64,000 nucleotides of DNA, from assembly GCA_963529855.1 (NCBI GenBank), contig CAURZK010000005.1, positions 28,759 through 92,758 of the forward strand, read 5' to 3'. A program made the position numbers and the translations under genes. Source of the DNA: an uncultured Erythrobacter sp. (lineage in GTDB: Bacteria; Pseudomonadota; Alphaproteobacteria; Sphingomonadales; Sphingomonadaceae). Under the pieces are notes generated by a model. That model was not told where the DNA came from. It saw only the letters and a program-made list of their open reading frames with translations, and searched no databases. Positions 1 through 64,000 of the stretch are shown piece by piece. How positions within the stretch are numbered: the first letter of the stretch is position 1; every line of letters begins with the position of its first letter.

Positions 1-371
1 TTGCCTATGCGGCAAGCATAACGCCGAGCGGCCGGTTGTTGCGGCGATCTTCGGCTGAGGAAGACCGCCCCGCATTGTTCGCCGCGCAGTTCGCGCTCAC
101 CCATGTCTGCTGGCTGGCTGCTTATCCGCTCGCGGGCCAAGTTGGTGCGCTTGGCGGAATGGGAATGGCTTTCGGTGCGGCTGCTGTGCTGGCGCTGATC
201 GGCACGGTGATCGCGTTCAAAATCTGGCCCAAGGAAGATTTGGAGGTGGTGGCGCACACCCATGATGACCTGCCAGCCAATCATCCTCACCTTCTCCAAC
301 GACATCCCGGCGGCCGCACGCAACATGCATTCGTGATCGACGAATTGCATCCGCACTGGCCCATAAGGTGA
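1..371 (+). CDS. 3' end of a membrane transporter gene (MFS-like?), truncated by the window edge
   Basis: Reading frame is open from nt 3. Hydrophobic TM-like stretch AAYPLAGQVGALGGMGMAFGAAAVLALIGTVIAF is followed by a His-rich tail HTHDDLPANHPHLLQRHP..HPHWP. Stop at 369-371. Confidence 0.35.
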   Translation, partial: AYAASITPSGRLLRRSSAEEDRPALFAAQFALTHVCWLAAYPLAGQVGALGGMGMAFGAAAVLALIGTVIAFKIWPKEDLEVVAHTHDDLPANHPHLLQRHPGGRTQHAFVIDELHPHWPIR

Positions 372-512
372 TCGGTGTGATTTGATGCCCTTTGCGATCC
401 GCCAAGTTCACTATGCTAGCATTGATCGGGTAGCTTGGGCGCCGGCGACCGCCAATGTATCGCTTCGGTCGATGAAGCGCCCGGCGTGCTTGCTGAAAAT
501 GCAGGCGGTCCA

Positions 513-1460
513 GTGATTGAGCTGCGCCAGCTTCGTTATCTGCTCGCGGCGGCGGAGGCGGGTAGTTTCAGCCGGGCGGCGCGGAACCTAAATATCAAGC
601 AAGCCACACTGAGTCGTCATATCCTTGAAGTCGAAAAAAGGCTGGGCATGGTCTTGTTCGATCGCAAGACGCGCGGTGCGACCCTTACGGCGAATGGCGA
701 AAGGTATCTATGCACGGCCCAGCGTATTGTGGGCGAGTTTGCCGATCTGAATGCTTGGGTCCGCGCTACGAACGATGGCCAAGCAGGCAGGCTCGCGATC
801 GGATTTTACACATCTTTTTCGGCGGGCAACCTGCGCGCGACCCTTAGCGAGTTCGGCGAGCGGTATCCCGAGGTGAAGGTGCGCGGCTTCGAGCGCGATC
901 GTGATATGTTGCTGGCGGGGATCGAAAACGGATTGCTCGACATCGCGATCTTGGTCGGCGAAGTCCATTACCCAGGATTGATGAGCCGTCCATTTTGGAG
1001 CGAGCGATTGTTTGTGGTGCTGCCGGAAGGGCATTCCCTTGCCAGGCGTGAACGCATCCATTGGACCGACCTGACCGGCGAACGCTTCCTGTTGACCAAG
1101 CGAGATCCCGGAACCGAGACTCGCAACATGCTCTACGGCAAACTCGGGATGCCCGGATATACACCCGAGATCGACATGGAAGATGTAAGCCGAGAGACAG
1201 TGCTGAGCGTCATTTCATTTGGTAGTCATATCTCGATCGTCGCGGAATCGGCGCTGGGCATCCATGTGCCTGGAGTAACTTTCCGCGAGGTCCACGAGAA
1301 TATCGGCCATGCGCGGATTGGCTTCTCGGGCTACTGGCGTGCGGACAATGAGAATCCGGTGCTGCGCCGGTTTCTTGAGTTCGTCACCGTCCGCTATTCG
1401 ATGCCGTCGGTGCCTGGGCCGCAGCCATCTTTTCAGCAACCGGGAAAGGAGCCGTCATGA
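513..1460 (+). CDS. LysR-family transcriptional regulator
   Basis: N-terminal wHTH LRQLRYLLAAAEAGSFSRAARNLNIKQATLSRHILEVEKRLGMVLFDR. About 300 aa with a substrate-binding-type C-terminal part. Start moved to in-frame GTG 513 just before the HTH (track ORF begins at 435). Confidence 0.85.
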   Translation: MIELRQLRYLLAAAEAGSFSRAARNLNIKQATLSRHILEVEKRLGMVLFDRKTRGATLTANGERYLCTAQRIVGEFADLNAWVRATNDGQAGRLAIGFYTSFSAGNLRATLSEFGERYPEVKVRGFERDRDMLLAGIENGLLDIAILVGEVHYPGLMSRPFWSERLFVVLPEGHSLARRERIHWTDLTGERFLLTKRDPGTETRNMLYGKLGMPGYTPEIDMEDVSRETVLSVISFGSHISIVAESALGIHVPGVTFREVHENIGHARIGFSGYWRADNENPVLRRFLEFVTVRYSMPSVPGPQPSFQQPGKEPS

Positions 1461-1765
1461 CGCAAGGAAAGACACTCATCATCGTGCTGGTCACGCTCAT
1501 TATCGGGTTCGGGGCGGGCTTTGTCCTCCGCCCGGTGATCGTGCCCGTCGAGCGGACGGCGATCGTCGCCGGCCCGCCTGCCGCCGCCCCGGCGCCGGCC
1601 GAGCCGCGCGGGATGCAGTATTTCGCGGCGCATCTCGATGAAGCGCGGCAGGTCGTGGCGCAATGCGCGGAAGGAACGGCGCGCGGTGACGAGTGCGCCA
1701 ACGCCGAGCAGGCCGTGATCGAGGCGGAAGGTCGGGAGCGTTTCAAGAAGTTCATGGGGAATTGA
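1457..1765 (+). CDS. EexN/TrbK-like small membrane-anchored protein (candidate entry exclusion)
   Basis: One N-terminal TM (LIIVLVTLIIGFGAGFVL), then YFAAHLDEARQVVAQC-x9-ECANAEQA, a two-Cys/NAxxA pattern recalled from EexN-type proteins. ATGA overlap with the LysR stop. C-terminal EAEGRERFKKFMGN matches the TrbJ tail. Confidence 0.45.
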   Translation: MTQGKTLIIVLVTLIIGFGAGFVLRPVIVPVERTAIVAGPPAAAPAPAEPRGMQYFAAHLDEARQVVAQCAEGTARGDECANAEQAVIEAEGRERFKKFMGN

Positions 1766-1783
1766 GGCGAACGAACGCGGCCT

Positions 1784-2005
1784 TCATTTCCCCCGCGCAC
1801 GGTGCCGGCGAAAGGCCCGGTCGGTTTCCATGAACCGGGTGAGCATCGGCGCGACCAGCTTGTCGGGCGGGACCGGCGATACCCCGGTCTCGGCCGCAAG
1901 CGCGGCGGCATAGGCTTGCAAGTCGCGATGCACGGCGGCGGGCAGCTCCACCGTGAGTTTGATGGGCCGATCGTCGGCCAGCGGCCCCAGCTTCAATTTG
2001 GTCAT
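1784..2005 (-). CDS. DUF2274-like small protein following trbI
   Basis: 73 aa with a 4-nt overlap with the trbI stop. MTKLKLGPL..LTVELPAAVHRDLQAYA pattern, and position after trbI as recalled for ICE trb operons. Confidence 0.65.
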   Translation of the reverse strand: MTKLKLGPLADDRPIKLTVELPAAVHRDLQAYAAALAAETGVSPVPPDKLVAPMLTRFMETDRAFRRHRARGK

Positions 2006-3234
2006 CGTGTGGCTCCGATCGCCTCAAGCACTAGGTCGCGCGTAATCACGACGCGCAACGGATGCCCCGGCCGGATGGTGAGCGTCGGCTGCACGTTGAG
2101 CTGCCGACGCACGATCTGCTGGCCGGTCTGGTTGATGGTGTCCTGCGAGCCGCGCCTGAGCGCGCGGGTCAGGTCATCCTCACTGTCCGCGCCCAGTTCG
2201 GTCCCGACGCCGAGCAGCGTCGAGACGGCGGCGGCTTTCAACAGATTGCCCCAATGCTGGTTCACGCGATCCTGTAGGCCAGCATACCCCGCCGCGTCGG
2301 CGCCGGGCTGACGCTCGAGAACGATCGAGCGGCCGTCCGGCAGGATCAGGCGATCCCATGCCAGAAGCACGCGCGTCTGACCGGCGGCGATCTCGCTGTC
2401 ATATTCGCCGATCAGTCGCGCGCCCTGCGGGATGAGCAGGATGCGGCCAGTGGGACTGTCATAGACGTTGGCCGTCACCTGGGCGGTGATCTGGCCGGGA
2501 AGGTCGGAACGGATGCCGGTGATGAGCGCGGCGGGCACGATGCTGCCGGCCTGCACGATGTTGGGCGAGGCCGGCGCTGTCAGCCGCTCGACGCTCACCG
2601 TGCGCGCATTGGACGCCTGCGCCATGAAGGCCCGCTTGGCGGCCTGGTCGCCCTGCGCGGCCAAGCCATCTGGTTGTCCTGGGGGCTGCGGAGCGGCGGC
2701 GTCTGGCGCTGCCAATGCGAGGTTCGGCAGGGACGGAATCGCACCAGCCCCGGCGCTGCTGCCACCGAGGAACACGCCGCTCATGCGGGCGGCGTCGCGT
2801 TCCTGCTGCGCGCGCTGGCGGGCGGCTTCCTCGGCCTGGGCGCGCGGATCGGGCTGGGCGCCGACCGGCGGGACTGGGACATTCTCGCCGCGCTGCTGCG
2901 CGGAGACGATCGGGCCGCCGAGGTCGCCGGGAAGTGGCGGGCCGAGTTTCGGCGCCTGGCTGTAGTCGCGCGGCCCCGATGTGATTGTCTCGGAGGTGGC
3001 GCGGCTGTCGGTGCTATAGAGTTCCTTGGCCTCCTTCTCGCCCGGCGGCTTGAGCGCGTAGATCAGCGAGCCGCCGATGCCGAGGCCGGCGGCGACGCCT
3101 ATGAAGGCCAGCGCCTTGCGCGACAGCCGCATGACGCGCGGCGGATCGCCCCGAAGCTGGAAGGCTTGAGGGTCGGCGCGCGGCGCTCGCGGTGTGGCTG
3201 CCTCGGGCGGGGAATTGCCGGCGGGATCGGTCAC
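2002..3234 (-). CDS. trbI: Conjugal transfer protein TrbI (VirB10 family)
   Basis: One TM (ALAFIGVAAGLGIGGSLIYAL), a Pro/Ala-rich linker, and a conserved C-terminal region ..GARLIGEYDSEIAAGQTRVLLAWDRLILPDGRSI... GTG start overlaps the trbG stop. Confidence 0.9.
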   Translation of the reverse strand: MTDPAGNSPPEAATPRAPRADPQAFQLRGDPPRVMRLSRKALAFIGVAAGLGIGGSLIYALKPPGEKEAKELYSTDSRATSETITSGPRDYSQAPKLGPPLPGDLGGPIVSAQQRGENVPVPPVGAQPDPRAQAEEAARQRAQQERDAARMSGVFLGGSSAGAGAIPSLPNLALAAPDAAAPQPPGQPDGLAAQGDQAAKRAFMAQASNARTVSVERLTAPASPNIVQAGSIVPAALITGIRSDLPGQITAQVTANVYDSPTGRILLIPQGARLIGEYDSEIAAGQTRVLLAWDRLILPDGRSIVLERQPGADAAGYAGLQDRVNQHWGNLLKAAAVSTLLGVGTELGADSEDDLTRALRRGSQDTINQTGQQIVRRQLNVQPTLTIRPGHPLRVVITRDLVLEAIGATR

Positions 3235-4247
3235 GGCCGCCCCCTGCGCCCATCGTCACGCACGATGCGGACGCGCTGCTCGCTGCGCCGGTCGCCCAGG
3301 CGCAGCTCGGCGGCGGCGAATAGCCGGTCCACCACCATGTAGCGGCCCTGCACGCGGTAATTGACCAGCTCGACGTCGCCGGCCGCGCCGGTCACGAACA
3401 GCGGCGGCATCTCGCCCTGCGAGATCCCCGCCGGAAACTCGATGAACACCTGGGCGGAATCGTCGAACGCTCGAACGGGCTTCCACGGCACGCGGTCGCC
3501 CTCGATCCGATAGCGGAAATTGAGCGCGGCGAGGTCGATGCCGGTGGCAACGGGGGCCGAGGCGGCAGCGGCGGCATTGGCGCCGCGCAGGGCGATGAGC
3601 TGGTCCTGCGGATAAATCCAGGAGACCGATGCCATGTAGGTCGCGGACGTGGCGCGAAGCTCCACATGGTAGGTTCGCCGGTCGGTGTTGATAACGAGGT
3701 TCGTGGCGATGTCCGATCGGGTAGGCTTCACGAGGATATGCACGCGCGCCGTCGCGCCGCTGCCGCTCACCGTATCGCCGATGATCCACCTGACCGTATC
3801 GCCCGCCGCGACCGGCCCCGGCCCCACGAGCTGCTCGCCCTCTTGCAAGGCGATGTCCGTCACCTGACCGGGCGCGGTATAAACCTGATAGAGCGCGCCC
3901 TGCGTCCAGGGATATTGCTGGATGGCGTTCGCATAGCCGTCGCGGGTGGGCTGCACGCGGGCGGCGGCATTGGCCGCGCCGACACGGCGACGCGGATCGG
4001 TGGGCTCGGAAGTTGGAGCGCTGTCCGTCACCGGCTTCAATTGGCCGGGGAGCGGCAGCGGCTCGGGGATCGTCACCACCTCGACGGCACGCGGCGGTTC
4101 CGCGGCCGGCGTCGCCGCGATCTCGCGCGGCGGATCATCGTAAGCGATTGCGGGCGGCTTCGCCGATGTGGTTGCGCAGCCGGCAAGCGCGGCGGCGGAG
4201 ACGAGCAAGGCCGCCGAAGCGGAGCGGCGGAAAGGCGTGGGCGTCAT
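3231..4247 (-). CDS. trbG: Conjugal transfer protein TrbG (VirB9 family lipoprotein)
   Basis: Signal peptide plus lipobox LVSAAALAGC, and ..YRIEGDRVPWKPVRAFDDSAQVFIEFP... Only the last 338 codons of the 897-aa track ORF are used. ATG 4247 overlaps the trbF stop (ATGA). Confidence 0.9.
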   Translation of the reverse strand: MTPTPFRRSASAALLVSAAALAGCATTSAKPPAIAYDDPPREIAATPAAEPPRAVEVVTIPEPLPLPGQLKPVTDSAPTSEPTDPRRRVGAANAAARVQPTRDGYANAIQQYPWTQGALYQVYTAPGQVTDIALQEGEQLVGPGPVAAGDTVRWIIGDTVSGSGATARVHILVKPTRSDIATNLVINTDRRTYHVELRATSATYMASVSWIYPQDQLIALRGANAAAAASAPVATGIDLAALNFRYRIEGDRVPWKPVRAFDDSAQVFIEFPAGISQGEMPPLFVTGAAGDVELVNYRVQGRYMVVDRLFAAAELRLGDRRSEQRVRIVRDDGRRGRP

Positions 4248-4927
4248 TGCGACAGCTCCTTTGACCAGTTGAGGGCGTTCACGAAGACGCCGAGCGGATT
4301 CTTGCGCAGTGCGTCGGGCGTGCGCGGCGGTTGCACGACGATGGTGAGAATGGCCGACCAGCGTTCGGTGGCGGCGAGGCTCCCGTCCTGATAGCGGCGC
4401 TCGGTCCAGGCCACGCGAAAGCTGTCGGGCGACGCGCGGATCACGCTCGACACGTCCACCGCGACCTGCACGCGGCCAACATTGGCGAAGGGGTCGTTGG
4501 CGCGCGCGTAGTCGTTGAGCGCCAGCGCGCCCTTGTCGGTGGTGAAGTCGTAGGCCCGGAGCCAGTTCTGACGGACGATCACCGGATCGGCCGGGATCGC
4601 GCGGACCTGCTCGATGAAGCGGGCGAGGTGGAACGCGATCTGCGGATCGGTGGGACGGTAGCCGACTTGGGCGGGAGCGACGGCCTGGGCCTCGCCCAGC
4701 CGATCGACCTGCACCACCCAGGGCACGATATGCCCGCGCGCCGATTGCCACACGATACCGGCGGCAAGACCGCCGGAGAGAGCCAGCGCGCCGAAGAAGG
4801 CGAGGCGCCAGTTCCTTGCCTGAACACGCGCGGCACCGATGCGGTCGTCCCATAGCTGGGCTGCACGCTGATAAGGTGTCGTGGGTTCGGGCGTCTGGCC
4901 GTAGCGGATGGTGGGGCGTCGGAACAT
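4244..4927 (-). CDS. trbF: Conjugal transfer protein TrbF (VirB8-like)
   Basis: RAAQLWDDRIG, TM FFGALALSGGLAAGIVW, VPWVVQVDRLGEAQ. Lies between trbL and trbG. Confidence 0.9.
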   Translation of the reverse strand: MFRRPTIRYGQTPEPTTPYQRAAQLWDDRIGAARVQARNWRLAFFGALALSGGLAAGIVWQSARGHIVPWVVQVDRLGEAQAVAPAQVGYRPTDPQIAFHLARFIEQVRAIPADPVIVRQNWLRAYDFTTDKGALALNDYARANDPFANVGRVQVAVDVSSVIRASPDSFRVAWTERRYQDGSLAATERWSAILTIVVQPPRTPDALRKNPLGVFVNALNWSKELSQ

Positions 4928-4933
4928 GGAGGA

Positions 4934-6319
4934 TCAGTCCTTCTCTTTGATGTCGGGACCGCCGCCACCGCCGTGGCTGTCGCCGGCCTTCATGGTGTGG
5001 GCGAGCACGGTCGCGCCGTGGCTGACGGACTGGCGGCGTTTCATCGCGGCGGCCCATGCGGGTTGGGCCGACGTGCCGGCCGGTGCGGAACCGCCAGCGG
5101 TTGCGGCCGCCGGGGCGGCGGATGCGGGTCCGCCGGTGATCGTGCCGCCGGTGGCGGTGAACCCGGCGCGAGCGCCCGAGCGGAAATTGGCCTTCATCGC
5201 CGCGCCGCCCTTGGCGGCCGCCTTGCGCAAGGGCGAGAGGGCAGCGTTCGCCGCGCTTCCCGCCGCCGCCTGGCCGATCGCGGCCATGCCGCCCGCGACA
5301 GCGCCCGCGCCGCTCTTGCCAAACGAACCGAGGCTGTAGGCGCTGGTCGCGCCGCCTGCCATCTGAGCGCCGCCACGCGCAGCGGCGCCGGTCATCCGAC
5401 CGGCTGCGCCGAGGGCGGACCCGGCCGCCCCGACGCCAAGCCGTGCCGCGGCCGCGCCGCCGACCAGCGCGCCGCCTGCGGCCAGCGCGGTCCCGGCCGC
5501 CGCACCCGCGCCGAGCTGCGGGCCGCCCGAGACGATGCCGTTGGCGATGCCGGGACCGAAGATCGATAGGCCCAGGAGCGACAGCGCGGCGAGCGCGATG
5601 GCCATGACCTGATTGATGTCGGGCGCAGGGCCGAGGGCTGCGCCGGTGAACTGGCTGAACAGCGTGGTGCCGATGCCGGTGATGACCGCCAGCACCAGCA
5701 CCTTGATGCCGGTCGAGACGACATGGCCCAGCACACGCTCGGCCATGAAGGCAGTCTTGTTGAAGAACGCGAACGGCAGCAGGACGAAGCCGGCGAGCGT
5801 CACCAGCTTGAACTCGATCAGCGTGATGAAGACCTGCACGGCGATGATGAAGAAGGCGAGCACCACGATCACCCAGGCGAGCAGCAGCACGAGGATCAGC
5901 GCGAGGTTCGAGAACACGGCCCAAAGGCTGGAGAACTGCCCCGCCGCATCGAGCAGCGGTTTGGCGGCTTCGAGCCCCTTCGCCGCGATCGTGCCGGGCT
6001 TCATGAACTCGTCGATCGTCATGGCGCCGCCGCTGGCCTGGAGGCCGAGCCCGGCGAAGCTCTCGAACACGATGGTCGCGAGCAGCGAGAAATTGCCGAT
6101 GATGAAGGCGAAGGTGCCGATGTAGAGCGTCTTCTTGACGAGGCGTTGCAACACGTCCTCATCCGCGCCCCAGGCCCAGAACAGACCGGCGAGCGTCACG
6201 TCGATGGCGATCAGCGTGGTCGAGAGGAACGCGACCTCGCCGCCGAGCAGCCCGAATCCGCTGTCGATGTAGCCGGTGAAGACACCCAGGAAATTGTCGA
6301 TAACGCCGGTGTCGTTCAT
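4934..6319 (-). CDS. trbL: Conjugal transfer protein TrbL (VirB6-like)
   Basis: Polytopic membrane protein with at least 6 hydrophobic segments and a long Gly/Ala-rich C-terminal tail. Gene order is trbJ-K-L-F. Confidence 0.9.
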   Translation of the reverse strand: MNDTGVIDNFLGVFTGYIDSGFGLLGGEVAFLSTTLIAIDVTLAGLFWAWGADEDVLQRLVKKTLYIGTFAFIIGNFSLLATIVFESFAGLGLQASGGAMTIDEFMKPGTIAAKGLEAAKPLLDAAGQFSSLWAVFSNLALILVLLLAWVIVVLAFFIIAVQVFITLIEFKLVTLAGFVLLPFAFFNKTAFMAERVLGHVVSTGIKVLVLAVITGIGTTLFSQFTGAALGPAPDINQVMAIALAALSLLGLSIFGPGIANGIVSGGPQLGAGAAAGTALAAGGALVGGAAAARLGVGAAGSALGAAGRMTGAAARGGAQMAGGATSAYSLGSFGKSGAGAVAGGMAAIGQAAAGSAANAALSPLRKAAAKGGAAMKANFRSGARAGFTATGGTITGGPASAAPAAATAGGSAPAGTSAQPAWAAAMKRRQSVSHGATVLAHTMKAGDSHGGGGGPDIKEKD

Positions 6320-6618
6320 GGCCGGACGCCTTCGTCCGGCGCCATGTCGCCGCCCCGCTCCGTCGCGGGCGCGGACTCGTCCTGGCGGAAGAAGCGACGG
6401 CGATTGGCGGCCCAGGCCGCTTCGCAGGCGCTGTCCGGCATGGTCAGCGAGGCGCAGCGGTCCAGCTCGCGGGCGAGCCTGGCCTGGCCTTCATCCGCCG
6501 GCAGGATGAGCGGCGGCGCGGGCACAGGGTCATCGGGCTGGACGGCGGCGACGATCGCTACCGTCATCATCAGCCCGGCCAGCGCCGCCACCCCTGCGAT
6601 CTTCGCCGTGCGCGACAT
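6316..6618 (-). CDS. TrbK-alt-like small anchored protein (candidate entry exclusion)
   Basis: Hydrophobic anchor IAGVAALAGLMMTVAIVAAV and a Cys pair DRCASLTMPDSACEAAWAANRRRFF. Sits in the trbJ-trbL slot with a 4-nt overlap with trbL. Confidence 0.5.
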   Translation of the reverse strand: MSRTAKIAGVAALAGLMMTVAIVAAVQPDDPVPAPPLILPADEGQARLARELDRCASLTMPDSACEAAWAANRRRFFRQDESAPATERGGDMAPDEGVRP

Positions 6619-6626
6619 CGGGCGTC

Positions 6627-7343
6627 TCAGTTGCCCATGAAGCGGCGGAACCGCTCGCGGCCCTCGGCTTCTTCGGCCGCCTGGCGGGCGGATTGCAGCG
6701 CCTGCGCCCGGCCCTGCGCCGCAACGGCGGCGGTGAGGTCCGCGAGCTGCTGCGATTGCAGGGCGAGAAGCTGGTTGCCCGCCTGTGCCGCCTGGAGCGC
6801 GCCCGTTGCGGACTGGCTGGCCGAGACCAGGCTGTCCATCGTCGTGCGCGTGCCTTCGATGTTGCCGACGACGCCGGCCTGCACCTGCAGGGCGTCTTGG
6901 AACGCGCCGACGCTATCCTCCCAGCGGGCATTGGCGTTGGCGACCATCTGCGCGTGATCGCCGGTCAGCGCCGCGCCCTTGTAGCGGCCGTTGAACGCCT
7001 GCTGGATGTCCTGCACGTCGTAGGCGATGCGCTGGGCCTCGGAGAGAAGCTGCTGGGTGCGCTGCACCTGTTGCTGGAGCTGCTGAAGCGAGGAGAACGG
7101 CAGCGAGGTGAGGTTGCGGGCCTCGTTGATGAGGCTCGTGGCTCCTTGCTGGATTTGCTGGATCTGATTGTTGATCTGCTGGAGCGACCGCGCGGCCGTC
7201 AGCACGTTCTGCGCGTAATTGGTCGGGTCATAGACGATGCCGCCGAACTGCGCGTAGGCTGGCATGGGCGCGATCATCGGCACGACGGCCGCGCTGGCGA
7301 GGACGCCGGCCAAGATGGCGCGGCGCAGGGGGAATCCCGTCAT
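6627..7343 (-). CDS. trbJ: Conjugal transfer protein TrbJ (VirB5-like)
   Basis: Signal peptide (..VVPMIAPMPAYAQ), FGGIVYDPTNYAQNVL, and a Gln-rich coiled coil QQINNQIQQIQQ. ATG 7343 overlaps the trbE stop. Confidence 0.85.
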   Translation of the reverse strand: MTGFPLRRAILAGVLASAAVVPMIAPMPAYAQFGGIVYDPTNYAQNVLTAARSLQQINNQIQQIQQGATSLINEARNLTSLPFSSLQQLQQQVQRTQQLLSEAQRIAYDVQDIQQAFNGRYKGAALTGDHAQMVANANARWEDSVGAFQDALQVQAGVVGNIEGTRTTMDSLVSASQSATGALQAAQAGNQLLALQSQQLADLTAAVAAQGRAQALQSARQAAEEAEGRERFRRFMGN

Positions 7344-9778
7344 AGAGGTAACTCCTGCTGGCTGGGGGGAAGAAGCTCGACGGCCCAGGCGCAGCCGCGA
7401 TGGCGCAGCCATTCGGCTGCGAACGCGGGTGCCCCGTGGGTTTCGATGATGTCGGCGATGGCGAGCTGGTCGGTCTTCGACGACGCGGCGGTAAAGGTCA
7501 GCGCGACCTCACCCAGCCCCAGCTCGAACAGGCGATTGCCGCGCCTGCTTTGACAGTAATAATCCCGCTTGGGCGTTGCCCGGCTGAGGATTTCGATCTG
7601 CCGGGCGTTCAAGCCGAACCGCTCGTAGATCGCCGCGATCTGCGGCTCGGCCGCGCGCTCGTTCGGTAGGAAGATGCGCGTCGGGCAGGACTCGATGATG
7701 GCCGGCGCGATGCTCGACGTCTCGATGTCGGCGAGGCTCTGCGTCGCGAAGACGACGCTGGCATTGCGCTTGCGCAAGGTCTTCAGCCACTCGCGGAGCT
7801 GCGCGGCGAAGTCCGGGCTGTCGAGGACCAGCCAGCCCTCGTCGATGATGATGAGCGTCGGCGAGCCGTCCAGCCGCCCTTCGATCCGGTGGAACAGATA
7901 GGAGAGCACCGCGGCGGCCGAGCCGGCGCCGACCAGCCCCTCGGTCTCGAAGGCTTGCATGTCGGCTTCGCCCAGCCGCTCGGCCTCGGCGTCGAGCAGC
8001 CGGCCCCACGGCCCGCCGATGCAATAGGGCGCGAGCGCCTGCTTGAGCTGCTGGCTCTGCAACAGGACCGCGAGCCCTGTCAGCGTGCGTTCGGCGGGCG
8101 GTGCGCTGGCGAGCGATCCGAGCGCCGACCAGATATGCTCCTTGGCCTGGGGATCGACCGCGACGCCTTCGCTGGCGAGGATCGCCGCCAGCCATTCGGC
8201 CGCCCAGGCGCGTTCGGCCGGATCGTCGATATGGGCGAGCGGCTGCAACTGGACGCCGGCTTCATCGTCGGAGAGGCTACCGCCGAGATCCTGCCAGTCC
8301 CCGCCACAGGCGATGGCGGCGGCGCGGATGCTGCCGCCGAAGTCGAAGGCGAAAACCTGGCTGTTCTCGTAGCGGCGGAACTGCATCGCCATCAGCGCGA
8401 GCAGCACCGACTTGCCGGCGCCGGTCGGGCCGACGATCAGCGTGTGCCCGACATCGCTGCCATCGGGATGAAGGGAAAACCGGAACGGGGTCGAGCCTTC
8501 GGTCCTGCCATAGAGCAAGGGGGGTTGTCCGAAGTGCTCGTCCCGTTCCGGCCCCGCCCATACTGCTGACAGGGGGATCAGGTGGGCGAGATTGATGGTG
8601 GAGATCGGCGGTTGCCGGACGTTGGCGTAGGTATGGCCGGGCAAGCTTCCCAGCCATGCCTCGATCGCGTTCATCCCCTCGGGGATCACGGTGAAGTCGC
8701 GGCCCTGGATGACCTTCTCGACCAATCGCAGCTTCTCGGCGGCGATGGCGGGATCGCGGTCCCATACCGTCACCGTCGCGGTGACGTAGGCCATGCCGGC
8801 ATAGTCGGAGCCCAGTTCCTGCAGGGCGATGTCGGCGTCGGCGGCCTTGTTCGAGGCGTCGCTGTCCAGCAGCGTGCTCGCCTCGTTGGTCATGACTTCC
8901 TTGAGAATCGCCGCGACCGACTTGCGCTTGGCGAACCATTGCCGCCGGATGCGGGTGAGCAGCTTGGTCGCGTCGGTCTTGTCGAGCATGATCGCGCGGG
9001 TCGCCCAGCGATACTCGAAGGCGAGGCGGTTCAGCTCGTCGAGCAGGCCGGGGAACGTGACGCTGGGGAATCCCGTGATCGTCAGCGTGCGGAGATGATG
9101 GTCGCCCAGGCGCGGTTCGAGCCCGCCGGTCAGCGGCTCGTCTGCGAGCAGCGCGTCGAGGTGCATCGGGGTTTCCGGCACGCGCACGCGCTGGCGCCGG
9201 GTCGAGATGGTGCTGTGCAGGTAGGTCAGCGTCTCGCCGTCATCGAGCCAGCGGACTTCGGGCACGAAGCCCTCGACCAGATTGAGCACGCGGTCGCTGC
9301 GATCGGTGAAGCCCTTGAGCAGCTCCCACGGATCGACGCCGCTGGTGGACCGGCCCTCGTAGAGCCAGCCTTCGGCCCGCGCGGCTTCCTCCGCCGGCGG
9401 CATCCACAGCAGCGTCAGATAGTAGGCGCTCTCGAAATGCGCGCCTTCCTCGCGGAACTGTTCGCGCCGTTCCATGTCCACGAGGGCGGAGACGGGATCG
9501 GGAAAGTCGGATTCCGGGTAGTTGAGCGCGGGCGTCCGCTGCGCCTCGACAAAGATCGCCCAGCCCGAACCGAGACGCCGCAGCGCGTTGTTGAGCCGTG
9601 CCGTGGTGGCGACCAGCTCGGCCGGCGTGGCGCTGTCGAGATCGGGGCCACGGAAACGGGCCGTGCGCTGAAAGCTGCCGTCCTTGTTGAGAACGACGCC
9701 TTCGCCGACCAATGCCGCCCAGGGCAGGAAGTCGGCTAGGTGCGCGGCGCGATTCCGGTATTCGCGCAGGCTCATCAT
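7340..9778 (-). CDS. trbE: Conjugal transfer ATPase TrbE (VirB4 family)
   Basis: 812 aa with Walker A GPTGAGKS and Walker B-like TLIIIDEGW. ATG 9778 overlaps the trbD stop (track ORF starts at 9790). Confidence 0.95.
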   Translation of the reverse strand: MMSLREYRNRAAHLADFLPWAALVGEGVVLNKDGSFQRTARFRGPDLDSATPAELVATTARLNNALRRLGSGWAIFVEAQRTPALNYPESDFPDPVSALVDMERREQFREEGAHFESAYYLTLLWMPPAEEAARAEGWLYEGRSTSGVDPWELLKGFTDRSDRVLNLVEGFVPEVRWLDDGETLTYLHSTISTRRQRVRVPETPMHLDALLADEPLTGGLEPRLGDHHLRTLTITGFPSVTFPGLLDELNRLAFEYRWATRAIMLDKTDATKLLTRIRRQWFAKRKSVAAILKEVMTNEASTLLDSDASNKAADADIALQELGSDYAGMAYVTATVTVWDRDPAIAAEKLRLVEKVIQGRDFTVIPEGMNAIEAWLGSLPGHTYANVRQPPISTINLAHLIPLSAVWAGPERDEHFGQPPLLYGRTEGSTPFRFSLHPDGSDVGHTLIVGPTGAGKSVLLALMAMQFRRYENSQVFAFDFGGSIRAAAIACGGDWQDLGGSLSDDEAGVQLQPLAHIDDPAERAWAAEWLAAILASEGVAVDPQAKEHIWSALGSLASAPPAERTLTGLAVLLQSQQLKQALAPYCIGGPWGRLLDAEAERLGEADMQAFETEGLVGAGSAAAVLSYLFHRIEGRLDGSPTLIIIDEGWLVLDSPDFAAQLREWLKTLRKRNASVVFATQSLADIETSSIAPAIIESCPTRIFLPNERAAEPQIAAIYERFGLNARQIEILSRATPKRDYYCQSRRGNRLFELGLGEVALTFTAASSKTDQLAIADIIETHGAPAFAAEWLRHRGCAWAVELLPPSQQELPL

Positions 9779-10056
9779 GGCCGCATCCACGCCGGATAGC
9801 GGAGGTGGCGGCGGGCCACGTCCACGAATTGCGGGTCGCGGCGGGCGGCCCAGACGGACAGCCCGTGGCCGATGGCCCAGATGGCGAGGCCGGCGATCCA
9901 GAGGCGCAGGCCGAGGCCGATCGCGCCTGCCAGCGTGCCGTTGACGATGGCGAGCGCGCGCGGGGCGCCGCCGAGCAGGATCGGCTCGGTCAGCGCCCGA
10001 TGGACCGGAGCATAGAAGCCGGCGATCGGCTCGACGGGATCGGCCGCGCCCGTCAT
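9775..10056 (-). CDS. trbD: Conjugal transfer protein TrbD (VirB3-like)
   Basis: 93 aa with FYAPVHRALTEPILLGGAPR plus two hydrophobic helices. ATGA overlaps on both sides. Confidence 0.85.
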   Translation of the reverse strand: MTGAADPVEPIAGFYAPVHRALTEPILLGGAPRALAIVNGTLAGAIGLGLRLWIAGLAIWAIGHGLSVWAARRDPQFVDVARRHLRYPAWMRP

Positions 10057-10388
10057 GCGATCAGCGCCCCGCCGCCGAACGAGAAGAACGACAGGAAGAA
10101 GCTCGACGCAGCGAAGGCGATGGACAGGCCGAACACGATCTGGATGAGGCGGCGAAAGCCTCCCGACGTGTCGCCGAAGGCGAGCGTGAGGCCGGTGATA
10201 ATGATGATGATGACGGCGATGATTTTCGCCACCGGCCCCTCGATGCTTTCGAGGATGCTTTGCAGCGGGGCTTCCCACGGCATAGACGAGCCGCCAGCGT
10301 GGGCCGGAACGGCGAAGGTCAGCGCGATCACGCTGGCGGTGGCGGTGAGCATGGCGCGACGCGCGCCATGCCGAAGGGCATGGATCAT
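10053..10388 (-). CDS. trbC: TrbC pilin precursor (VirB2 family)
   Basis: 111 aa with a signal peptide ..ALTFAVPAHAGG and two hydrophobic helices. Corresponds to the last 111 codons of a 393-aa track ORF. ATGA overlap with the trbB stop. Confidence 0.85.
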   Translation of the reverse strand: MIHALRHGARRAMLTATASVIALTFAVPAHAGGSSMPWEAPLQSILESIEGPVAKIIAVIIIIITGLTLAFGDTSGGFRRLIQIVFGLSIAFAASSFFLSFFSFGGGALIA

Positions 10389-11371
10389 GGCAGGTCTCCG
10401 GGGTGGGGGGTGGTGAGCGGTGCGAGGCGGTAGTCGCCGGTCGCGGGGTCGAGCCCGTCGACGCGGGCCAGCTCGGTCAGCCGGCGCCCGTGCCCGTCGC
10501 GGACCAGCACGGCGATCAGGTCGATGGTCTCGGCCAGCAGCGCGCGCGGGACCGTGACGACAGCCTCCTGGATGAGCTGCTCCATGCGGCGCAGCGCGCC
10601 GAGCGCGGTCCCGGCGTGAATGGTGCCGATGCCGCCGGGGTGGCCGGTGCCCCAGGCTTTGAGAAGGTCGAGCGCCTCGGCGCCGCGCACCTCGCCGATG
10701 GGAATGCGGTCGGGGCGGAGCCGCAGCGAGGATCGGACGAGATCGGACAGCGAGACGACGCCATCCTTGGTCCGCATGGCGACGAGGTTGGGCGCGGCGC
10801 ATTGCAGCTCGCGCGTGTCTTCGATCAGGACGATGCGGTCGGAGGTCTTCGCCACCTCGGCGAGCAGCGCGTTGACCAGCGTGGTCTTGCCGCTGCCGGT
10901 CCCGCCCGCGACGAGGATGTTGGCGCGTGTCTGCACGCCATCGCGCAGCGCCGCCGCCTCGGCCGCCGACATGATCCCGGCGGCCGCATAGTCGTCGAGC
11001 GTGAACACCGCGACGGCGGGCTTGCGGATTGCGAAGGCCGGCGCGGCGACGACGGGCGGCAGCAGCCCCTCGAACCGCTCGCCCCCTTCCGGCAGCTCGG
11101 CCGAGACGCGCGGGGATCGGGCGTGAACCTCGACGCCGACATGGTGCGCGACCAGGCGGACGATGCGCTCGCCGTCCGCGGCGGCCAGCGTCATGCCGGT
11201 ATCGCTGATGCCTTCGCCGAGCCGATCGACCCACAGCCGGCCGTCCGGGTTCAGCATCACCTCGATGACGGCGGCATCGTCGAGCCAGGCCGCGATCGAC
11301 GGACCCAGCGCCGTGCGCAGCATCCGCGCACCGCGTGACTTCGCATCGGAACGGATCGGGTGGACGGTCAA
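10385..11371 (-). CDS. trbB: Conjugal transfer ATPase TrbB (VirB11/PilT class)
   Basis: Walker [30 protein letters not shown]. Confidence 0.95.
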
Positions 11372-11479
11372 GAAAAAAGCCCCTGATGAGGGCCGGGCGA
11401 ACCGCCGCCCGGCGTCAGGGGCACATCAAGAGAGACAGAAAAGACCGTGCTTCAACAACTAAATGCGGGCGTCGTAGTC

Positions 11480-11507
11480 TGGCGTAGAGATACAAGAACT
11501 GGCGTAG
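11480..11507 (-). promoter_or_regulatory. Paired 8-mer TGGCGTAG x2 at 20-bp spacing upstream of trbB (candidate operator)
   Basis: TGGCGTAG at 11480-11487 and 11500-11507 in the low-GC intergenic region between the RHH gene and trbB. The same architecture occurs at 14021-14048. Confidence 0.4.
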
Positions 11508-11512
11508 TCAGT

Positions 11513-11932
11513 TCATTCTTCTTGAGGCGGAAAGTCCTCGCCGATTTCTTGTCTGACCTTCGGACCTTTCGCGAGTCGGCGGCCCAGCGCATCCATGAAT
11601 GCGTCGTAGCGGTCGCCGCCCTGGCGACGCATCGCGGCTCGCTCGCTCTCGGGCGGCGGCGGGGTATTCGACAGCCAGAAGCGCACGAACAGCGCGATCA
11701 TCTCGACACCGATCCCCGTGTCGCGCTCCAGCCGGGTGATGCGCCGATCCAGCTTGTCGAGCCGCTTGGCGATGGCGGCCTCGCGCTGCTCATCGGCATC
11801 GGGCGACAGGAAGGAGGCGATGGCCGCCTCGGCGATCAGCGAGCGAGACTTGTCCCTCCGGTCAGCATAGGCGGCGAGCGCCCGCATCAGCTCGGGGTCG
11901 AGATAGACCGACAGCGGCGTCTTGGTGCTCAT
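11513..11932 (-). CDS. Ribbon-helix-helix (CopG-like) regulator
   Basis: N-terminal beta-strand/helix pattern TPLSVYLDPELMRALAAYADRRDKSRSLIAEAAIASFL. Sits between traG and trbB with a 4-nt overlap with the traG stop. Confidence 0.65.
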   Translation of the reverse strand: MSTKTPLSVYLDPELMRALAAYADRRDKSRSLIAEAAIASFLSPDADEQREAAIAKRLDKLDRRITRLERDTGIGVEMIALFVRFWLSNTPPPPESERAAMRRQGGDRYDAFMDALGRRLAKGPKVRQEIGEDFPPQEE

Positions 11933-13959
11933 AGCTCGATGCCATCATCGGGATCGAGCGACGCCTGCCGGGCCACGCGCTGCATCTGGCGGCGCACTGT
12001 CGCCTGCCGCGCCGCGTCGCTATCGGGGTCGGGCTCGTCCAGCTCGAACTCGTTGGCGGGCGCGGGTCTGGACGGGGGCGCAATGTCGATATGGCGCTCC
12101 AGCGCCGGCTCGCGGCGCAGGTCTGCATTGGCGGCATCGTCCTCAGCATCCCCCTTCCTGGCGGCCTTTTTCTTCTTCGGCTTCTTGGGGGATTCATGCT
12201 CGATCGGTTCGGGCATCGGTGGCGCCTCGATCGGCGGCAGGCCGCTCCAGTCGTCGGGGCGCGGCGGGCCGCCTCCGACGTTGCTGTCGGGCGGCGACAT
12301 CACCCGCTGCGTGAACCTCCGGTCCTTGAAGTAGCGGACCTTCTTCGCTCGGATCGGCGGGATGCCCGCGACCATGACGATCTCGTCGTCGGGCGGGAGC
12401 TGCATGATTTCGCCGGGCGTGAGGAGCTGGCGGGCCGTTTCGGAACGCGACACCATCAAATGCCCGAGCCAGGGACTGAGCCTGTGGCCGGCGTAGTTCT
12501 TCATCGCCCGCATCTCGGTCGCGGTGCCGAGCGCGTCAGAGATGCGTTTGGCCGTGCGCTCGTCGTTGGTGGCGAACGACACGCGCACATGGCAGTTGTC
12601 GAGGATCGCGTTGTTCGGCCCGTAAGCCTTCTCGATCTGATTGAGGCTCTGCGCGATCAGGAAGCTCTGGATGCCGTAGCCGGCCATGAACGCCAGCGCG
12701 CTCTCGAAGAAGTCGAGCCGCCCCAGCGCGGGAAACTCGTCGAGCATCAAGAGCAGCCGGTGGCGCGACTGCCGCGCCTTCAAGTCTTCGGTCAGCCGGC
12801 GCCCGATCTGGTTGAGGATGAGGCGGATGAGGGGCTTGGTGCGCGAGATGTCGCTGGGCGGCACGACGAGGTAGAGCGTCACCGGCAGCTCGCCCTCGAC
12901 CAAATCCTTGATGCGCCACTCGCAGGTGCGCGTGACCTGCGCCACGACGGGATCGCGATAGAGCCCAAGGAACGACATCGCGGTCGAGAGCACGCCCGAT
13001 CGCTCGTTGGCCGATTTGTTGAGCAGCTCGCGCGCGGCCGAGGCGACGACGGGATGGACGCCCGCTTCGCCCAGATGCGGCGTCGTCATCATCGCCCAAA
13101 GCGTGCTCTCGATCGGGCGGCGGGGGTCGGACAGGAAGGCGGCGACGCCAGCCAGCGTCTTGTCGGCCTCGGCGTAGAGCACATGGAGGATCGTGCCGAC
13201 TAGCAAGGCATGGGAGGTCTTTTCCCAATGGTTGCGCTTCTCCAGCGAACCCTCCGGGTCCACCAGCACGTCGGCGACGTTCTGCACGTCGCGCACTTCC
13301 CAGGCGCCCTTGCGGATTTCGAGCAGCGGGTTGTAAGCGGCCGACGCGCCGTTGGTCGGATCGAACAGCAGCACCCGCGCGTGCTGGGCGCGAAAGCCGG
13401 CGGTGAGCTGCCAGTTCTCGCCTTTGATGTCATGCACGATCGCCGAGCCCGGCCAGGTGAGCAGCGTCGGCACCACGAGGCCGACCCCTTTGCCGCTCCG
13501 CGTCGGCGCGAAGCACAACACATGCTCGGGACCGTCGTGGCGCAGATAGTCGCGCCCAAGCCGACCGAGCATGACGCCGCTGTCGCCCAGCAGCCCGGCG
13601 GCGGCGATCTCCCTGCGCGTCGCCCAGCGGGCCGAGCCATAGGTCTCGGCGTTCTTCAACTCGCGCGCTCGCCAGACCGACATGCCGATGGCGACGACGA
13701 TCGCGGCGAACCCGCCCGACACGGCGATGAACGCGCCGGTCTGGAATATCTCCGGCGCATAGGCGTCGAAGGAGAACCACCACCAGAAGAAGGCCGGCGG
13801 CGGATAGATCGGCCAGTCGCCGAGCATGAACCACGGCGACCCAAGCTCGGGCTGATAGGCGAGCGCCGCGGCCGTCCATTGCGTCGCGGTCCACAGGGCG
13901 GCGAGCACGATCAGGAAGACCGCGAAGACCTGGCCCCAAAGGATTTTGGTTGCCGACAT
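11929..13959 (-). CDS. traG: Type IV coupling protein TraG/VirD4
   Basis: Two N-terminal TMs, P-loop-like PTRSGKGVGLVVPTLL, and Walker B-like LLMLDEFPALGRL. Start taken at ATG 13959. Confidence 0.95.
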   Translation of the reverse strand: MSATKILWGQVFAVFLIVLAALWTATQWTAAALAYQPELGSPWFMLGDWPIYPPPAFFWWWFSFDAYAPEIFQTGAFIAVSGGFAAIVVAIGMSVWRARELKNAETYGSARWATRREIAAAGLLGDSGVMLGRLGRDYLRHDGPEHVLCFAPTRSGKGVGLVVPTLLTWPGSAIVHDIKGENWQLTAGFRAQHARVLLFDPTNGASAAYNPLLEIRKGAWEVRDVQNVADVLVDPEGSLEKRNHWEKTSHALLVGTILHVLYAEADKTLAGVAAFLSDPRRPIESTLWAMMTTPHLGEAGVHPVVASAARELLNKSANERSGVLSTAMSFLGLYRDPVVAQVTRTCEWRIKDLVEGELPVTLYLVVPPSDISRTKPLIRLILNQIGRRLTEDLKARQSRHRLLLMLDEFPALGRLDFFESALAFMAGYGIQSFLIAQSLNQIEKAYGPNNAILDNCHVRVSFATNDERTAKRISDALGTATEMRAMKNYAGHRLSPWLGHLMVSRSETARQLLTPGEIMQLPPDDEIVMVAGIPPIRAKKVRYFKDRRFTQRVMSPPDSNVGGGPPRPDDWSGLPPIEAPPMPEPIEHESPKKPKKKKAARKGDAEDDAANADLRREPALERHIDIAPPSRPAPANEFELDEPDPDSDAARQATVRRQMQRVARQASLDPDDGIEL

Positions 13960-14020
13960 GGCACCGAAGTCGATGCGTGCCGGACACCAAATCAAGTCAC
14001 TGTTATTATGGAGGAAAGTC

Positions 14021-14048
14021 TAGCGTAGAAAGACAGGGAGTAGCGTAG
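14021..14048 (-). promoter_or_regulatory. Paired 8-mer TAGCGTAG x2 at 20-bp spacing upstream of traG (candidate operator)
   Basis: TAGCGTAG at 14021-14028 and 14041-14048 in the AT-richer relaxase-traG intergenic region. Confidence 0.4.
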
Positions 14049-14194
14049 TTCGGCCTATTCGATTTCCGAGCGTGATCAGCGTTATTGGACGAATATTCAC
14101 GCGATAGCCGGACCACGGCCCGGCTCTCTGCGCGCTCGGGGTCAATGACGGTGCGCCGCGCCATCGGGATTGACGTTGCGCGTGATGATCTGGC

Positions 14195-15925
14195 CTACAG
14201 GCCCAGCCCCCGGCCGCGCCCGAACGACCAATCGACGCCGCCGCCCGCGCGCATGACGCCGGATATGTGCTTGCCGATCTGGCGGTCGAGCGACGGAGAC
14301 CAGGGCACGAGTTGGAAGCTCAGCCCGTTGTCGATCATCGCGAAGCGGCCCGAGGCGAGCGTTATGCGCTGGCGCACGGTGCCCGCGACATACTCCCCGG
14401 CCTTGGACGGCGCGTGCGGCAGGCCGACCTCGGCCGACAGTTCCTTGGCGGCTTCGTCCAGCTCGCGGCGGCGGAGCGTGTCGAGCAGGTTGCGCGCGAA
14501 GATGATGCGCTGGCCCTGCCGCCGCGCCAGCCCTTCGTCGGCGAGATGCTCGGCGCGCGCTTCCATCGCGGCGCGCACCTCGCTCCCGAAGCCGCCGCCG
14601 AGATCGTGGCCGTCGCTCGACAGGTTGCGCCGGTCGAGCCAGGTTGCTCCCGGCGCGCGGACCTGCGCCTCGATGTCCATGTCGGAGCGCACGGCCAGCG
14701 CCACCCGCTGCCGGCCTTTCCGGTCCTCGAAGCGGCGCAGCTCGACGATCGCGCCGGGTCGGCAATCGCCGGTCGCCTCGATGTCGGGAAGCTGGACATG
14801 GTGGGTGCGGCCGTCGATGCCGTCCACGATCGCATAGGCTTTGCCGGTCAGCTCGTCATGCAGGCCGCGATCGACCAGCCTGCCGACAACGGGCTGAGCC
14901 GGATCGGCGTCGAGGACGTAGCTGCCGGCGCCCCGGTCGATGCCGCGGTCGCTCATCGCCTTGTGCATCCGCTTGATGATGTCGTCGCGCTCGCCCAGCT
15001 CGCGCAGCGCCGCCTGGGCGTCGCCCGCCAGCGTCCACTGGCCGGGCGCGATCTCGCTGGCGAGGCCGAGCCCCTCCAGCTTGCGCAGCCGGCCCATCCT
15101 CAGCACATGGTCGCCGTCGGGCCGGACGCCGGGCTCGGGCGCCATGTCGATCACGCCGTCGCGCTGCATGGTCCGCGACAGGTCGCGGTCGATCTCGGTC
15201 CAGCGTTCGGCTTCGACCTGCCGCTCCAGCGACTGCCGGATTTCGAGGTCGGTGCGCGGGCCGAGTTCCTGGGTCACGATCTCGCGCGCCTGCGCCCGCA
15301 TCCCCTCGCGGATATAGTCGCGCGAGATGACGAGGTTCTGCCCATCCTCGGCGACGCCGCGCACGATGATGTGGACGTGCGGGTTGTCGGTGTTCCAATG
15401 CTCGACCGCGCGCCAGTCCAGGCGCGTGCCGAGATCCTTTTCCATCCGCGTCATCAGCTCGCGGGTGAAGCCCTTGAGGTCGCGCATCTGCTCGGCGTCC
15501 TCTGGCGAGACGATGAAGCGGAAATGGTGGCGGTCGTCCTCGCAGCGCGCCGCAAACTCGTTGCGGTCGAGACCCTCGGCCTCAGCGCCGAACAGCACGC
15601 CCTTCTCGCCGTCGCGGGTAACGCCATCGCGTTGCAGGTAATTGAGATGGGCGGCGAGCGAGGCGCGGCCGCCATGCCGGACCACGCGCGCCTTGACGAC
15701 GACCTGCCGCGATCGGTGGCCGAGGCGGTGGGTCGCGCGCACGCTCGCGACGCGGCCCCGGCCGAAGGTCGAGCGGCCCGGCGCGACGATGCGCCCACGG
15801 CGCGAGACATGACCGCCAGCACGCTGGGCGGCGGCGAGCGCCTGAACGATGATCGGCAGCGCCCGCTGGCTTCCCCGCGAGCGGATGCGACCAGGGCGGA
15901 CGCGGAAATCGTCGTCGCCGCTCAT
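14195..15925 (-). CDS. Conjugative relaxase / mobilisation nuclease with large C-terminal domain
   Basis: N-terminus MSGDDDFRVRPGRIRSRG, His motif NPHVHIIVRG, 576 aa. Start moved to ATG 15925. Confidence 0.8.
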   Translation of the reverse strand: MSGDDDFRVRPGRIRSRGSQRALPIIVQALAAAQRAGGHVSRRGRIVAPGRSTFGRGRVASVRATHRLGHRSRQVVVKARVVRHGGRASLAAHLNYLQRDGVTRDGEKGVLFGAEAEGLDRNEFAARCEDDRHHFRFIVSPEDAEQMRDLKGFTRELMTRMEKDLGTRLDWRAVEHWNTDNPHVHIIVRGVAEDGQNLVISRDYIREGMRAQAREIVTQELGPRTDLEIRQSLERQVEAERWTEIDRDLSRTMQRDGVIDMAPEPGVRPDGDHVLRMGRLRKLEGLGLASEIAPGQWTLAGDAQAALRELGERDDIIKRMHKAMSDRGIDRGAGSYVLDADPAQPVVGRLVDRGLHDELTGKAYAIVDGIDGRTHHVQLPDIEATGDCRPGAIVELRRFEDRKGRQRVALAVRSDMDIEAQVRAPGATWLDRRNLSSDGHDLGGGFGSEVRAAMEARAEHLADEGLARRQGQRIIFARNLLDTLRRRELDEAAKELSAEVGLPHAPSKAGEYVAGTVRQRITLASGRFAMIDNGLSFQLVPWSPSLDRQIGKHISGVMRAGGGVDWSFGRGRGLGL

Positions 15926-15935
15926 GGCGCGACAG

Positions 15936-16150
15936 GCCGCAATGTGCGGCAAACCCTGATGGCGACGGGCTTTGGCCCTGCGCCGCACAGTGCGGGATTT
16001 CCGCACACATTGCGCAGCAATGCCCGAAAGCCTTGAGAATCAAGGCCACAACCGAGGCGCAAGGGCTCCGCACATTGCCGCCCTTTATCTTGCCCTCGAC
16101 CTTCCCCCTTCAGAAAAACAGCCCTGCTTCCTTCCGGCGCTGCGAAAGCC
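15936..16150 (-). other. Inverted-repeat cluster upstream of the relaxase gene (candidate oriT / regulatory region)
   Basis: Hairpins at 15936-15950, 15983-15995, 16030-16046 and 16122-16150. The motif CCGCACA(n)TTGC occurs at 16001-16013 and 16068-16078, and inverted at 15939-15949. Confidence 0.3.
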
Positions 16151-16184
16151 TGCGCCGGAATCCGCCAGGGCGCGCGAGAGCCGC

Positions 16185-17087
16185 TCATGGCGGAGGCTGC
16201 CCGGAAAGCGGGACGAACAGGCCATTGGAAGGCGGGCGCGCGTCGGCAACCACAAGCCCGGCACGATCACCGGACGGCCGCTCCGGCTGCGCGTCGAATA
16301 CCGTGTGGCCGGTGGACGGTTGCGCAGTCGAAAGCGCCCCCGGCCGCACCGCGAACAGCCCAGCGCGCCGCCATGCGAACGGATCGGACGGCGGCGCGGC
16401 GGCAAGCTGGGCGTCGTCCGAGCCGCCCGTGATCGACGCCAGCTTTGCGAGATAGGCGCGCGTCTCGGCGGGCAGCGGACGGCCACGCGACAGATATTCG
16501 TCGTAGCGGCCCGGCCCCGCATTGTAGGCCGCCAGCATCGCCGTCACGTTGCCGTAGCGGTCGTGCATCGTGCGCAGATAGGCCGCGCCCGCGATGATGT
16601 TGTCGCGCGGGTCGAACGGGTCGGACCCGAGCCGATGGCGTGCGCTCAGCCCCGCCCAGGTGCCGGGCATGATCTGCATCAGGCCCATCGCTCCGGCCGT
16701 CGAGACCGCGCAGACATCGCCGTTGCTCTCGACGCGCATGACGGCCCATATCCAGCGTTCGGGGATGCCGAAGCGCCGGGCCGCATCGGCGACATGGGCG
16801 GCATAGGGATGGCGCGGGGCCGATCGCTCGGCGGGCGCGTCCTGCGCCAGCGCGGCGACGGGCGCAGCGCCCGGCGCGAGCAGCAGCAGGACCGCGAGCA
16901 TGGCGGCCGACCCGCCCCCGCTCCGCCGCCAGCCTGCCAGCGTGCTCGCTCCGGTAAAGGGTGCGCGCGATGCGCCGGCCGGGGGCCGCCCTTGACCTTC
17001 GCTGCGCGCGCCGGCCGGCCTGCGACCGAGCGGGACGGAGAGATGAGACGGCCTTTCCTCAAACAGAGGGATGATCGGGGAAGGCAC
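16185..17087 (-). CDS. Lytic transglycosylase (SLT domain)
   Basis: RWIWAVMRVESNGDVCAVSTAGAMGLMQIMPGTW (catalytic E-S and GLMQ motifs). A more likely start is ATG 16901, which gives the signal peptide MLAVLLLLAPGAAPVAALA. Confidence 0.85.
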   Translation of the reverse strand: MPSPIIPLFEERPSHLSVPLGRRPAGARSEGQGRPPAGASRAPFTGASTLAGWRRSGGGSAAMLAVLLLLAPGAAPVAALAQDAPAERSAPRHPYAAHVADAARRFGIPERWIWAVMRVESNGDVCAVSTAGAMGLMQIMPGTWAGLSARHRLGSDPFDPRDNIIAGAAYLRTMHDRYGNVTAMLAAYNAGPGRYDEYLSRGRPLPAETRAYLAKLASITGGSDDAQLAAAPPSDPFAWRRAGLFAVRPGALSTAQPSTGHTVFDAQPERPSGDRAGLVVADARPPSNGLFVPLSGQPPP

Positions 17088-17090
17088 CGA

Positions 17091-17423
17091 TCAGCTCCGA
17101 TCGTCGCGCGGCTTGGGGCGCTTCCACGACAGCCGGAACGTCCGGCCATCATCATCGGCGCGGAACAAGACCGGCCGGAACGGCGATCCAAAGAGCGGGC
17201 TGTCGATCTCCAGCGCGATGTAGTCACCGGCGCGTTCGCCGACCCGTTTCCACGCGCCGCCGACTTCGGGGCCGTCCTCGTCGTCGAGGTGGACGCGGTA
17301 GTCGGGCGCGTTCTCGGCATCGCTCGGATCGAGCGCGACAAGCACGATCGCCTCGTTGATGCCGAAGTAGCGAGCACGTCCGGCATAGCCATTGGCGGTG
17401 GATTCAAAGATGTTCACTTGCAT
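17091..17423 (-). CDS. DUF736-like protein (paralog 1)
   Basis: 110 aa, MQVNIFESTANGYAGRARYFG..APDYRVHL..VGGAWKR..GDYIALEIDSP. Same family pattern as 24970-25269. Confidence 0.65.
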   Translation of the reverse strand: MQVNIFESTANGYAGRARYFGINEAIVLVALDPSDAENAPDYRVHLDDEDGPEVGGAWKRVGERAGDYIALEIDSPLFGSPFRPVLFRADDDGRTFRLSWKRPKPRDDRS

Positions 17424-17982
17424 TGCCGATCTCCTTGGCTTCGGGGGTTGAAGGTGTTGGGGACGGCGCGCGTAGCCACAGCGGCGTTGCGCGTCCGATG
17501 ACGACGGAGGCCGGCAGCGGGCCGAAATAGCGGCCGTCCAGACTGTCGGGATGAGCGGGATTGAGCAGCAGCAGCTCGCCCCGTCGCAGCGTGCGGCACC
17601 CCTGCCAGACCGGCAGCGGACGGCCTTGGCCGTCACGCGCGCGGGCGATGGCGACGCGCCGGGCATCCACGCTCACCATGACGCCGGCACGGCAAACCCG
17701 CTGTCCGGCCTTCGCCGCCACATGCTTCAGCAGCGGCACGCCCTTGGGCAGATAGCCACGCGCCGAAAGCCAATGCGCCAGCCGTTCGGGCGGCGCGATG
17801 GCGACCAGCGCCCCGATGGCGGGATCGCTGTCGGGATGGATGCGGTAGAGCCCGATCGGCGCGCTCGCGCTGGCGTTCCAGATGGCGCGCGGGAGCGGAT
17901 CGGCGATGGCGATGGCGGTGAAGGCCGCGGCGAAGGCGGACGCGGCGATGGCCGTCGCCGTGACATAGCGGCGGCGTGTCAT
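17404..17982 (-). CDS. traF: Conjugative signal peptidase TraF (S26 family)
   Basis: N-terminal TM, IWNASASAPIGLYRI, GELLLLNPAHPDSLDGRYFGPLP. ATG 17982 overlaps the upstream gene's stop. Confidence 0.75.
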   Translation of the reverse strand: MTRRRYVTATAIAASAFAAAFTAIAIADPLPRAIWNASASAPIGLYRIHPDSDPAIGALVAIAPPERLAHWLSARGYLPKGVPLLKHVAAKAGQRVCRAGVMVSVDARRVAIARARDGQGRPLPVWQGCRTLRRGELLLLNPAHPDSLDGRYFGPLPASVVIGRATPLWLRAPSPTPSTPEAKEIGNASEHL

Positions 17983-18497
17983 CCCTCGATCTCGCGGCGC
18001 TTGAGCCAGGCGTGATGGCGCTCGATCGTGTAGAGGCGCGGCTGATGGCCGGCGGCGATGCGGTTGTGGACGTGCCGCCAATGGTCGGCCGCCGCGTCGC
18101 ATGGATCGACGCCGGCCGCCTCCACCGCGTCGATCGCGGCGAGCACCTGTTGGACCTTCGGCCAGCCTTCGATCTTGAGCAGGATGTCGCCACCCGGCCG
18201 CACGAACGGCAGCGTCGTGTAGGCTTCGTTGGCGGCGACCGCGCGCACCACGTCGATACGCGAAACGATCGTGCCGAAGTCGTTGGCCGCCCAGCGCACG
18301 AACGTGAAGACGGCGCCCGGACGGAAGCCCACGACGCGGGTGCGCCGCGTCAGGATGCGGTCCTGGGCGATCCGCCCGAAGCGTATCCAGTGCTCCAGCT
18401 TCTTCTCGATCCAGGTCAGCTCGACATGGGTGAGGCCGTCGCGGGCGAGCGCGCTGAACGCGCCGCCGCGCACGGCGGGGGGCCGGTCGTCGATCAT
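17979..18497 (-). CDS. DUF2840-like protein
   Basis: 172 aa, THVELTWIEKKLEHWIRFG... Position between repA and traF as recalled for this ICE family. Confidence 0.6.
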   Translation of the reverse strand: MIDDRPPAVRGGAFSALARDGLTHVELTWIEKKLEHWIRFGRIAQDRILTRRTRVVGFRPGAVFTFVRWAANDFGTIVSRIDVVRAVAANEAYTTLPFVRPGGDILLKIEGWPKVQQVLAAIDAVEAAGVDPCDAAADHWRHVHNRIAAGHQPRLYTIERHHAWLKRREIEG

Positions 18498-18700
18498 GGG
18501 AGGTCTCCGGGGATGGGGATCGCGATGGGCGCGGGGCGAGGCTGGCGGCTTGTCCGCCGACCGAGCGCCAAGCCTGCGAACGGGGCCGCGCTGTCCACAG
18601 CCGCGCGCGCCGTTAGCAAGAATCCGAAGGATTCTTTTCTATTAGCACTGTTAGAAGGGGGCCGATTCCGCGAGGATTTCTGCGGCTTTGCGAGGCGGGC

Positions 18701-18765
18701 GCGTTCCCGAAAGTCCGAGTCTTGCGTTCCCGATCGTCCGAATCCGAGCGTTCCCGATAGTCCGA
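18701..18765. repeat. Three direct 18-bp repeats GCGTTCCCGAWMGTCCGA (iteron-like)
   Basis: Copies at 18701-18718, 18724-18741 and 18748-18765, with a period of 23-24 bp. They lie immediately 3' of the repA stop at 18769. Confidence 0.6.
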
Positions 18766-18768
18766 ACC

Positions 18769-19662
18769 TCATGGCCAGTTCTCCACAGGCTTGAGGCCGA
18801 CGCGGCGCATGGCGGCGTCAAACGGATCTTGCGCGACGGGCGTGAAATTCAGCCGGTCGCGGCCCAGCGCATGTTCGAGCGTGAGGACGTAACCGGGGAG
18901 CGGTTGGCGCGCGACGATGGCGCGCAGCTCGAACGCGAAGCGCCGGAGCGGCGAGAGCACGCCGGATTTCAGGTAGAGGTGCGGAACATCGAAGCTCCAG
19001 CCGCTCTGCTGGCGGCCGCCATGCTTGCGCACGATGCGGTAGAGCCAGCGTTCGAGCCCGCCGGTCAGGTCGAAATAGGCGCGGTCGATGGTCAGCACGA
19101 GTGCGCGGTCGAGCACGCCGGCATAGAACCAGTCGGGCAGGATCAGCTCGATGCCGAGCGCACGGCCGTTGCCGTCCGCAAGCTCGCGCCATTCGTTGAT
19201 CCATGAGAAGCGATGGCGGCGGCGCTGATGTTCCTGCCGGATCGAAGTGGCGACGGTGGTGGATTGCAAGCGGTCGAGCGCGGACTTCAGCCGCTCATAG
19301 CTCGCCTTGCCGGTGCCGCGCCGGGTGAACGCCAGTATCTCGTGTGGCGTCGTCACCATGAGGCGCGAGGTCGGCCGTCCGGCGTCGCGCGCCTCGATGA
19401 GCTGGCTCGCCGCCCATATCAGCACGTCGGCGTCCCAAATAGTCGCCATGCCATGCTCGGGCACGGCCTCGACCGAGATCCATGTCGCGCCCATGCGGAA
19501 GTCGATCGGCGCGGTGCGGCGGGCCTTGGCGAGCGAGAAGAACGGCCAGGCCATCAAGTCCTGCGCGTCGCGGGCCGCGAGGTCGCCGGGGACCGAGCGG
19601 AACAGCTCAAGCTGCGTGCGCTCGGCGCTCGACCGGCCGGAAAGGGAGCGTGCGGTGGGCAT
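18769..19662 (-). CDS. Replication initiator protein A family (RepA-like)
   Basis: DLMAWPFFSLAKARRTAPIDF, WISVEAVPEHGMATIWDADVLIWAASQL; 297 aa. Confidence 0.8.
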   Translation of the reverse strand: MPTARSLSGRSSAERTQLELFRSVPGDLAARDAQDLMAWPFFSLAKARRTAPIDFRMGATWISVEAVPEHGMATIWDADVLIWAASQLIEARDAGRPTSRLMVTTPHEILAFTRRGTGKASYERLKSALDRLQSTTVATSIRQEHQRRRHRFSWINEWRELADGNGRALGIELILPDWFYAGVLDRALVLTIDRAYFDLTGGLERWLYRIVRKHGGRQQSGWSFDVPHLYLKSGVLSPLRRFAFELRAIVARQPLPGYVLTLEHALGRDRLNFTPVAQDPFDAAMRRVGLKPVENWP

Positions 19663-19668
19663 CGGCGC

Positions 19669-19935
19669 TCAGCGGCGCACGCAATCGGTGGGCAGGCGCT
19701 TGGCGGGGTGGACGACGCCGCTGCCCGGATCGGACGTGGAACGGCGGGTGCCGAGCGCGGCCCAGGCGTCGAGGTCGTCGATCGCATAGACGATCCGGCC
19801 GCCGAGCCTGCGGAACACGGGGCCGGTGCCGTAGCAGCGATGCTTTTCCAGCGTGCGGGCCGAGAGGCCGAGATGGATCGCCGCGTCGGGCGTCTTGAGA
19901 TAGCGTGGCGTTGGGGCGGCGACAGGCTCGGCCAT
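19669..19935 (-). CDS. AlpA/MerR-type HTH protein, RdfS-like excisionase candidate
   Basis: YLKTPDAAIHLGLSARTLEKHRCYGTGPVFRRLGGRIVYAIDDLDAWA. Confidence 0.65.
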   Translation of the reverse strand: MAEPVAAPTPRYLKTPDAAIHLGLSARTLEKHRCYGTGPVFRRLGGRIVYAIDDLDAWAALGTRRSTSDPGSGVVHPAKRLPTDCVRR

Positions 19936-20055
19936 GATGATCCTCCTGATGACGGCCGGCCCCGAAAAAGGGGTCCGGCGGACAGGAGGGAATGGTGGCG
20001 AAATGCCCCCTATGTGGAGAAGGGGACGCGGGCGACCGGGTCGCCAATGTCCCCC

Positions 20056-20850
20056 TCAGCCGCCCCGCAGCAACCGGATGTAACCGCCGTCGCGCAGCTC
20101 GACGGCTTCCTTGAGCCAGCGTCTGATGCACTTGCGTTCCGCGCTGTCCGTCCATTCGGTAGGCGTGTAGTGACGGACCTTGGGGTGGATCAGCGAGGCG
20201 GCCAGCTCTCGCTGGCTGGCGCCCGCGCGGCGACCGTCGAGCACTTGCAGCAGGGTGAGGAGATGTTCGCGCCGGAAGGGCGGCGGGCGTAGCGCCGGCG
20301 GGCCGGCCGCCATGCCGCTGAGGCGGCGGCACAGGCGCTCGGCCGATGCGAGGCGCGCGAAGGGGGCGGGTTCGATCGGCACCATCAAGGCCATCGCGTC
20401 GTGACGTGATCCGCACACGCACAGATGCTCATCGCCATCGGGATCGGCGAGGATGACATGCAGGACGTCGCCCATCCTGATCCGGGCGCGAATGTCGCCC
20501 AGCGCCGCCAAGTCGAGCGGGCCGGCGCCGATGCCGGCGACCGCGGGCGCGAGGATGATGCTCGCCGGCGAGAGGTCGGGGCGCGCGACCGCCAGCTTGC
20601 GGTCGAAGGCCGCGCCGGGCGCGGCGTGGTAGCTGATCCCCCAGCAATCCACCAGGGCGGCGGTAGCGTCGTCGGCGGAGATCGCGCCGCGCTTCACACG
20701 GCCGAGCGCGCGGGCATAGTCAGCGCGATAGCGAGCGTTGCGGCTGAGATAGCCGATGGCGATGTCCGTATATTGCAGCGCGTCGTCCCCGGTCTCGTCC
20801 AGGGGCGCGCGCCAGTCCCTCTCAGGCGGCATCGTAACCCTCCCAAGCAT
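20056..20850 (-). CDS. DUF6499/DUF2285-type regulator (FseA-like)
   Basis: N-terminal W..P..D...ALQYTDIAIGYLSRNARYRADY and C-terminal ..IRRWLKEAVELRDGGYIRLLRGG. Encoded as one uninterrupted ORF of 264 aa. Confidence 0.55.
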   Translation of the reverse strand: MLGRVTMPPERDWRAPLDETGDDALQYTDIAIGYLSRNARYRADYARALGRVKRGAISADDATAALVDCWGISYHAAPGAAFDRKLAVARPDLSPASIILAPAVAGIGAGPLDLAALGDIRARIRMGDVLHVILADPDGDEHLCVCGSRHDAMALMVPIEPAPFARLASAERLCRRLSGMAAGPPALRPPPFRREHLLTLLQVLDGRRAGASQRELAASLIHPKVRHYTPTEWTDSAERKCIRRWLKEAVELRDGGYIRLLRGG

Positions 20851-20991
20851 GGCCCTCTGCGGGGCGCGTTGGAAGATGTTCTCACCGCCGCCGTTGCCGA
20901 GAAGCCCTGCCGGGCAGGCGGCCGCATAGCGGATTCAAGTCAGCATTTTGAAGGGATTATACGCACCGCTGCGCGTGTTCCGGGGCCGCTC

Positions 20992-21255
20992 TCAGTTCGG
21001 CGGCGGGCGCAGATAGTGGCGATAGCCGGTCGCGGTCATCCAGCGCGCGCGGGCGAGATGCGAGTCATAGACGGAGCGGGCGCGTTCCGGTTCGGCGGCA
21101 GGGTCGATCCCGAAGATGATGCGAACGGCTTCGCGCCAGTCGGCATTTTCGTCGGCCGCATCGAGCAGTCGCCAATAGGTCCGATGATGATGCTCATCAT
21201 AGTCGGTGACATGGGGCGCGTCCGGGGCGCGATCCTCGAAAGCGGCTATTGCCAT
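20992..21255 (-). CDS. Small DUF2285-like protein (QseM-like anti-activator candidate)
   Basis: 87 aa ending ..SHLARARWMTATGYRHYLRPPPN. Shares the GY(R/I)xxL C-terminal signature with the 264-aa neighbour. Confidence 0.4.
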   Translation of the reverse strand: MAIAAFEDRAPDAPHVTDYDEHHHRTYWRLLDAADENADWREAVRIIFGIDPAAEPERARSVYDSHLARARWMTATGYRHYLRPPPN

Positions 21256-21394
21256 CGCCTCGTTCCGCTTTCAGCCATAGCCCCCTGCGCCTGCTGATTC
21301 ATCGCCTATACACCATAATGGATCGAAGTAATCGCACCGTCTTTGCTATGGCCCTCTGATACTGCGCGAACAGTCGGACCCGCTCCGTTGCCGG

Positions 21395-21646
21395 CTACTT
21401 GCGCTGTTCGGGACTTGAATCGGTCACGAGCAACACGCCTCGGCCTCGATCCGAATCGAGGAAGACAATCCCCGCCGCCTCAAGCGCCTTCATCACCTGA
21501 TGCCGGGTATTGTCGTTCACCGGCTTATAACTCTCCGATTCCAGCCGCTTCAGCGCGGTCAGAGCAATAATGGCCTTCTCGGCGAGCGTCTCCTGTGTCC
21601 AGCCAAGAAGTGCGCGAGCGGCCCGCACCTGGCGGGAAGTGATCAT
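21395..21646 (-). CDS. XRE-family HTH regulator (QseC-like position)
   Basis: ITSRQVRAARALLGWTQETLAEKAIIALTALKRLE. Confidence 0.8.
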   Translation of the reverse strand: MITSRQVRAARALLGWTQETLAEKAIIALTALKRLESESYKPVNDNTRHQVMKALEAAGIVFLDSDRGRGVLLVTDSSPEQRK

Positions 21647-21891
21647 GCAAGATCACCTCCACAACCTTCGGGTCGTTCGCTACGGAAACGACTATTATAG
21701 TCGTCTTGGGGGAATTGGAATATCCTGATCGCGAGCTGGGTGAATACCCGGCGAGCGCGCCCTTTGAGCGGCCGCGCAGACCATCGGGATGCGCGGCCGC
21801 CGCCGATCCGGGGAGCGGGTCGGCGGCGTCGTGTGGGCGATGGGAAGCGAAGCCGCAGAGCCGGGCGGTCCAGCCCTGCGGCTCGAAACGG

Positions 21892-22737
21892 TCAACCCGT
21901 TTTTAGGCGCTGCATCCCTTCGGCTAGCGTCCAGAGCGCGCGATTGAGTGTCACATTCTGGTCGATGCCATTGATGGCGCGAGTCTGGCTGCGGCGGATA
22001 CGGCCCTCAGCGTTACGCTTGCGGCCATGCAACCCGCCCCGAATGACGTTCTCCTGAATCACGTTGAACGTGCTCCACAGGCTGTTGCCTACATCCTCGC
22101 GGCGGCGCGGCTCGATGATCTGCTCGGGGCGAAGCGGGCTTTCATCGTCGCCATAGCGGGCGACAAGGCTTACCTCGCCAAGCAAGCGCTGTTCGTCTCA
22201 CGAAAGCTGCACACCCTTCATGGTCTCGCTGGCGTCGATCAGTCGCGGAAAGTCTTCCGCCACGGTATAAACGCCCTCGATAATGTCGTCCTGAATGTTG
22301 CCCTTGTGCGGCACGCGGACCTCCTCGAACCGCTCGCCCGCAATCATGCTGTTGGTGCAGACGAAGCGCAGCATCCCAGCGAACATCTGATAGGCGCTGG
22401 TCCCGTCATGGCTGTTAACGATGATGACTTCCGCCGCCTCCGGCTTGCCGATACCGTCATCCCGGCGCAAGCGCAGCATATGCTTGGCGTGGCCGTGGCG
22501 GCTGCCGTCGCGCGGGACCGACTGCACGGCGAAGAACGGGAACCATCCTTCGCGGCGCAGCCCCTCCACGATGTCGATGGTGGGGACATAGACATAGCGC
22601 TCGGAACGGCTGTCGTGCGCCTCGCGGGCGAAGATGGATGGCACGTGGCGATACAGCGCCTCGTTGTCGAGCGGTTCACGTCCGCTGATCTGGTGGGCGT
22701 TGCGGCCGAACCGGGTAGCGAGATGATGGATGCTCAT
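21892..22737 (-). pseudogene. DUF932-family gene interrupted by a single in-frame TGA (22198-22200)
   Basis: Track ORFs 22198..22866 (from ATG 22737) and 21892..22185 are in the same frame and read ..VQLS*DEQRLLGEVSLVARYGDD... The combined 281 codons have the expected DUF932 length and the C-terminal pattern LWSTFNVIQENVIRGG..LNRALWTLAE. Confidence 0.65.
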
Positions 22738-23095
22738 GAGTCTGTCCTTCCTTGGGTCTGGGTTTCGCGCAGCGAAGCGCCGCGCTGAAACCCTGCCCGG
22801 CGGCGAGCCAGGGGTAGCAAAGGGCAAGGGCGGCCGGGGCGGAGGGGGATCACCCGGCCTGCACAAGCGAAGCGCGGAAGGCTGGGGATACCGCCCCGGA
22901 CGGTTCCACTTCCCTTGCCCGGCGCGAGGGCAACGCCCTTAGCAACCGCGCGGCGCCAGCCGCGCTGCGACCAGCGCGACGATCAAGGATGCTTGATCGG
23001 CCCATCTGGATTAGAGATACCTGCGAGCAACTCGCAAATAGTGCCCCGCCCATAATCGGGCGCGGATCAAGAACCGAAGACCTGGAAGGACAATA

Positions 23096-23371
23096 ATGAA
23101 CAACAGCGACCTGGCCGAACAACTGGCTGCCGCCCACGGCGTCACCAAGACCGATGCGAAGAAGCTCGTCGATGCGGTGTTCGCCGCGATCGGTGACGCA
23201 GCCGCCAAGGGCGAGGAAGTCTCACTCAACGGCTTCGGCAAGTTCAAGGTGAAGGCCAGCCCAGCGCGCGACGGCCGCAATCCATCGACCGGCGAGACGA
23301 TCAAGATCAAGGCGTCGAAGAAGCTGGTGTTCACGCCCGCCAAAGCGGTCAAGGACAAGCTCAACGGCTGA
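23096..23371 (+). CDS. hup: HU-family DNA-binding protein
   Basis: 91 aa, LNGFGKFKVKASPARDGRNPSTGETIKIKASKKLVFTPAKAVKD. RBS GGAAGGA. Confidence 0.95.
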   Translation: MNNSDLAEQLAAAHGVTKTDAKKLVDAVFAAIGDAAAKGEEVSLNGFGKFKVKASPARDGRNPSTGETIKIKASKKLVFTPAKAVKDKLNG

Positions 23372-23428
23372 GTTTATGGGGGATGGCGCTTCGCCCGGCT
23401 CGCCGGGTGGAGCTCCAGTTCGCGGCGC

Positions 23429-24439
23429 TCAATAGAGATTGTCGCGATAGTCCTTGTCCAAGCCCTTCTTGAGCAGGCCGGTCACGCCGGGGACGGAAAG
23501 AGTCGCGCGCGCCAGACTGGCGCCGATGCCACCCGCCTTGTTGAGCTTGATATGCTCGACAAACAGCTCGGCGGGGTCGATGTCGGTTTCCGTGTGAACC
23601 GGCCAGAGGCCCGCGCGGGCCAGCGCCGGGCTTTCGCGCAGGTCGAGCGTCTCGATCTCCACGCCGATCGCCAGCAGCGGAGTCTTGTCCTTGACGGTGA
23701 AGCGCTCGCGCGCCGTCGCGTCAGTAGTAAGACGGGCTTGCCCCCGCACGACGGCGATCCGGTTCGCGCCGGGGATCAGCAGCGCCAGCGCGATATTCGG
23801 CTGCTCGACGACGTTGCGGAAGCTATCCACGCGGCGGTTGCCGGGCCGGTCGGCGAACCACAGCACGTCCCCATCGAGCTGCGCCATGCAACCGGCCGGA
23901 TCGCCCTTTGGGCTGAGATCGGCGCGGCCTTCCGCGCCGATCGTCGCCAGCGCCAGGAAACGGCTTGCGGCAACGAAGGCGGCAGAATCGTCAGGAGCGT
24001 GGGCCGGCTGCGCCGCCCATAGTTCGGACCGGATCAGCGCCTTGGCGCAATGACCGTAGCATTCGTCCACGGCGACACGGACATGATCGGCGTCGATGCC
24101 GGCGACCCGGCCGTTGACGCGCAGCGTCTCGCCGATGCCGGAGAGGAGGAACAGCGCGCCGAACGCCGCGCCCGGCTGCGCGAGAGCGGGATCGTCGAGC
24201 AGCGCCAGCGGAACGCGCAATTCCTGGGCATCGCCGCTGGCGAAGCCCGGCGCGCTGCCGGCCAGTGTGATGCCGACGCCCGATCCATCGCCGAAGCCGG
24301 CGAACATCAATTGCGATGCGGAGATCCAGCGCAGCGCGCCGACATCGAGATGGTCGATCACCTTGAGGTGCATCGGCGGCGGAGTCCTGCCGATCACGCT
24401 TTCCAGCTCGGCGACGGTGGTGATCGCCGCGCCGCTCAT
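23429..24439 (-). CDS. Pyridoxamine 5'-phosphate oxidase-like (split-barrel, apparently tandem) family protein
   Basis: 336 aa, FLALATIGAEGRADLSPKGDPAG..LWFADRPGNRRVDSFRNV..PNIALALLIPG, with C-terminal KDYRDNLY. Confidence 0.6.
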   Translation of the reverse strand: MSGAAITTVAELESVIGRTPPPMHLKVIDHLDVGALRWISASQLMFAGFGDGSGVGITLAGSAPGFASGDAQELRVPLALLDDPALAQPGAAFGALFLLSGIGETLRVNGRVAGIDADHVRVAVDECYGHCAKALIRSELWAAQPAHAPDDSAAFVAASRFLALATIGAEGRADLSPKGDPAGCMAQLDGDVLWFADRPGNRRVDSFRNVVEQPNIALALLIPGANRIAVVRGQARLTTDATARERFTVKDKTPLLAIGVEIETLDLRESPALARAGLWPVHTETDIDPAELFVEHIKLNKAGGIGASLARATLSVPGVTGLLKKGLDKDYRDNLY

Positions 24440-24831
24440 TGCAGTGTCCGCACGGGCTGGCCGAGCGTGAGCGCCAGCATGATCCGTGTCGAGCAGAGCG
24501 CGCAGTCGAGCGCGTTCGCCGCGTTCTGAGGGCAGTCGAGGCAGCGCGGGCTGGATCCATCGACCAGGCCGAGCAGCAGATGCTCGTCGTCGGACAGGCC
24601 CGGTCCTTCGCCGACGATCATCGGCCGGCCGAGCGCCGTTTCATAGAAGAGGCATAGGCTGTCGAGCACCGGCGCGAGCATGGTGCAGTCATGGGCGTCG
24701 AGCGTGTGCGCCAAGCGGGGCTGCACCGACGCTCCACTGTCCCGCGCATTCCGCCAGCACCGCGCCGCATCAACCAGCATCGCCGGAACGGCGATCGCAT
24801 CCTGTGTGGGCGGCGAAAAATGGCGGGTCAC
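24436..24831 (-). CDS. Hypothetical Cys-containing protein, translationally coupled to the PNPOx-like gene
   Basis: 131 aa, GTG start preceded by GGAAGGA. Stop overlaps the downstream ATG (ATGA). Contains PRCLDCPQNAANALDCALC. Confidence 0.4.
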   Translation of the reverse strand: MTRHFSPPTQDAIAVPAMLVDAARCWRNARDSGASVQPRLAHTLDAHDCTMLAPVLDSLCLFYETALGRPMIVGEGPGLSDDEHLLLGLVDGSSPRCLDCPQNAANALDCALCSTRIMLALTLGQPVRTLQ

Positions 24832-24936
24832 GTGTCGATCCTTCCTAGACTTGGCCCCTTTCGCTTTTGCGAATGATTCTTAACTAGCCTGACGCCGTGT
24901 CATCGGCAAGTGCGAATGACCGTCTGATCGAGGAAG

Positions 24937-24960
24937 GCGCCCCGCCGAAAGGCGGGGCGC
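24937..24960 (-). terminator. GC-rich hairpin after the DUF736 gene
   Basis: GCGCCCCGCC-GAAA-GGCGGGGCGC, a 10-bp stem 10 nt downstream of the stop at 24970. The U-tract is weak. Confidence 0.4.
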
Positions 24961-24969
24961 GTCGTCCGG

Positions 24970-25269
24970 TCAGCGCGACCAGATGAGGGCGTATTGGCCG
25001 GCGGTGTCGGTTTCGGACAGCGTGGCGTAGACGGGAGCCGGGAAGCTCGGATCGTCCAGCTTGACCGAGGTGTATTCGCGGCCTTCGCGGCTGGTCTTCT
25101 TCCAGGCAGCGCCGATATCCATGTCGGCGGTGCTGACGCGGAAGTCGGGGGACTTTTCGCCGTCCTTCTCGACCGGACGGAAGATGACCTTGGTGTTGAG
25201 AGTGAGCGTCTTGATGACGCCGGTGAACTCGCCCTTGCTGTTGGCGGTGAAGGTGCCGATCGTAGCCAT
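24970..25269 (-). CDS. DUF736 protein (paralog 2)
   Basis: 99 aa, MATIGTFTANSKGEFTGVIKTLTLNTKVIFRPV..PDFRV..IGAAWKKTSREGREYTSVKLDDPSF..YALIWSR. RBS GGAGA. Start moved to ATG 25269. Confidence 0.8.
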   Translation of the reverse strand: MATIGTFTANSKGEFTGVIKTLTLNTKVIFRPVEKDGEKSPDFRVSTADMDIGAAWKKTSREGREYTSVKLDDPSFPAPVYATLSETDTAGQYALIWSR

Positions 25270-25658
25270 GTCGTAATCTCCGTTCTTTCGGGCCACGCCC
25301 TTCGCGGCCTCGATGGTGATCGGCAGGCCGGGGGCGATTGGCCGCGCACCGCAAAGCGGCCGCAGCGTGAGCGGAGGATGGCGGCGGCCCGTTATTTTGG
25401 TTCGCGATGCAAAGCGCGGCACGCGCGGCGGAAAATAGCGGGCCATAGCCGTTGCGAAGACAATCGAGGCGAAGCCGTCGCTCGGTCAGATCACGCCATT
25501 GAGAGGCCGCCGGGGCGCTCGGCTCCGAGGGATGAGATTTCCGCTATGCCTGCCGTTTGTGTCGGCAACCCCGCCAGCAGCCTTGCGCGATGTTCATTCT
25601 ACGTTCCAAGGTGCGGCTGCTTCAGCCACATGGGGACGTGAGGATTCGGGGGAAGGAC

Positions 25659-26459
25659 GTGACGAAATTGTTTTCGCAGGATCAGCTCGAAGCCATAGCC
25701 GGTGCGCTTGGCGATACGGAAACCGGGCTGAAAGGAACCGAGATCGCGATGCTGATCGCGACCTGTCAAATGGCCGATCCCGGCGAGATGACCAAGCGGC
25801 ACCGCATCTACAACGCCTTCGCCGAAAGCCAGAACGCGCGGCAGGACCGCACCCGCATCCTCGGCTTCATCCGCCATGCGATGCGTCCTGCGCGATACAG
25901 CCGCGAGCCGCATCGCTACGAGCCGATGCGTGCCAGTCTCAACCAGGCACTCGCCTTCGCCGGCCTTGTGGTCAGCGAGGCCGGGAAGATCGAAGCGGTC
26001 GAACAGGCGACGACGCTGCCGGAAGCGCAGCGCCGGGCGAAGGAACTGCGCACCGATCTGGAGACGCGCGGCGTCCATGCCGACGTGCTGCGCTTCTGCC
26101 GGGCCGAACTGCTGGCCGACGACTATTTCCATGCGGTCCAGGAAGCGGTGAAAAGCATCGCCGACAAGATGCGCGTGCGGACTGGCCTCACCGATGACGG
26201 GGGGACGCTGGTAGACCGCGTGCTCGGCGGCGAGCCGCCGATGCTGGCGATCAATCCGCGAAGCACGGTCAGCGAGCGCAGCGAGCAGAGCGGCTTCGCC
26301 AATCTCGTCAAAGGCGTCTTCGGCATGTTCCGCAACCCAACTGCCCACGAGGCGCGCATCCACTGGCCGATGACCAAGACCGACGCCGAGGATCTGCTGA
26401 CGCTCGTATCGCTGATCCATCGCAGGCTCGATACCTCTATGATGCCACCGCGTACCTGA
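25659..26459 (+). CDS. TIGR02391 / Hypoth_ymh-family protein
   Basis: C-terminal FANLVKGVFGMFRNPTAHEARIHWPMTKTDAEDLLTLVSLIHRRLD (the RNPxxH motif recalled for this family). GTG 25659 is preceded by GGGGGAAGGA. Confidence 0.65.
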   Translation: MTKLFSQDQLEAIAGALGDTETGLKGTEIAMLIATCQMADPGEMTKRHRIYNAFAESQNARQDRTRILGFIRHAMRPARYSREPHRYEPMRASLNQALAFAGLVVSEAGKIEAVEQATTLPEAQRRAKELRTDLETRGVHADVLRFCRAELLADDYFHAVQEAVKSIADKMRVRTGLTDDGGTLVDRVLGGEPPMLAINPRSTVSERSEQSGFANLVKGVFGMFRNPTAHEARIHWPMTKTDAEDLLTLVSLIHRRLDTSMMPPRT

Positions 26460-26464
26460 TCCCT

Positions 26465-28207
26465 TCAGGGTGGCGGCGGATTGGCAACGTAATCGTCGAG
26501 CGCAGCCACGATCCGGTCGAGTAACCCGGCAAATTTCGAGAAATCGATCGTGTCCTTCTGCGGCTGCACAACCTTCTCGGCGAACCTGGCTTTGCCGTAT
26601 TTCCCGGCCTCTCCGTGCTTCTTGTTGGGGTCGAACACCTTACCATCAATGACGGTTTTCAAAAGCGCGGGATCGAACAAGTCCTCAATGCAACTTATGC
26701 CTTGCGCACCGATTTCCGGTGTTTTGATAAGATAAAGATTGGGTGCGAGCCGATAGAATGGGTCCGTGGAGGTCCGAGCTATATGCGCGGCGCCGAGGCC
26801 CTTGGCGGCACCAAAAATCTCTTTCGCTCCGTCGTCATTGTCGATGAGCACGATGATGGGGTTGGGCAGCGGGCGATGTCGGTAACGCTTGAGGGCGTCA
26901 GGGTAGCGGCGGATAAAGTGGAAAAGATCGCCTGCGCCATTCCCGAGCTGCAACACGTCATGGATCGTGCTGGAGAACTTCATGAACTTGAGTGCGGGTT
27001 TAAACTTGCCTTTGTCCATCGCGCCCAGCCTGGGATGGTAGGCAGTGAGCTTCTCCATCGCCGCACGCAGATAGACGGTATCCGTCTTTCCCTCCGGGAT
27101 GATGAGGGGCTTGGGCGCCACAACGAAGTTTCGGTAGAACAGAAACCGGATGTAGAGCTTACGGGTCGCCGTGGCCGTCGCGTCCTTCTTTTTGTCAGCG
27201 GAAGGTCGCGTATCGACCTGATCGCGCACATGATAGACGTGGCCGAGCATCCCTTGCAGCGGCGCGAGGGATGTTGCCGGCTCCGGCACATCGGGATCGC
27301 CTGCTTTGCCGCCCGCCAGCGCCGCAGGGACCATCCGATAGTAGGTTCCGCTGTTGAACAGCGACCAGCACATGGCCCGCACCGTGCGGTAGTATTCGGG
27401 ACGGACGTTCGGCTTCTCGTTGACGAGCAAGCCGGTGGCGACCTGTCGTGACCCGCGATATTGCATCCTAGTCTTGGTAGGATTTACCTCAAACCCGGCC
27501 TTTTCGATCTCCTTCAGGAGCGCGGCGCCGAGTGTCCAGTCATGCTCCGAGCCTGCGACCGGGGCGGCGATGTCAGGAGGGAATGCCTTGGCGTTCGTGG
27601 AAAAGGTGATGTCGTCGGCATAGCGTGAGTAGGTGCATTTCTGCGCCTTGGCGAAGCGCACGAGCCGGATGTCCAGTAGATGCCCGACGACATTTGAAAT
27701 GACCGGGGAACAGGGACTTCCTTGGGGAAGGACATGATCGTGGCAGGCGATCTGTGCGATCAAGGTCGCGATTTTCGGATCGAGGGCGAACCGTTTGTCC
27801 TTAATGAACATACCGCGCACGCGGCCGAAATTGATCGACGGGAAGAAATCCTTGATGTCGAGATTCAGCACGTAGCGCCGCCGTTTGTGGACCGCGGCGT
27901 TCGTTACGATGGACAGATGTTTGGCGAAGCCGTGGGAGAGCTGCCGGCGCGGTGAACCCACCTTGTCGATGTCGGCGAGCGCCAGGTAGAGGACATTGGC
28001 TAGACGCCGTTGCAGCAGCTTCAGCTTGGGCGTCGGGGCAAGAATCGCCCTCGGCGTGCCGTCGCGCTTCGGGATCGTGAACGCGGTATATTTCTGCGCG
28101 TCTGGGAGGTGATAGAGCAGGTAGGCAAGCGCGGCGGGCTTATATCCCAGGATCGCAGCTAGATCGTCGAGCGACTTTGCCGCTTGTAGTTTCGCCAGAC
28201 TCGACAC
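26465..28207 (-). CDS. Retron-type reverse transcriptase fused to a C-terminal TOPRIM domain
   Basis: NAAVH (aa 103-107), LDIKDFFPSI, LPQGSPCSPVISN, YSRYADDITFS (193-203), RQVATGLLVNEKPNV. TOPRIM signature IIPEGKTD (E372) and VLIDNDDG (D456-459). GTG start after AGGGGGG. Confidence 0.9.
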   Translation of the reverse strand: MSSLAKLQAAKSLDDLAAILGYKPAALAYLLYHLPDAQKYTAFTIPKRDGTPRAILAPTPKLKLLQRRLANVLYLALADIDKVGSPRRQLSHGFAKHLSIVTNAAVHKRRRYVLNLDIKDFFPSINFGRVRGMFIKDKRFALDPKIATLIAQIACHDHVLPQGSPCSPVISNVVGHLLDIRLVRFAKAQKCTYSRYADDITFSTNAKAFPPDIAAPVAGSEHDWTLGAALLKEIEKAGFEVNPTKTRMQYRGSRQVATGLLVNEKPNVRPEYYRTVRAMCWSLFNSGTYYRMVPAALAGGKAGDPDVPEPATSLAPLQGMLGHVYHVRDQVDTRPSADKKKDATATATRKLYIRFLFYRNFVVAPKPLIIPEGKTDTVYLRAAMEKLTAYHPRLGAMDKGKFKPALKFMKFSSTIHDVLQLGNGAGDLFHFIRRYPDALKRYRHRPLPNPIIVLIDNDDGAKEIFGAAKGLGAAHIARTSTDPFYRLAPNLYLIKTPEIGAQGISCIEDLFDPALLKTVIDGKVFDPNKKHGEAGKYGKARFAEKVVQPQKDTIDFSKFAGLLDRIVAALDDYVANPPPP

Positions 28208-28225
28208 CCCACCCCCCTAACAGGC

Positions 28226-28361
28226 GGCTTACAGGCACTCCTATGCGTACGATCAGATCGTCCGCTCAGCGGAAATGCTGCAATAAGGGTAGATGGAAGC
28301 ATCACTGCCTAACATCGGTGTCTTATATCGCGATGCGCGATAACAACTCTGCCTGTAAGCC
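28226..28361 (-). ncRNA. Candidate retron msr/msd locus
   Basis: Perfect 12-nt inverted repeat (28226-28237 / 28350-28361) encloses 112 nt with internal hairpins at 28326-28342 and 28245-28265. The proximal arm lies 18 nt upstream of the RT start codon. Two more hairpins lie at 28383-28406 and 28411-28427. Confidence 0.45.
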
Positions 28362-28450
28362 TGCGGCTGTTGTTGTCCAAAGCACTTACAATTTCAAGTG
28401 TAAGTGGCGAGCCGGGCAAGCCCCGGCGAGCTGCAGACTCAAACGACAAA

Positions 28451-28487
28451 GCGGCCGCGCCCGATTGGGGCGCGGCCGCGATTTTTT
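28451..28487. terminator. Strong intrinsic terminator hairpin (bidirectional-looking)
   Basis: GCGGCCGCGCCC-GATTG-GGGCGCGGCCGC, a 12-bp stem. It is flanked by TTTTTT on the plus strand and TTTGTCGTTT on the minus strand. Lies 28 nt after the stop of the 74-aa minus-strand gene. Confidence 0.7.
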
Positions 28488-28514
28488 GGGGCCGATTGCG
28501 AAAGGCTGTGCGGA

Positions 28515-28739
28515 TCAGCGCTGCGCTTCGCGCCAGCGCCGGGCCGCCGCCGCGCTGAACAGGGGGCGGTCTACACAGGCGCGATGCTCGACCACGAAGG
28601 CGGCGCAACCGTGCAGGACATAATCGTGGGTGACGATCTGATCGTCGGAAAAGTCGTTGATCGGCTTGCCGCAGCGGATGCAGCACAACGTGCCCGGCTG
28701 GTTGTTGCGGCGGGCGATGACGCGGAACAGGCGGCGCAT
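28515..28739 (-). CDS. Small Cys-rich (zinc-ribbon-like) hypothetical protein
   Basis: 74 aa with a strong RBS AAGGAGG 6 nt upstream of the ATG. Contains LCCIRCGKP...HGC..HRAC. Confidence 0.45.
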   Translation of the reverse strand: MRRLFRVIARRNNQPGTLCCIRCGKPINDFSDDQIVTHDYVLHGCAAFVVEHRACVDRPLFSAAAARRWREAQR

Positions 28740-28832
28740 GACGGCCTCCTTGCAGCAAGAGCGCCGCCCCGAAGGCCGGCGCGAAGGTGCGGGTGAAGCC
28801 GGGACCGCTGACGCGGCCCCGGCCCGATGCCG

Positions 28833-30902
28833 CTATTCGGCGGCGACGGCGTAGGCGGCTTCGCCATCCTCAGCCTGCGCTTCGGGAGCCTCCGCCTCGG
28901 ACGGTTCCACGGTCCCCGTATCCTCGTCCTCGACCGACGCGGGCTGCTCGGTCTCCGGCTCGGGCGTCCGCAGGATCGAGGGCAGCCATCCGGTCCCGGC
29001 CAGAAGCTGCTCGGCGGCTTGCGCCATGTCCGGCTTCTTCATGTCGGCGATACGGCGGGCGGCATCCTCGGACACGCCTTCAGTGACGGCCTCGACGATA
29101 TGACCCTTGGTGACGCGGCCGAGGTAGCTCTCCACGGTCGGCGTCCAGTCCTTCGCCACGTCCAGCGCCAGCGCGGTCGCCAGCCTGTCCGCCGTTTGTA
29201 GCGACAGGGGCTTGCGATCCCACGGCAGGCGCAGCGCGTTGACGGTGCGGGCCGCGCAATGCGCCAGCAGCAGGGTCCGCTTCTCGCAGTCCAGCGCCAC
29301 GATGAAGCCCCACAGGTCCGCCACGTCACGCGGCATCCGTTCGGCCCATGCCTCGTGTTGCTCGCTCGCCCGTGCCGCCAAGGGGGTGTCCTCGATCCCG
29401 TCCGCATGACTGCCAAGCGGCGTCACGGTCGGACGAACCTCAAGGCAACCGGCCTCGGCGTAGCTGTAGAACAGTTGCGCCGTGAGCGTATGGGTCAAGG
29501 CGACCAACGCCATATCGGGTTGCTCGGCCAGCGCCACGCGGAGCGCCAAGGTCCGATGGGCGGACAGGTCGCGCGTGAGGCTGTCGGAAATCGGCTTGCC
29601 CGGTTCCTCGTCCTCCACGTCCTCGGCTTCGGGCTCATCCTCGGCCTGCTCGTCCTCCACGCCCTCCGGGTCGATCCCTTCGCCGTCGACCTCATCCTCG
29701 GGCTGCGGGAAGGCCAGCGCCTCGTCCTCGGCCCGAATGAAGCCGCGCTCGATCCTGACCGCGCCGTCATGGTGCAGCACCACGAACGCGCCGCCGTAGG
29801 CGATCACGTTGGCGTCATAGGCATGGCGCTTCTCGGAAATGGCGTCGATCTCGTCGGAAATCGCCTCCAGCTTCTCGGCTACGTCCTCGGGCATTTCGTC
29901 GTAGGACGAATAGCCTTCGGCAAGCGCGTCATGCTCTGCGGACAGGGTGTCCAACCGCGCCTCGTCCTCATCGGACAGCGAAACGGATTGCGGATAGAAG
30001 CGCCGCATCCCGTGGGCGTGGGGGTAGTCGATATGCGCCTCGGCCCATTTCCAGCCTTCGGCCTGCACCGTCGCGGCAACCTCGCGCAGCTTCTCGACCG
30101 CAAGCATGTCGAGCAAGCCCGCATCCTCGAAGAAGCCGCCCCGGTCCTCGCTGAACAGGTCGCGGATGATATTGCCGCCCGCCTCGACATAGGCGTCGGC
30201 CCCGACGAACACCGCGCGTCGGTCGGTCGCCGGAACATTGCTCGCGGTCATGTCACGCCGGATGATCCACGGCTCGCGATTGTGATGCAGGCCCTCGAAC
30301 ACCTGCTCCTGCCGGGCATGGTCCTCGGTGATGGCGAAGGCCATAAGCTGGTCCAGCGTAAGGCCGTCCTCGCGATAGACCTGCAACAGCTTCGGACTGA
30401 CAGCGCCCAAGCGAAGCCGCTGCTTCACCACGGAGGCCGACACGCCGAACCGCGCCCCGATCTCTTCCGCGCCCCAACCCTTGTCGTTGGAAAGCTCGGC
30501 GAACCGCTCGAACTGGTCGGCGGGGTGCATGGGGGTGCGGGTGACATTTTCGTCAAGGCTTACCTCGGCGGGATCATTCGCCGTATCCAGCCAGCACCGG
30601 ACAGGTTCGGATTTCTTGCATTGTTTGCGCTTGGCGCGCAGCAGCATCGCCAGCCTGCGGCCCTCGCCAGCGGTGACGAGATAGTAGCTGGTCGGCGTCC
30701 CGTCCTCCTTGGTTTCCGGCTCCACGACAAGGTTCTGGATCAGCCCCTTATGCTGGATCGAAGCGGCCAGCGCCTCGATAGCGGCTTCCCCATGCGGCAC
30801 CTTGCGCGCGTTGCGCGGGGACTTCTTGAGCTTGGCGAGCGGCACGAAAATCTCGACGCCAGACACAGGCTCGGCGGCTGCGGTTTGGGTAACAGCGTTC
30901 AT
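28833..30902 (-). CDS. ParB-like N-terminal domain protein (ICE backbone)
   Basis: VPLAKLKKSPRNARKVPHGEAAIEALAASIQHKGLIQNLVV and HTH-like GWGAEEIGARFGVSASVVKQRLRLG, followed by a long acidic C-terminal part. ATG 30902 has an AAGGAG RBS (track ORF starts at 31169). Confidence 0.85.
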   Translation of the reverse strand: MNAVTQTAAAEPVSGVEIFVPLAKLKKSPRNARKVPHGEAAIEALAASIQHKGLIQNLVVEPETKEDGTPTSYYLVTAGEGRRLAMLLRAKRKQCKKSEPVRCWLDTANDPAEVSLDENVTRTPMHPADQFERFAELSNDKGWGAEEIGARFGVSASVVKQRLRLGAVSPKLLQVYREDGLTLDQLMAFAITEDHARQEQVFEGLHHNREPWIIRRDMTASNVPATDRRAVFVGADAYVEAGGNIIRDLFSEDRGGFFEDAGLLDMLAVEKLREVAATVQAEGWKWAEAHIDYPHAHGMRRFYPQSVSLSDEDEARLDTLSAEHDALAEGYSSYDEMPEDVAEKLEAISDEIDAISEKRHAYDANVIAYGGAFVVLHHDGAVRIERGFIRAEDEALAFPQPEDEVDGEGIDPEGVEDEQAEDEPEAEDVEDEEPGKPISDSLTRDLSAHRTLALRVALAEQPDMALVALTHTLTAQLFYSYAEAGCLEVRPTVTPLGSHADGIEDTPLAARASEQHEAWAERMPRDVADLWGFIVALDCEKRTLLLAHCAARTVNALRLPWDRKPLSLQTADRLATALALDVAKDWTPTVESYLGRVTKGHIVEAVTEGVSEDAARRIADMKKPDMAQAAEQLLAGTGWLPSILRTPEPETEQPASVEDEDTGTVEPSEAEAPEAQAEDGEAAYAVAAE

Positions 30903-31360
30903 TGTCTTCACTCCTTCAAAAGCACACGCACCCCGGAGCGGGGTGGGCGGCGAAAGAGCGACCGGCAGGCCCGCCGGCGGAGCCGGGCAGCACCCAAGGG
31001 GCCGGAAAGAAGAGGAGGACGCGCACCGCGCGTTGCGGCCCGGCGCGGCGGGCCTAAAGGGAAGCGACGCCCACCCCGCGGGAGGGGAGCGTAGCGACCC
31101 AACAAAGCGATCGGGACGGCGCACGCCCTGGCCCGATCTCCGCAGTCTGGAAAAGCTGGAATCCGCCACGGCGGATTTGCCGATCGGCGTGGATACGCCG
31201 ACGTTTGGGGCGTTGCGGGGTTGCCCCCGCTTGAAGGGGTCTGACGAGACCCGCGTGGCTCGTCAGTAGGGGAAGTCCTTCCCCAACCGGTCGGTGACGT
31301 CATCCTGTAATTACGGTTGCTTCGGCGCTTCCGGGAGTCTGATTGCAGCGCTAGTCATAT

Positions 31361-32119
31361 GTGATGAGCACAGCCTACTTAAACGCGATTCTGGCTCGGG
31401 AGGCTGTCGATACCAGCGCATTCTCCCCTGTTCGGCAGGTCCAAACAATTATCGCGCCCGTGCTTCAACGATGGGCAAACCGTTTCTTGCTGTCGATCTC
31501 TCCAAGCGGTTCTTTTGCCAAGGGCACGGCCAATCGAAGCGGCACCGACATCGACCTTTTCATTTCTCTGCACGAAGACACGCCCGAAACCTTGAAGGAT
31601 ATTTGCGGCTCGCTCTTCAACGCCATTGCGGGTGCCGGCTATGCGCCAAAACGGCAGAATGTGTCGATCAACGCGACGATCGGCGGCTTCGATGTCGATC
31701 TCGTCCCTGGCAAACGGCAGACCGCCTGGACGACAGATCACAGCCTTTACCGTCGCAAAGCCGATACCTGGACGAAGACAAATGTGACGACACATATCAA
31801 CACCGTCGTCATGGCCGGCCATCAGCGCGAGTCGCGGCTCCTGAAGCTATGGCGCAACCAGAAGCGGCTCGAATTCCCGTCCTTCTACCTGGAGCTGACA
31901 GTGATCGCCGCCTTGCACGGTAGGCAATCGCAGGATCTGGCGCAGAATGTTGTGAAGGTGCTGGAGTATCTCCGAGACAGGTTCGCCGCAGCACGGGTGG
32001 TCGATCCCGCCAATGGCAACAACGTCATATCGGACGATCTCACCGACACGGAGAAGCAAGCGGTGCGGCGATTGGCGGAAGCTGCGCTGAGCGGCAATTG
32101 GAGCGGTTTCGTCCAATGA
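31361..32119 (+). CDS. cGAS/OAS/SMODS-like minimal nucleotidyltransferase
   Basis: Pol-beta NTase signature SPSGSFAKGTANRSGTDIDLFISL (G50-S51, D63, D65) with a third Asp in GGFDVDLVPG (D111/D113). OAS1-C-like helical lobe LKLWRNQKRLEFPSFYLELTVIAAL. 252 aa. Confidence 0.8.
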   Translation: MMSTAYLNAILAREAVDTSAFSPVRQVQTIIAPVLQRWANRFLLSISPSGSFAKGTANRSGTDIDLFISLHEDTPETLKDICGSLFNAIAGAGYAPKRQNVSINATIGGFDVDLVPGKRQTAWTTDHSLYRRKADTWTKTNVTTHINTVVMAGHQRESRLLKLWRNQKRLEFPSFYLELTVIAALHGRQSQDLAQNVVKVLEYLRDRFAAARVVDPANGNNVISDDLTDTEKQAVRRLAEAALSGNWSGFVQ

Positions 32120-32835
32120 CCGACTGGTCCCTCAAAACTCTGCTGCAAAGCCTGCACGACGAGATCGAAGCGAAGCTGGGCATCGCGCGCGGTAGCTTCG
32201 GCCACGGCGGAACGAAGGGTGACGCCAGCGAAGCTGTTTGGCTAGAGCTGTTGCAGGCCTATTTGCCGGAACGGTATCGCGCTGCCGGCGCCCATGTCGT
32301 CGACAGCAAGGGCGCCTTCAGCCACCAGATCGATATCGTCATTTTCGATCGGCAATATTCGCCCTTTATCTTCAATTTCAAAGGCCAGTTCATCGTACCG
32401 GCAGAGAGCGTCTATGCCGTGTTCGAGACCAAGCAGGCGATCAATGCCCAGCACGTCGCTTATGCAGCGGACAAGGTGGCCAGTGTTCGCGCGCTCCATC
32501 GGACGAGCCTGCCGATACCCTACGCCGGCGGTGTCTACGATCCGCGACCGCTGCCGGACATTATCGGCGGATTGCTTACGTTCGAAAGCGTATGGAATCC
32601 GCCGCTGGGCCAACCGCTGACCGATGCGCTCGCAGCCCTCGATGGGCAGCACCGCCTCGATATTGGATGCGTCGCGGCGCATGGGGTGTTCGGCTGTGAC
32701 ACGGACGGCTGCTCGCAAGCGGAGGTCGGCGTGCGAGCGGCGACGCGCTTCCTGCTCAACCTTATCGCTCGCCTCCAGGCGAGCGCGACGGTTCCGATGA
32801 TCGATGTGGGTGCCTATGCCGCGTGGCTCGACTGA
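32116..32835 (+). CDS. PD-(D/E)xK-type putative nuclease (DUF6602-like), coupled to the NTase
   Basis: ATG 32116 overlaps the NTase TGA (ATGA). Contains HGGTKGDASEAVWLELLQAYLP, SHQIDIVIFD (D73) and VFETKQ (E104-x-K106). 239 aa. Confidence 0.6.
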   Translation: MTDWSLKTLLQSLHDEIEAKLGIARGSFGHGGTKGDASEAVWLELLQAYLPERYRAAGAHVVDSKGAFSHQIDIVIFDRQYSPFIFNFKGQFIVPAESVYAVFETKQAINAQHVAYAADKVASVRALHRTSLPIPYAGGVYDPRPLPDIIGGLLTFESVWNPPLGQPLTDALAALDGQHRLDIGCVAAHGVFGCDTDGCSQAEVGVRAATRFLLNLIARLQASATVPMIDVGAYAAWLD

Positions 32836-32847
32836 CCGCGCGGCCCG

Positions 32848-35310
32848 CTAAGCTGCCGGGATCGGAACCGCGATCTGATTGGCGACGGCGGTATAAAGGT
32901 CGATGTCGGTCTCGGGCGCGCGGATCGACACACACAATGCATAGCGGGCGGAACGATCCCAGCGCTGGAGACCAGGCTTCTCCTTCCACCATCCGCTGAC
33001 GGGAAAGACGCCGATCGCGTCGCGCTCGGCGAGGGCTGCCGCGCTCCCACGCCAAATGTCGCTATGGATCGAACCGCGGTCACGGATCGTCCCCAGAACC
33101 CAGGAGTCGCCGCCTGCGACAGCGCCGACAGCGCCAGCCTCTTCGTCCTGAGCCGCCTTGTTGATCCGCTGCCGGAACGCTTCCAAACCTTCGAGCGACC
33201 GCTTCACCGCAAAGCGGAGATTGTGTGAAGCGTAGCGGTGGCGCCGCGTCCAGCCCCGTTCTCCGGGATTGGGCTCGACGAAATAGGACAGGGTGATCCG
33301 CAGTTCCACATCGAGATCGCCAAGCGCGGCCAGTTCGGCGCGCGGCCAGGGCAGTCGATGCAGATTCATGTCGCGCGTCTTGATCGCCGAGCCATCCTTG
33401 CGGAACGGCAACAGGGCGTCCTCGACCATCAAAGTCGCGTCGTTGGACGCGCTCATCAGCGCCCGGCCAAGGTCAGGCACGCCCCAACCGTAGCGGCGCA
33501 GCATGGCCAGCTTCTGACTTTGCGAGCCGGCCGCGTCGAAGCGCTGGCGCATCGCCGGCGTCCATTCGGCGGAATGGACAATGAGCGCGCGTACCGTTTC
33601 CGGCCAGAGTGTCGGACGCGCTGCGATAATGCCGGCGGCAAGATTCGCGCCGAGCGCGGCAGCGCCGCTGGTGTCGCCGAACGCTTCAAACAGGCGCATG
33701 GCGGGACGATAGTGGGTCGTGAGGAGTTGGAGGTCGTCGATCGCCGAGGCCGGGTTGGCGCCGTCATGCGCGAAGTTACCGCCCTCGAACACGACATCCG
33801 GACGGATCGGCCATTGCCGATCCCAGATTGCGGACGTTCGGCTTGCCGGTGAGAGGTCGCCGGCCGGGGCGACGGGCGTCCATCCGTCATAGTCGGGATG
33901 GGTGATCATGATCTTGTCGGTGCTGGCCCCAACGACGAGCGGATTCCACGCCTGCCCCGGGCTTTCGACCTCTTCGAGGTCGTTGCGGTCAGGATAGTCG
34001 GCCGGATTGATGTCCCCGCGGAGATTGCCCGCCGCCAGGACCATGAGGCGTCGCCTGTCACCGCCGCCATAGCAGAGTTGATCGATTGACGAGGACCACG
34101 AGGACGGCCGGCCTCGGCCCAGGCCGACGTCGCTGGTCACGGCCATGCAGAACACGCGCCGGCGACGGGGAGCATGGTCTTCGGCGCGGGCGATGCCGGT
34201 TGCCGTGATCGCCCCGTAAAGTCGCGGCTCGTTCTGCCCGGTTGGCGGCAGGATCTTCACCGTTTCGAGGCGATGACCAAGCGCGACCGGCTCGCCGTGG
34301 GAAAGCGCCGCTTCGAGATCGCCATAAAGCGCGACACCAGCCATCGAGGTGCCGTGACCATTCCAGAAGGCGCTGTCGCCGACACCCCAGTCACCGTCGT
34401 AGCTATGCTGATCGGCAGGATCGAGGCCAGGCGCGAGCAGGGGGTGGGCCTGGGTCGCTCCGCTGTCCAGTATGCAGACCGCCGGTGCCAAGGGGGACGG
34501 CGGTGCGATCCGATCAGCCAAGTCGTTCGCCCAAGCGGCCTGATCGACCGTGCGCATTTCGAGAAAGAGCGACGGCGTGTCCTTGGCGAGGCGCAGTTCA
34601 GCGACGACATCGGAATTGCGTATCAGCCGATCCATCGTCGCTTCATCGGCGAGCGCCAGCGCGACATCGCGCTCGGGAAAGCTGATGACGTGATCCTTGA
34701 TCGCGACATCGAGCTTGGCAGCGACAGACTGGAAGATTGCGAGACCGCCATCCCGAAGCCAGACTTCCCACCACACCTGACGGCCGTCGGCGGGAAAGTG
34801 CTGCGCTTCATCGGTGAATAGCGAGCGAGCGACCGCGACCCTGATATCGTCGATCCGAGCGATCAGGGCCTCGTTCTTGGGCTTGCCGGTGCGCGTCTCC
34901 TCGTCGCGATAGGCTTCGATCTTCTTGACGAAGAAATCGGCAGCGGCTTCCGGGACAAACACAGTGGCCGAGACCATTTCGTCGCCCTCCGCAGTGGGCC
35001 GCACGGCTACCAGTTCGATAGCCTTCGGCTTGTTCTCCAGGGCTTCGACAGCGGCGCGCTCGGCGATAGGAATATCGAACTCTAGATAAAAGCCTGGCTG
35101 GCCCTCGGCTACGCCATCTTCCCGATCGGCGAGCCGTTGGCGGCCGGCGGCCAGCGCCGTTCCGATCGCCTGTTCCAATCGTGCGGCGTGCGCGGCTCGC
35201 GCCCGCGCGGGAGGGAGGCCGCTTATGACCAGGCGCGGTGACGTGTAAGCCTCGCTTTGGCCGCCGCCTTCGACGTGGAAATGGGGGCGGTCGCGGGGAG
35301 GTACAGCCAT
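32848..35310 (-). CDS. S8 (subtilisin-like) serine peptidase with ~270-aa unassigned N-terminal region (IetS-like)
   Basis: Catalytic motifs VCILDSG (D282), WNGHGTSMAG (H319), LAAGN (N429) and FGDTSGAAALG (S548). 820 aa. Starts 13 nt downstream of the AAA+ gene. Confidence 0.85.
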   Translation of the reverse strand: MAVPPRDRPHFHVEGGGQSEAYTSPRLVISGLPPARARAAHAARLEQAIGTALAAGRQRLADREDGVAEGQPGFYLEFDIPIAERAAVEALENKPKAIELVAVRPTAEGDEMVSATVFVPEAAADFFVKKIEAYRDEETRTGKPKNEALIARIDDIRVAVARSLFTDEAQHFPADGRQVWWEVWLRDGGLAIFQSVAAKLDVAIKDHVISFPERDVALALADEATMDRLIRNSDVVAELRLAKDTPSLFLEMRTVDQAAWANDLADRIAPPSPLAPAVCILDSGATQAHPLLAPGLDPADQHSYDGDWGVGDSAFWNGHGTSMAGVALYGDLEAALSHGEPVALGHRLETVKILPPTGQNEPRLYGAITATGIARAEDHAPRRRRVFCMAVTSDVGLGRGRPSSWSSSIDQLCYGGGDRRRLMVLAAGNLRGDINPADYPDRNDLEEVESPGQAWNPLVVGASTDKIMITHPDYDGWTPVAPAGDLSPASRTSAIWDRQWPIRPDVVFEGGNFAHDGANPASAIDDLQLLTTHYRPAMRLFEAFGDTSGAAALGANLAAGIIAARPTLWPETVRALIVHSAEWTPAMRQRFDAAGSQSQKLAMLRRYGWGVPDLGRALMSASNDATLMVEDALLPFRKDGSAIKTRDMNLHRLPWPRAELAALGDLDVELRITLSYFVEPNPGERGWTRRHRYASHNLRFAVKRSLEGLEAFRQRINKAAQDEEAGAVGAVAGGDSWVLGTIRDRGSIHSDIWRGSAAALAERDAIGVFPVSGWWKEKPGLQRWDRSARYALCVSIRAPETDIDLYTAVANQIAVPIPAA

Positions 35311-35323
35311 CGGGCCTCGTTGC

Positions 35324-36307
35324 TTAGAGGATGGCCGCGCGCCGCTCCGTCAGAGCGGTCAGCAGCGTCGCGGTCGTCACGCCGTCGTGGCCATCCAGCA
35401 CCGCGACTTTTGCCGCCTCGTCGGCAGCTCTGGCGACTTCGGCCTGGGAGAGATGGGCAGCGGATTCGAGAACAGGCCCCCATTCGATCGGCTTGAGATC
35501 GAAGGTCGCGAGCCGGGCTTCGAGGATGCCCTGCACAACCGAGGGATCGGGAAGATCGTAACTGATGACATCGTCGAACCGGCGATAAAGCGCCTTGTCG
35601 AGCAATTCGGGGTGATTGGTCGCGGCGACGATGAGGCTCGGGCCATCGTCATTCTCCAGAAACTGGAGGAAGGAATTGAGCACCCGGCGAATTTCCCCGA
35701 CGTCGTTCGGCCCGGCCCGTTGCGCACCGATCGCGTCAAACTCGTCGAAGAAGTAGACACCGCGCTGCATGGCAACGGCGTCGAAGACAAGTCTCAGCCG
35801 TGTGGCGGTCTCGCCCATGAGCTTGCCGATCAGGCCGTCGTAAAGGACCGTGAAAAGGGGCAGCTTCAACTCGCCGGCCAGGGCGGCGGCGGTCATTGTC
35901 TTGCCTGCGCCAGGAGGGCCGACGAGCAGGAGCTTGCGGCGCGGCGCGAGCCCCCGCGCGCGAAGCCGCTCCTGCTGGCGCTGTTCCCGAAGCACGCGCG
36001 CAAGCCGCTCCTCAAGTTCCGGCTTGAGCACCATGCTCGACAACCGGACATCGGAATAGCGGGCTTCCAGAAGCCCGGCGAGTTCACCCTTCGGCTGCGC
36101 CATTGGCACGGGGCCGGCCCCGCGCCGCGCCACCGTCGCGCTTTTACCCTTGGCGGCGTCGACCAGTTCGCGCAGCTCCTGAGCGAGCTTCCCATGCCCT
36201 TGCCTCGCCTCATGCGCGGCAAGCTGCGTCGCCACGGAGAGGAAGCGATCTTCATCCCCGTCGATATGGCTTTGCAGCAGTGCAACGATGTGGCGCGCGG
36301 TTGTCAT
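35324..36307 (-). CDS. AAA+ ATPase (IetA-like)
   Basis: Walker A GPPGAGKT (130-137), Walker B VYFFDEFD (D188 E189), sensor-1 VAATNHPE, Arg ALYRRFD. Confidence 0.9.
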   Translation of the reverse strand: MTTARHIVALLQSHIDGDEDRFLSVATQLAAHEARQGHGKLAQELRELVDAAKGKSATVARRGAGPVPMAQPKGELAGLLEARYSDVRLSSMVLKPELEERLARVLREQRQQERLRARGLAPRRKLLLVGPPGAGKTMTAAALAGELKLPLFTVLYDGLIGKLMGETATRLRLVFDAVAMQRGVYFFDEFDAIGAQRAGPNDVGEIRRVLNSFLQFLENDDGPSLIVAATNHPELLDKALYRRFDDVISYDLPDPSVVQGILEARLATFDLKPIEWGPVLESAAHLSQAEVARAADEAAKVAVLDGHDGVTTATLLTALTERRAAIL

Positions 36308-36704
36308 AGGTCAGTTCAAAATTCCGCCTCGGGTTTGGAGAACTTTTAAGGAATCTAGCGTCGGTGATTCGCTGTGTAACGCGAATTCGTACAAGGGGTC
36401 GTTACTGCCCCCTCTGCCCTTCGCCAACACAGCATTTAGCCCGCGCCCATGGTCCGCTGTTCCGGCCGCAATCCGTCGGTATCGACTGGCTAATGACCGA
36501 CGTCCCCCCGAGCCCATAGTTGGACGCCCCCATCGGGTCATCACGACCGCAAAAGGGCATGGTGAGTTTGGTTCGGCGAGTTTTCTGCGGAAATCCAAGG
36601 GTTTCGCGTTGTGCCGCCGCGAGCGTGGTGAGTTTCCGACTTTGAGAGGCGGCGCACCAAGGGCGCTGCGGCAGTCTTAACTCACTGATTTTATTGAGAT
36701 ATTT

Positions 36705-36781
36705 TGGCGCACCCAAGAGGATTCGAACCTCTGGCCTTCGCCTTCGGAGGGCGACGCTCTATCCAGCTGAGCTATGGGTGC
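36705..36781 (-). tRNA. tRNA-Arg (anticodon CCG), CCA encoded
   Basis: Hand-folded cloverleaf: acceptor GCACCCA/TGGGTGC, D arm GCTC-AGCTGGATA-GAGC, anticodon arm TCGCC-CTCCGAA-GGCGA, T arm AGAGG-TTCGAATC-CCTCT, then GCCA. Confidence 0.95.
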
Positions 36782-36948
36782 GTGTGGCGTGAGCCGTAAG
36801 TTTTACGCCGATGAAGGTCAATCCGCGATCGGAATCGGCTTACCCGAGCGCGGTGAGTTTCTGGTGAGTTTTTTCGTCCGTCCTTTCTTCCGTCTTCCTA
36901 AGCCCTCGAAAATCCTGTATAAAATCACTGCTCTCGCGTCGGACGTGA

Positions 36949-36990
36949 GCCTTCGGAGGGCGACACTCTATCCAGCTGAGCTACGGGTGC
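36949..36990 (-). pseudogene. 42-nt copy of the 5' half of a tRNA-Arg (pos 1 to anticodon loop)
   Basis: 40/42 identical to 36740-36781, with differences at tRNA positions 7 and 26. Homology stops in the anticodon loop. Confidence 0.8.
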
Positions 36991-37537
36991 CTGTGCTTAC
37001 GCGATGCTTACGCGGAAAGGGTCAAGATGTGAACCTATTCCTTCCAATTCCTTAAGCCCTTAAATTTTCGACCAATTCCTTCAAAGAAATCGCTTTAGGC
37101 TGCATTGACACCTGCCTTCGGATTCTCGCACCCGAGCGGTTTCACATGCACCAAGCCTGGGCTCCGTTGCTGCCATGGTTCGAATGGCTGACCCTGTCGG
37201 GATTTCTCGCAGGAGCGGTGGGCAGTTTTCTCTACGGCTGGTACATCGCACTCATCGCGGTCCCGCTGCACCGGTTTTTCCAGGCCCGGTTTTCCTGATT
37301 TGACGCGCTGAATATTAGGCGCACTCAGCGTGGACTGCCGTGCCTTGACGCGCCGCCATCGGCATCGCTGCAGGAAGAAAGAGCGCGCCGCCGGAAATCG
37401 ATAGCTCATCGCGATTCCGGGGCCAGCCCAAGGATGGCTCATGCCCCGCCAGAAAATTTTTTGAGGGGTGAGCCGCTTCGCAACGTACTGTTTGTCGTGA
37501 TGTTTCTCGGACGGGAGGACATCGACAGGGGAAAGAC

Positions 37538-38887
37538 TTGCAGACAGATGGCAACGATCAACATGGGAAGAGTGCTGGATCGATAACGCTGCTTGGCGGT
37601 GTCGCAATGGGAACCGGCGTCATGATCGGCGCTGGTATTTTCGCACTGACTGGCCAGATTGCCGAACTGGCTGGACCGCTATTTCCGCTTTCTTTCATAG
37701 TCGGCGCCCTGGTCACTTCCCTAGCCGCCTACAGCTACATCAAGATGTCGAACCGCTGGCCCTCCTCTGGCGGCATCGCGATGATTCTTCAGAAGGCCTA
37801 CGGACCGGGTGTTGTTGCAGCATCGGCATCGCTCCTGATGGCGCTGTCGATGGTCATCAACGAAAGCCTGGTCGCTCGGACCTTCGCGACCTATGCCTTG
37901 CGGCCCTTTGGGCTCGAGAGCAGCGGCATTCTGGTTTCCGTCGCGGCACTGGCCCTCATCGTTTTCGCCTATTTCGTGAATGCTGCCGGCAACAAATCGG
38001 TCAGCGGTTTCTCTCTCGTCATGTCGGCAATCAAGATCGGCGGCATCGCCCTGTTCGCAATTGCGGCGATCTGGGCCAGCGGATTTTCAGGCGGTGCCTT
38101 CGCAGAGCCGGTCGCGCTCTCGGGTCTCGACGCATTGCTCGCGTCGGTCGCTTTCTCGATCCTCGCATTCAAGGGTTTCACCACCATTACCAACAGCGGC
38201 GGCGAAATCGTCGATCCGCACCGGAATGTCGGCCGGACCATTATCATCTCGATCGCAGTATGCGTGGTCGTCTACCTCCTTGTGGCGGTGGCGGTCGGTG
38301 CCAGCCTCAGCACGTCAGAAATAGCTGAGGCGCGCGATTACTCGCTTGCGGCGGCTGCGCGCCCCGCGCTCGGAGAGCTTGGCTTCTATTTCACAGTCGC
38401 AATCGCGATCGCAGCCACGACCTCGGGTGTCATCGCCAGCGTTTTCGCCGTTTCGCGAATGCTGACGATGCTGACCGAAATGAAGATGATCCCGCATAGC
38501 CATTTTGGGATGAAGGGACCGATCCGCAGTCACATGCTGGTCTATACCGTCGTGGTCGCCGGCACGCTCGCGGTCCTGTTCGATCTTTCGCGGATCGCCT
38601 CGCTCGGAGCGTTCTTCTATCTCGTAATGGACATGCTCGTGCATTGGGGCGTGCTGCGCGGTTTGCGGGAAGAGATAGGCGCGCGTGCCTGGATCCTCTG
38701 GTCGGCGCTCATGGCGGACGGCGTAGTCCTGACAGCTTTTGCCCTCGCCAAGCTCAAAACCGACCCTGCGGTCGTTGCCTATGCGGTCGCAGGTATTGCC
38801 GCAGTGTTCGGAGCCGAATGGTTCTATCTCCGTCGGAATTCTGCGCTGCGTGAAATGCCCGCCACACACGATGGAGATCATCGATGA
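37538..38887 (+). CDS. APC-family amino-acid/polyamine permease
   Basis: About 12 hydrophobic segments, N-terminal GVAMGTGVMIGAGIFALTG. TTG start after AGGGGA. Confidence 0.8.
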   Translation: MQTDGNDQHGKSAGSITLLGGVAMGTGVMIGAGIFALTGQIAELAGPLFPLSFIVGALVTSLAAYSYIKMSNRWPSSGGIAMILQKAYGPGVVAASASLLMALSMVINESLVARTFATYALRPFGLESSGILVSVAALALIVFAYFVNAAGNKSVSGFSLVMSAIKIGGIALFAIAAIWASGFSGGAFAEPVALSGLDALLASVAFSILAFKGFTTITNSGGEIVDPHRNVGRTIIISIAVCVVVYLLVAVAVGASLSTSEIAEARDYSLAAAARPALGELGFYFTVAIAIAATTSGVIASVFAVSRMLTMLTEMKMIPHSHFGMKGPIRSHMLVYTVVVAGTLAVLFDLSRIASLGAFFYLVMDMLVHWGVLRGLREEIGARAWILWSALMADGVVLTAFALAKLKTDPAVVAYAVAGIAAVFGAEWFYLRRNSALREMPATHDGDHR

Positions 38888-39297
38888 TCGCCGCACTAAT
38901 TCTCGCCATTGCACTTTTCCTGGCCTCGGTCGGCATGCATCTGTCGATCCTCGGCGCCGGGCATCGCGTGCTCGACGCACCCGGAAGTTTCTCCGCCAAG
39001 CTTGGGGTCGCGCTTCTTGTCCTGGCATCGCACCTGCTTGTCGCGACGCTTTTCGCTGGCGGTTTCTGGCTGGGCGCGGAACTGGACCTCGGCGGGTTCG
39101 ACAAGACGCCGGCGATGAGTGCGATGGACTATTTCTATTTCTCGCTGATCAACGTGACCACGCTGGGGCTCGGCGACATCTACCCGACCGAGCACCTGCG
39201 CGTCATTGCCGGCGTCGAAGCCTTGACCGGCTTCGCGCTCATCAGCTGCTCGGCACAATTGTTCTGGACCATGATGAAGGAAGGAGAAAACGCATGA
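38884..39297 (+). CDS. Two-TM potassium-channel-like protein
   Basis: Pore signature YFSLINVTTLGLGDIYP (TxGxGD-type filter). ATGA overlap with the permease stop. Confidence 0.7.
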   Translation: MIAALILAIALFLASVGMHLSILGAGHRVLDAPGSFSAKLGVALLVLASHLLVATLFAGGFWLGAELDLGGFDKTPAMSAMDYFYFSLINVTTLGLGDIYPTEHLRVIAGVEALTGFALISCSAQLFWTMMKEGENA

Positions 39298-39821
39298 CTG
39301 AAAGCACATCCCACTCGGATAAGGGAGGGGGCGGCAACTACTGGCGGTTCATGGCCATGGTATCGACCTCGACCGTGATCATGTTCTTCCTGATGTACGC
39401 CAACAGCTTCGACATGGACGACGTGTTCTGGAGCGAGACGCGCTTCTGGATGATGTTCGTCATGGGCGCGACGATGATGGTGGTCATGCTTCTCTTCATG
39501 TGGGGCATGTACAAGGACCGGACCAAGAACTTCATCATCCTGGGCGTCGGAGCGATTGTCTTCGCGCTCGCGCTATGGCTCGTACGCAGCCAGACCACGG
39601 TCGACGACACCGAATACATGGCCGCAATGATTCCGCACCACTCGATCGCGATCATGACCAGCGAAAGGGCGAGCCTGAAGGATCCGCGTGTCCGCGAACT
39701 TGCGCAGGCCATCATCGTCGCGCAGCGGCGTGAGATCGCCGAGATGAAATATCTCATCCAGGACATCGAGGAGAACGGTCCGCGCACCGAAGAACGCCTG
39801 CCCGAGGAGATGCAGCAATGA
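39294..39821 (+). CDS. DUF305-family protein with N-terminal TMs
   Basis: MIPHHSIAIMTS and AQAIIVAQRREIAEM. ATG 39294 overlaps the channel stop. Corresponds to the last 175 codons of a 360-aa track ORF. Confidence 0.75.
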   Translation: MTESTSHSDKGGGGNYWRFMAMVSTSTVIMFFLMYANSFDMDDVFWSETRFWMMFVMGATMMVVMLLFMWGMYKDRTKNFIILGVGAIVFALALWLVRSQTTVDDTEYMAAMIPHHSIAIMTSERASLKDPRVRELAQAIIVAQRREIAEMKYLIQDIEENGPRTEERLPEEMQQ

Positions 39822-40306
39822 ACAAGATCGCGATTCTGACGCTTGCGGTCCTCCCTCTGGCGGCCTGCAATACCAACACCGCGATCGGTAATGACCGCGA
39901 AGCACAGCTCGATCCTCCGGCAACGGCAGCTCCGATAGAGAGTGCTGCGAGCGCTCTTGCCAATCTCAGCCCCGGCCTCATGCTGCCCGAGACCATGAGC
40001 GACGCGGACCTCACCGCGCTGGGAGCCGAGAACACGTGCCAGTTTCGCCTGACCGAGGTCGCGTTTCCGTCGTTCGTCTACGACAACAGCGGTCGCGGGG
40101 CGATCAAGATCAATGGCAAACTGATCCCCGTGACGGCAAGCGCCTCGGGTGAGTATGCGAATGGTGAGCTTCGTATCCGCACGCGCCTTCTCGATGACGA
40201 AGGAGACGCGGGCCTGCAGATGCAGGAACTCATCGTCGCCGGACCTCGGATGAAGGACGAGTTCGGGTTCTGGGGGTACACGACCTGCGGCAACAGCGAA
40301 GCGTGA
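39818..40306 (+). CDS. Putative lipoprotein
   Basis: Signal peptide plus lipobox LAVLPLAAC. ATGA overlap with the DUF305 stop. Confidence 0.55.
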   Translation: MNKIAILTLAVLPLAACNTNTAIGNDREAQLDPPATAAPIESAASALANLSPGLMLPETMSDADLTALGAENTCQFRLTEVAFPSFVYDNSGRGAIKINGKLIPVTASASGEYANGELRIRTRLLDDEGDAGLQMQELIVAGPRMKDEFGFWGYTTCGNSEA

Positions 40307-40392
40307 ACACGAGCGAGCGGGCGCCAGCGTGCCTCGGTGCCCGCTCATGTTCGGCCCGGCACGCGCGGCCGAATTTATAATGAGGTGCTACA

Positions 40393-41112
40393 GTGGAAGC
40401 TGAGCCTGTGAGCGATGCAGCCCCCCTTGCGGTCTTCGGTGCCGGAGGAAAGACCGGCACGGAAATACTGCGCCATGCGGTTCACAAGGGCATCGAAGTT
40501 CGAGCGTTCGAGCACACCTTGCCCGAACCATCGGACCGGGTCGACAACGTCGAGTACCTCCAGTGCGATGTACTCAATGACGACTTCAGCAGCGAGCTCG
40601 AAGGTTGCCGTGCTGTTATTTCCGCACTCGGTATAGAGTTTAGTCCATCTACGGCGATCGATCCGCCTCCGCTTTATACGGAGGGAACCCGCAAGCTGGT
40701 GGAAGCGATGTCGACGACCCGCATTTCCCGGATCGTCGTGATATCGGCGGCGTTTGTAGAGCCGCAGCCCAGCGTTCCTGCATGGTTCGAGCTCACAGCA
40801 AGACCAGCCTTGCACAATATTCTCGAACAGATGCGCGCCATGGAAGACCTTCTGGAGCGCGCGGAAGGCCTGGAATGGACGGCAGCGCGACCGGGTTGGC
40901 TCCTCGACGAACCCTACACAGGCGAAGTCGTCATTACCGACGAGCGCCTTGCCCAAGATTGCTTTCGCTGCCGGCACGCCGACCTCGCGGCAGCGATGCT
41001 CGAATTCGTATGCGAGAACACCTGGGTCAACGCCAAGCCCGCCATCGCGCGGCCAGAAGCGGACCGCTTCGAGAAAGTCGCGGCGCTCAAGGCCGAACTC
41101 GGGATCGACTAG
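40393..41112 (+). CDS. NAD(P)H-binding (atypical SDR/NmrA-like) protein
   Basis: Rossmann motif AVFGAGGKTGTEILRHAV. Alternative GTG start at 40408. Confidence 0.7.
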   Translation: MEAEPVSDAAPLAVFGAGGKTGTEILRHAVHKGIEVRAFEHTLPEPSDRVDNVEYLQCDVLNDDFSSELEGCRAVISALGIEFSPSTAIDPPPLYTEGTRKLVEAMSTTRISRIVVISAAFVEPQPSVPAWFELTARPALHNILEQMRAMEDLLERAEGLEWTAARPGWLLDEPYTGEVVITDERLAQDCFRCRHADLAAAMLEFVCENTWVNAKPAIARPEADRFEKVAALKAELGID

Positions 41113-41155
41113 ATCGATGCGGACTGACGGTAACATTCCAACAACGAGGTAAGAT

Positions 41156-42508
41156 ATGCTGCTCGAGAAGATAAAGACCCCCGGTCTCTCCCACCTTTCC
41201 TATCTGATCGGTTCGCAGGGCAAGGCAGCGGTCATCGATCCGCGCCGCGACTGCGAGATATATGTCGAGCGAGCCCGCGCCGAAGGGCTGGAGATCACGC
41301 ATATCTTCGAAACGCACAGGAATGAGGATCTCATCACGGGATCGCCGGTACTGGCCAAAATGACCGGCGCCCGGGTTCTGCACGGTCCAAACCCTGCGGA
41401 TGAGGTTGTGTTCGCCGACACCGCGCGAGAGGGCGATGTTTTCGAGATCGGTAAGATCAGGGTCGAAGTGCTCGAAACCCGCGGTCACACCGACGATCAT
41501 CTCGCCTTCGTCCTTCACGACGACGATTATCCCGAAGGACCGGTCGGCGTGTTCACCGGCGATGCGCTCTTCGTGGGCGACGTCGGCCGAACCGATTTCT
41601 ATCCCGAGCGCGCGCGGGAGGTCGCGGGCCTCCTGTACGATTCATTGCAAAAGATTTGCGCTCTGGGTGACCAGACGATCATCTACCCGGCGCACGGTGC
41701 CGGATCGGTTTGCGGGTCCGGAATGGCAGACCGGGAATTCTCGACAATCGGCCATGAGCGGCGCAACAACCCGCGGCTGCGCATTGCTGACCGCGACGAG
41801 TTCATCAAGGCGAAAGTAGCAGAGCATCATTACCAGCCACCCTACTTTCGGCTAATGGAGCGGCTCAATCTCGAAGGGGCCAATGCCGCGCCGCGAGTCA
41901 TGCGGCCAAAGCATCTGGGGCTGGATGACCTTGGCGAGAGCGGCGCCGATCACCTGGTCGATGTACGCGAGCCGCTCGCCTATGCCGCCGGTCATATGCA
42001 GGGTGCCGTGTGCCTTCCAGTGGGAATGATACCCGCCTTTGCCGGGTGGTTCATCAGCGAAGGCGACACGATAGCCCTAATCGCTTCCGAAGAAGACGAG
42101 CTCGCTCAAGCTATGGCGCATTTGGTGCGCATTGGTCTCGATAATATTGTCGGCGGTTATGTCGGCGTGATCCCAGCCGCCGCACAGGGCAAAGCGATGC
42201 AAAGTATTGCCATGATCGACACCGAGGAAGTCGCACGCAGGCTCGCTGAGGACAGCGAAGATTGGACCTTGCTCGACGTGCGCGCCCTTGACGAACGGCA
42301 GCAAGGCAGCATCGATGGATCCGAACATGTCTATGTCGGCGAGCTCAACACCCGCTGGAAAGAGCTCGATCGCGACCGTCATTACACCTTGATGTGCGCC
42401 AGCGGCATGAGGGCGAGCGTAGCAGCGGGCTGGCTCGCAAGCCAAGGCTTCAAACACCTCGACGTCTATCTGGGCTCCATGGGCGCATGGGCAAACGCGC
42501 AGGGCTAA
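41156..42508 (+). CDS. MBL-fold hydrolase fused to rhodanese domain(s)
   Basis: MBL core (ETHRNED, RGHTDDH, YPAHGAGSVCG) followed by a rhodanese-like C-terminus (..LMCASGMRAS..). Confidence 0.8.
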   Translation: MLLEKIKTPGLSHLSYLIGSQGKAAVIDPRRDCEIYVERARAEGLEITHIFETHRNEDLITGSPVLAKMTGARVLHGPNPADEVVFADTAREGDVFEIGKIRVEVLETRGHTDDHLAFVLHDDDYPEGPVGVFTGDALFVGDVGRTDFYPERAREVAGLLYDSLQKICALGDQTIIYPAHGAGSVCGSGMADREFSTIGHERRNNPRLRIADRDEFIKAKVAEHHYQPPYFRLMERLNLEGANAAPRVMRPKHLGLDDLGESGADHLVDVREPLAYAAGHMQGAVCLPVGMIPAFAGWFISEGDTIALIASEEDELAQAMAHLVRIGLDNIVGGYVGVIPAAAQGKAMQSIAMIDTEEVARRLAEDSEDWTLLDVRALDERQQGSIDGSEHVYVGELNTRWKELDRDRHYTLMCASGMRASVAAGWLASQGFKHLDVYLGSMGAWANAQG

Positions 42509-42534
42509 AAAGCCGGAAAACCTCGAAAATGGCC

Positions 42535-42839
42535 AACCCGCGATCCCTTCAGGGCCGTGCGCGAAAGCTGTTTGGCCTACCGGAAGACACGCTGGTCTAT
42601 CCTGCGCTTGATTGTGCAGGGGGGCGCGTCTCGACGATCATACAGGCAGGCAAACGCAACCCCCGCTTGAATGGCGATGTCTCACCTTTTCGAATTCCAG
42701 CAGATCAGGGCCGTGCTGGACGTGCCCTACCTTGAAAAAATCGACGTGGCCGTGCCTACCAATCTGAAATGCGGAAATTGCTCTGAAGATGCTGTCGAGC
42801 GACTGCACGAGCTCGGCGGGAAATCACCGCAAGGATAGG
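42535..42839 (+). pseudogene. Remnant of an ETHE1-type persulfide dioxygenase C-terminus (truncated, frameshifted)
   Basis: Frame 1 reads RKLFGLPEDTLVYPALDCAGGRVSTIIQAGKRNPRL. After a frameshift it reads FEFQQIRAVLDVPYLEKIDVAVPTNLKCG. There is no N-terminal MBL part. Confidence 0.5.
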
Positions 42840-43198
42840 TTGGATTGCCTTGGCCGCCGCGGAGCCATGTGCGGGCTATTGCGCGCTATCCGCATTCCCA
42901 ATCATTTGATCGAACCGGGGAGGCTATCATCAGAACCACATCGGGATGACAATCGAATTGGAGTCCTTCGGGATTGGGGGGGCTTTTTTGAACCTGTCGC
43001 AATTAAGACCGCTTTGTTTTCGCTCGATTCCGAAGATGCTTCCCCTCGAACATGGCCAAGGCGCATTTGTCTGTAGGACGTTGCGCGCAGAAGATCGTCT
43101 GAACCCTCGTTGTCCGGTGGCGCTTTATAGGCCCCCGCAAAGTTTCGCTATCGCGGTAAAAGGAGCCAATCCGAGTGTCGTTCTCTCAGAACCTCGGA

Positions 43199-43618
43199 TT
43201 ACATAAATGCTTCCATGAAAGTTGGCTCGAAATAACCCCAGGCGGCCGCGATGAAGCTCATCACGGTTGCAACCAGGAGCATAATTATCTGACGGTTCTT
43301 GAGCCATTTAACTGCGGCCTGGGAGTGGCAATGACTCGTGTGCCGATGTTTGCGCAGAACAATGAGCCAACTAGCCGCCACCGCAATCATCGAAAATGCG
43401 GTCATTGGCCAATGGAGCGAACCCAGAGGCGCCAAAACACTGCTCAGGCTCGCACTCAGCCCGGCGGCAACCAGCACCATCGGTAGAATGCAGCAAGAGC
43501 AAGCTGCCAAAACAGCAGCCGAACTGCTTATGACGCTCACAACGGTCGTCTTGCCGTCGTGCAAAGGTAGTGGTTCGACAGCATGAGTCGGTTTGGCCAT
43601 CAAGCGACTAGCAACCAC
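43199..43618 (-). CDS. MerT-like three-TM metal-ion transport protein (candidate)
   Basis: TM1 with Cys cluster LAACSCCILPMVLVAAGL, loop RKHRHTSHCHS, and a third TM. This layout parallels MerT. Confidence 0.45.
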   Translation of the reverse strand: MVASRLMAKPTHAVEPLPLHDGKTTVVSVISSSAAVLAACSCCILPMVLVAAGLSASLSSVLAPLGSLHWPMTAFSMIAVAASWLIVLRKHRHTSHCHSQAAVKWLKNRQIIMLLVATVMSFIAAAWGYFEPTFMEAFM

Positions 43619-44150
43619 GGACGGCCCTTACCCATATGAAGTCTTCAAATAGGTCTGCCATAGTACTCGTTCGAACAGAGGCTTCACACGCGAGGGTTCA
43701 TTGTATTTCGCCGATGTGGCATAGCCCTCCACCAATTGAAGGTCGAGGTCAATTGCGTCACACTGGCAGCTCCTCAAGCCCGTCACGCAGCTGAGGTGTC
43801 CAAGCTCGGCGGACACCGCAGTCCTTTGGCCAAAATAGCTGCGCTCAATACCTATCGTACCAGAAAGACGGAACCCCGCGCCCAGGGTTGGGTCAAGCGC
43901 GGGGTTCCTGAACGGCCCCGGGACACCTGCGACCCGCAGGGCTCAGGGGGAGGCGGGGCCGCCATTCGATTAACGAGGAAGAACCGACCGGGACCGGATT
44001 TGGTTTTACCGTACACCTAGTCGCTTACGCTTCTTGCCAATCTACATCCAACAGAGAGATCCACTCGTAGATGTGGCGACGCGCTCAAAACGTAGTATGA
44101 GCATGCTACATTCTCGCCGACACTCAATCGCTGGCAACCTGCTCGCTCAA

Positions 44151-44813
44151 TTAGTCGATCGGTTCTGGAATCACGCGCAGATACGGTTTCTTCTCGTCCC
44201 AGCCAGCAGGATATTTTGCTTTCGCATCTTCGTCCGACAAGGAAGGCGGAATGATCACATCATCACCCTTCTGCCAATTAACCGGTGTCGCTACACCCTT
44301 GCGTTCGGTGAGTTGCACCGAATCCAGCAGCCGGAGCACTTCATCGAAATTCCGCCCGCTGCTCATCGGATAAAGCAGCATGGCGCGAATTTTCTTGTCT
44401 GGCCCGATGATATAGACAGCGCGGACGGTGGCGTTATCGGCTGCGGTTCGCCTCTCCGCATTACCCGCTTCGTCGGCCGGCAGCATATTATAAAGCTTGG
44501 CGACCTGAAGGTCGCTGTCGCCGACCACGGGATAGTCGACCTTATTTCCACTCACCTCCTCGATATCGGGAAGCCAATCGCGATTATCCTGGCTGCTGTC
44601 GACCGAAAGGCCAATAATCTTGGTGTCGCGTTTGGCAAATTCCTCGCCAAGCCCGGCCATATAACCAAGCTCGGTCGTGCAAACCGGTGTAAATGCCTTG
44701 GGATGGGAAAAGAGGATTGCCCAGCTGTCACCCATCCAATCATGGAAATGAATGCTGCCTTGTGTGGTCTGAGCTGTGAAATTGGGGGCTGTCGAGCCAA
44801 TGGAAAGGGTCAT
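44151..44813 (-). CDS. 1-Cys peroxiredoxin (Prx6-type)
   Basis: APNFTAQTTQGSIHFHDWMGDSWAILFSHPKAFTPVCTTELG. Start taken at ATG 44813. Confidence 0.9.
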   Translation of the reverse strand: MTLSIGSTAPNFTAQTTQGSIHFHDWMGDSWAILFSHPKAFTPVCTTELGYMAGLGEEFAKRDTKIIGLSVDSSQDNRDWLPDIEEVSGNKVDYPVVGDSDLQVAKLYNMLPADEAGNAERRTAADNATVRAVYIIGPDKKIRAMLLYPMSSGRNFDEVLRLLDSVQLTERKGVATPVNWQKGDDVIIPPSLSDEDAKAKYPAGWDEKKPYLRVIPEPID

Positions 44814-44948
44814 GTAAATACTCCTACTTATCTTGTGGGAACTCAAGGCGCATTTCTAGCCATGCTCTGAGAAAAATGCGGGTTCGACTTCGGCTTGACC
44901 TTGGTCCTCAAGGATGAACGCCAGAGCCGCTTTGCTCGGGTCAATCGG

Positions 44949-47513
44949 TCATACGACAAACCGATCCCAGCCCGCATAATGCTCACCGCTTCGCTTACCG
45001 CGAGGCAGGCTCAGTCCGATCAAGAGCAGTCCGACCCCAACCGAGGCCACCGTTCCGGCAGCCGAAGCCCCTGCAAGCATGAAGGGCGCTGCGACCAGCC
45101 AGGCACCGAATGCAGCGTTGATGAAGCGCAAGGCGCGCGCGACTTCCGCGGTCGCGATGATTGCCACCGTAATCACCAAAGCACCCACCACGTGATCGCT
45201 GTTGGCCATCGCCCCCTCGCTGCCAAGCGTTATCCTTGTCAGCATCAGCCACGCTCCCAGAGCCGTGCTGGCCACCAGGGTCCACGGGAAGGTCACGCCG
45301 CGCACCGTGTTCGTCCAGATCGAACGCGCGTCGGTCATATAGTCGGTATCGTCGATTTCACCGTTTGACACTGCGCCGCCCTTGAAGAAGGTACGAACGA
45401 GTGACTTGCCTTCCTTTTTCGACCAGTAGAGATACTGTCCCATGGCGATGACTTCATCGAGCGAGAACGGGATCATGATGAGCATCGCAAGCGCAGCAAT
45501 CAGAGCCGGCGTACTCCACGTCCCGATCATTATCGGCTGAATGATCACGAAATAGATACTGACCACACCGAGCGGAATGACCAGAATGCCGAAGAAGGTA
45601 ACCATCCACGGCATCGTGCGCCAGCGCGTGCGGGTTCCCATGACCGCCATTAGGATCTCGAGCACATAGCTGACCGCCCCTAGTCCGGCATCCGGGATCG
45701 GCCACGCCTTGGATACATCCGACGTGATGATTTCCTCGGTGCCGTTCTTGGGATCGCCAAGCGATCCGGAGAAAAACGGCTCCCACGCCACATCGATATG
45801 GCCAAGCTGGTAGGAGGTAAGCATGCGCGATATCAGAAGGCCGATGATGCCCATCGCCACGATCGGGAATCGCTGGGCATCGGTCGAGGGACTGTAGGTC
45901 CACCCGGGCGGGATGGACTTCTTGTCCATCATCCCTTCCATGCTCATGCCGGGCATCATTGGCACCAGCACCGAGAATGCGATCGCCAATGTACCAACCA
46001 GGAGATTGGTCAGATATTGGGCCGCGCTCGGACTCCAGAAGAACAAGGGCGCGAAAAGCAGCCAGATGCCGACAAAGGCCGTCGCCCACTGCCCCAACCA
46101 GGCGGTGCGCTTCGAAAGCGACATCGCGCCGAAGATCATCAATGCGATCCCGCTCAGCATATCGCTTAGGGCAAGAGCATTGGCCCGCCATTCGATCGAC
46201 GGCAAACCCCGCTCGAGAGTGACCGCTACGACCGAAGCACGCGCAGTATCGGCGGATACGACGTCATAAACACCAGGACTTGCAGCAAGCCACAGGCCAA
46301 GCCCGATGACAGCAAACTGCGTCCAACGGGTACCGCGCTGGGGGCCGTCCATGTCGTGCATGTTGCCGTCCATCTGGTGCCCATCATGAGCCATGTCGGT
46401 GTCATGCGATGGTAGTCGCGCCGGTTCGGTCTTCGCTGCATCCGAACTCTTTGGATGCCAGGCCACGCGGGACGTGTTCAGCTTGTTCGTTTCGTACCAG
46501 TCCTGCGGGTCGGCTTGCAACGCGTCGATGATGGTCGGAAGCGTTTCGCGGAGCGAGTGCTCTGGCTCCCACCCCAGCAGTTTCCGGGCGCGGGAGATAT
46601 CGAGAATGTAGTGAGCGTTTGCGTCATCGACCATCCATTGCTTGACGAATCCGTCATGACCGAGGACTTCTTCCTCGATCCACGTGCCCAGTTTCGCCAC
46701 GCTTTTTGGAATGCGCACTGTCGTCCATTCCTCGCCGTGGATCTGGCAATGAACGATGTCTTGAATCTCGGCGTATCCAAGCGTTTCGGGCTCTCCGACA
46801 AGTATCGGCATCTCGCCCTCGAGGTCAGTGCGATGAGCGATAGTCTGCTCGACCGCCTTGGTCAGATCGTCAAGATGCAGTGCCGACTGCGCAGCGCAAA
46901 GCATCCCCGGATACAGATGCGCCGACACGCGATGCTCATAGACACCGGCAATCTGTTCGGCGAGAAAGGCGGAGTGCCCCTCGTCGTCGTAAACCCCCGC
47001 AAATCGCAGGAATACAACCGGAATGTCGCCACGGTTCTCGCGCAGTACCTGTTCCGCATCGGCCTTCGATTGAGGGTAAGGCCAGGTCGGTCCAAGTGGA
47101 CTGGATTCGTCGATACGCTCGTCGGGCAGCTGTTTGGGCTCGTGAACAAGCATGGAGCTTGCATAGATGAACTGTTCGATGTCGAAGGCCTGCAGCGCCG
47201 TGATCAGGCGGCGTGAACCCTCGACGTTGACCTTCTCGTAGAGAGGATTGGACTCACCAGTAATGTCGAAATAAGCGGCGAGGTGAATGCAAGCGGCAAT
47301 TTCAGATCCAAAGTCGCTCCTGACCTGTTCGAGAGCAGTCGCAACAGACGCATCATCGCCGAGATCCATGCGATAGGACGCGGCGAGATCGGGATCGTCC
47401 TTCGCCGGAGAGCGGTCGAGACCGATCACGCGATAGGTGCGGCCGAGCCGCTTCGTGAGCGCGCGACCGATAAATCCGCTCGCGCCCGTGATCAGAATGA
47501 TTTGCTTGTCCAT
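44949..47513 (-). CDS. NAD-dependent epimerase/dehydratase (SDR) domain fused to a large polytopic membrane domain (SPW-repeat/VKOR-like?)
   Basis: N-terminal ILITGASGFIGRAL. The C-terminal ~500 aa have many TM segments with repeated xWLxxxP motifs (LWLAASPGVY, IWLLFAPLFFWSPS, AWLVAAPFML). Confidence 0.7.
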   Translation of the reverse strand: MDKQIILITGASGFIGRALTKRLGRTYRVIGLDRSPAKDDPDLAASYRMDLGDDASVATALEQVRSDFGSEIAACIHLAAYFDITGESNPLYEKVNVEGSRRLITALQAFDIEQFIYASSMLVHEPKQLPDERIDESSPLGPTWPYPQSKADAEQVLRENRGDIPVVFLRFAGVYDDEGHSAFLAEQIAGVYEHRVSAHLYPGMLCAAQSALHLDDLTKAVEQTIAHRTDLEGEMPILVGEPETLGYAEIQDIVHCQIHGEEWTTVRIPKSVAKLGTWIEEEVLGHDGFVKQWMVDDANAHYILDISRARKLLGWEPEHSLRETLPTIIDALQADPQDWYETNKLNTSRVAWHPKSSDAAKTEPARLPSHDTDMAHDGHQMDGNMHDMDGPQRGTRWTQFAVIGLGLWLAASPGVYDVVSADTARASVVAVTLERGLPSIEWRANALALSDMLSGIALMIFGAMSLSKRTAWLGQWATAFVGIWLLFAPLFFWSPSAAQYLTNLLVGTLAIAFSVLVPMMPGMSMEGMMDKKSIPPGWTYSPSTDAQRFPIVAMGIIGLLISRMLTSYQLGHIDVAWEPFFSGSLGDPKNGTEEIITSDVSKAWPIPDAGLGAVSYVLEILMAVMGTRTRWRTMPWMVTFFGILVIPLGVVSIYFVIIQPIMIGTWSTPALIAALAMLIMIPFSLDEVIAMGQYLYWSKKEGKSLVRTFFKGGAVSNGEIDDTDYMTDARSIWTNTVRGVTFPWTLVASTALGAWLMLTRITLGSEGAMANSDHVVGALVITVAIIATAEVARALRFINAAFGAWLVAAPFMLAGASAAGTVASVGVGLLLIGLSLPRGKRSGEHYAGWDRFVV

Positions 47514-47607
47514 TCAGAAAGCCTCGATGCCGTTTTTGAGTTATCTCCACTTGGTTACGCAGCGGATGGCAGCCACCCCTCAAGGGACGGCTGCCAATTC
47601 CTGTCGC

Positions 47608-48114
47608 TTAGCAGCAACCCGAAGACTTTTCGTCCGCGCGCGCTCGTGAGATTTCCTGAACGAGTTCGGCTGTCTTCGCATCCCTACCGGTTCGGGCGAT
47701 GTCGGCCTGGGACACCATACCGCAGCATTTTCCGTCATCGTCGATAACCGGTACGCGGCGTACCTGGCTGTTCTCCATCGAGGTCAGGCAGTCCTCGAGC
47801 GAGGTATCGGGGGTGACACTCACGACGGACCGGGTCATAACCTCTTCGATCCGCGTTTCTGCCGGCATGCCCTCTGCAACCGCGCGGCAGCACACGTCGC
47901 GATCTGTGATTACACCGACAAGACCGCCGTCGTCGTCGACGACCGGGATTTCACCGCAGTCATGTTCGACCATCAGCTTTGCTGCCTCCTGAAGGTTTTC
48001 ATCTTTCTTGCAGCAAGCTGGATCGCTGGTCATGATTTCGCTGATCTTCAAGTCTCTCTCCATTATGTTTGGCGTTGTGTCCGACACCGAGAAATCTTCG
48101 GGCGTGCGCCTCAA
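47608..48114 (-). CDS. CBS-domain pair protein
   Basis: ISEIMTSDPACC..GEIPVVDDDGGLVGVITDRD and EEVMTRSVVSV..RRVPVIDDDGKCCGMVSQADI. Confidence 0.8.
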   Translation of the reverse strand: MRRTPEDFSVSDTTPNIMERDLKISEIMTSDPACCKKDENLQEAAKLMVEHDCGEIPVVDDDGGLVGVITDRDVCCRAVAEGMPAETRIEEVMTRSVVSVTPDTSLEDCLTSMENSQVRRVPVIDDDGKCCGMVSQADIARTGRDAKTAELVQEISRARADEKSSGCC

Positions 48115-48492
48115 GAAGAATTTCCTGTCGAATCATCAGGTCGCAAACCTAGTGTTTGCCATCGTTGGAAGGTCAAGGGGTGGTCTGAGCCGATTAGAAC
48201 GCTGTGCGCCGGGCGAACTTCTTTCTTCTATTAGATAATCAACCCCGGAATGGAGTGGTGTTGCCACGCCGCAGGCTATTCTTTTGCGGTCGATGAAAGC
48301 CGCGCTTGACCTTCCAACGATGAGAAGGCGCATATTACCCTCGAAGCTTTGTTGGCGGATGATCACGGATTGCCTGCTCTTGCCCGTTCCATCGAACGCA
48401 AATTCGTAGCGACGACTGATCGGTCGGTAAGACGGCCATCTGGCGAACGGCGGGCGAGGCTTACTAGAATCGAAGACAGGAGAGAATGACCG

Positions 48493-49125
48493 ATGGCCTG
48501 GGGTATCGCCGCAGTGATGATCGTGATCGTGTCGTGGATCTTTTACCGGTATTTCGCGACAACCGGCTGGCGGGAATGGACTGGCGCAGGGCTCGTCCAA
48601 GCCTTCATAATCGCTCTTTATGCTGAAATGTTCGGCTTCCCTTTGACCGTATACCTTCTCATACGATCGTTCGGGATTGATCGGGAATATGTCAGCGCCA
48701 ATCTGTGGTCTACACTCGTGGGTCTGGGCGAAACCGGGATGTTTGTCTCGATGCTGATAGGCTACTCGCTAGCCTTCATCGGCGTGGGAATGTTCATTCA
48801 CGGATGGCGCGCGGTCTATAGGGCGCGTCACGACGAACGGCTTGTCACCGATGGACTATATCGTTTCGTACGGCACCCGCAGTATACCGGGTTGTTTCTC
48901 GCCCTGTTCGGAGAAGGCGTCATTCATTGGCCGACAATCTTTTCGGTCGTTCTCTTCCCGGTCATCGTGCTCGCCTACTATCTTCTCGCGCGCAAGGAAG
49001 AACGCGGCATGATCCGTAAATTTGGCGACGAGTATCGCGCTTATATGCGCAAGGTTCCAATGCTGCTGCCACGCCCCCGTCGTTGGAAAGAGCTGGCCAA
49101 GAAATCGCAGCAGCCAAGAAGCTAA
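48493..49125 (+). CDS. Isoprenylcysteine carboxyl / phospholipid methyltransferase-family membrane protein
   Basis: LVTDGLYRFVRHPQYTGLFLALFG, multiple TMs, RBS AGGAGAG. Confidence 0.75.
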   Translation: MAWGIAAVMIVIVSWIFYRYFATTGWREWTGAGLVQAFIIALYAEMFGFPLTVYLLIRSFGIDREYVSANLWSTLVGLGETGMFVSMLIGYSLAFIGVGMFIHGWRAVYRARHDERLVTDGLYRFVRHPQYTGLFLALFGEGVIHWPTIFSVVLFPVIVLAYYLLARKEERGMIRKFGDEYRAYMRKVPMLLPRPRRWKELAKKSQQPRS

Positions 49126-49309
49126 CAGGACCTGGACCGAGCGCCAACTCTGAATACCCATATCAAGAGAAACGGCGCTGGACCCGGCGAACGTTAGGCG
49201 TGAAATTTCGGGGTGGAGGATAATTGTCCTGCACCTGCCTGCGCGTCCTTCATACAGAGAAGTTTAGGGGTCTTCCGTGCCTTTAACGGCTGATGTCTAA
49301 TGGGCCGTC

Positions 49310-49340
49310 TTGACCTTCCCATGATGGGAAGGACTACATT
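49310..49340 (+). promoter_or_regulatory. MerR/CueR-type promoter with 19-bp spacer and perfect dyad
   Basis: TTGACC (49310-49315), a 19-nt spacer containing CCTTCCC-ATGAT-GGGAAGG, then TACATT (49335-49340). Confidence 0.75.
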
Positions 49341-49371
49341 GTGGGTCGAACCTAAATCTGCCGCTGCGGAG

Positions 49372-50871
49372 ATGCTCTCTATGCAATCAAAAGAATCACG
49401 ATTGACGCGCCGCGCGGTCCTCGCCGGTTCCGGTGCTCTGGCCATTGGCGGCGGATTGGCCGCCGTTCTGGGAGCCGGAGGTAGAACTCCGGTGGGTGCC
49501 AGCACACCCGCCGGTCGCCGCGTCCTCAAGGCCGGAACGACCAGCGCGCCACTTATCGACAAAGCCTTTCAAATACCGGTGTGGGGTTACAATGGCTCGG
49601 TACCGGCTCCTGCTCTCAGGGTTGGGCAGGGAGAGGCCTTCGAGGTCCTGCTGGAAAACGCTCTGGATGAGGAGACAACCATCCATTGGCACGGCGTTCG
49701 TGTTCCCAACGCGATGGATGGCGTTCCCCACCTCACCCAGCCCCCCGTGGAGCCCGGCGAAAGGTTCAGATATGCCTTTACGCCGGAGGATGCGGGCACT
49801 TTCTGGTACCATCCCCATCAGCGCAGCTTCGAGCAGGTCGGTCGCGGCCTCTACGGACCGCTCATTATCGAAGAGGCAGATCCGCCGCAGGTCGATCGCG
49901 ACCTCGTCTGGATGCTCGACGACTGGCGGCTCAATGACCAGGGGCAAATAAGTGGAGGGTTCGGCAGTCGGCACGACGCGATGATGGCAGGCCGGATCGG
50001 CAACACGATCACTATCAACGGAAAGCCGGCGGCACCACTGATCGCGAGGCCGAATGAGCGGATCAGGCTGCGGCTCGTGAACGCTGCCAATGCCCGCATC
50101 TTCGGGCTCGATTTCGGTGACCTCGATCCAATGGTCGTCGCGCTCGACGGCCAACCCGTCGAGCCTCACCGCCTAAGCGCGCCCCTGCTTCTCGGGCCGG
50201 CAATGCGGGCGGACCTGATCGTCGATTTCGATTATCCCGCCGGGACCCGGCATTCACTGCGCGATGTGTTCTATGATGGACTGGAATACGAACTCACCAC
50301 ATTCGAGTGTCAGGGCAAAGAGGTCAGGGAAAGACGTCTGCCCGATCCAGCGCCGCTGCCCCCTAACCCTCTCGCCGAACCCGAACTGGCAACGGCCGAG
50401 CGTCACCGGATCATATTCGGTGGCGGGATGATGGGCATGATGGGGCGAACAGCCAGCGGCTCTGACGCGAGGAACGAACAACGAACCGGCTCCGGCATGA
50501 TGATGGAGCGGATGGGAGGTTCGGGAATGATGTCCGGAGGAATGATGGGCTGGACCGTCAACGGTGTTTCGGCGAGCGGCCATGTTCACGATCCGATTAT
50601 TTCCGCCGCGCGAGGGACCACGCTTCTCCTCGACATGACCAATGAGACTGCGTGGTGGCACCCGATCCATCTGCATGGCCACAGTTTCCGTGTCTTGTCG
50701 CGCAATGGACAGCCGACACAATATCGCGAGTGGCAGGATACCGTGCTCATGGCGCCCGAAGAGCGCGTCGAGATCGCATTCGTAGCGGACAACCCGGGCG
50801 ACTGGATGTTCCATTGCCATATTCTCGAACACCAGGCCGCAGGAATGATGGCCACCATTCAAGTTAACTGA
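49372..50871 (+). CDS. Multicopper oxidase (CopA/PcoA-like), Tat-exported
   Basis: Tat signal SRLTRRAVLAG, copper sites HWHG, WYHPH, HPIHLHGH, HCHILEHQAAGMM, and a Met-rich insert GGGMMGMMG..GSGMMSGGMMG. Start moved to ATG 49372 because the promoter lies inside the track ORF. Confidence 0.9.
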   Translation: MLSMQSKESRLTRRAVLAGSGALAIGGGLAAVLGAGGRTPVGASTPAGRRVLKAGTTSAPLIDKAFQIPVWGYNGSVPAPALRVGQGEAFEVLLENALDEETTIHWHGVRVPNAMDGVPHLTQPPVEPGERFRYAFTPEDAGTFWYHPHQRSFEQVGRGLYGPLIIEEADPPQVDRDLVWMLDDWRLNDQGQISGGFGSRHDAMMAGRIGNTITINGKPAAPLIARPNERIRLRLVNAANARIFGLDFGDLDPMVVALDGQPVEPHRLSAPLLLGPAMRADLIVDFDYPAGTRHSLRDVFYDGLEYELTTFECQGKEVRERRLPDPAPLPPNPLAEPELATAERHRIIFGGGMMGMMGRTASGSDARNEQRTGSGMMMERMGGSGMMSGGMMGWTVNGVSASGHVHDPIISAARGTTLLLDMTNETAWWHPIHLHGHSFRVLSRNGQPTQYREWQDTVLMAPEERVEIAFVADNPGDWMFHCHILEHQAAGMMATIQVN

Positions 50872-50887
50872 AAGAAAGGAAAAACTG

Positions 50888-51334
50888 ATGCGTTTGTTAC
50901 CCAAGGTCTTGATGTCGTTTTCGGCCCTCGCGCTGCTGCCCTCGGCCGCGGCGGCACAGGAAGCAAGACCGTTTGCCACGATCTTCAAGAACCCTCAGTG
51001 TAGTTGCTGTGAAAGCTACGGCGACTATCTCGAAGCCAGCGGATATGAGGTGAAGATGGTCGCGACCCACGACCTCGCCCTAATCAAGGAACGCCAGGGT
51101 GTGCCCGCCGGGCTCGAGGGATGCCATACGATGCTCATCGGCGGCTACTTCGTCGATGGACATGTGCCGGCCGACAGCGTTGACCGCCTGCTGGAGGAAC
51201 GTCCGCGAATTTCAGGCATCACGCTTCCCGGCATGCCTGCAGGTTCGCCGGGCATGGGCGGTGCCAAGACAGGCACGTGGACGATTACGGGCGTAAGAGC
51301 GGATGGTGCCACGAGCGTCTTTGCGCGATACTGA
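50888..51334 (+). CDS. DUF411 (CopG-type) metal-binding periplasmic protein
   Basis: Signal peptide, CSCCESY, GCHTMLIGGYFVDGHVP, GMPAGSPGM. Confidence 0.85.
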   Translation: MRLLPKVLMSFSALALLPSAAAAQEARPFATIFKNPQCSCCESYGDYLEASGYEVKMVATHDLALIKERQGVPAGLEGCHTMLIGGYFVDGHVPADSVDRLLEERPRISGITLPGMPAGSPGMGGAKTGTWTITGVRADGATSVFARY

Positions 51335-51348
51335 GCACCGTCCGAAGC

Positions 51349-51807
51349 CTAGCAAACGCGCTCGAAGCCAAACTTGTGACCAACGTCCTTGGGACGAGCC
51401 GGATTGGCATCGTCAGCGAGGTCCTTGAGGATGGGACAGTCGGGACGTTTGTCATTCGTGCAATTCTCGAAAAGATGTTCGAGCGCGTCTATCATCGAAT
51501 GGATTTCGGCAGCCTTCGACCGCAGGGCGGCAAGATGGCCATCCGCCACTCGGCGCACGTCCTTGCTCGCGCGGGTGTCGTTTTTCCATAAATCGAGCAG
51601 TTCGGAGATATCGTCGACCGAAAAGCCCAGATTGCGGGCGCGCCGCACAAACCGGAGTGTATGAATATCTGCCGGAGTGTAGAGGCGGTACCCGGCATCG
51701 GTCCGGTCCGCCGCCTCGATCAAACCGATCTTTTCATAATGTCGGATCATCTTGGCAGAAACCCCGCTCGCTGCGGCCGCCTCGCCAATCGTGTGTGAAT
51801 GTTTCAT
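51349..51807 (-). CDS. cueR: Cu(I)-responsive MerR-family regulator (CueR/HmrR-like)
   Basis: HTIGEAAAASGVSAKMIRHYEKIGLI and the C-terminal metal loop CTNDKRPDCP. Confidence 0.9.
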   Translation of the reverse strand: MKHSHTIGEAAAASGVSAKMIRHYEKIGLIEAADRTDAGYRLYTPADIHTLRFVRRARNLGFSVDDISELLDLWKNDTRASKDVRRVADGHLAALRSKAAEIHSMIDALEHLFENCTNDKRPDCPILKDLADDANPARPKDVGHKFGFERVC

Positions 51808-51882
51808 GCGGGCGCTTTAACCTTCCAATGATGGGAATGCAAGGTGGCTGGCTGAAAGCCGAGAAAATCTCCACAAAATGCC

Positions 51883-51913
51883 TTGACCTTCCAATGATGG
51901 GAAGCCCTATCTT
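51883..51913 (+). promoter_or_regulatory. Second MerR/CueR-type promoter with 19-bp spacer
   Basis: TTGACC (51883-51888), a 19-nt spacer with dyad CCTTCCAATGATGGGAAGC, then TATCTT (51908-51913). Lies 34 nt upstream of ATG 51947. Confidence 0.7.
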
Positions 51914-51946
51914 CTTCGTATTGGTTGATTCGATGAAGGAAAAGAA

Positions 51947-52213
51947 ATGAACATTCCGTCGTCCCGGGCCCTGGTGCCGGTCACCGCCATTTCCGCACGC
52001 TCCAATACCGATGCGAAAGGCCTCTGTTCTGCCGGTAAAGGCCGACAGCGCAAGTGGATGCTCGCCCTTGGTGTCGTTCTGGCATTGGCCGCGCTGGCGC
52101 TTGGCTCGATGTGGTTGGGCTTCGCAGCCATTCTTCCGTTTCTTTATGTACTGCCCTGCCTGGCAATGGTCGCCATGTGCATGCGCAAGAGCGGAACGTC
52201 GACCGAAACCTGA
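51947..52213 (+). CDS. Small Cys/Met-containing membrane protein (DUF2933-like?)
   Basis: RBS GAAGGAAAAG. Two TMs, with ..LPFLYVLPCLAMVAMCMRK. Confidence 0.45.
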   Translation: MNIPSSRALVPVTAISARSNTDAKGLCSAGKGRQRKWMLALGVVLALAALALGSMWLGFAAILPFLYVLPCLAMVAMCMRKSGTSTET

Positions 52214-52298
52214 AAACCCGTGCCGAATTCGCTCGTGCGCCGAAGCATGAAGGACGGAGCGAAGCCGAAGGCATCAATAATTTGAAAGGAAAGATCAT

Positions 52299-52589
52299 AT
52301 GAACACTTTTAAGATGACCGCACTCGGCGCGCTCGCGACGGTTGGCCTCGCAACGACGGCCGTCGCGCAGCCCAAGGTCGATCACCGTCCCGACAGAGCC
52401 CAAAACACGCAGGAGCAGCAGCGCGCAGAAATGCGGGGCGGAATGCAAGGCGATATGAGGGAGATGTCCGGCATGATGGCCATGATGAACGATCCGGAGA
52501 TGCGCGCCGAAATGATGGAAATGATGCGTAACTGCAATGAAATGATGAAAAAGAAGCGCGAGCAGATGGCGCAAGGCGAAGCAGGCTGA
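52299..52589 (+). CDS. Secreted Met-rich protein (candidate periplasmic Cu(I) binder)
   Basis: Signal peptide ..TTAVAQP. The mature part has ~20% Met (MRGGMQGDMREMSGMMAMMNDPEMRAEMMEMMRNCNEMM). RBS AAAGGAAAG. Confidence 0.55.
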   Translation: MNTFKMTALGALATVGLATTAVAQPKVDHRPDRAQNTQEQQRAEMRGGMQGDMREMSGMMAMMNDPEMRAEMMEMMRNCNEMMKKKREQMAQGEAG

Positions 52590-52783
52590 AGCCTGAGTTC
52601 CAGTATGTCTGACGCTTCAACCAGTCCCCCCACCTGCCCCGCATGAACCTGCGGGGCAGGACCCTTCTGTTATAAGGCCAATGCAAACGCTATGACGATA
52701 GTCCGCCAGGATAGAACGATGGGGCGCCGCGCGGTGGCGGCAAACCTGCGCTTGCCGGTGACGGCTCGTTTCCGTATTGTGGG

Positions 52784-53128
52784 ATGATGCGAATGCTGCG
52801 CGCTCTCGGCCTTATCTTGGTTGGCGTTGGACTCTTTGTTCAAACGGCAGCTCATGCGTCGGCGCTTCCCCAGGAGCCGAGCATGGTCGAGCGCAATTGC
52901 AACGACATGGTCATGGACACCACCGACGACGAGGCTGAAAGATCGCCGTGCGCCGACCTGCGGCTCGATTGCCTGGTTGCCCTTGGCTGCATTCCGCCGC
53001 TTGTCATGACTCAAGACCTCGCGGTTGTGAGGGTACCGCTGGCGGTCGCTAGCCAGTTTACCGATCTCGCTTTCTTCGAGTTGACTGGCACCGGCGCAGG
53101 GCCGGAACCGCCCCCTCCGCAAGCCTAG
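52784..53128 (+). CDS. Hypothetical secreted protein upstream of the RND operon
   Basis: Signal-like N-terminus LGLILVGVGLFVQTAAHA. No recognised motif. Confidence 0.3.
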   Translation: MMRMLRALGLILVGVGLFVQTAAHASALPQEPSMVERNCNDMVMDTTDDEAERSPCADLRLDCLVALGCIPPLVMTQDLAVVRVPLAVASQFTDLAFFELTGTGAGPEPPPPQA

Positions 53129-53251
53129 AAACCTGGAATTGATGCAGATATAGCTCTGCAGGCTATGGCTGGACATTTTGCGCGCGCGAAGGATGTGCGC
53201 GAACTGTCTCGAACGCGCGCTCGCCGCGCCCTTTAGCGGAATCCTACTGTC

Positions 53252-54481
53252 ATGAAACGAATATGCTGGACCGCGCTTCCGGTCCTGCTGGCTATCGCGC
53301 CGGCGAGTCACGCCCAATCGGTGGGCTATGAAGAAACTCTAGAGGCTGCGGTCAGCGGCCAGCCCCAGGTTCGCACCAGCGAACTACGGCTCGACGCCCG
53401 GCGAGAGATCGCCGAGGCGGCTGACGAACTGCCCGATCCGCAATTGCGCGGCGGCATTCGTAACCTCCCGGTGACGGGGCCGGACATTCTCGATCCCACG
53501 ATGATGACCATGGTCGAGATCGGGATCGAGCAGGACTTTCCCAACCTTGCCGAACGGCGTGCCCGTGCGGGCATCGCTTCTGCGGATATCGATTTTGCTT
53601 CGGCCCAACTGGCTCATGCGCGGCACATGGCACGACTGGGCGCTGGACGCGCGTGGATCTCGCTTGCCTATGCCCAGCGCGCGGATCTGGTCGTTGGCGA
53701 AGCACTAGACGAGATCGAACGCCTCGTACCCCTTGCGCGCAGTTCGGTTGCGGCGGGTACTGCACGGCCTGGCGAAAGTCTGGAGATCCGCCGAGCCGTC
53801 CTTGAAGTGGAAGACGCGCGGACGCGGATCGCGGCAGAGCGCGAAGCCGCGCAGGCTCGTCTCGGCCGATTTATTGGCGCCGAGAATGCGGTCGCTTCGG
53901 GCGAAATTCCACCGGTCGATATCCAAGCCGAGCGGCTGCGGGCTACGCTGGAATACAACCCGGAGATTATTCTGGCGGCAGCTCAAGTCCGTCAGGCTGA
54001 CGCGGCAATCGACCTCGCGCGGTCGGACTTGCGCCCGGATTTCAGCGTCGGGGTCAGTTACGGCGTCAGGGAGCGCCAATATGGTGATTTGTTTTCGGTT
54101 ATGGGGACGGTCACCTTGCCGCTGTTCAGCAAGAAAAGGCAGGAGCCACGCATTGCTGCGGCGCGGTCGGAAGCGGCTGCGGCACGTGAGGCGCAGCTCG
54201 ACGAGCTGCGCGCGCTCGAGGCGCAATTCGAGGCTGATCTGGCCGCGTGGCGCAGCGCCTTCCGACAATGGCAGCGCGCGACGGAGGAGTTGCTTCCATT
54301 GGCCGAAAGCCGAGCCGAACTCGAACGAGCCAGCTTTGCGGCGGGCAGAGCGGAACTGCTCGACGTGATCGAAGCCATCAAGGCGCTGGCGCTGCTTCGC
54401 ATCGATATTCTCGAACGCGAGGAAGCGACTGTCGAAGCTGCCGCCAACCTACGACTGACATACAGGGAACACCATCTATGA
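53252..54481 (+). CDS. cusC: Outer-membrane efflux factor (TolC/CusC family)
   Basis: Signal peptide and two repeated coiled-coil/barrel halves. Immediately precedes the MFP and RND genes. Confidence 0.85.
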   Translation: MKRICWTALPVLLAIAPASHAQSVGYEETLEAAVSGQPQVRTSELRLDARREIAEAADELPDPQLRGGIRNLPVTGPDILDPTMMTMVEIGIEQDFPNLAERRARAGIASADIDFASAQLAHARHMARLGAGRAWISLAYAQRADLVVGEALDEIERLVPLARSSVAAGTARPGESLEIRRAVLEVEDARTRIAAEREAAQARLGRFIGAENAVASGEIPPVDIQAERLRATLEYNPEIILAAAQVRQADAAIDLARSDLRPDFSVGVSYGVRERQYGDLFSVMGTVTLPLFSKKRQEPRIAAARSEAAAAREAQLDELRALEAQFEADLAAWRSAFRQWQRATEELLPLAESRAELERASFAAGRAELLDVIEAIKALALLRIDILEREEATVEAAANLRLTYREHHL

Positions 54482-55986
54482 GAGCCGCAATGGGAGCTGC
54501 GTGGGACAGATTGTCACCACGCCAGAAGTCTTGGACGATGGCAGCCACGATTGCCCTCATCAGTGTTACCGCCGGATATGGCCTCTCGCAGCTTGGCCAA
54601 GATGGCGCAGGAACGGCCGAGAGCAGCGGAACGTCGGGCGCAGAATGCGAGGATGTCCTCTACTGGTACGACCCGATGGTCCCCGGACAGCACTTCGACG
54701 AACCGGGCAAATCGCCGTTCATGGACATGGAACTGGTGCCCAAATGTGCAGGCGAGGAGGCGACCGCTGGCGTTCAGATCGACGCGGGCTTGGTCCAGAA
54801 TTTTGGCATTCGCACCGCCGAAGCAGAGTACGGTCTTCTCGAGCCCGAGATAACCGTCACTGGCGTGCTCGCTTATAATGAACGCGACGTCGCGATCGTC
54901 CAGCCCCGCGCCGGGGGCTATGTTCAAAGGACTTACGGTCGTGCGCCGGATGACGTGATTGGACGGGGCGCGCCGCTTGCGGATATCCTGGTTCCCGAAT
55001 GGGGCGGAGCGCAGCAGGAATATCTGGCCGTCCTGAATAGCGGTGATGAAGAACTTGCGCAGGCGATGCGCGAGCGCATGCGCCTTCTGGGCATGTCTCC
55101 AGGCCTGATCTCGTCGGTGGGACGCAGCGGACGACCGCATTCGACGATCACTGTTACCGCGCCGATCGGCGGGGCGATCACATCGCTCGGCGTGCGTCCG
55201 GGAATGACGGTCATGGCCGGACAGACGCTCGCTGAGATCACCGGTTTCTCGCCGATCTGGCTGGAAGCCGCGGTGCCTGAAACGCAGGCTGCGAATGTAC
55301 GGGTTGGCCAGCCTGTCAGCGCGAACCTGACCGCGTTTCCCGACGAACGGTTCGCGGGGCGCATTATCGCCATCCTGCCGAGTGCACAGGATGCGAGCCG
55401 GACGATCACCGTTCGTGCGCAGCTGCCCAACGCATCCGGACGCCTCAAACCGGGCATGTTCGCGCAGGTTTCGCTGACCCCGGACACACGCCGCGCGCTG
55501 CTGGTACCGTCCGAAGCGGTTATCAGGACCGGACGTCGAACCATCGTAATGGTGAGGCAGGACGAGGGCGGTTTCATGCCCGCCGAGGTTCGGATCGGCC
55601 GCGAAGCGGGTGGAAGGACCGAAGTGCTGGCCGGACTTTCCGCCGGCGAACAGGTCGTGACATCGGGTCAGTTCCTGCTCGATTCCGAGGCAAGCCTGGC
55701 CGGGCTCGATGTCCGCCCGATTGAACAGGTCAGCCGCGAGCAGGCAGATGAAGACGAAGCAACGACTTTCAGTGCGATTGGAACAATCGAGAAAATCGCC
55801 GATGGCTCGGTAACGCTGCGCCACGGGCCCGTCCCGCGGCTCGACTGGCCAGCCATGACGATGACCTTCCGCACGAAGAGCGCGGCGCAGATGCGCGGGC
55901 TCGAGAAGGGAGACAGAGTCCGTTTCACCTTCATCCAGGAGGATGAGGGCCCCCGGATCGAGACCATCGGGAGGGCCGGACAATGA
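54478..55986 (+). CDS. cusB: RND periplasmic adaptor (CusB-like) with C-terminal CusF-like domain
   Basis: ATG 54478 overlaps the cusC stop. Contains [26 protein letters not shown] and a C-terminal ..[25 protein letters not shown]... Confidence 0.9.
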
Positions 55987-58900
55987 TTGCTCGGATAATC
56001 GATGCCTCGATCGCCAACCGCTTGTTCATCGTTCTGGCGGCCATCGCGGTAACGCTAGGCGGTTTCTGGGCAGTGCGCACGACGCCGGTCGACGCGCTGC
56101 CCGATCTTTCCGACGTCCAAGTTGTGGTCCGGTCCAACTATCCGGGGCAAGCCCCCCGGATCGTCGAGGACCAGGTTACCTATCCGCTGGCAACGACCAT
56201 GCTCTCGGTGCCGGGGGCGAAAACCGTCCGCGGTTACTCGATGTTTGGCGACAGCTATGTCTATATCATCTTCGAGGACGGAACCGACCTCTACTGGGCG
56301 CGCTCGCGCGTGCTCGAGTATCTCAACCAGGTGCAGAACCGCCTGCCCGATGGTGTGACGAGCACGCTGGGTCCAGATGCCACGGGGGTCGGCTGGATTT
56401 ACGAGTACGCGCTGGTCGATCGCACCGGCGGTCATGACCTTGCCGGGCTACGCAGCCTGCAGGACTGGTTCCTGCGCTACGAGCTCAAGACGATCCCCGG
56501 CATTGCCGAAGTCGCGAGCGTCGGCGGTATGGTCAAGCAGTACCAGGTGGTGCTCGAACCTTACCGGATGGCCTCGCTCGGCGTGACCCACGCCGAGATC
56601 GTGAGCGCCATCCAGTCTGCCAACCAGGAAGCGGGCGGCTCGATCGTCGAGATGGGCGAAGCCGAATATATGGTTCGCGCCTCGGGCTATCTCGGCGACC
56701 TCAATGATTTTCGGCAAATCCCTTTACGTACCGAAAGCGGCGGCGTTCCGGTCACGCTTGGCGACGTAGCGACGATCCAGGTCGGCCCTGAACTGCGGCG
56801 TGGCATCGCCGAGCTCAATGGTGAAGGTGAGGTTGCCGGCGGCATCATCGTTCTGCGCCAGGGAGCGGATGCGCGAAGCGCGATCCAGGCCGTGGAGCAA
56901 AAACTCGACGAGTTGCAGGCGAGCCTGCCCGAAGGCGTCGAGATCGTCACGACCTACGACCGTTCACAGCTTATCGACGCCTCAGTGGAGAATCTGACCC
57001 ACAAGCTGATCGAGGAATTCATCGTGGTTGCGCTCGTTTGCGGGCTGTTCCTCTGGCACGCGCGCTCCGCCCTGGTCGCCATCATCACCTTGCCGCTGGG
57101 TGTGCTGGCCGCTTTCATCGTGATGCGCTTTCAGGGAGTGAACGCCAATATCATGTCGCTGGGTGGCATCGCCATCGCGATCGGGGCGATGGTCGATGCC
57201 GCGGTGGTGATGATCGAGAACGCCCACAAGCATCTCGAACGATGGGAGCACGAAAACCCGGATACCGTGCTCGCGGTAAAGGAACGGTGGAGGATCATCG
57301 CCGATGCATCGAAGGAAGTGGGACCAGCGCTGTTCTTCAGCCTGCTGATCATTACGCTGTCATTCCTGCCGGTCTTCACCCTGCAGGCGCAGGAAGGTCG
57401 GTTGTTCGCGCCGCTCGCTTTTACCAAGACCTATGCCATGGCGGCCGCGGCCATTCTCTCGGTAACGCTGGTACCGGTGATGATGGGATGGCTGATCCGT
57501 GGGAAGATCCCTTCGGAGGATTCCAATTTTCTCAACCGCTGGCTGACGAAAATCTACCGCCCGGGACTCGATTGGGTCATGCGGCGCCCCAAGGCAACGC
57601 TGGCGATCGCGGCGGTGATCTTCCTGACCACCGCGATTCCCTTCACCAGGCTTGGCGGCGAGTTTCTCCCCCCGCTCGATGAGGGCGATTTGCTTTACAT
57701 GCCGAGCGCATTGCCCGGGCTTTCGCCCGGCGAGGCTTCGGCGCTGCTGCAGCGCACCGATCGCCTGATCAAGTCGGTCCCGGAAGTGGAAACCGTGTTC
57801 GGCAAGGCGGGCCGTGCGGATACGGCGACGGATCCGGCCCCCCTGACGATGTTCGAAACGACGATCCGTTTCAAGCCGCGCGAGGAGTGGCGCGAGGGAA
57901 TGACGCCCGATCTGCTCGTCGAGGAACTCGACCGGGTCGTGCGGGTGCCGGGCCTCGCCAATGTCTGGGTGCCCCCGATCCGCAACCGGATCGACATGCT
58001 CGCGACCGGCATCAAGAGTCCGATCGGGGTGAAGGTTTCAGGCGACGACCTTGAGCAGATCGAACGCGTGGCGCTCGAGGTGGAAGGTGTGGCCAAGACG
58101 GTCCCGGGGGTCAGCTCGGCATTGGCGGAACGCCTGTCGGGTGGCCGCTATGTCGATGTCGATATCGATCGGATGGCCGCTGCGCGATACGGGCTCAACA
58201 TAACCGACGTGCAGCAGATAGTCTCCGGCGCGGTCGGCGGCGCCAATGTCGCCCGGACGGTCGAGGGCCTCGCGCGCTATCCCATCAATGTGAGGTATCC
58301 GCGCGAAATCCGCGATAGCGTCGATGAGCTTAGAGCCTTGCCGGTCCTCACGCCGTCTGGCCAGCAGATCACGCTTGGAACCGTAGCCCGGGTGGGGGTC
58401 AGCGACGGTCCGCCCATGCTCAAGAGCGAACAGGGCCGGCTGACCAGCTACATCTATGTCGATGTCCGGGGCCGGGATCTCACCTCGGTGGTGGCCGATC
58501 TCCAGGAGGCGGTTGCTGCGGGTGTCGATCTGCCCGCCGGTGTCAGCCTCTCATATGCGGGCCAGTTCGAATATCTGACACGCGCTTATGAGCGGTTGCA
58601 GATCGTGGTGCCCGCGACACTGGTGATCATATTCCTGCTGCTCTATCTCATATTCAGGAGAGTGGATGAGGCGATGCTCATCATGGGCACCCTGCCTTTC
58701 GCGCTCAGCGGTGGTTATTGGCTGCTCTATCTGATGGGCTACAACCAGTCCGTGGCGACAGCGGTCGGCTTCATCGCGCTCGCCGGTGTCTCGGCCGAGT
58801 TCGGTGTGGTGATGCTGATCTACCTGAAAGCCGCGCTGGAGCGGCGGCAAGGTACCCTCAGCGCTGAAGAAGTGGACGAAGCCATCCGGGAAGGCGCGCT

Positions 58901-59150
58901 CCTGCGCGTGCGACCCAAGGCGATGACGGTGGCGGTCATTCTTGCTGGCCTCTTCCCGATCCTGATCGGCACCGGTGCAGGTTCGGAAGTGATGAGCCGG
59001 ATCGCCGCACCGATGATAGGGGGTATGATAACTGCCCCGCTTCTGTCGATGTTTTTGCTTCCCGCCGCATATCTGCTGTTGCGGCGGCCCCGTCCGGAAA
59101 AACCGGCACAAACCGAAGGAGACGAAGAATGCGTACCCCAACCTACATGA
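55983..59150 (+). CDS. cusA: Heavy-metal efflux RND transporter (CusA/CzcA family)
   Basis: 1055 aa with 12-TM RND architecture. N-terminus [26 protein letters not shown] overlap with the cusB stop. Confidence 0.95.
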
Positions 59151-59527
59151 TCCTGCTCGCAGCTCCGCTGGCGTTGGCGGCTTGCGATAGCGCCGAGGAT
59201 GCGAGCGAACCGGCAGAAACGATGATGGCCGACGAAATGTCCAACGCGGACAGCATGCCGATGTCAGACGATATGCCGATGATGGACAATGCGGAGGTGG
59301 GCCAGTCTGGCAGCGGCGAAGGCTCGGTGACCGAGATTGACGAGACCGAAGGAAAGATCACGATTGATCACGGCCCTATCCCCGCGGTGGGATGGCCGGC
59401 CATGACCATGGCTTTCGCCGCCGATGAGGAAAGCCTCGGCAAGGTGTCGGTCGGCGACCGCGTGACTTTCGAGTTCCGGACTACAGAAGGCGGGAGCGGA
59501 GAGCTCACCGCAATCGCCAAGCAGTGA
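59129..59527 (+). CDS. cusF: CusF-like periplasmic copper-binding lipoprotein
   Basis: Lipobox LALAAC, a Met/Asp-rich linker, and [21 protein letters not shown]. Its 5' end overlaps the cusA 3' end by 22 nt. Confidence 0.8.
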
Positions 59528-59611
59528 ATCGAGAAGCGCCGCACCGAAGGACGGTGCGGCGCACTTCAACCCGGATTGTTTAAATCAATATCCGTCAGAA
59601 AGGAGCGCGAG

Positions 59612-59737
59612 ATGATGACCGGAAACAGCATGATGGATGCCCCCATGATGATGTGGGCGATGGGCCTCTTCTGGGTCCTGCTCCTGACACTTATGATCCT
59701 TGGGATCCTGGCACTGCTCAAATACCTCAGAACGTAG
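59612..59737 (+). CDS. Unlisted 41-aa Met-rich single-TM peptide upstream of copA
   Basis: Hand-translated as MMTGNSMMDAPMMMWAMGLFWVLLLTLMILGILALLKYLRT*. Strong RBS AAAGGAG 7 nt upstream. Confidence 0.5.
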   Translation: MMTGNSMMDAPMMMWAMGLFWVLLLTLMILGILALLKYLRT

Positions 59738-59846
59738 AAGACCATACGGCGGCGCGAAGTGGTCGTGGTCGAGGCCTTGGACGGTTCGGAACAAGTGCAG
59801 CCAGAGCATAGTATTTCAATAGGCGCTTTCGAAACGGGAAGAATAC

Positions 59847-62204
59847 ATGACTGATAAATCTGTCACAGGCACGCAGACCGCTGTCCCGAACGAAACGGCG
59901 GTCGATCCCGTATGCGGAATGAACGTCGCTATGAAGACGGCGAAATATACGCATGAGCATGAGGGAGCCGAACATTACTTCTGCTCCTCGCGCTGTCTCG
60001 ACAAATTCCGCGCCGATCCCGAACTCTATCTCTCGAAGGCTCACCTCGACGCCGTAGAAGATGTACCTGAAGGCACGATCTATACCTGCCCCATGCATCC
60101 CGAAATCAGACAGCCCGGACCGGGGTCCTGTCCCATTTGCGGGATGGCGCTCGAACCGGAGACAGTCAGCCTTGACGACGGGCCGGATCCCGAACTCGTC
60201 GACATGAGCCGCAGGTTCTGGTGGAGCGCGCTCTTCACGCTTCCGCTGTTTGCGTATGCCATGGGCGACCTTTTGCCCTCGAGACCATTCCACGGGGTCA
60301 TCGACCCGGCCTGGGCACAGTGGCTGCAGCTGGTGCTTGCCTCTCCGGTCGTTCTGTGGGGCGGCTGGCCTTTTTTCACGCGTGCGGTGCAGTCGGTCCG
60401 CACGATGAATCTCAACATGTTCACCCTGATCGGGTTTGGCGTAGCGATCGCCTATTTTTTCAGCGTGGTGGCGACGCTCGTGCCGGACATCTTTCCCGAT
60501 GCGTTTCGCGATGATGCGGGCCGCGTCGGCGTCTATTTCGAAGCCGCCGCGGTCATTACCACACTGGTACTGTTGGGCCAGGTGCTGGAGCTCAAGGCGA
60601 GGGGGTCTACTTCGAGCGCGCTACGCGCCCTGCTGGAGCTAGCACCTCCAACAGCGATGAAGATTTTCGCCCGCGGCGACGAGCGAGAAGTGCCGCTCGA
60701 CGAATTGAGTTCGGGCGATCTCCTGCGCGTCCGCCCAGGTGACAAGGTTCCGGTTGATGGCAGCGTCGAGGAAGGCAGCAGCGCCATCGACGAATCGATG
60801 ATCAGTGGCGAGCCCATCCCGGTCAAGAAAAATGCCGGCGATACGGTAATCGGCGGTACGGTGAACCAGACCGGCAGTTTCACCATGCGCGCGACGCAGG
60901 TTGGCGCGGATACGATGCTATCCAAAATTGTCCAGATGGTGGCGGAGGCGCAGCGCAGCCGGGCGCCGATCCAGCGTCTCGCCGATCAGGTTACTGCCTG
61001 GTTCGTACCCATCGTTGTTCTGGTGGCCATCGTCAGTTTCGGTGTCTGGGCGGTGTGGGGGCCTGCGCCGGCTCTGGCATACGCATTGATAAACGCGATC
61101 GCCGTTCTGATCATCGCCTGTCCCTGCGCCCTCGGACTGGCGACGCCGATGTCGATAATGACCGGCACGGGCAAAGGTGCCCAGCACGGGATCCTTATCA
61201 AGAATGCCGAGGCACTCGAAACCCTCGAAAAGATCGATACACTGGTGGTCGACAAGACCGGCACGCTGACGCTCGGGAAACCGGATCTGGTCGATGTGCA
61301 ACCCCGCTCCGGCTTCACCGACGGCGAATTGCTCAGCCTGGTGGCGGCGGTCGAACGCGGAAGCGAGCACCCGCTCGCGCATGCGATAGTCGAGGGTGCT
61401 GAAAACCGCGGAGCAGCCATTCTGGATGCCGCGAATATCGAATCCGTCACCGGCGAAGGCATCCAAGCAAGCGTCGAGGGTCGCAATATCGCGATCGGCA
61501 ACGAAAAAATGATGAAGCGCATCGGCGCCCTAGAGGAAACTTGGCGGCAGTCTGCGGAAGAAGGTCGACAGCTGGGCCAAACGGTGATGTTCGTGGCAGT
61601 GGACGGAGCGCCGGCGGGCCTCATCGCGGTCGCCGACCCGATCAAGGAAACGAGCCGCACTGCCATTACCGCGTTGCACGAGCGCGGCATCAAGGTCGTG
61701 ATGCTGACCGGCGACAGCGAGGCTACCGCCCTCGCGGTTGCCGAACAGGTCGGCATCGATGAGGTCGAGGCGAACGTCTCGCCAGAAGACAAGCATCGCA
61801 AGGTTGAGGAGTTGAAGAGCGGCGGCAGCCGTGTCGCCATGGCCGGCGATGGGATCAACGACGCCCCTGCGCTCGCCGCTTCGCATGTTGGAATTGCAAT
61901 GGGAACCGGTACCGATGTCGCCATCGAAAGCGCGGGCGTGACACTGGTCCGCGGCGATTTGGTTGGCGTTGTTCAAGCGCTGGTCCTGTCCCGGGCCACG
62001 ATGCGCAATATCCGCCAGAACCTGTTCTTCGCCTTCGCTTACAATACGCTCGGGATTCCCGTGGCCGCCGGCGTCCTTTATCCTTGGACTGGCATGCTCC
62101 TCAGCCCGATGATCGCAGCCGCGGCAATGAGTTTGTCGTCGGTCTCCGTTATCGGCAATGCGCTGAGGCTTAGAGGCCTATCGCTCCCAAGGTTCGACGC
62201 GTGA
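59847..62204 (+). CDS. copA: Copper-translocating P1B-type ATPase
   Basis: N-terminal TRASH/YHS-like DPVCGM..YFCSSRC, CPMHPE..CPICGM, TM CPC motif ([12 protein letters not shown]), [15 protein letters not shown]. Confidence 0.95.
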
Positions 62205-62740
62205 GGTGTACTGACCGAAAAGACGAACGCACGTATGTCGCCACGCGATCGCATGGAACGAGTGCTAATCCGAGCGGTGAGACATGGCGCGGCGCACATC
62301 CATTGGTTTGGATTTCGGTGATCGGGTTTCTGAGCGCGTTCGTCTGGGAGATGCTACAATTGCCGTTCTACGAGGCGGGCGGCCTGACGCCCGCGCAGGC
62401 CGCATACCGCTGCGGCCTCGCATCGCTCGGCGATGCCGGTATCATGGTCGCGGCCTATCTCGTGGGCTCCATCGGCAACTCGTATTCCCCATGGCTGGTG
62501 CGCTGGCCCGCGGGACGGTTTAGTGCATACCTCGCGACAGGTCTTGTCATCACTGCGAGCGTCGAGGTTCTCGCGGTCGGGGCCGACTGGGGCTGGACCT
62601 ACAGCGATCTCATGCCCCTGCTGCCAGGAACGCATATTGGACTTGTTCCTATGCTCATGTGGGTCATTGTCCCTACTGCGACCCTGTGGCTGGTCCGCAG
62701 AATAGGCGTCGGACCGAAGGAGCGTCTCCCGAACAATTAG
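62201..62740 (+). CDS. Hypothetical polytopic membrane protein
   Basis: 4-5 hydrophobic segments. Start is uncertain, with TTG 62303 as a possibility. 4-nt overlap with the copA stop if GTG 62201 is used. Confidence 0.3.
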
Positions 62741-62760
62741 AGCAAGTTCGAGATGCCCCG

Positions 62761-64000
62761 CTACTGTGAGCGGTGGTGACGATTACCGTAGCGAAATCCA
62801 AGCACCAAAGCGAGGAAGGCTACCAGCTGAGCGGCGAGCGTTTCCACGGTGGGAAAGAACCCGAGATCGGGCAGGCGGGGAAGTCCCGACACCGCGGTCA
62901 TGGAGATCGTGCCCGCTTCCTGGAACGCGCCCACACCCTTGCCGGCCAGGATGATCGCGAGGACTGCGATCAGTATCGCGCTGTACTTGAAGAATTGCGT
63001 GATCGGCAGCTTGCGGCTGTAGCGGAGCATGAACCATGCAAGAGCCGACAGGACGGCGAGAGCCGACACCGCCCCTGCAAGTATCACCGAACTGCTATCA
63101 GGGGTCCAGAGGGCGGCATAGAACAGGATCGTCTCGAAGGCTTCGCGATAGACTACGACAAAAGCGAGCCCGAAGAGAAACCATGCTGATCGCCTGGAAA
63201 GAGCCTTCCCCATCCTTTGCTGAATATAGCGTCGCCATTCATCTGCATGGCTCTTGCCGTGCATCCAGATCCCGACGGAAATGAGGATGACCGCCGCCAA
63301 CAGCGCACCGAATCCTTCGGTGAGCTCGCGGCTCGCTCCGCTAATAGCGACGAAGTAGGTCGCGGCCACCCAGGTGGCGACGCCTGCCAGCAGCGCGGCG
63401 ATCCAGCCGCCATGAACGTAGGCGATTACTTCGCCGCGATCCGATTTGCGAACGAAGGCGATCATGGCAATCACCACGAGAAGTGCCTCTATCCCCTCGC
63501 GCAGCAGGATCGTGAAGGCACCCAGAAAAGTGGAGATGTCGCTGGCTGCTTCGGGCGCGAGAGCGACATCCGCTTGCTCAAGCAGGCTCGCGGCGAAAGC
63601 GTGTCGTTCGCGCAATCGCGAGACAGGCACGTTGCGCTCGATATCTGAACGATATTGGCTGAGCGCTTGCTCGATCTGCCGCATGAGATCACCATCGCGC
63701 GTCGCGAGAATACCCTCGACCGGTTCGAAGCCGTCAAGATAGGCCGACAGAGCTAGTCGGCGCGCCTCTGCGCGTTCGCCCCGCTCGTAGGCGGCGAGAC
63801 TTTGCTGCAGGGTCTGCCGCGCAAGATCGAGCGAGCCGTTCTCGCTTCTCTGGCTGACAACTCCGGGATTTGATCGCAGGTATGCCATGACGGCCAATGC
63901 CCGGTTCTCTCCGATCGCGTCGGCGAGCTCTGCGGGCGTGATGGCCGCAAGTGTCTCGAGATCGGGTATCAGACGCCGCACCCGGTCATCTTCGCGCCAG
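62761..64000 (-). CDS. FTR1-family iron/lead permease with N-terminal extension, 5' end beyond the window
   Basis: REGIEALLVVIAM and YREAFETILFY (two RExxE motifs). The reading frame stays open upstream of GTG 63981 to the window edge. Confidence 0.8.
   Translation of the reverse strand, partial: WREDDRVRRLIPDLETLAAITPAELADAIGENRALAVMAYLRSNPGVVSQRSENGSLDLARQTLQQSLAAYERGERAEARRLALSAYLDGFEPVEGILATRDGDLMRQIEQALSQYRSDIERNVPVSRLRERHAFAASLLEQADVALAPEAASDISTFLGAFTILLREGIEALLVVIAMIAFVRKSDRGEVIAYVHGGWIAALLAGVATWVAATYFVAISGASRELTEGFGALLAAVILISVGIWMHGKSHADEWRRYIQQRMGKALSRRSAWFLFGLAFVVVYREAFETILFYAALWTPDSSSVILAGAVSALAVLSALAWFMLRYSRKLPITQFFKYSAILIAVLAIILAGKGVGAFQEAGTISMTAVSGLPRLPDLGFFPTVETLAAQLVAFLALVLGFRYGNRHHRSQ

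Follow-up and report, generated by a model that had tools for sequence, protein, structure and literature searches.

A Sphingobium integrative or conjugative element carrying a probable intact type I-C1 retron (Ec67/Eco2 family)

Introduction

Retrons in which the reverse transcriptase (RT) is fused to a TOPRIM domain were catalogued in 2020, and msDNA-Ec67 has been known as a retron product for a long time. For Retron-Eco2 (Ec67), a type I-C1 system of Escherichia coli, the structure, the triggers and the tRNA-cutting mechanism were published in 2025-2026. Its cryo-EM structures have been solved (PDB 9I2F, 9I2G, 9S1F and 9LM3), its branching nucleotide is G15, the residues E374, D378, D460 and D462 have been demonstrated to be catalytic, and residues 325-347 form the sole protein-protein contact of the trimer (PMC12916289). 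In Eco2, the TOPRIM domain is caged by the msDNA until the latter is degraded by a phage nuclease, either DenB or A1; once freed, the domain cuts tRNAs (PMC12916289, PMC12405507). The RT- and TOPRIM-dependent anti-phage defence, with release of the RNase on msDNA degradation, has been demonstrated for Eco2 only (PMC12916289, PMC12405507). DenB and A1 are coliphage proteins. The TOPRIM of type I-C retrons is a distinct lineage fused to the RT, in which motif IV EGxxD and motif V DxD mark I-C1 and I-C3, the motif of I-C2 being DxE (PMC7736814).

The locus analysed here very probably belongs to the Ec67/Eco2 family as an intact retron of type I-C1, and forms part of the cargo of an integrative or conjugative element of Sphingobium. 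It is of a kind already known, an ordinary member of a characterised anti-phage system with one RT-nuclease fusion gene and a small ncRNA 5' of this gene. The original prediction had read it as a retron RT with a fused TOPRIM, with a1/a2 repeats on either side of an msr/msd and without a separate effector; this reading was right, and every described feature was found where it had been placed. Its premise of novelty was wrong: for this family the msDNA (msDNA-Ec67), the triggers (phage nucleases DenB and A1) and the tRNA cleavage mechanism had already been described (PMC12916289, PMC12405507). The discovery value is therefore small, as family, structure, triggers and mechanism are in the literature.

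The RT-TOPRIM fusion protein

The protein-coding part of the locus comprises the following features.

26465..28207, minus strand: RT-TOPRIM fusion gene, an open reading frame of 580 aa with a GTG start (stop codon counted), type I-C1, retron Ec67/Eco2 family
27218..28207, minus strand: RT domain, about aa 1-330, with NAAVH at 103-107, YADD at 196-199 (nt 27611-27622) and the thumb motif RQVATG
26468..27130, minus strand: TOPRIM nuclease domain, about aa 360-580, from the Eco2 alignment, with EGxxD and DxD
27092-27094 (E372), 27080-27082 (D376), 26840-26842 (D456) and 26834-26836 (D458), minus strand: TOPRIM catalytic residues, from the Eco2 alignment

The GTG is the earliest possible start, since an in-frame TAG lies three codons 5' of it. 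The protein belongs to the Ec67 family: it was matched by the NCBIfam model NF038237 (retron_Ec67_fus) with 684.7 bits for a cut-off of 450, aa 4-573 covering model positions 1-572, and the fusion was recognised by the PADLOC model RT-Toprim_I-C (E = 3.2e-215). Among the PADLOC models, PDLC02966 and PDLC02963 scored best, as they do for Eco2 and in the same order. The Eco2 chain (PDB 9i2f/9lm3) was retrieved with E = 1.5e-104, residues 2-568 being aligned with 5-575, and the identity to Retron-Eco2/Ec67 is 36% over the whole length. The family models and the PDB match thus place the RT within the retrons, as had been anticipated, and there in type I-C of the Ec67 family. An NCBI entry with an identical protein, from Sphingobium yanoikuyae, is already named as retron Ec67 family. 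Proteins identical to this RT-TOPRIM were found on 53 contigs.

A check of positions located all the announced motifs of the open reading frame. In the RT, for which Pfam RVT_1 covers aa 45-250 (E = 1.5e-20), these are NAAVH 103-107, LDIKDFFPSI 116-125, LPQGSPCSPVISN 160-172, YSRYADDITFS 193-203 and RQVATGLLVNEKPNV 254-268. The signature of the retron clade is present, with NAxxH (NAAVH 103-107), YADD 196-199 and a thumb xTG (RQVATG 254-259), all aligning with the Eco2 RT, in which the counterpart of YADD is found at 199-202. The TOPRIM motifs are IIPEGKTD 369-376 (E372, D376) and VLIDNDDG 453-460 (D456, D458, D459). The catalytic residues are intact: E372, D376, D456 and D458 align with E374, D378, D460 and D462 of Eco2, and E372, D456 and D458 are invariant among 14 homologues. 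EGKTD 372-376 and DND 456-458 have the form that marks I-C1/I-C3, and the ranking of models is that of Eco2 (I-C1). The C-terminal fold is settled by homology with the Eco2 chain of known structure (E = 1.5e-104), and the proposed TOPRIM aligns residue for residue with the solved TOPRIM of Eco2. The linker region that carries the trimer contact in Eco2 (residues 325-347) gave a poor and gapped alignment, so the oligomeric state is not confidently transferable from Eco2.

The ncRNA and its conserved structure

Upstream of the fusion gene, the ncRNA was delimited as follows.

28226..28361, minus strand: retron ncRNA (msr-msd), from the a2 arm to the a1 arm, matched by covariance model R1 with 108 bits
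28350..28361, minus strand: a2 arm (GGCTTACAGGCA), 5' half of the closing stem, supported by the inverted repeat and compensatory changes
28226..28237, minus strand: a1 arm (TGCCTGTAAGCC), 3' half of the closing stem, supported by the inverted repeat and ending 18 nt before the RT start codon
28326..28342, minus strand: msr hairpin (TATCGCG-CAT-CGCGATA), supported by fold and covariation

A sequence scan confirmed the predicted inverted repeat (28226-28237 / 28350-28361), which is perfect over 12 nt with 112 nt between the arms. No inverted repeat of at least 12 nt appeared in 500 dinucleotide-preserving shuffles of 28208-28450, the longest having 11 nt. The fold of 28220-28368, closed by the a1/a2 stem, has a z of -3.4 relative to shuffles. 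The four hairpins proposed previously are all present, those at 28326-28342, 28245-28265 and 28383-28406 by repeat scan and that at 28411-28427 by RNA fold.

Of 77 homologous loci, 68 have a perfect inverted repeat (8 nt or longer) that lies at the same position, is followed by a G and encloses 97-123 nt, and the distance from a1 to the RT start is mostly 6-34 nt across the Ec67 family. The covariance model R1, constructed in the present analysis, matched 78 of 82 sources, including 8 of the 9 loci missed by the exact-repeat scan. In the 64-kb window (the whole stretch of DNA analysed), R1 has one match only, this ncRNA, with 108 bits and no broken pairs; it also detects the experimentally defined Eco2 msr-msd with 77.3 bits.

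Covariation was measured on a sequence-only MAFFT alignment of 69 loci. Over the a1/a2 stem and the msr hairpin, the paired cells amount to 96.9%, with double (compensatory) changes in 17 of 18 pairs; none of 500 shuffles attained the observed values, and pairing falls to 30-45% when the partners are slid. Taken alone, the a1/a2 stem has compensatory changes in all of its 11 pairs and 97.5% of cells paired. For the msr hairpin (helix 2), for which the loci were not chosen, the figures are 6 of 7 pairs and 96.1%. The inverted repeat is therefore kept with compensatory changes in homologous loci, an outcome on which the original prediction had made itself depend. All 78 loci examined with the model have GAGU before a1, and 77 of them have the motif A-G-A just after a2. 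Sequence conservation in the three loci L001-L003 starts at a2 and falls off upstream, and the ncRNA is nearly unchanged in orthologues of 83-91% identity. This strong covariation shows that the I-C ncRNA core (a1/a2 stem, A-G-A, msr hairpin and GAGU) has been kept in roughly 80 loci from several phyla. A permissive Rfam search (E up to 10) of 27900-28900 returned no retron or msr match, only sub-threshold chance matches; the covariance model could seed an Rfam family, none having matched.

The predicted msDNA

Production of msDNA by the locus, and its exact ends, are predicted by homology with Eco2.

28349, minus strand: predicted branching guanosine, whose 2'-OH would prime msDNA synthesis, homologous to Eco2 G15 in the model alignment
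28239..28313, minus strand: predicted msd template of 75 nt, with the hairpin 28245-28265, boundaries transferred from Eco2

From the alignment with Eco2, the branching G should be that at 28349 and the msDNA should have about 75 nt, with 28313-28239 of the minus strand as template; the predicted product is plus-strand 28239-28313, TCCTATGCG...GCCTAAC. In the boundary rule used, the first template base corresponds to Eco2 A118 in the invariant GAGU and synthesis stops at G52 after the AAUG motif. This rule reproduces the published Eco2 msDNA length (67 nt), and across the family it predicts msd lengths of 60 to 88 nt. The ncRNA of about 136 nt had been judged short for a retron, which does not apply to the Ec67 family, given its predicted msd lengths and the 132 nt of the Eco2 ncRNA. 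When the predicted msDNA was folded as DNA, a palindrome able to form a hairpin appeared close to the 5' end, at nt 7-27 of 75. Members of the Ec67 family differ greatly in msd sequence; per-locus msd folding revealed a modest excess of structure (mean z of -1.2 and -0.7), from which no family-wide msd helix is claimed. One use of these data is that an ncRNA which had no annotation, and its predicted msDNA, can now be annotated precisely on a conjugative element of Sphingobium; the range of msd lengths that occurs naturally within one RT family may also aid the engineering of retron editors.

Promoter, terminator and flanking sequences

Two further elements lie upstream of the ncRNA.

28393..28398, minus strand: CTTGAA box, -35-like, candidate promoter of the ncRNA-RT transcript, about 31 nt upstream of a2, identified by conservation
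28441..28479, minus strand: intrinsic terminator, a 12-bp all-G+C stem and TTTGTCGTTT, separating the retron from the upstream ParB-like operon

A sigma-70 consensus scan upstream of the ncRNA gave no promoter, so the promoter call derives from the conserved CTTGAA box and from the -35-like and extended -10-like elements present at the box position in many family members. Loci L001-L004 have all kept the box, and at equal distance TTGAAG is found in L005 and CTTGAA in L006; it may tentatively be regarded as the promoter of the ncRNA-RT transcript. The hairpin 28383-28406 was rejected as a functional RNA element, its stem not being conserved in L001-L003; its conserved portion is the CTTGAA box. 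The expected terminator upstream of the ncRNA was confirmed and insulates the ParB-like operon. Its hairpin (28451-28479) was detected on both strands, and the hairpin with the T-rich tail on the minus strand is kept in L001, the closest relative. The plus-strand T-tract is missing from L001, so termination in the antisense direction has no support from conservation and the suggested antisense transcription across the ncRNA is unsupported. The hairpin 28411-28427 and its flanking GCTCGC repeats are conserved among the closest relatives only. Other defence genes accompany the retron on the conjugative element.

Proposed mechanism and comparison with Eco2

In the proposed scheme, a promoter just upstream of a2 would give a single transcript, the ncRNA followed by the RT-TOPRIM mRNA. 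In the ncRNA, a2 (28350-28361) would pair with a1 (28226-28237), and the RT would bind the msr hairpin (28326-28342), prime DNA from the 2'-OH of G 28349 and copy the msd from A 28239 to G 28313, yielding an msDNA that is branched and about 75 nt long. RT-TOPRIM protomers would then be held by the msDNA-RNA hybrid, as they are in Eco2, in an oligomer caging the TOPRIM active site. A phage-encoded DNA nuclease would degrade the msDNA and uncage the TOPRIM, which would then cut tRNAs and other RNAs, resulting in translation shutdown and aborted infection. For the trigger, the RNA targets and the oligomeric state, this scheme adopts what homology with Eco2 predicts.

The two systems share a single RT-TOPRIM fusion alignable end to end (580 aa here, 586 aa in Eco2), the YADD, EGxxD and DxD catalytic residues and the highest-scoring models in PADLOC and NCBIfam. 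In both, the ncRNA is found just 5' of the gene and has a 12-13 bp a1/a2 stem with the branching G right after a2, a single msr hairpin, a stop motif of the AAUG type and the invariant GAGU before a1. They differ by their identity of only 36%, Eco2 being the sole characterised member of the family, and by their linker/trimer-contact region, which is not conserved, and by the predicted msDNA, of 75 nt versus 67 nt and unrelated in sequence, with a palindrome at nt 7-27 of 75 whereas the three-way-junction segment of Eco2 is at nt 29-50 of 67. The present locus has a GTG start and a sphingomonad host, and is borne by a conjugative element instead of the P2-like prophage of Eco2.

It is possible, though we consider it unlikely, that the locus is a true type I-C retron wired differently from Eco2, with another trigger, RNA or DNA target, or oligomeric assembly. 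The low identity with a trimer-contact region that could not be aligned, the different placement of the palindrome, the high variability of the msd across the family and the alphaproteobacterial host, whose phages are not of T-even/T5 types, are compatible with such a divergence; however, Eco2 has all the same catalytic residues and the same core elements of the ncRNA (A-G-A, GAGU, msr hairpin and AAUG stop motif), and an msDNA acting as a nuclease-sensitive cage is a general solution, independent of the msd sequence. It seems improbable that the sphingomonad I-C1 branch has been rewired towards a different assembly, as the unrelated msDNA sequence, the 5'-proximal palindrome and the non-conserved trimer-contact loop could suggest, and towards sensing a nuclease or DNA-modifying activity other than DenB/A1, perhaps from a competing mobile element in view of the conjugative context and the tightly convergent HEPN-type neighbour.

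Neighbouring genes and other interpretations

This neighbour, Hypoth_Ymh (PD-Lambda-3_B-like, HEPN-type; 25557-26459), is convergent with the fusion gene, with 5 nt between the stop codons as described at the outset, and no terminator was found at the 26459/26465 junction. Since the two genes are so close, with no terminator between them, since the pair is retained in L001 and L002 and since the protein matches a component of a defence system, it could be a second effector or regulator coupled to the retron, for example via overlapping convergent transcripts. We hold this to be quite improbable: the gene is missing next to the RT in the other 78 of 80 related loci, including the 84%-identical Gluconobacter locus (L003), on which ground a role as second effector was rejected, and possession of a single gene is part of the definition of type I-C retrons, Eco2 acting alone (PMC12916289). 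Like Hypoth_Ymh, the upstream ParB-like gene adjoins the RT only in L001 and L002, the two closest loci, suggesting one element family, so that the co-occurrence would reflect shared ancestry and would not be independent evidence. The architecture is that of a single gene: no partner gene is conserved across the related loci, and the absence of any conserved accessory gene among the 80 agrees with the fused TOPRIM being the only obvious effector, as had been put forward.

It is very improbable that the locus is a decaying or inactive remnant in which an RT gene and a repeat are merely recognisable. A related copy, L004, is visibly interrupted by an insertion sequence and the sigma-70 scan detected no consensus promoter upstream, but the reading frame is full-length with every active-site residue present, the ncRNA has no broken pairs and a score of 108 bits, 53 contigs encode the identical protein and the orthologues of 83-91% identity keep the ncRNA almost unchanged. 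A non-retron defence RT (DRT/UG, Abi or group II intron) with a coincidental inverted repeat is already refuted, as the weak sub-threshold matches to the group II (47.3 vs 300 bits), Drt2 (33.9 vs 390) and Drt3a (27.2 vs 200) models are far below the curated cut-offs, so that membership in DRT2, DRT3 or the group II intron RTs was rejected, whereas the Ec67 model is far above its own, the protein aligns with Eco2, and the repeat covaries, is homologous to the Eco2 msr-msd and was unmatched in 500 shuffles.

Relation to other retron types

Types XI (RT-protease) and XII (RT-TIR) have sister RT domains and are also single-gene fusions; PADLOC RT-TIR_XII and RT-Protease_XI gave 336 and 324 bits, both over aa 1-330. 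The C-terminal effector of the present protein is a TOPRIM, neither TIR nor protease, and the NCBIfam TIR-retron model remained below its cut-off (289.5 vs 600). Types I-B1/I-B2 (e.g. Eco8) likewise have a retron TOPRIM nuclease under msDNA regulation, but theirs is a separate OLD-family ATPase-TOPRIM cutting DNA whereas the I-C TOPRIM is fused to the RT, and the similarity to the Eco8 RT is weak (E = 3e-5). With Ec86 (Eco1), of type II-A, the locus shares the retron RT fold (E = 1e-26), the a1/a2 logic and a branching G; Ec86 differs by a separate N-glycosidase effector, a filamentous assembly and another ncRNA, and has no TOPRIM.

The RT-TOPRIM protein

The locus adds an unremarkable new member to the well-characterised Ec67/Eco2 family, to which Retron-Eco2 (Ec67) of E. 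coli belongs. Its single gene is the following:

26465-28207, minus strand: RT-TOPRIM ORF, 580 aa, GTG start

The GTG is the earliest possible start, an in-frame TAG being present three codons upstream, and the Gluconobacter orthologue (84% identical) carries a canonical AGGAGG 5 nt ahead of the same GTG. All the RT and TOPRIM motifs quoted in the original prediction were present at the residues assigned to them. Pfam returned RVT_1 only; the NCBIfam model "retron Ec67 family RNA-directed DNA polymerase/endonuclease" matched the protein end to end (684.7 bits for a cut-off of 450), and the PADLOC RT-Toprim_I-C models gave E = 3e-215. The group II, Drt2 and Drt3a models scored far under their cut-offs, in agreement with a retron RT. 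NCBI lists an identical protein from Sphingobium yanoikuyae, named as an Ec67 family member (53 contigs).

The best solved-structure match was the Retron Ec67 (Eco2) protein (PDB 9I2F, 9I2G, 9S1F, 9LM3; E = 1.5e-104), with residues 2-568 aligned to Eco2 5-575 at 36% identity. Residues E372, D376, D456 and D458 were aligned with Eco2 E374, D378, D460 and D462, which supports the TOPRIM reading of the C-terminus; alanine substitution of these four Eco2 residues abolishes the RNase activity (PMC12916289). Motif IV EGxxD with motif V DxD characterises subtype I-C1 or I-C3, I-C2 having DxE (PMC7736814). The window protein carries EGxxD and DxD and fits I-C1 or I-C3, not I-C2. Because the PADLOC models ranked in the same order as for Eco2, an I-C1 member, it was assigned, from its sequence, to subtype I-C1.

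Conservation of the ncRNA

The perfect 12-nt inverted repeat proposed as a1 (28226-28237) and a2 (28350-28361), with 112 nt between the arms, was present, as were the smaller hairpins claimed for the intergenic region. None of 500 dinucleotide-preserving shuffles of this region contained an inverted repeat of at least 12 nt, and the RNA fold of 28220-28368 (z = -3.4) was closed by the a1/a2 stem. Rfam 15 gave no family match over the retron ncRNA region (28223-28364), even at E up to 10, and the ncRNA was therefore tested by comparison among loci.

When one genome was scanned per species, 80 loci were obtained, with proteins 39-90% identical. In the three closest intact loci (L001-L003), the a2-to-a1 stretch was kept almost base for base and conservation dropped upstream of a2. 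Upstream DNA was sufficient in 77 loci, of which 68 had a perfect inverted repeat of 8 nt or more at the same place; in nearly all 68 it was followed by G-A, enclosed 97-123 nt and ended 6-34 nt upstream of the RT start. Between loci, the arms differ in sequence (e.g. GGCTTACAGGCA, GCCTACAGCCA, GGGTTGCAGGAA, AGCTTATGAACA).

Covariation was analysed on a sequence-only MAFFT alignment of 69 ncRNAs, from which RNAalifold recovered the a1/a2 stem (helix 1) and the msr hairpin (helix 2). In the two helices, 96.9% of cells were paired, both-sided changes occurred in 17 of 18 pairs and 250 compensatory cells were observed vs 67.5 expected, the statistics being partly biased for helix 1, as loci had been selected for having a repeat, and unbiased for helix 2, in which 6 of 7 pairs showed double changes. 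These values were reached by 0 of 500 shuffles, and sliding the partners by 1-3 columns lowered pairing to 30-45%. The inverted repeat is conserved in homologous loci, with compensatory changes.

A covariance model of 140 positions, R1, was built from this alignment, with no E. coli sequence included. It matched exactly one site in the window, detected the ncRNA in 8 of 9 loci without a perfect repeat and matched 78 of 82 sources from several phyla; three of the misses had no upstream sequence and the fourth was L066. A-G-A directly follows a2 in 77 of the 78 loci and GAGU precedes a1 in all 78. R1 would make a straightforward new RNA family for the type I-C retron ncRNA.

Two relatives depart from this layout. 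In L007 (Poribacteria MAG), the ncRNA (1168-1319) ends about 184 nt before the reported RT-match start vs about 20 nt elsewhere, which could reflect an insertion or a misplaced match start. L004 (Sphingomonas silueang, 76-218 and 1501-3141) carries the same retron in disrupted form: its intact ncRNA (101.7 bits) is separated by about 1.3 kb from a downstream RT whose first 29 codons are missing. The two ORFs in between (738-1157 and 1226-1504) look, by eye, like a frameshifted IS5-family transposase.

Predicted msDNA

The Eco2 msr-msd sequence was confirmed by a 100% match in 14 complete E. coli genomes, where it directly precedes the Ec67-family gene of a P2-like prophage. R1 found it at 77.3 bits (E ~1e-17), and the R1 alignment to the landmarks of PMC12916289 placed three predicted positions on the minus strand of the window:

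28349, minus strand: G, branching nucleotide (Eco2 G15)
28313, minus strand: G, reverse-transcription stop (Eco2 G52, pair G52:dC67)
28239, minus strand: A, first template base, inside the invariant GAGU (Eco2 A118)

With this rule the Eco2 msDNA comes out at exactly 67 nt, as published, and that of the window is predicted at 75 nt, with the plus-strand sequence 28239-28313. Predicted lengths across the family are 60-88 nt (median 71.5). The earlier concern that the region is short for a retron is unfounded, since the Eco2 ncRNA itself is 132 nt. A palindrome lies at nt 7-27 of the predicted msDNA, whereas that of Eco2 is mid-molecule.

The RefSeq Eco2 CDS of E. coli 2012C-4502 (NZ_CP027440.1; L081 2990-4930) has an annotated start 60 codons too early, so that the annotated protein spans the whole msr-msd (3001-3132); the 586-aa Eco2 protein starts at 3170.

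Proposed mechanism

The structural interpretation first given to the locus is supported by RT placement, TOPRIM alignment and repeat conservation, and the locus has its active sites intact, the core of the ncRNA and one protein-coding gene. The accompanying view, that RT-TOPRIM fusions had no known msDNA, trigger or mechanism, has been overtaken by published work (PMC12916289, PMC12405507). The Eco2 RT makes branched msDNA; msDNA and msRNA join RT-TOPRIM protomers into a trimer in which msDNA cages the TOPRIM sites; msDNA decay is begun by phage nucleases, DenB of T-even phages, with A1 of T5 also implicated; and the uncaged TOPRIM nicks tRNA acceptor stems and other RNAs, halting translation (PMC12916289, PMC12405507). 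The dynamics of the window retron we infer by homology: its RT would make branched msDNA, msDNA and msRNA would hold the protomers in a trimer with msDNA-caged TOPRIM sites, and a phage nuclease would start msDNA decay, upon which the uncaged TOPRIM would nick tRNA acceptor stems and other RNAs and translation would stop. This transfer from Eco2 is tempered by the identity of 36%, by the different place of the msDNA palindrome and by the poor alignment of the only protein-protein trimer contact of Eco2 (residues 325-347) with the window protein.

Flanking sequences and carrier element

Close relatives keep a CTTGAA box that lies about 31 nt upstream of a2, and many family members have -35-like and extended -10-like elements at the same distance. 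A consensus scan of the window found no sigma-70 promoter, and we therefore only infer a promoter for the retron at the CTTGAA-box position. Relatives do not share the hairpin at 28383-28406, which overlaps this box. The G+C-rich terminator was detected at 28451-28479, on both strands; its T-rich tail on the RT-sense strand is kept in L001, and the plus-strand T-tract stressed in the original prediction is not. Between terminator and putative promoter, a short palindrome set between GCTCGC direct repeats (GCTCGCCGGG-GCTTG-CCCGGCTCGC, 28405-28430, minus strand) is conserved in L001, in L004 and, to some extent, in L002. A 74-aa ORF with a CxxC motif (28515-28739, minus strand) lies directly upstream of the terminator; Pfam, PADLOC and NCBIfam gave no match for it, tblastn found no counterpart in L001, and it may not be a gene.

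The whole window is a conjugative element:

25557-26459, plus strand: Hypoth_Ymh / PD-Lambda-3_B-like (HEPN-type) gene
2002-16006, 22198-22866, 24970-25446 and 28833-31169: conjugative backbone
31361-32835, plus strand: CBASS-like two-gene operon (PADLOC, Pfam)
32848-36307, minus strand: IetA/IetS-like pair
35324-36307, minus strand: IetA, AAA ATPase (E = 4e-71)
32848-35310, minus strand: IetS, protease, 820 aa (E = 1e-28)
49300-62204: copper/heavy-metal resistance cluster, same element

The Hypoth_Ymh gene runs towards the retron, the two stop codons lying 5 nt apart as predicted, and no terminator was found between the two genes. It stands alone, with no PD-Lambda-3_A partner nearby. Of the 80 loci, just L001 and L002 have it beside the RT, and both also have the ParB-like gene upstream; the other 78 lack the Hypoth_Ymh gene, which was therefore rejected as a conserved retron partner.

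The backbone encodes CagX, a VirB4/TrbE-like ATPase, a TraG coupling protein, a relaxase with DUF3363, DUF932, DUF736 and a ParB-like protein of 778 aa. This makes the retron cargo of an ICE or plasmid, whereas Eco2 is prophage cargo. The defence cargo comprises the retron, the CBASS cyclase with NucC, and IetA/IetS. In the CBASS-like operon, an oligonucleotide cyclase gene (PADLOC Cyclase, E = 9e-91) is overlapped by that of a NucC endonuclease effector (E = 1e-101; Pfam DUF6602). As the IetA/IetS pair adjoins this operon, 25.5-36.3 kb constitutes a defence island. The copper cluster encodes a multicopper oxidase, an outer-membrane factor, a P-type ATPase, a CusB-like protein with a CusF domain and a CusA/AcrB-type pump.

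What the first reader, a model, noticed from the sequence alone, without database searches (positions are those of the whole stretch)
31361..32835. Translationally coupled cGAS/SMODS-like nucleotidyltransferase + PD-(D/E)xK (DUF6602-like) two-gene module with no recognisable sensor domain
Seen in sequence: the 252-aa protein has a complete pol-beta/CD-NTase active site, with G50-S51 and D63-x-D65 in SPSGSFAKGTANRSGTDIDLFISL and a third Asp in GGFDVDLVPG. It also has an OAS1-C-like helical lobe (LKLWRNQKRLEFPSFYLELTVIAAL). Its TGA overlaps the ATG of the next gene (ATGA at 32116-32119). That 239-aa protein has the restriction-endonuclease-fold triad layout: E39 helix, IDIVIFD (D73) and FETKQ (E104-x-K106). 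Established knowledge: small SMODS/CD-NTase enzymes paired with an effector make nucleotide second messengers in CBASS-type abortive infection. Known nuclease effectors carry a dedicated ligand sensor (SAVED or a NucC-type allosteric pocket). Inference: here the NTase is ~100 aa shorter than typical CD-NTases, and the putative nuclease has no SAVED-like extension that I can see. I see no Cap2/Cap3-like ancillary genes. The pair sits next to three other candidate immunity modules on an ICE. It could therefore be a minimal or new signalling-nuclease system, or the NTase may modify a protein or nucleic acid instead of making a signal. I do not recall this pairing being experimentally characterised.
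Basis: partly seen in the sequence, partly recalled or inferred. Interest (0 to 1): 0.8.

Follow-up and report, generated by a model that had tools for sequence, protein, structure and literature searches.

The report
Two-gene CBASS: short cyclase plus NucC
This is an ordinary two-gene anti-phage CBASS system, in which a small cGAS-like cyclase most likely makes cyclic tri-AMP that switches on the well-studied DNA-cutting enzyme NucC; the kind is already catalogued and is not a new signalling nuclease.

Summary
There are two co-oriented ORFs, 31364-32119 (251 aa; 252 from the GTG at 31361) and 32116-32835 (239 aa), sharing an ATGA overlap, and all the motifs cited are present.

PADLOC recognises both proteins full-length as CBASS parts: "Cyclase" PDLC00803 (2.6e-90) and "Effector, Endonuclease (NucC)" PDLC00745 (1.6e-101).

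Protein 2 is 61% identical over its full length to crystallised E. coli NucC. It keeps the active site (D73, E104, K106) and every cyclic tri-AMP pocket residue (R53, Y81, T225, V226). The "missing sensor" is therefore NucC's built-in allosteric pocket.

Protein 1 folds as a CD-NTase. Its closest structures are CdnC and CdnD, the two NucC-partnered cAAA synthases. It carries the cA3-type specificity residues SGSF, Lid1 Thr and Lid2 His.

In 80 related genomic loci, NucC lies immediately downstream in 72. A 4-nt overlap is present in 70 of the 73 loci scored. No third gene is conserved, so there is no HORMA/Trip13 or Cap2/Cap3. This makes it a Type I CBASS.

A Type I "CdnC03-NucC" operon has already been shown to restrict phages. 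Verdict: a new member of a known kind, of low interest. How the cyclase senses phage remains unknown.

The parts
31364..32119 (+). CBASS cyclase: a short (251 aa) CdnC-like CD-NTase. An alternative GTG start at 31361 gives 252 aa.
   Evidence: PADLOC Cyclase PDLC00803 at 2.6e-90, matching 2-249 of 253 profile positions. A profile of 38 homologues hits E. coli CdnC 6p80 at 1.5e-12 and P. aeruginosa CdnD at 3e-7. The AlphaFold model (pLDDT 86.6) has CdnC as its top Foldseek hit, at 2e-13 and TMq 0.73-0.76, followed by CdnD.
31505..31516 (+). XGSX nucleotide-binding motif, S48-G49-S50-F51 (SGSF).
   Evidence: Invariant in alignment A1. Ser at the first position is the cA3-type signature: SGSL in EcCdnC and SGSY in BcCdnD, against QGSI in cAAG synthases (PMC13424991 section 6).
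31547..31555 (+). Catalytic D62-I63-D64 (metal-binding DxD).
   Evidence: Invariant in A1. It aligns to the catalytic DID of CdnC.
31697..31699 (+). Third catalytic Asp, D112 (in GGFDVDLVP).
   Evidence: Invariant in A1. It aligns to the DVDIVP motif of CdnC.
31778..31795 (+). Lid residues: T139 (Lid 1) to H144 (Lid 2), within TKTNVTTH.
   Evidence: Both are invariant. They align to the T...H of EcCdnC (ETSIPLH) and PaCdnD (KTDPEIH). A His at Lid 2 correlates with a cAAA product.
32116..32119 (+). ATGA stop/start overlap, indicating translational coupling.
   Evidence: Seen directly in the sequence. The same 4-nt overlap occurs in 70 of 73 related loci.
32116..32835 (+). NucC, a cyclic-trinucleotide-activated DNA endonuclease (CBASS effector, 239 aa).
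   Evidence: PADLOC Effector 'Endonuclease (NucC)' at 1.6e-101 and NucC at 4e-55. PDB matches: P. aeruginosa NucC 6q1h at 1.3e-89, E. coli NucC 6p7o at 1.2e-88 and Vibrio NucC 6uxf at 6e-72, all full length. It is 60.9% identical to Ec NucC. Pfam DUF6602 at 2.4e-30.
32332..32433 (+). NucC active site: I72-D73 ... E104-T105-K106, matching the IDx30E(A/T)K motif.
   Evidence: D73, E104 and K106 are conserved in 74-75 of 75 sequences. The motif and the D73N dead mutant are described in preprint 10.1101/694703.
32272..32274 (+). R53, which contacts the cAAA phosphates.
   Evidence: Conserved in 74/74 sequences. Its role is described.
32356..32358 (+). Y81, which stacks on the adenine of cAAA.
   Evidence: Conserved in 73/74 sequences. 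Its role is described.
32521..32538 (+). Gate-loop latch positions Y136 (His in E. coli NucC) and Y141.
   Evidence: the window has Tyr at 136 and Tyr at 141. Both positions vary across the family (His 43, Thr 18, Asn 6, and others).
32788..32793 (+). T225-V226 (Ec T226/V227), which contact the cAAA phosphate and adenine N6.
   Evidence: Thr in 72/74 and Val in 62/74 sequences. Their roles are described.

Best explanation
The pair is a Type I (two-gene) CBASS abortive-infection system. Gene 1 encodes a compact, clade-C-like CD-NTase. On phage infection it most likely condenses three ATP into 3'3'3'-cyclic tri-AMP (cAAA). Gene 2 encodes NucC. NucC is a homotrimeric restriction-endonuclease-fold DNase that binds one cAAA in the pocket on its three-fold axis and closes its gate loops. 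Two trimers then pair into a hexamer, which brings active sites together and cuts double-stranded DNA non-specifically. This kills the infected cell before the phage matures. The 4-nt ATGA overlap couples translation of cyclase and nuclease.

Shown here:
- the identity of both proteins;
- conservation of the catalytic and ligand-binding residues;
- the obligate pairing of the two genes and their 4-nt overlap;
- the absence of accessory genes.

Inferred:
- that the product is cAAA, from specificity motifs and from the partner being NucC;
- the trimer-to-hexamer activation mechanism, by 61% identity to crystallised NucC;
- the anti-phage phenotype, from a tested CdnC03-NucC operon and the defence-island context.

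Not known: what activates the cyclase, since there is no HORMA/Trip13, Cap2/3 or other regulator.
For: - Both proteins match dedicated CBASS models over their full length.
- NucC is 61% identical to E. coli NucC. Its PDB E-values are 1e-88 to 1e-89. D73/E104/K106 and R53/Y81/T225/V226 are conserved; their functions are defined.
- The cyclase profile is closest to CdnC (1.5e-12), then CdnD.
- The predicted structure (pLDDT 86.6) has CdnC and CdnD as its best Foldseek hits, and all top hits are CD-NTases.
- SGSF, Lid1 Thr139 and Lid2 His144 match the cA3-synthase signature.
- NucC is directly downstream in 72 of 80 genomes spanning Alpha-, Beta- and Gammaproteobacteria, Acidobacteriota, Verrucomicrobia, Nitrospira and Obscuribacter-type lineages. 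The 4-nt overlap occurs in 70/73.
- No third conserved neighbour was found.
- In the window the pair is boxed in by a divergent ParB-like gene (190-bp gap) and a convergent IetS gene (12-bp gap), which leaves no room for accessory genes.
- Lau et al. state that CD-NTase clades C01, C03 and D05 associate with NucC. The companion Ye et al. preprint links only C01 and D05 with HORMA/Pch2 operons.
- A Type I XpCdnC03-NucC operon restricts phages.
Against: - There is no biochemical or genetic data for this locus.
- I could not obtain the XpCdnC03 sequence or the Whiteley/Millman clade tables. Assigning this cyclase to clade C03 is therefore an inference, based on its being closest to CdnC, always NucC-linked and never HORMA-linked.
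- Pfam SMODS (17.6 bits against a 26.5 cutoff) and the NCBIfam CBASS cyclase models (53 bits against 200) are below their curated thresholds.
- The gate-loop latch His136 is Tyr here, and latch positions vary across the family, so gating details may differ from E. coli NucC.
- No sigma-70-like promoter was found upstream.
Confidence: 0.88

Rival explanations
1. The architecture is as above, but the cyclase makes a different signal, such as cAAG, a 2'-5'-linked trinucleotide or cA4, which still activates this NucC variant.
For: The product was not measured. E. coli and Vibrio NucC are weakly activated by cAA and cAAG. The gate-loop latch residues differ from E. coli NucC.
Against: All four cAAA-contacting residues are conserved. 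The cyclase carries the Ser-GS and Lid2-His signature of cAAA synthases, not the Gln signature of cAAG synthases.
Confidence: 0.08
2. It is a Type III CBASS remnant, or a system that borrows the neighbouring AAA+ ATPase (35324-36307) as a Trip13-like regulator.
For: The AAA+ protein gives weak TRIP13 hits (1e-9). The closest solved cyclase relatives are HORMA/Trip13-regulated.
Against: The ATPase matches IetA far better (4e-71). It is paired with an S8 peptidase, IetS, on the opposite strand. There is no HORMA gene. Across 80 loci no third gene is conserved, and only the six closest Sphingomonad-type loci carry IetAS nearby.
Confidence: 0.02
3. The NTase is a non-signalling enzyme, such as an MNT-type antitoxin, an antibiotic NTase or a protein/nucleic-acid nucleotidyltransferase. 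In that case the pair would be a toxin-antitoxin module with the nuclease as toxin.
For: The best Pfam hit above threshold is the generic NTP_transf_2 (22.7 bits). The protein is short (251 aa).
Against: The profile and Foldseek top hits are exclusively CD-NTases over about 270-290 aligned columns, including the C-terminal helical lobe. PADLOC's CBASS cyclase model matches at 2.6e-90. The partner is a ligand-gated nuclease with an intact cAAA pocket.
Confidence: 0.02

Closest known systems
Type I CBASS 'XpCdnC03-NucC' operon (Richmond-Buccola et al., preprint 10.1101/2023.05.21.541620; Cell Host Microbe 2024)
   Same: It has the same two-gene architecture, a clade-C CD-NTase plus NucC with no accessory genes. 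It was shown to restrict dsDNA phages when expressed in E. coli.
   Different: It comes from a gammaproteobacterial source. I could not retrieve its sequence, so the degree of identity to the window cyclase, and whether that cyclase is also about 252 aa, was not tested.
E. coli MS115-1 Type III CBASS: CdnC-HORMA-Trip13-NucC (PDB 6p80, 6p8v, 6p7o/6p7p)
   Same: NucC is 61% identical, with the same active site and the same cAAA pocket. CdnC is the closest solved relative of the cyclase. The SGS-x, Lid1 Thr and Lid2 His motifs are the same.
   Different: There is no HORMA or Trip13 here. The cyclase is about 70 aa shorter (251 against 321 aa) and only about 20% identical. The latch residue His136 is Tyr.
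P. aeruginosa ATCC27853 Type III CBASS: CdnD-HORMA1/2-Trip13-NucC (PDB 6p82, 6q1h)
   Same: This NucC is the best PDB hit (1.3e-89). It belongs to a cAAA-producing system.
   Different: It uses a clade D cyclase, which is more distant (3e-7). It also has two HORMA proteins and Trip13, which are absent here.
Type III CRISPR-associated NucC (Vibrio metoecus, PDB 6uxf; Serratia, PDB 7zgv)
   Same: It is the same nuclease family, activated by cA3.
   Different: There the signal comes from Cas10. Here no CRISPR-Cas is adjacent and the conserved partner is a CD-NTase.

Membership tests
NucC (CD-NTase-associated nuclease) | Full-length sequence homology to experimentally defined NucC proteins | tested here: met
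   Residues 1-238 of 239 align to 6q1h, 6p7o and 6uxf at E 1e-89 to 6e-72. Identity to Ec NucC is 60.9%. PADLOC NucC models score 1.6e-101 and 4e-55.
NucC (CD-NTase-associated nuclease) | Restriction-endonuclease active site IDx30EAK (D73, E104, K106) | tested here: met
   The window has I72-D73...E104-T105-K106, conserved in 74-75 of 75 family members.
NucC (CD-NTase-associated nuclease) | cAAA allosteric pocket residues (Ec R53, Y81, T226, V227) | tested here: met
   R53, Y81, T225 and V226 are all present in the window and near-invariant in the family.
NucC (CD-NTase-associated nuclease) | Gate-loop latch His136/Tyr141 | tested here: inconclusive
   The window has Tyr136/Tyr141, so the aromatic pair is retained. 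The positions are variable in the family.
NucC (CD-NTase-associated nuclease) | Homotrimer that forms a hexamer and cleaves dsDNA on cAAA binding | not testable with these tools
   This needs SEC-MALS and plasmid cleavage assays. It is inferred from 61% identity to crystallised NucC.
CD-NTase (cGAS/DncV-like nucleotidyltransferase) | Pol-beta NTase core with GS motif and the [D/E]xD...D catalytic triad | tested here: met
   G49-S50, D62-x-D64 and D112 are invariant in 38 homologues and align to the CdnC catalytic residues.
CD-NTase (cGAS/DncV-like nucleotidyltransferase) | Bilobed cGAS/OAS-like fold including the C-terminal helical lobe | tested here: met
   AF2 model with pLDDT 86.6 and pTM 0.79. 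Foldseek hits to CdnC, CdnD, CdnE, CdnB and CdnG give TMq 0.67-0.80 over about 270-290 columns at E 2e-13 to 1e-8.
CD-NTase (cGAS/DncV-like nucleotidyltransferase) | Curated family thresholds (Pfam SMODS, NCBIfam CBASS cyclase) | tested here: not met
   SMODS scores 17.6 bits against a 26.5 cutoff. NF041116 scores 53 bits against 200. These general models under-detect this short subfamily, whereas the PADLOC subfamily model PDLC00803 scores 300 bits.
CD-NTase (cGAS/DncV-like nucleotidyltransferase) | Synthesis of a cyclic oligonucleotide | not testable with these tools
   cAAA is predicted from SGSF, Lid1 T139 and Lid2 H144 and from the NucC partner.
CD-NTase clade C03 (Whiteley nomenclature) | Placement in the published CD-NTase tree | not tested
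   The reference sequences and tables were not retrievable. The assignment is inferred. CdnC is the closest solved relative. NucC association is reported for clades C01, C03 and D05, while HORMA/Pch2 operons are reported only for C01 and D05.
CBASS Type I | Cyclase plus effector only, with no ancillary genes | tested here: met
   The window pair is flanked by a divergent ParB-like gene and a convergent IetS gene. There is no third conserved gene in 80 loci.
CBASS Type III | HORMA protein(s) plus Trip13/Pch2 ATPase in the operon | tested here: not met
   There is no HORMA gene. The nearby AAA+ protein is IetA (4e-71 against TRIP13 1e-9) on the other strand, paired with IetS. It is not conserved across loci.
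CBASS Type II | Cap2 (E1/E2) and Cap3 (JAB) genes | tested here: not met
   No such neighbours are present in the window or conserved in related loci.

The most novel reading that the evidence does not exclude
The uniformly ~252-aa, HORMA-independent, NucC-dedicated cyclase family may be the smallest self-sufficient CD-NTase. It may detect infection by a cue not yet described for CBASS, that is, something other than HORMA-bound peptides, cabRNA, protease-cleaved activation loops or Cap2 conjugation. Alternatively it may be basally active and held in check only by stoichiometric coupling to NucC through the conserved 4-nt overlap. Nothing in my data says how it is switched on.
Probability: 0.25. 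Interest if true: 0.45.

Novelty: new member of a known kind. Interest (0 to 1): 0.15.

Why it matters
For this locus, very little: it is one more Type I CBASS in a defence island on a conjugative element. Two points have modest practical value.

- Genome annotation pipelines name the pair only "nucleotidyltransferase" and "DUF6602 domain-containing protein". Pfam and NCBIfam thresholds miss the cyclase. Readers working from generic annotation will therefore keep "rediscovering" it. DUF6602 here is simply the NucC nuclease core.
- The cyclase family is unusually compact, very well conserved (mean column identity 71%) and widespread, with 2509 database hits. That makes it a convenient minimal model for the open question of how Type I CD-NTases sense phage without accessory proteins.

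Tried and rejected
- Pfam and NCBIfam alone gave only weak cyclase hits and 'DUF6602'. PADLOC and the PDB searches resolved it.
- I tested whether the neighbouring AAA+ ATPase could be Trip13. It is IetA, paired with IetS.
- I looked for any conserved third gene in 80 loci by all-against-all clustering of ORFs within -3.5 to +4.5 kb. Apart from the cyclase and NucC themselves, the widely shared clusters were ORFs overlapping those two genes in other frames or on the opposite strand; clusters lying outside the pair occurred in at most 6 loci.
- I examined the loci lacking NucC. L014 has a 419-aa ORF of unidentified function on the opposite strand. L018 and L039 carry large downstream ORFs that I read by eye as mobile-element (transposase/integrase-like) genes but did not scan. 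L045 has an altered cyclase C-terminus. L073 has an unrelated 263-aa gene. L058 and L075 end at the contig edge. None shows an evident alternative effector.
- Attempts to read Millman 2020 (PMC7610970), Whiteley 2019 (PMC6544370), Lau 2020 (PMC7036143) and Richmond-Buccola 2024 (PMC11239291) failed, as did the attempt to get supplements of the preprint. The clade C03 assignment and the comparison with XpCdnC03 therefore remain inferential.
- Literature searches for 'CdnC03' and for Xanthomonas plus NucC added nothing.
- The promoter/terminator scan found nothing useful on the + strand.
- A megablast of 26000-37000 against plasmids found no close relative.
- Rfam found only a tRNA in 24-38 kb.
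Full report
**1. Observation**

The two ORFs exist as described. Gene 1 runs 31361(GTG)/31364(ATG)-32119 on the + strand (252/251 aa). Gene 2 runs 32116(ATG)-32835 on the + strand (239 aa). ATGA at 32116-32119 serves as the stop of gene 1 and the start of gene 2. Homologues start MS(D/T)AYL, so ATG 31364 is the probable start.

The quoted motifs are real:
- In the cyclase, S48-G49-S50-F51, D62-I-D64 and D112 are all invariant among 38 homologues.
- In the nuclease, E39, D73, E104 and K106 are essentially invariant among 75 sequences.

The pair is boxed in. A divergent ParB-like gene ends at 31169, leaving a 190-bp gap. A convergent 820-aa gene starts at 32848, leaving a 12-bp gap. No further gene can belong to this operon.

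**2. Identity of the two proteins**

- Pfam gives the cyclase only NTP_transf_2 (22.7 bits) and a sub-threshold SMODS hit. It gives the nuclease DUF6602.
- NCBIfam's CBASS cyclase models score far below their cut-offs, and there is no NCBIfam model for the nuclease.
- RefSeq/PLSDB records annotate homologous pairs as "nucleotidyltransferase | DUF6602 domain-containing protein".

The defence-specific library is unambiguous. PADLOC's CBASS "Cyclase" model PDLC00803 matches residues 2-249 of a 253-position profile at 2.6e-90. Its CBASS "Effector, Endonuclease (NucC)" model PDLC00745 matches residues 1-239 at 1.6e-101.

Against solved structures, protein 2 aligns end to end with three NucC proteins:
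- P. aeruginosa NucC (6q1h, 1.3e-89);
- E. coli MS115-1 NucC (6p7o, 1.2e-88);
- Vibrio metoecus CRISPR-associated NucC (6uxf, 6e-72).

It is 60.9% identical to E. coli NucC.

**3. The "missing sensor"**

Lau et al. (preprint 10.1101/694703) showed that NucC has no separate sensor domain. One cAAA binds in a three-fold-symmetric pocket of the homotrimer, contacted by R53, Y81, T226 and the main chain of V227. Gate loops latched by H136/Y141 close over the ligand. Two trimers then form a hexamer that is competent for double-strand cleavage through the IDx30EAK active site (D73).

Mapping these positions onto the window protein and 73 genomic homologues gives the following:
- R53, Y81, T225 and V226 are all present and near-invariant.
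- D73, E104 and K106 are all present.
- The only difference is Tyr instead of His at latch position 136. That position varies across the family.

The protein therefore does have a recognisable sensor.

**4. The cyclase**

A profile built from 38 homologues finds E. coli CdnC (6p80) at 1.5e-12 and P. aeruginosa CdnD at 3e-7.

An AlphaFold2 model (mean pLDDT 86.6, pTM 0.79) was searched against the PDB with Foldseek.
- The best hits are CdnC (E 2e-13, TMq 0.73-0.76), then CdnD.
- CdnE, CdnB and CdnG follow.
- NF90/NF45 and CCA-adding enzymes appear only lower down the list.
- No antibiotic NTase or MNT antitoxin appears near the top.

CdnC and CdnD are precisely the two characterised cyclases that signal to NucC with cAAA.

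The family is uniformly 250-255 aa, about 70 aa shorter than CdnC. The HMM alignment suggests where the shortening lies: the N-terminus, a few internal loops, and about 40 residues at the C-terminus. The bilobed fold is retained.

Specificity determinants summarised in PMC13424991 section 6 are a small residue (Ser/Thr) before GS, a Lid 1 Thr, and a Lid 2 His five residues later for cAAA synthases. cAAG synthases have Gln at the first position of the motif and Gln at Lid 2. The window enzyme has SGSF, T139 and H144, all invariant. The T...H pair aligns with ETSIPLH of CdnC and KTDPEIH of CdnD. I therefore predict 3'3'3'-cAAA as the product. This is an inference, not a measurement.

**5. Conservation of the pairing and system type**

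A scan of one genome per GTDB species with the family alignment returned 209 confirmed loci, of which 80 were kept. They come from Sphingomonadales, Rhizobiales, Rhodobacterales, Acetobacteraceae, Burkholderiales, Xanthomonadales (Luteimonas), Acidobacteriota, Verrucomicrobia, Nitrospira and Obscuribacter-type lineages.

- NucC lies immediately downstream of the cyclase in 72 of 80 loci.
- The eight exceptions are contig ends or disrupted or rearranged loci, not evident alternative effectors.
- Exact start/stop geometry could be scored in 73 loci. In 70 of them the genes overlap by the same 4 nt. Translational coupling is thus a family trait.
- Clustering all neighbouring ORFs found no third gene shared beyond six near-identical loci.
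- There is therefore no HORMA, Trip13, Cap2, Cap3, CapW or CapH/P as a family feature.

The nearby AAA+ ATPase in the window is IetA (4e-71, against 1e-9 for TRIP13). It is partnered with the S8 protease IetS on the opposite strand. By the Millman classification as summarised, this is a Type I CBASS.

**6. Comparison with what is known**

Lau et al. noted that CD-NTase clades C01, C03 and D05 associate with NucC, and that C01 and C03 do so primarily. Ye et al. tie only C01 and D05 to HORMA/Pch2 operons. Richmond-Buccola et al. cloned a Type I "XpCdnC03-NucC" operon and reported phage restriction in E. coli.

The window system matches that description: a clade-C-like cyclase, dedicated to NucC, without HORMA. 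I could not retrieve XpCdnC03 or the clade tables. The C03 label is therefore inferred, not tested. Either way, the kind of system is catalogued, the effector mechanism is solved, and a representative has a demonstrated phenotype.

**7. Mechanism, with levels of support**

- Shown here: protein identities, intact catalytic and ligand residues, obligate pairing and coupling, and the absence of accessory genes.
- Inferred from close homology: the NucC trimer-to-hexamer switch and non-specific dsDNA cleavage leading to abortive infection.
- Inferred from motifs and partner: cAAA as the messenger.
- Unknown: the trigger of the cyclase. Known triggers elsewhere are HORMA-bound peptides, phage RNA, protease cleavage of activation loops and Cap2 conjugation. 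None has an obvious counterpart here. This is the one open aspect, and it is shared with most Type I CBASS.

**8. Context**

The window carries conjugation genes at 3-16 kb: CagX/VirB9-like, VirB4-like, a VirD4 coupling protein and a DUF3363 relaxase.

A defence cluster follows:
- a PD-Lambda-3_B hit (25557-26459);
- a type I-C retron RT-Toprim (26468-28207);
- the CBASS pair;
- IetAS (32848-36307).

A tRNA-Arg(CCG) lies at 36705-36781. Copper-resistance cargo lies at 49-62 kb.

The block 31316-36990 (CBASS + IetAS + tRNA) is 93-95% identical at the nucleotide level to contigs from Sphingomonadaceae and to one labelled Acidovorax delafieldii. The adjacent ParB-like gene is only about 75% identical. 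The two defence systems therefore seem to travel together as a cassette.

**9. Verdict**

This is a CBASS signalling-nuclease pair, but it is neither sensor-less nor uncharacterised. It is a new member of a known kind (Type I CBASS, CdnC-like cyclase plus NucC).

Interest is 0.15. The residual interest lies only in the unknown activation cue of this very compact cyclase family.

Noticed in passing
window 32848-36307 (- strand): An IetAS defence system sits convergent to NucC with a 12-bp gap. It consists of an S8 subtilase-like IetS (820 aa; PADLOC 1.4e-28; Pfam Peptidase_S8 2.5e-61) and the AAA+ ATPase IetA (327 aa; PADLOC 4.4e-71).
   Followed up: partly
window 26468-28207 (- strand): Retron type I-C reverse transcriptase-Toprim fusion (580 aa; PADLOC 3e-215). 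Its msr/msd non-coding RNA was not searched for. Rfam gathering thresholds gave nothing in 24-38 kb except the tRNA.
   Followed up: no
window 24994-26459 (+ strand): ORF 25557-26459 matches PD-Lambda-3_B (3.6e-81). The preceding ORF 24994-25641 may be PD-Lambda-3_A but gave no hit at 1e-5.
   Followed up: no
window 31316-36990; L001-L004: CBASS + IetAS + tRNA-Arg form one block that is 93-95% nucleotide-identical in Sphingomonadaceae contigs and in a contig labelled Acidovorax delafieldii. The adjacent ParB-like gene is only about 75% identical. This suggests that the two defence systems move as a cassette between related conjugative elements. The left boundary lies only 48 bp upstream of the cyclase ATG.
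   Followed up: partly
window 36705-36781 (- strand): tRNA-Arg (anticodon CCG) lies just beyond IetA. It is a possible integration or attachment landmark for the element. No integrase was looked for.
   Followed up: no
window 28833-31169 (- strand): ParB-like protein with weak ParB_N and HTH_ParB hits. The first ~88 residues of the longest ORF are Arg/Pro-rich and look like a spurious upstream extension, so the real start is probably near the internal MNAVTQTAAAE.
   Followed up: no
window 3231-16006 and 49300-62204: Conjugation genes are present: CagX/VirB9-like, VirB4-like P-loop, VirD4 coupling protein and a DUF3363/MobA-type relaxase. A copper-resistance cluster is also present: multicopper oxidase, outer-membrane factor, CusB-CusF fusion, CusA-like RND pump and a CopA-type P-ATPase. 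Together these support a conjugative element carrying defence and metal-resistance cargo.
   Followed up: partly
PLSDB hits H2-H14: Homologous pairs on Rhizobium, Sinorhizobium, Agrobacterium and Caballeronia plasmids (14 of 25 matching plasmid records are predicted conjugative) are annotated only as 'nucleotidyltransferase' and 'DUF6602 domain-containing protein'. Pfam DUF6602 here corresponds to the NucC nuclease core, so this is an annotation gap.
   Followed up: partly
L014, L018, L039, L045, L073: In these related loci the short cyclase has no adjacent NucC. L018 and L039 carry large downstream ORFs that look by eye like mobile-element (transposase/integrase-like) genes; these were not scanned. 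L014 has a 419-aa ORF of unidentified function on the opposite strand. L045 has an altered cyclase C-terminus. L073 has an unrelated 263-aa gene. These look like decayed or disrupted systems rather than effector swaps.
   Followed up: partly
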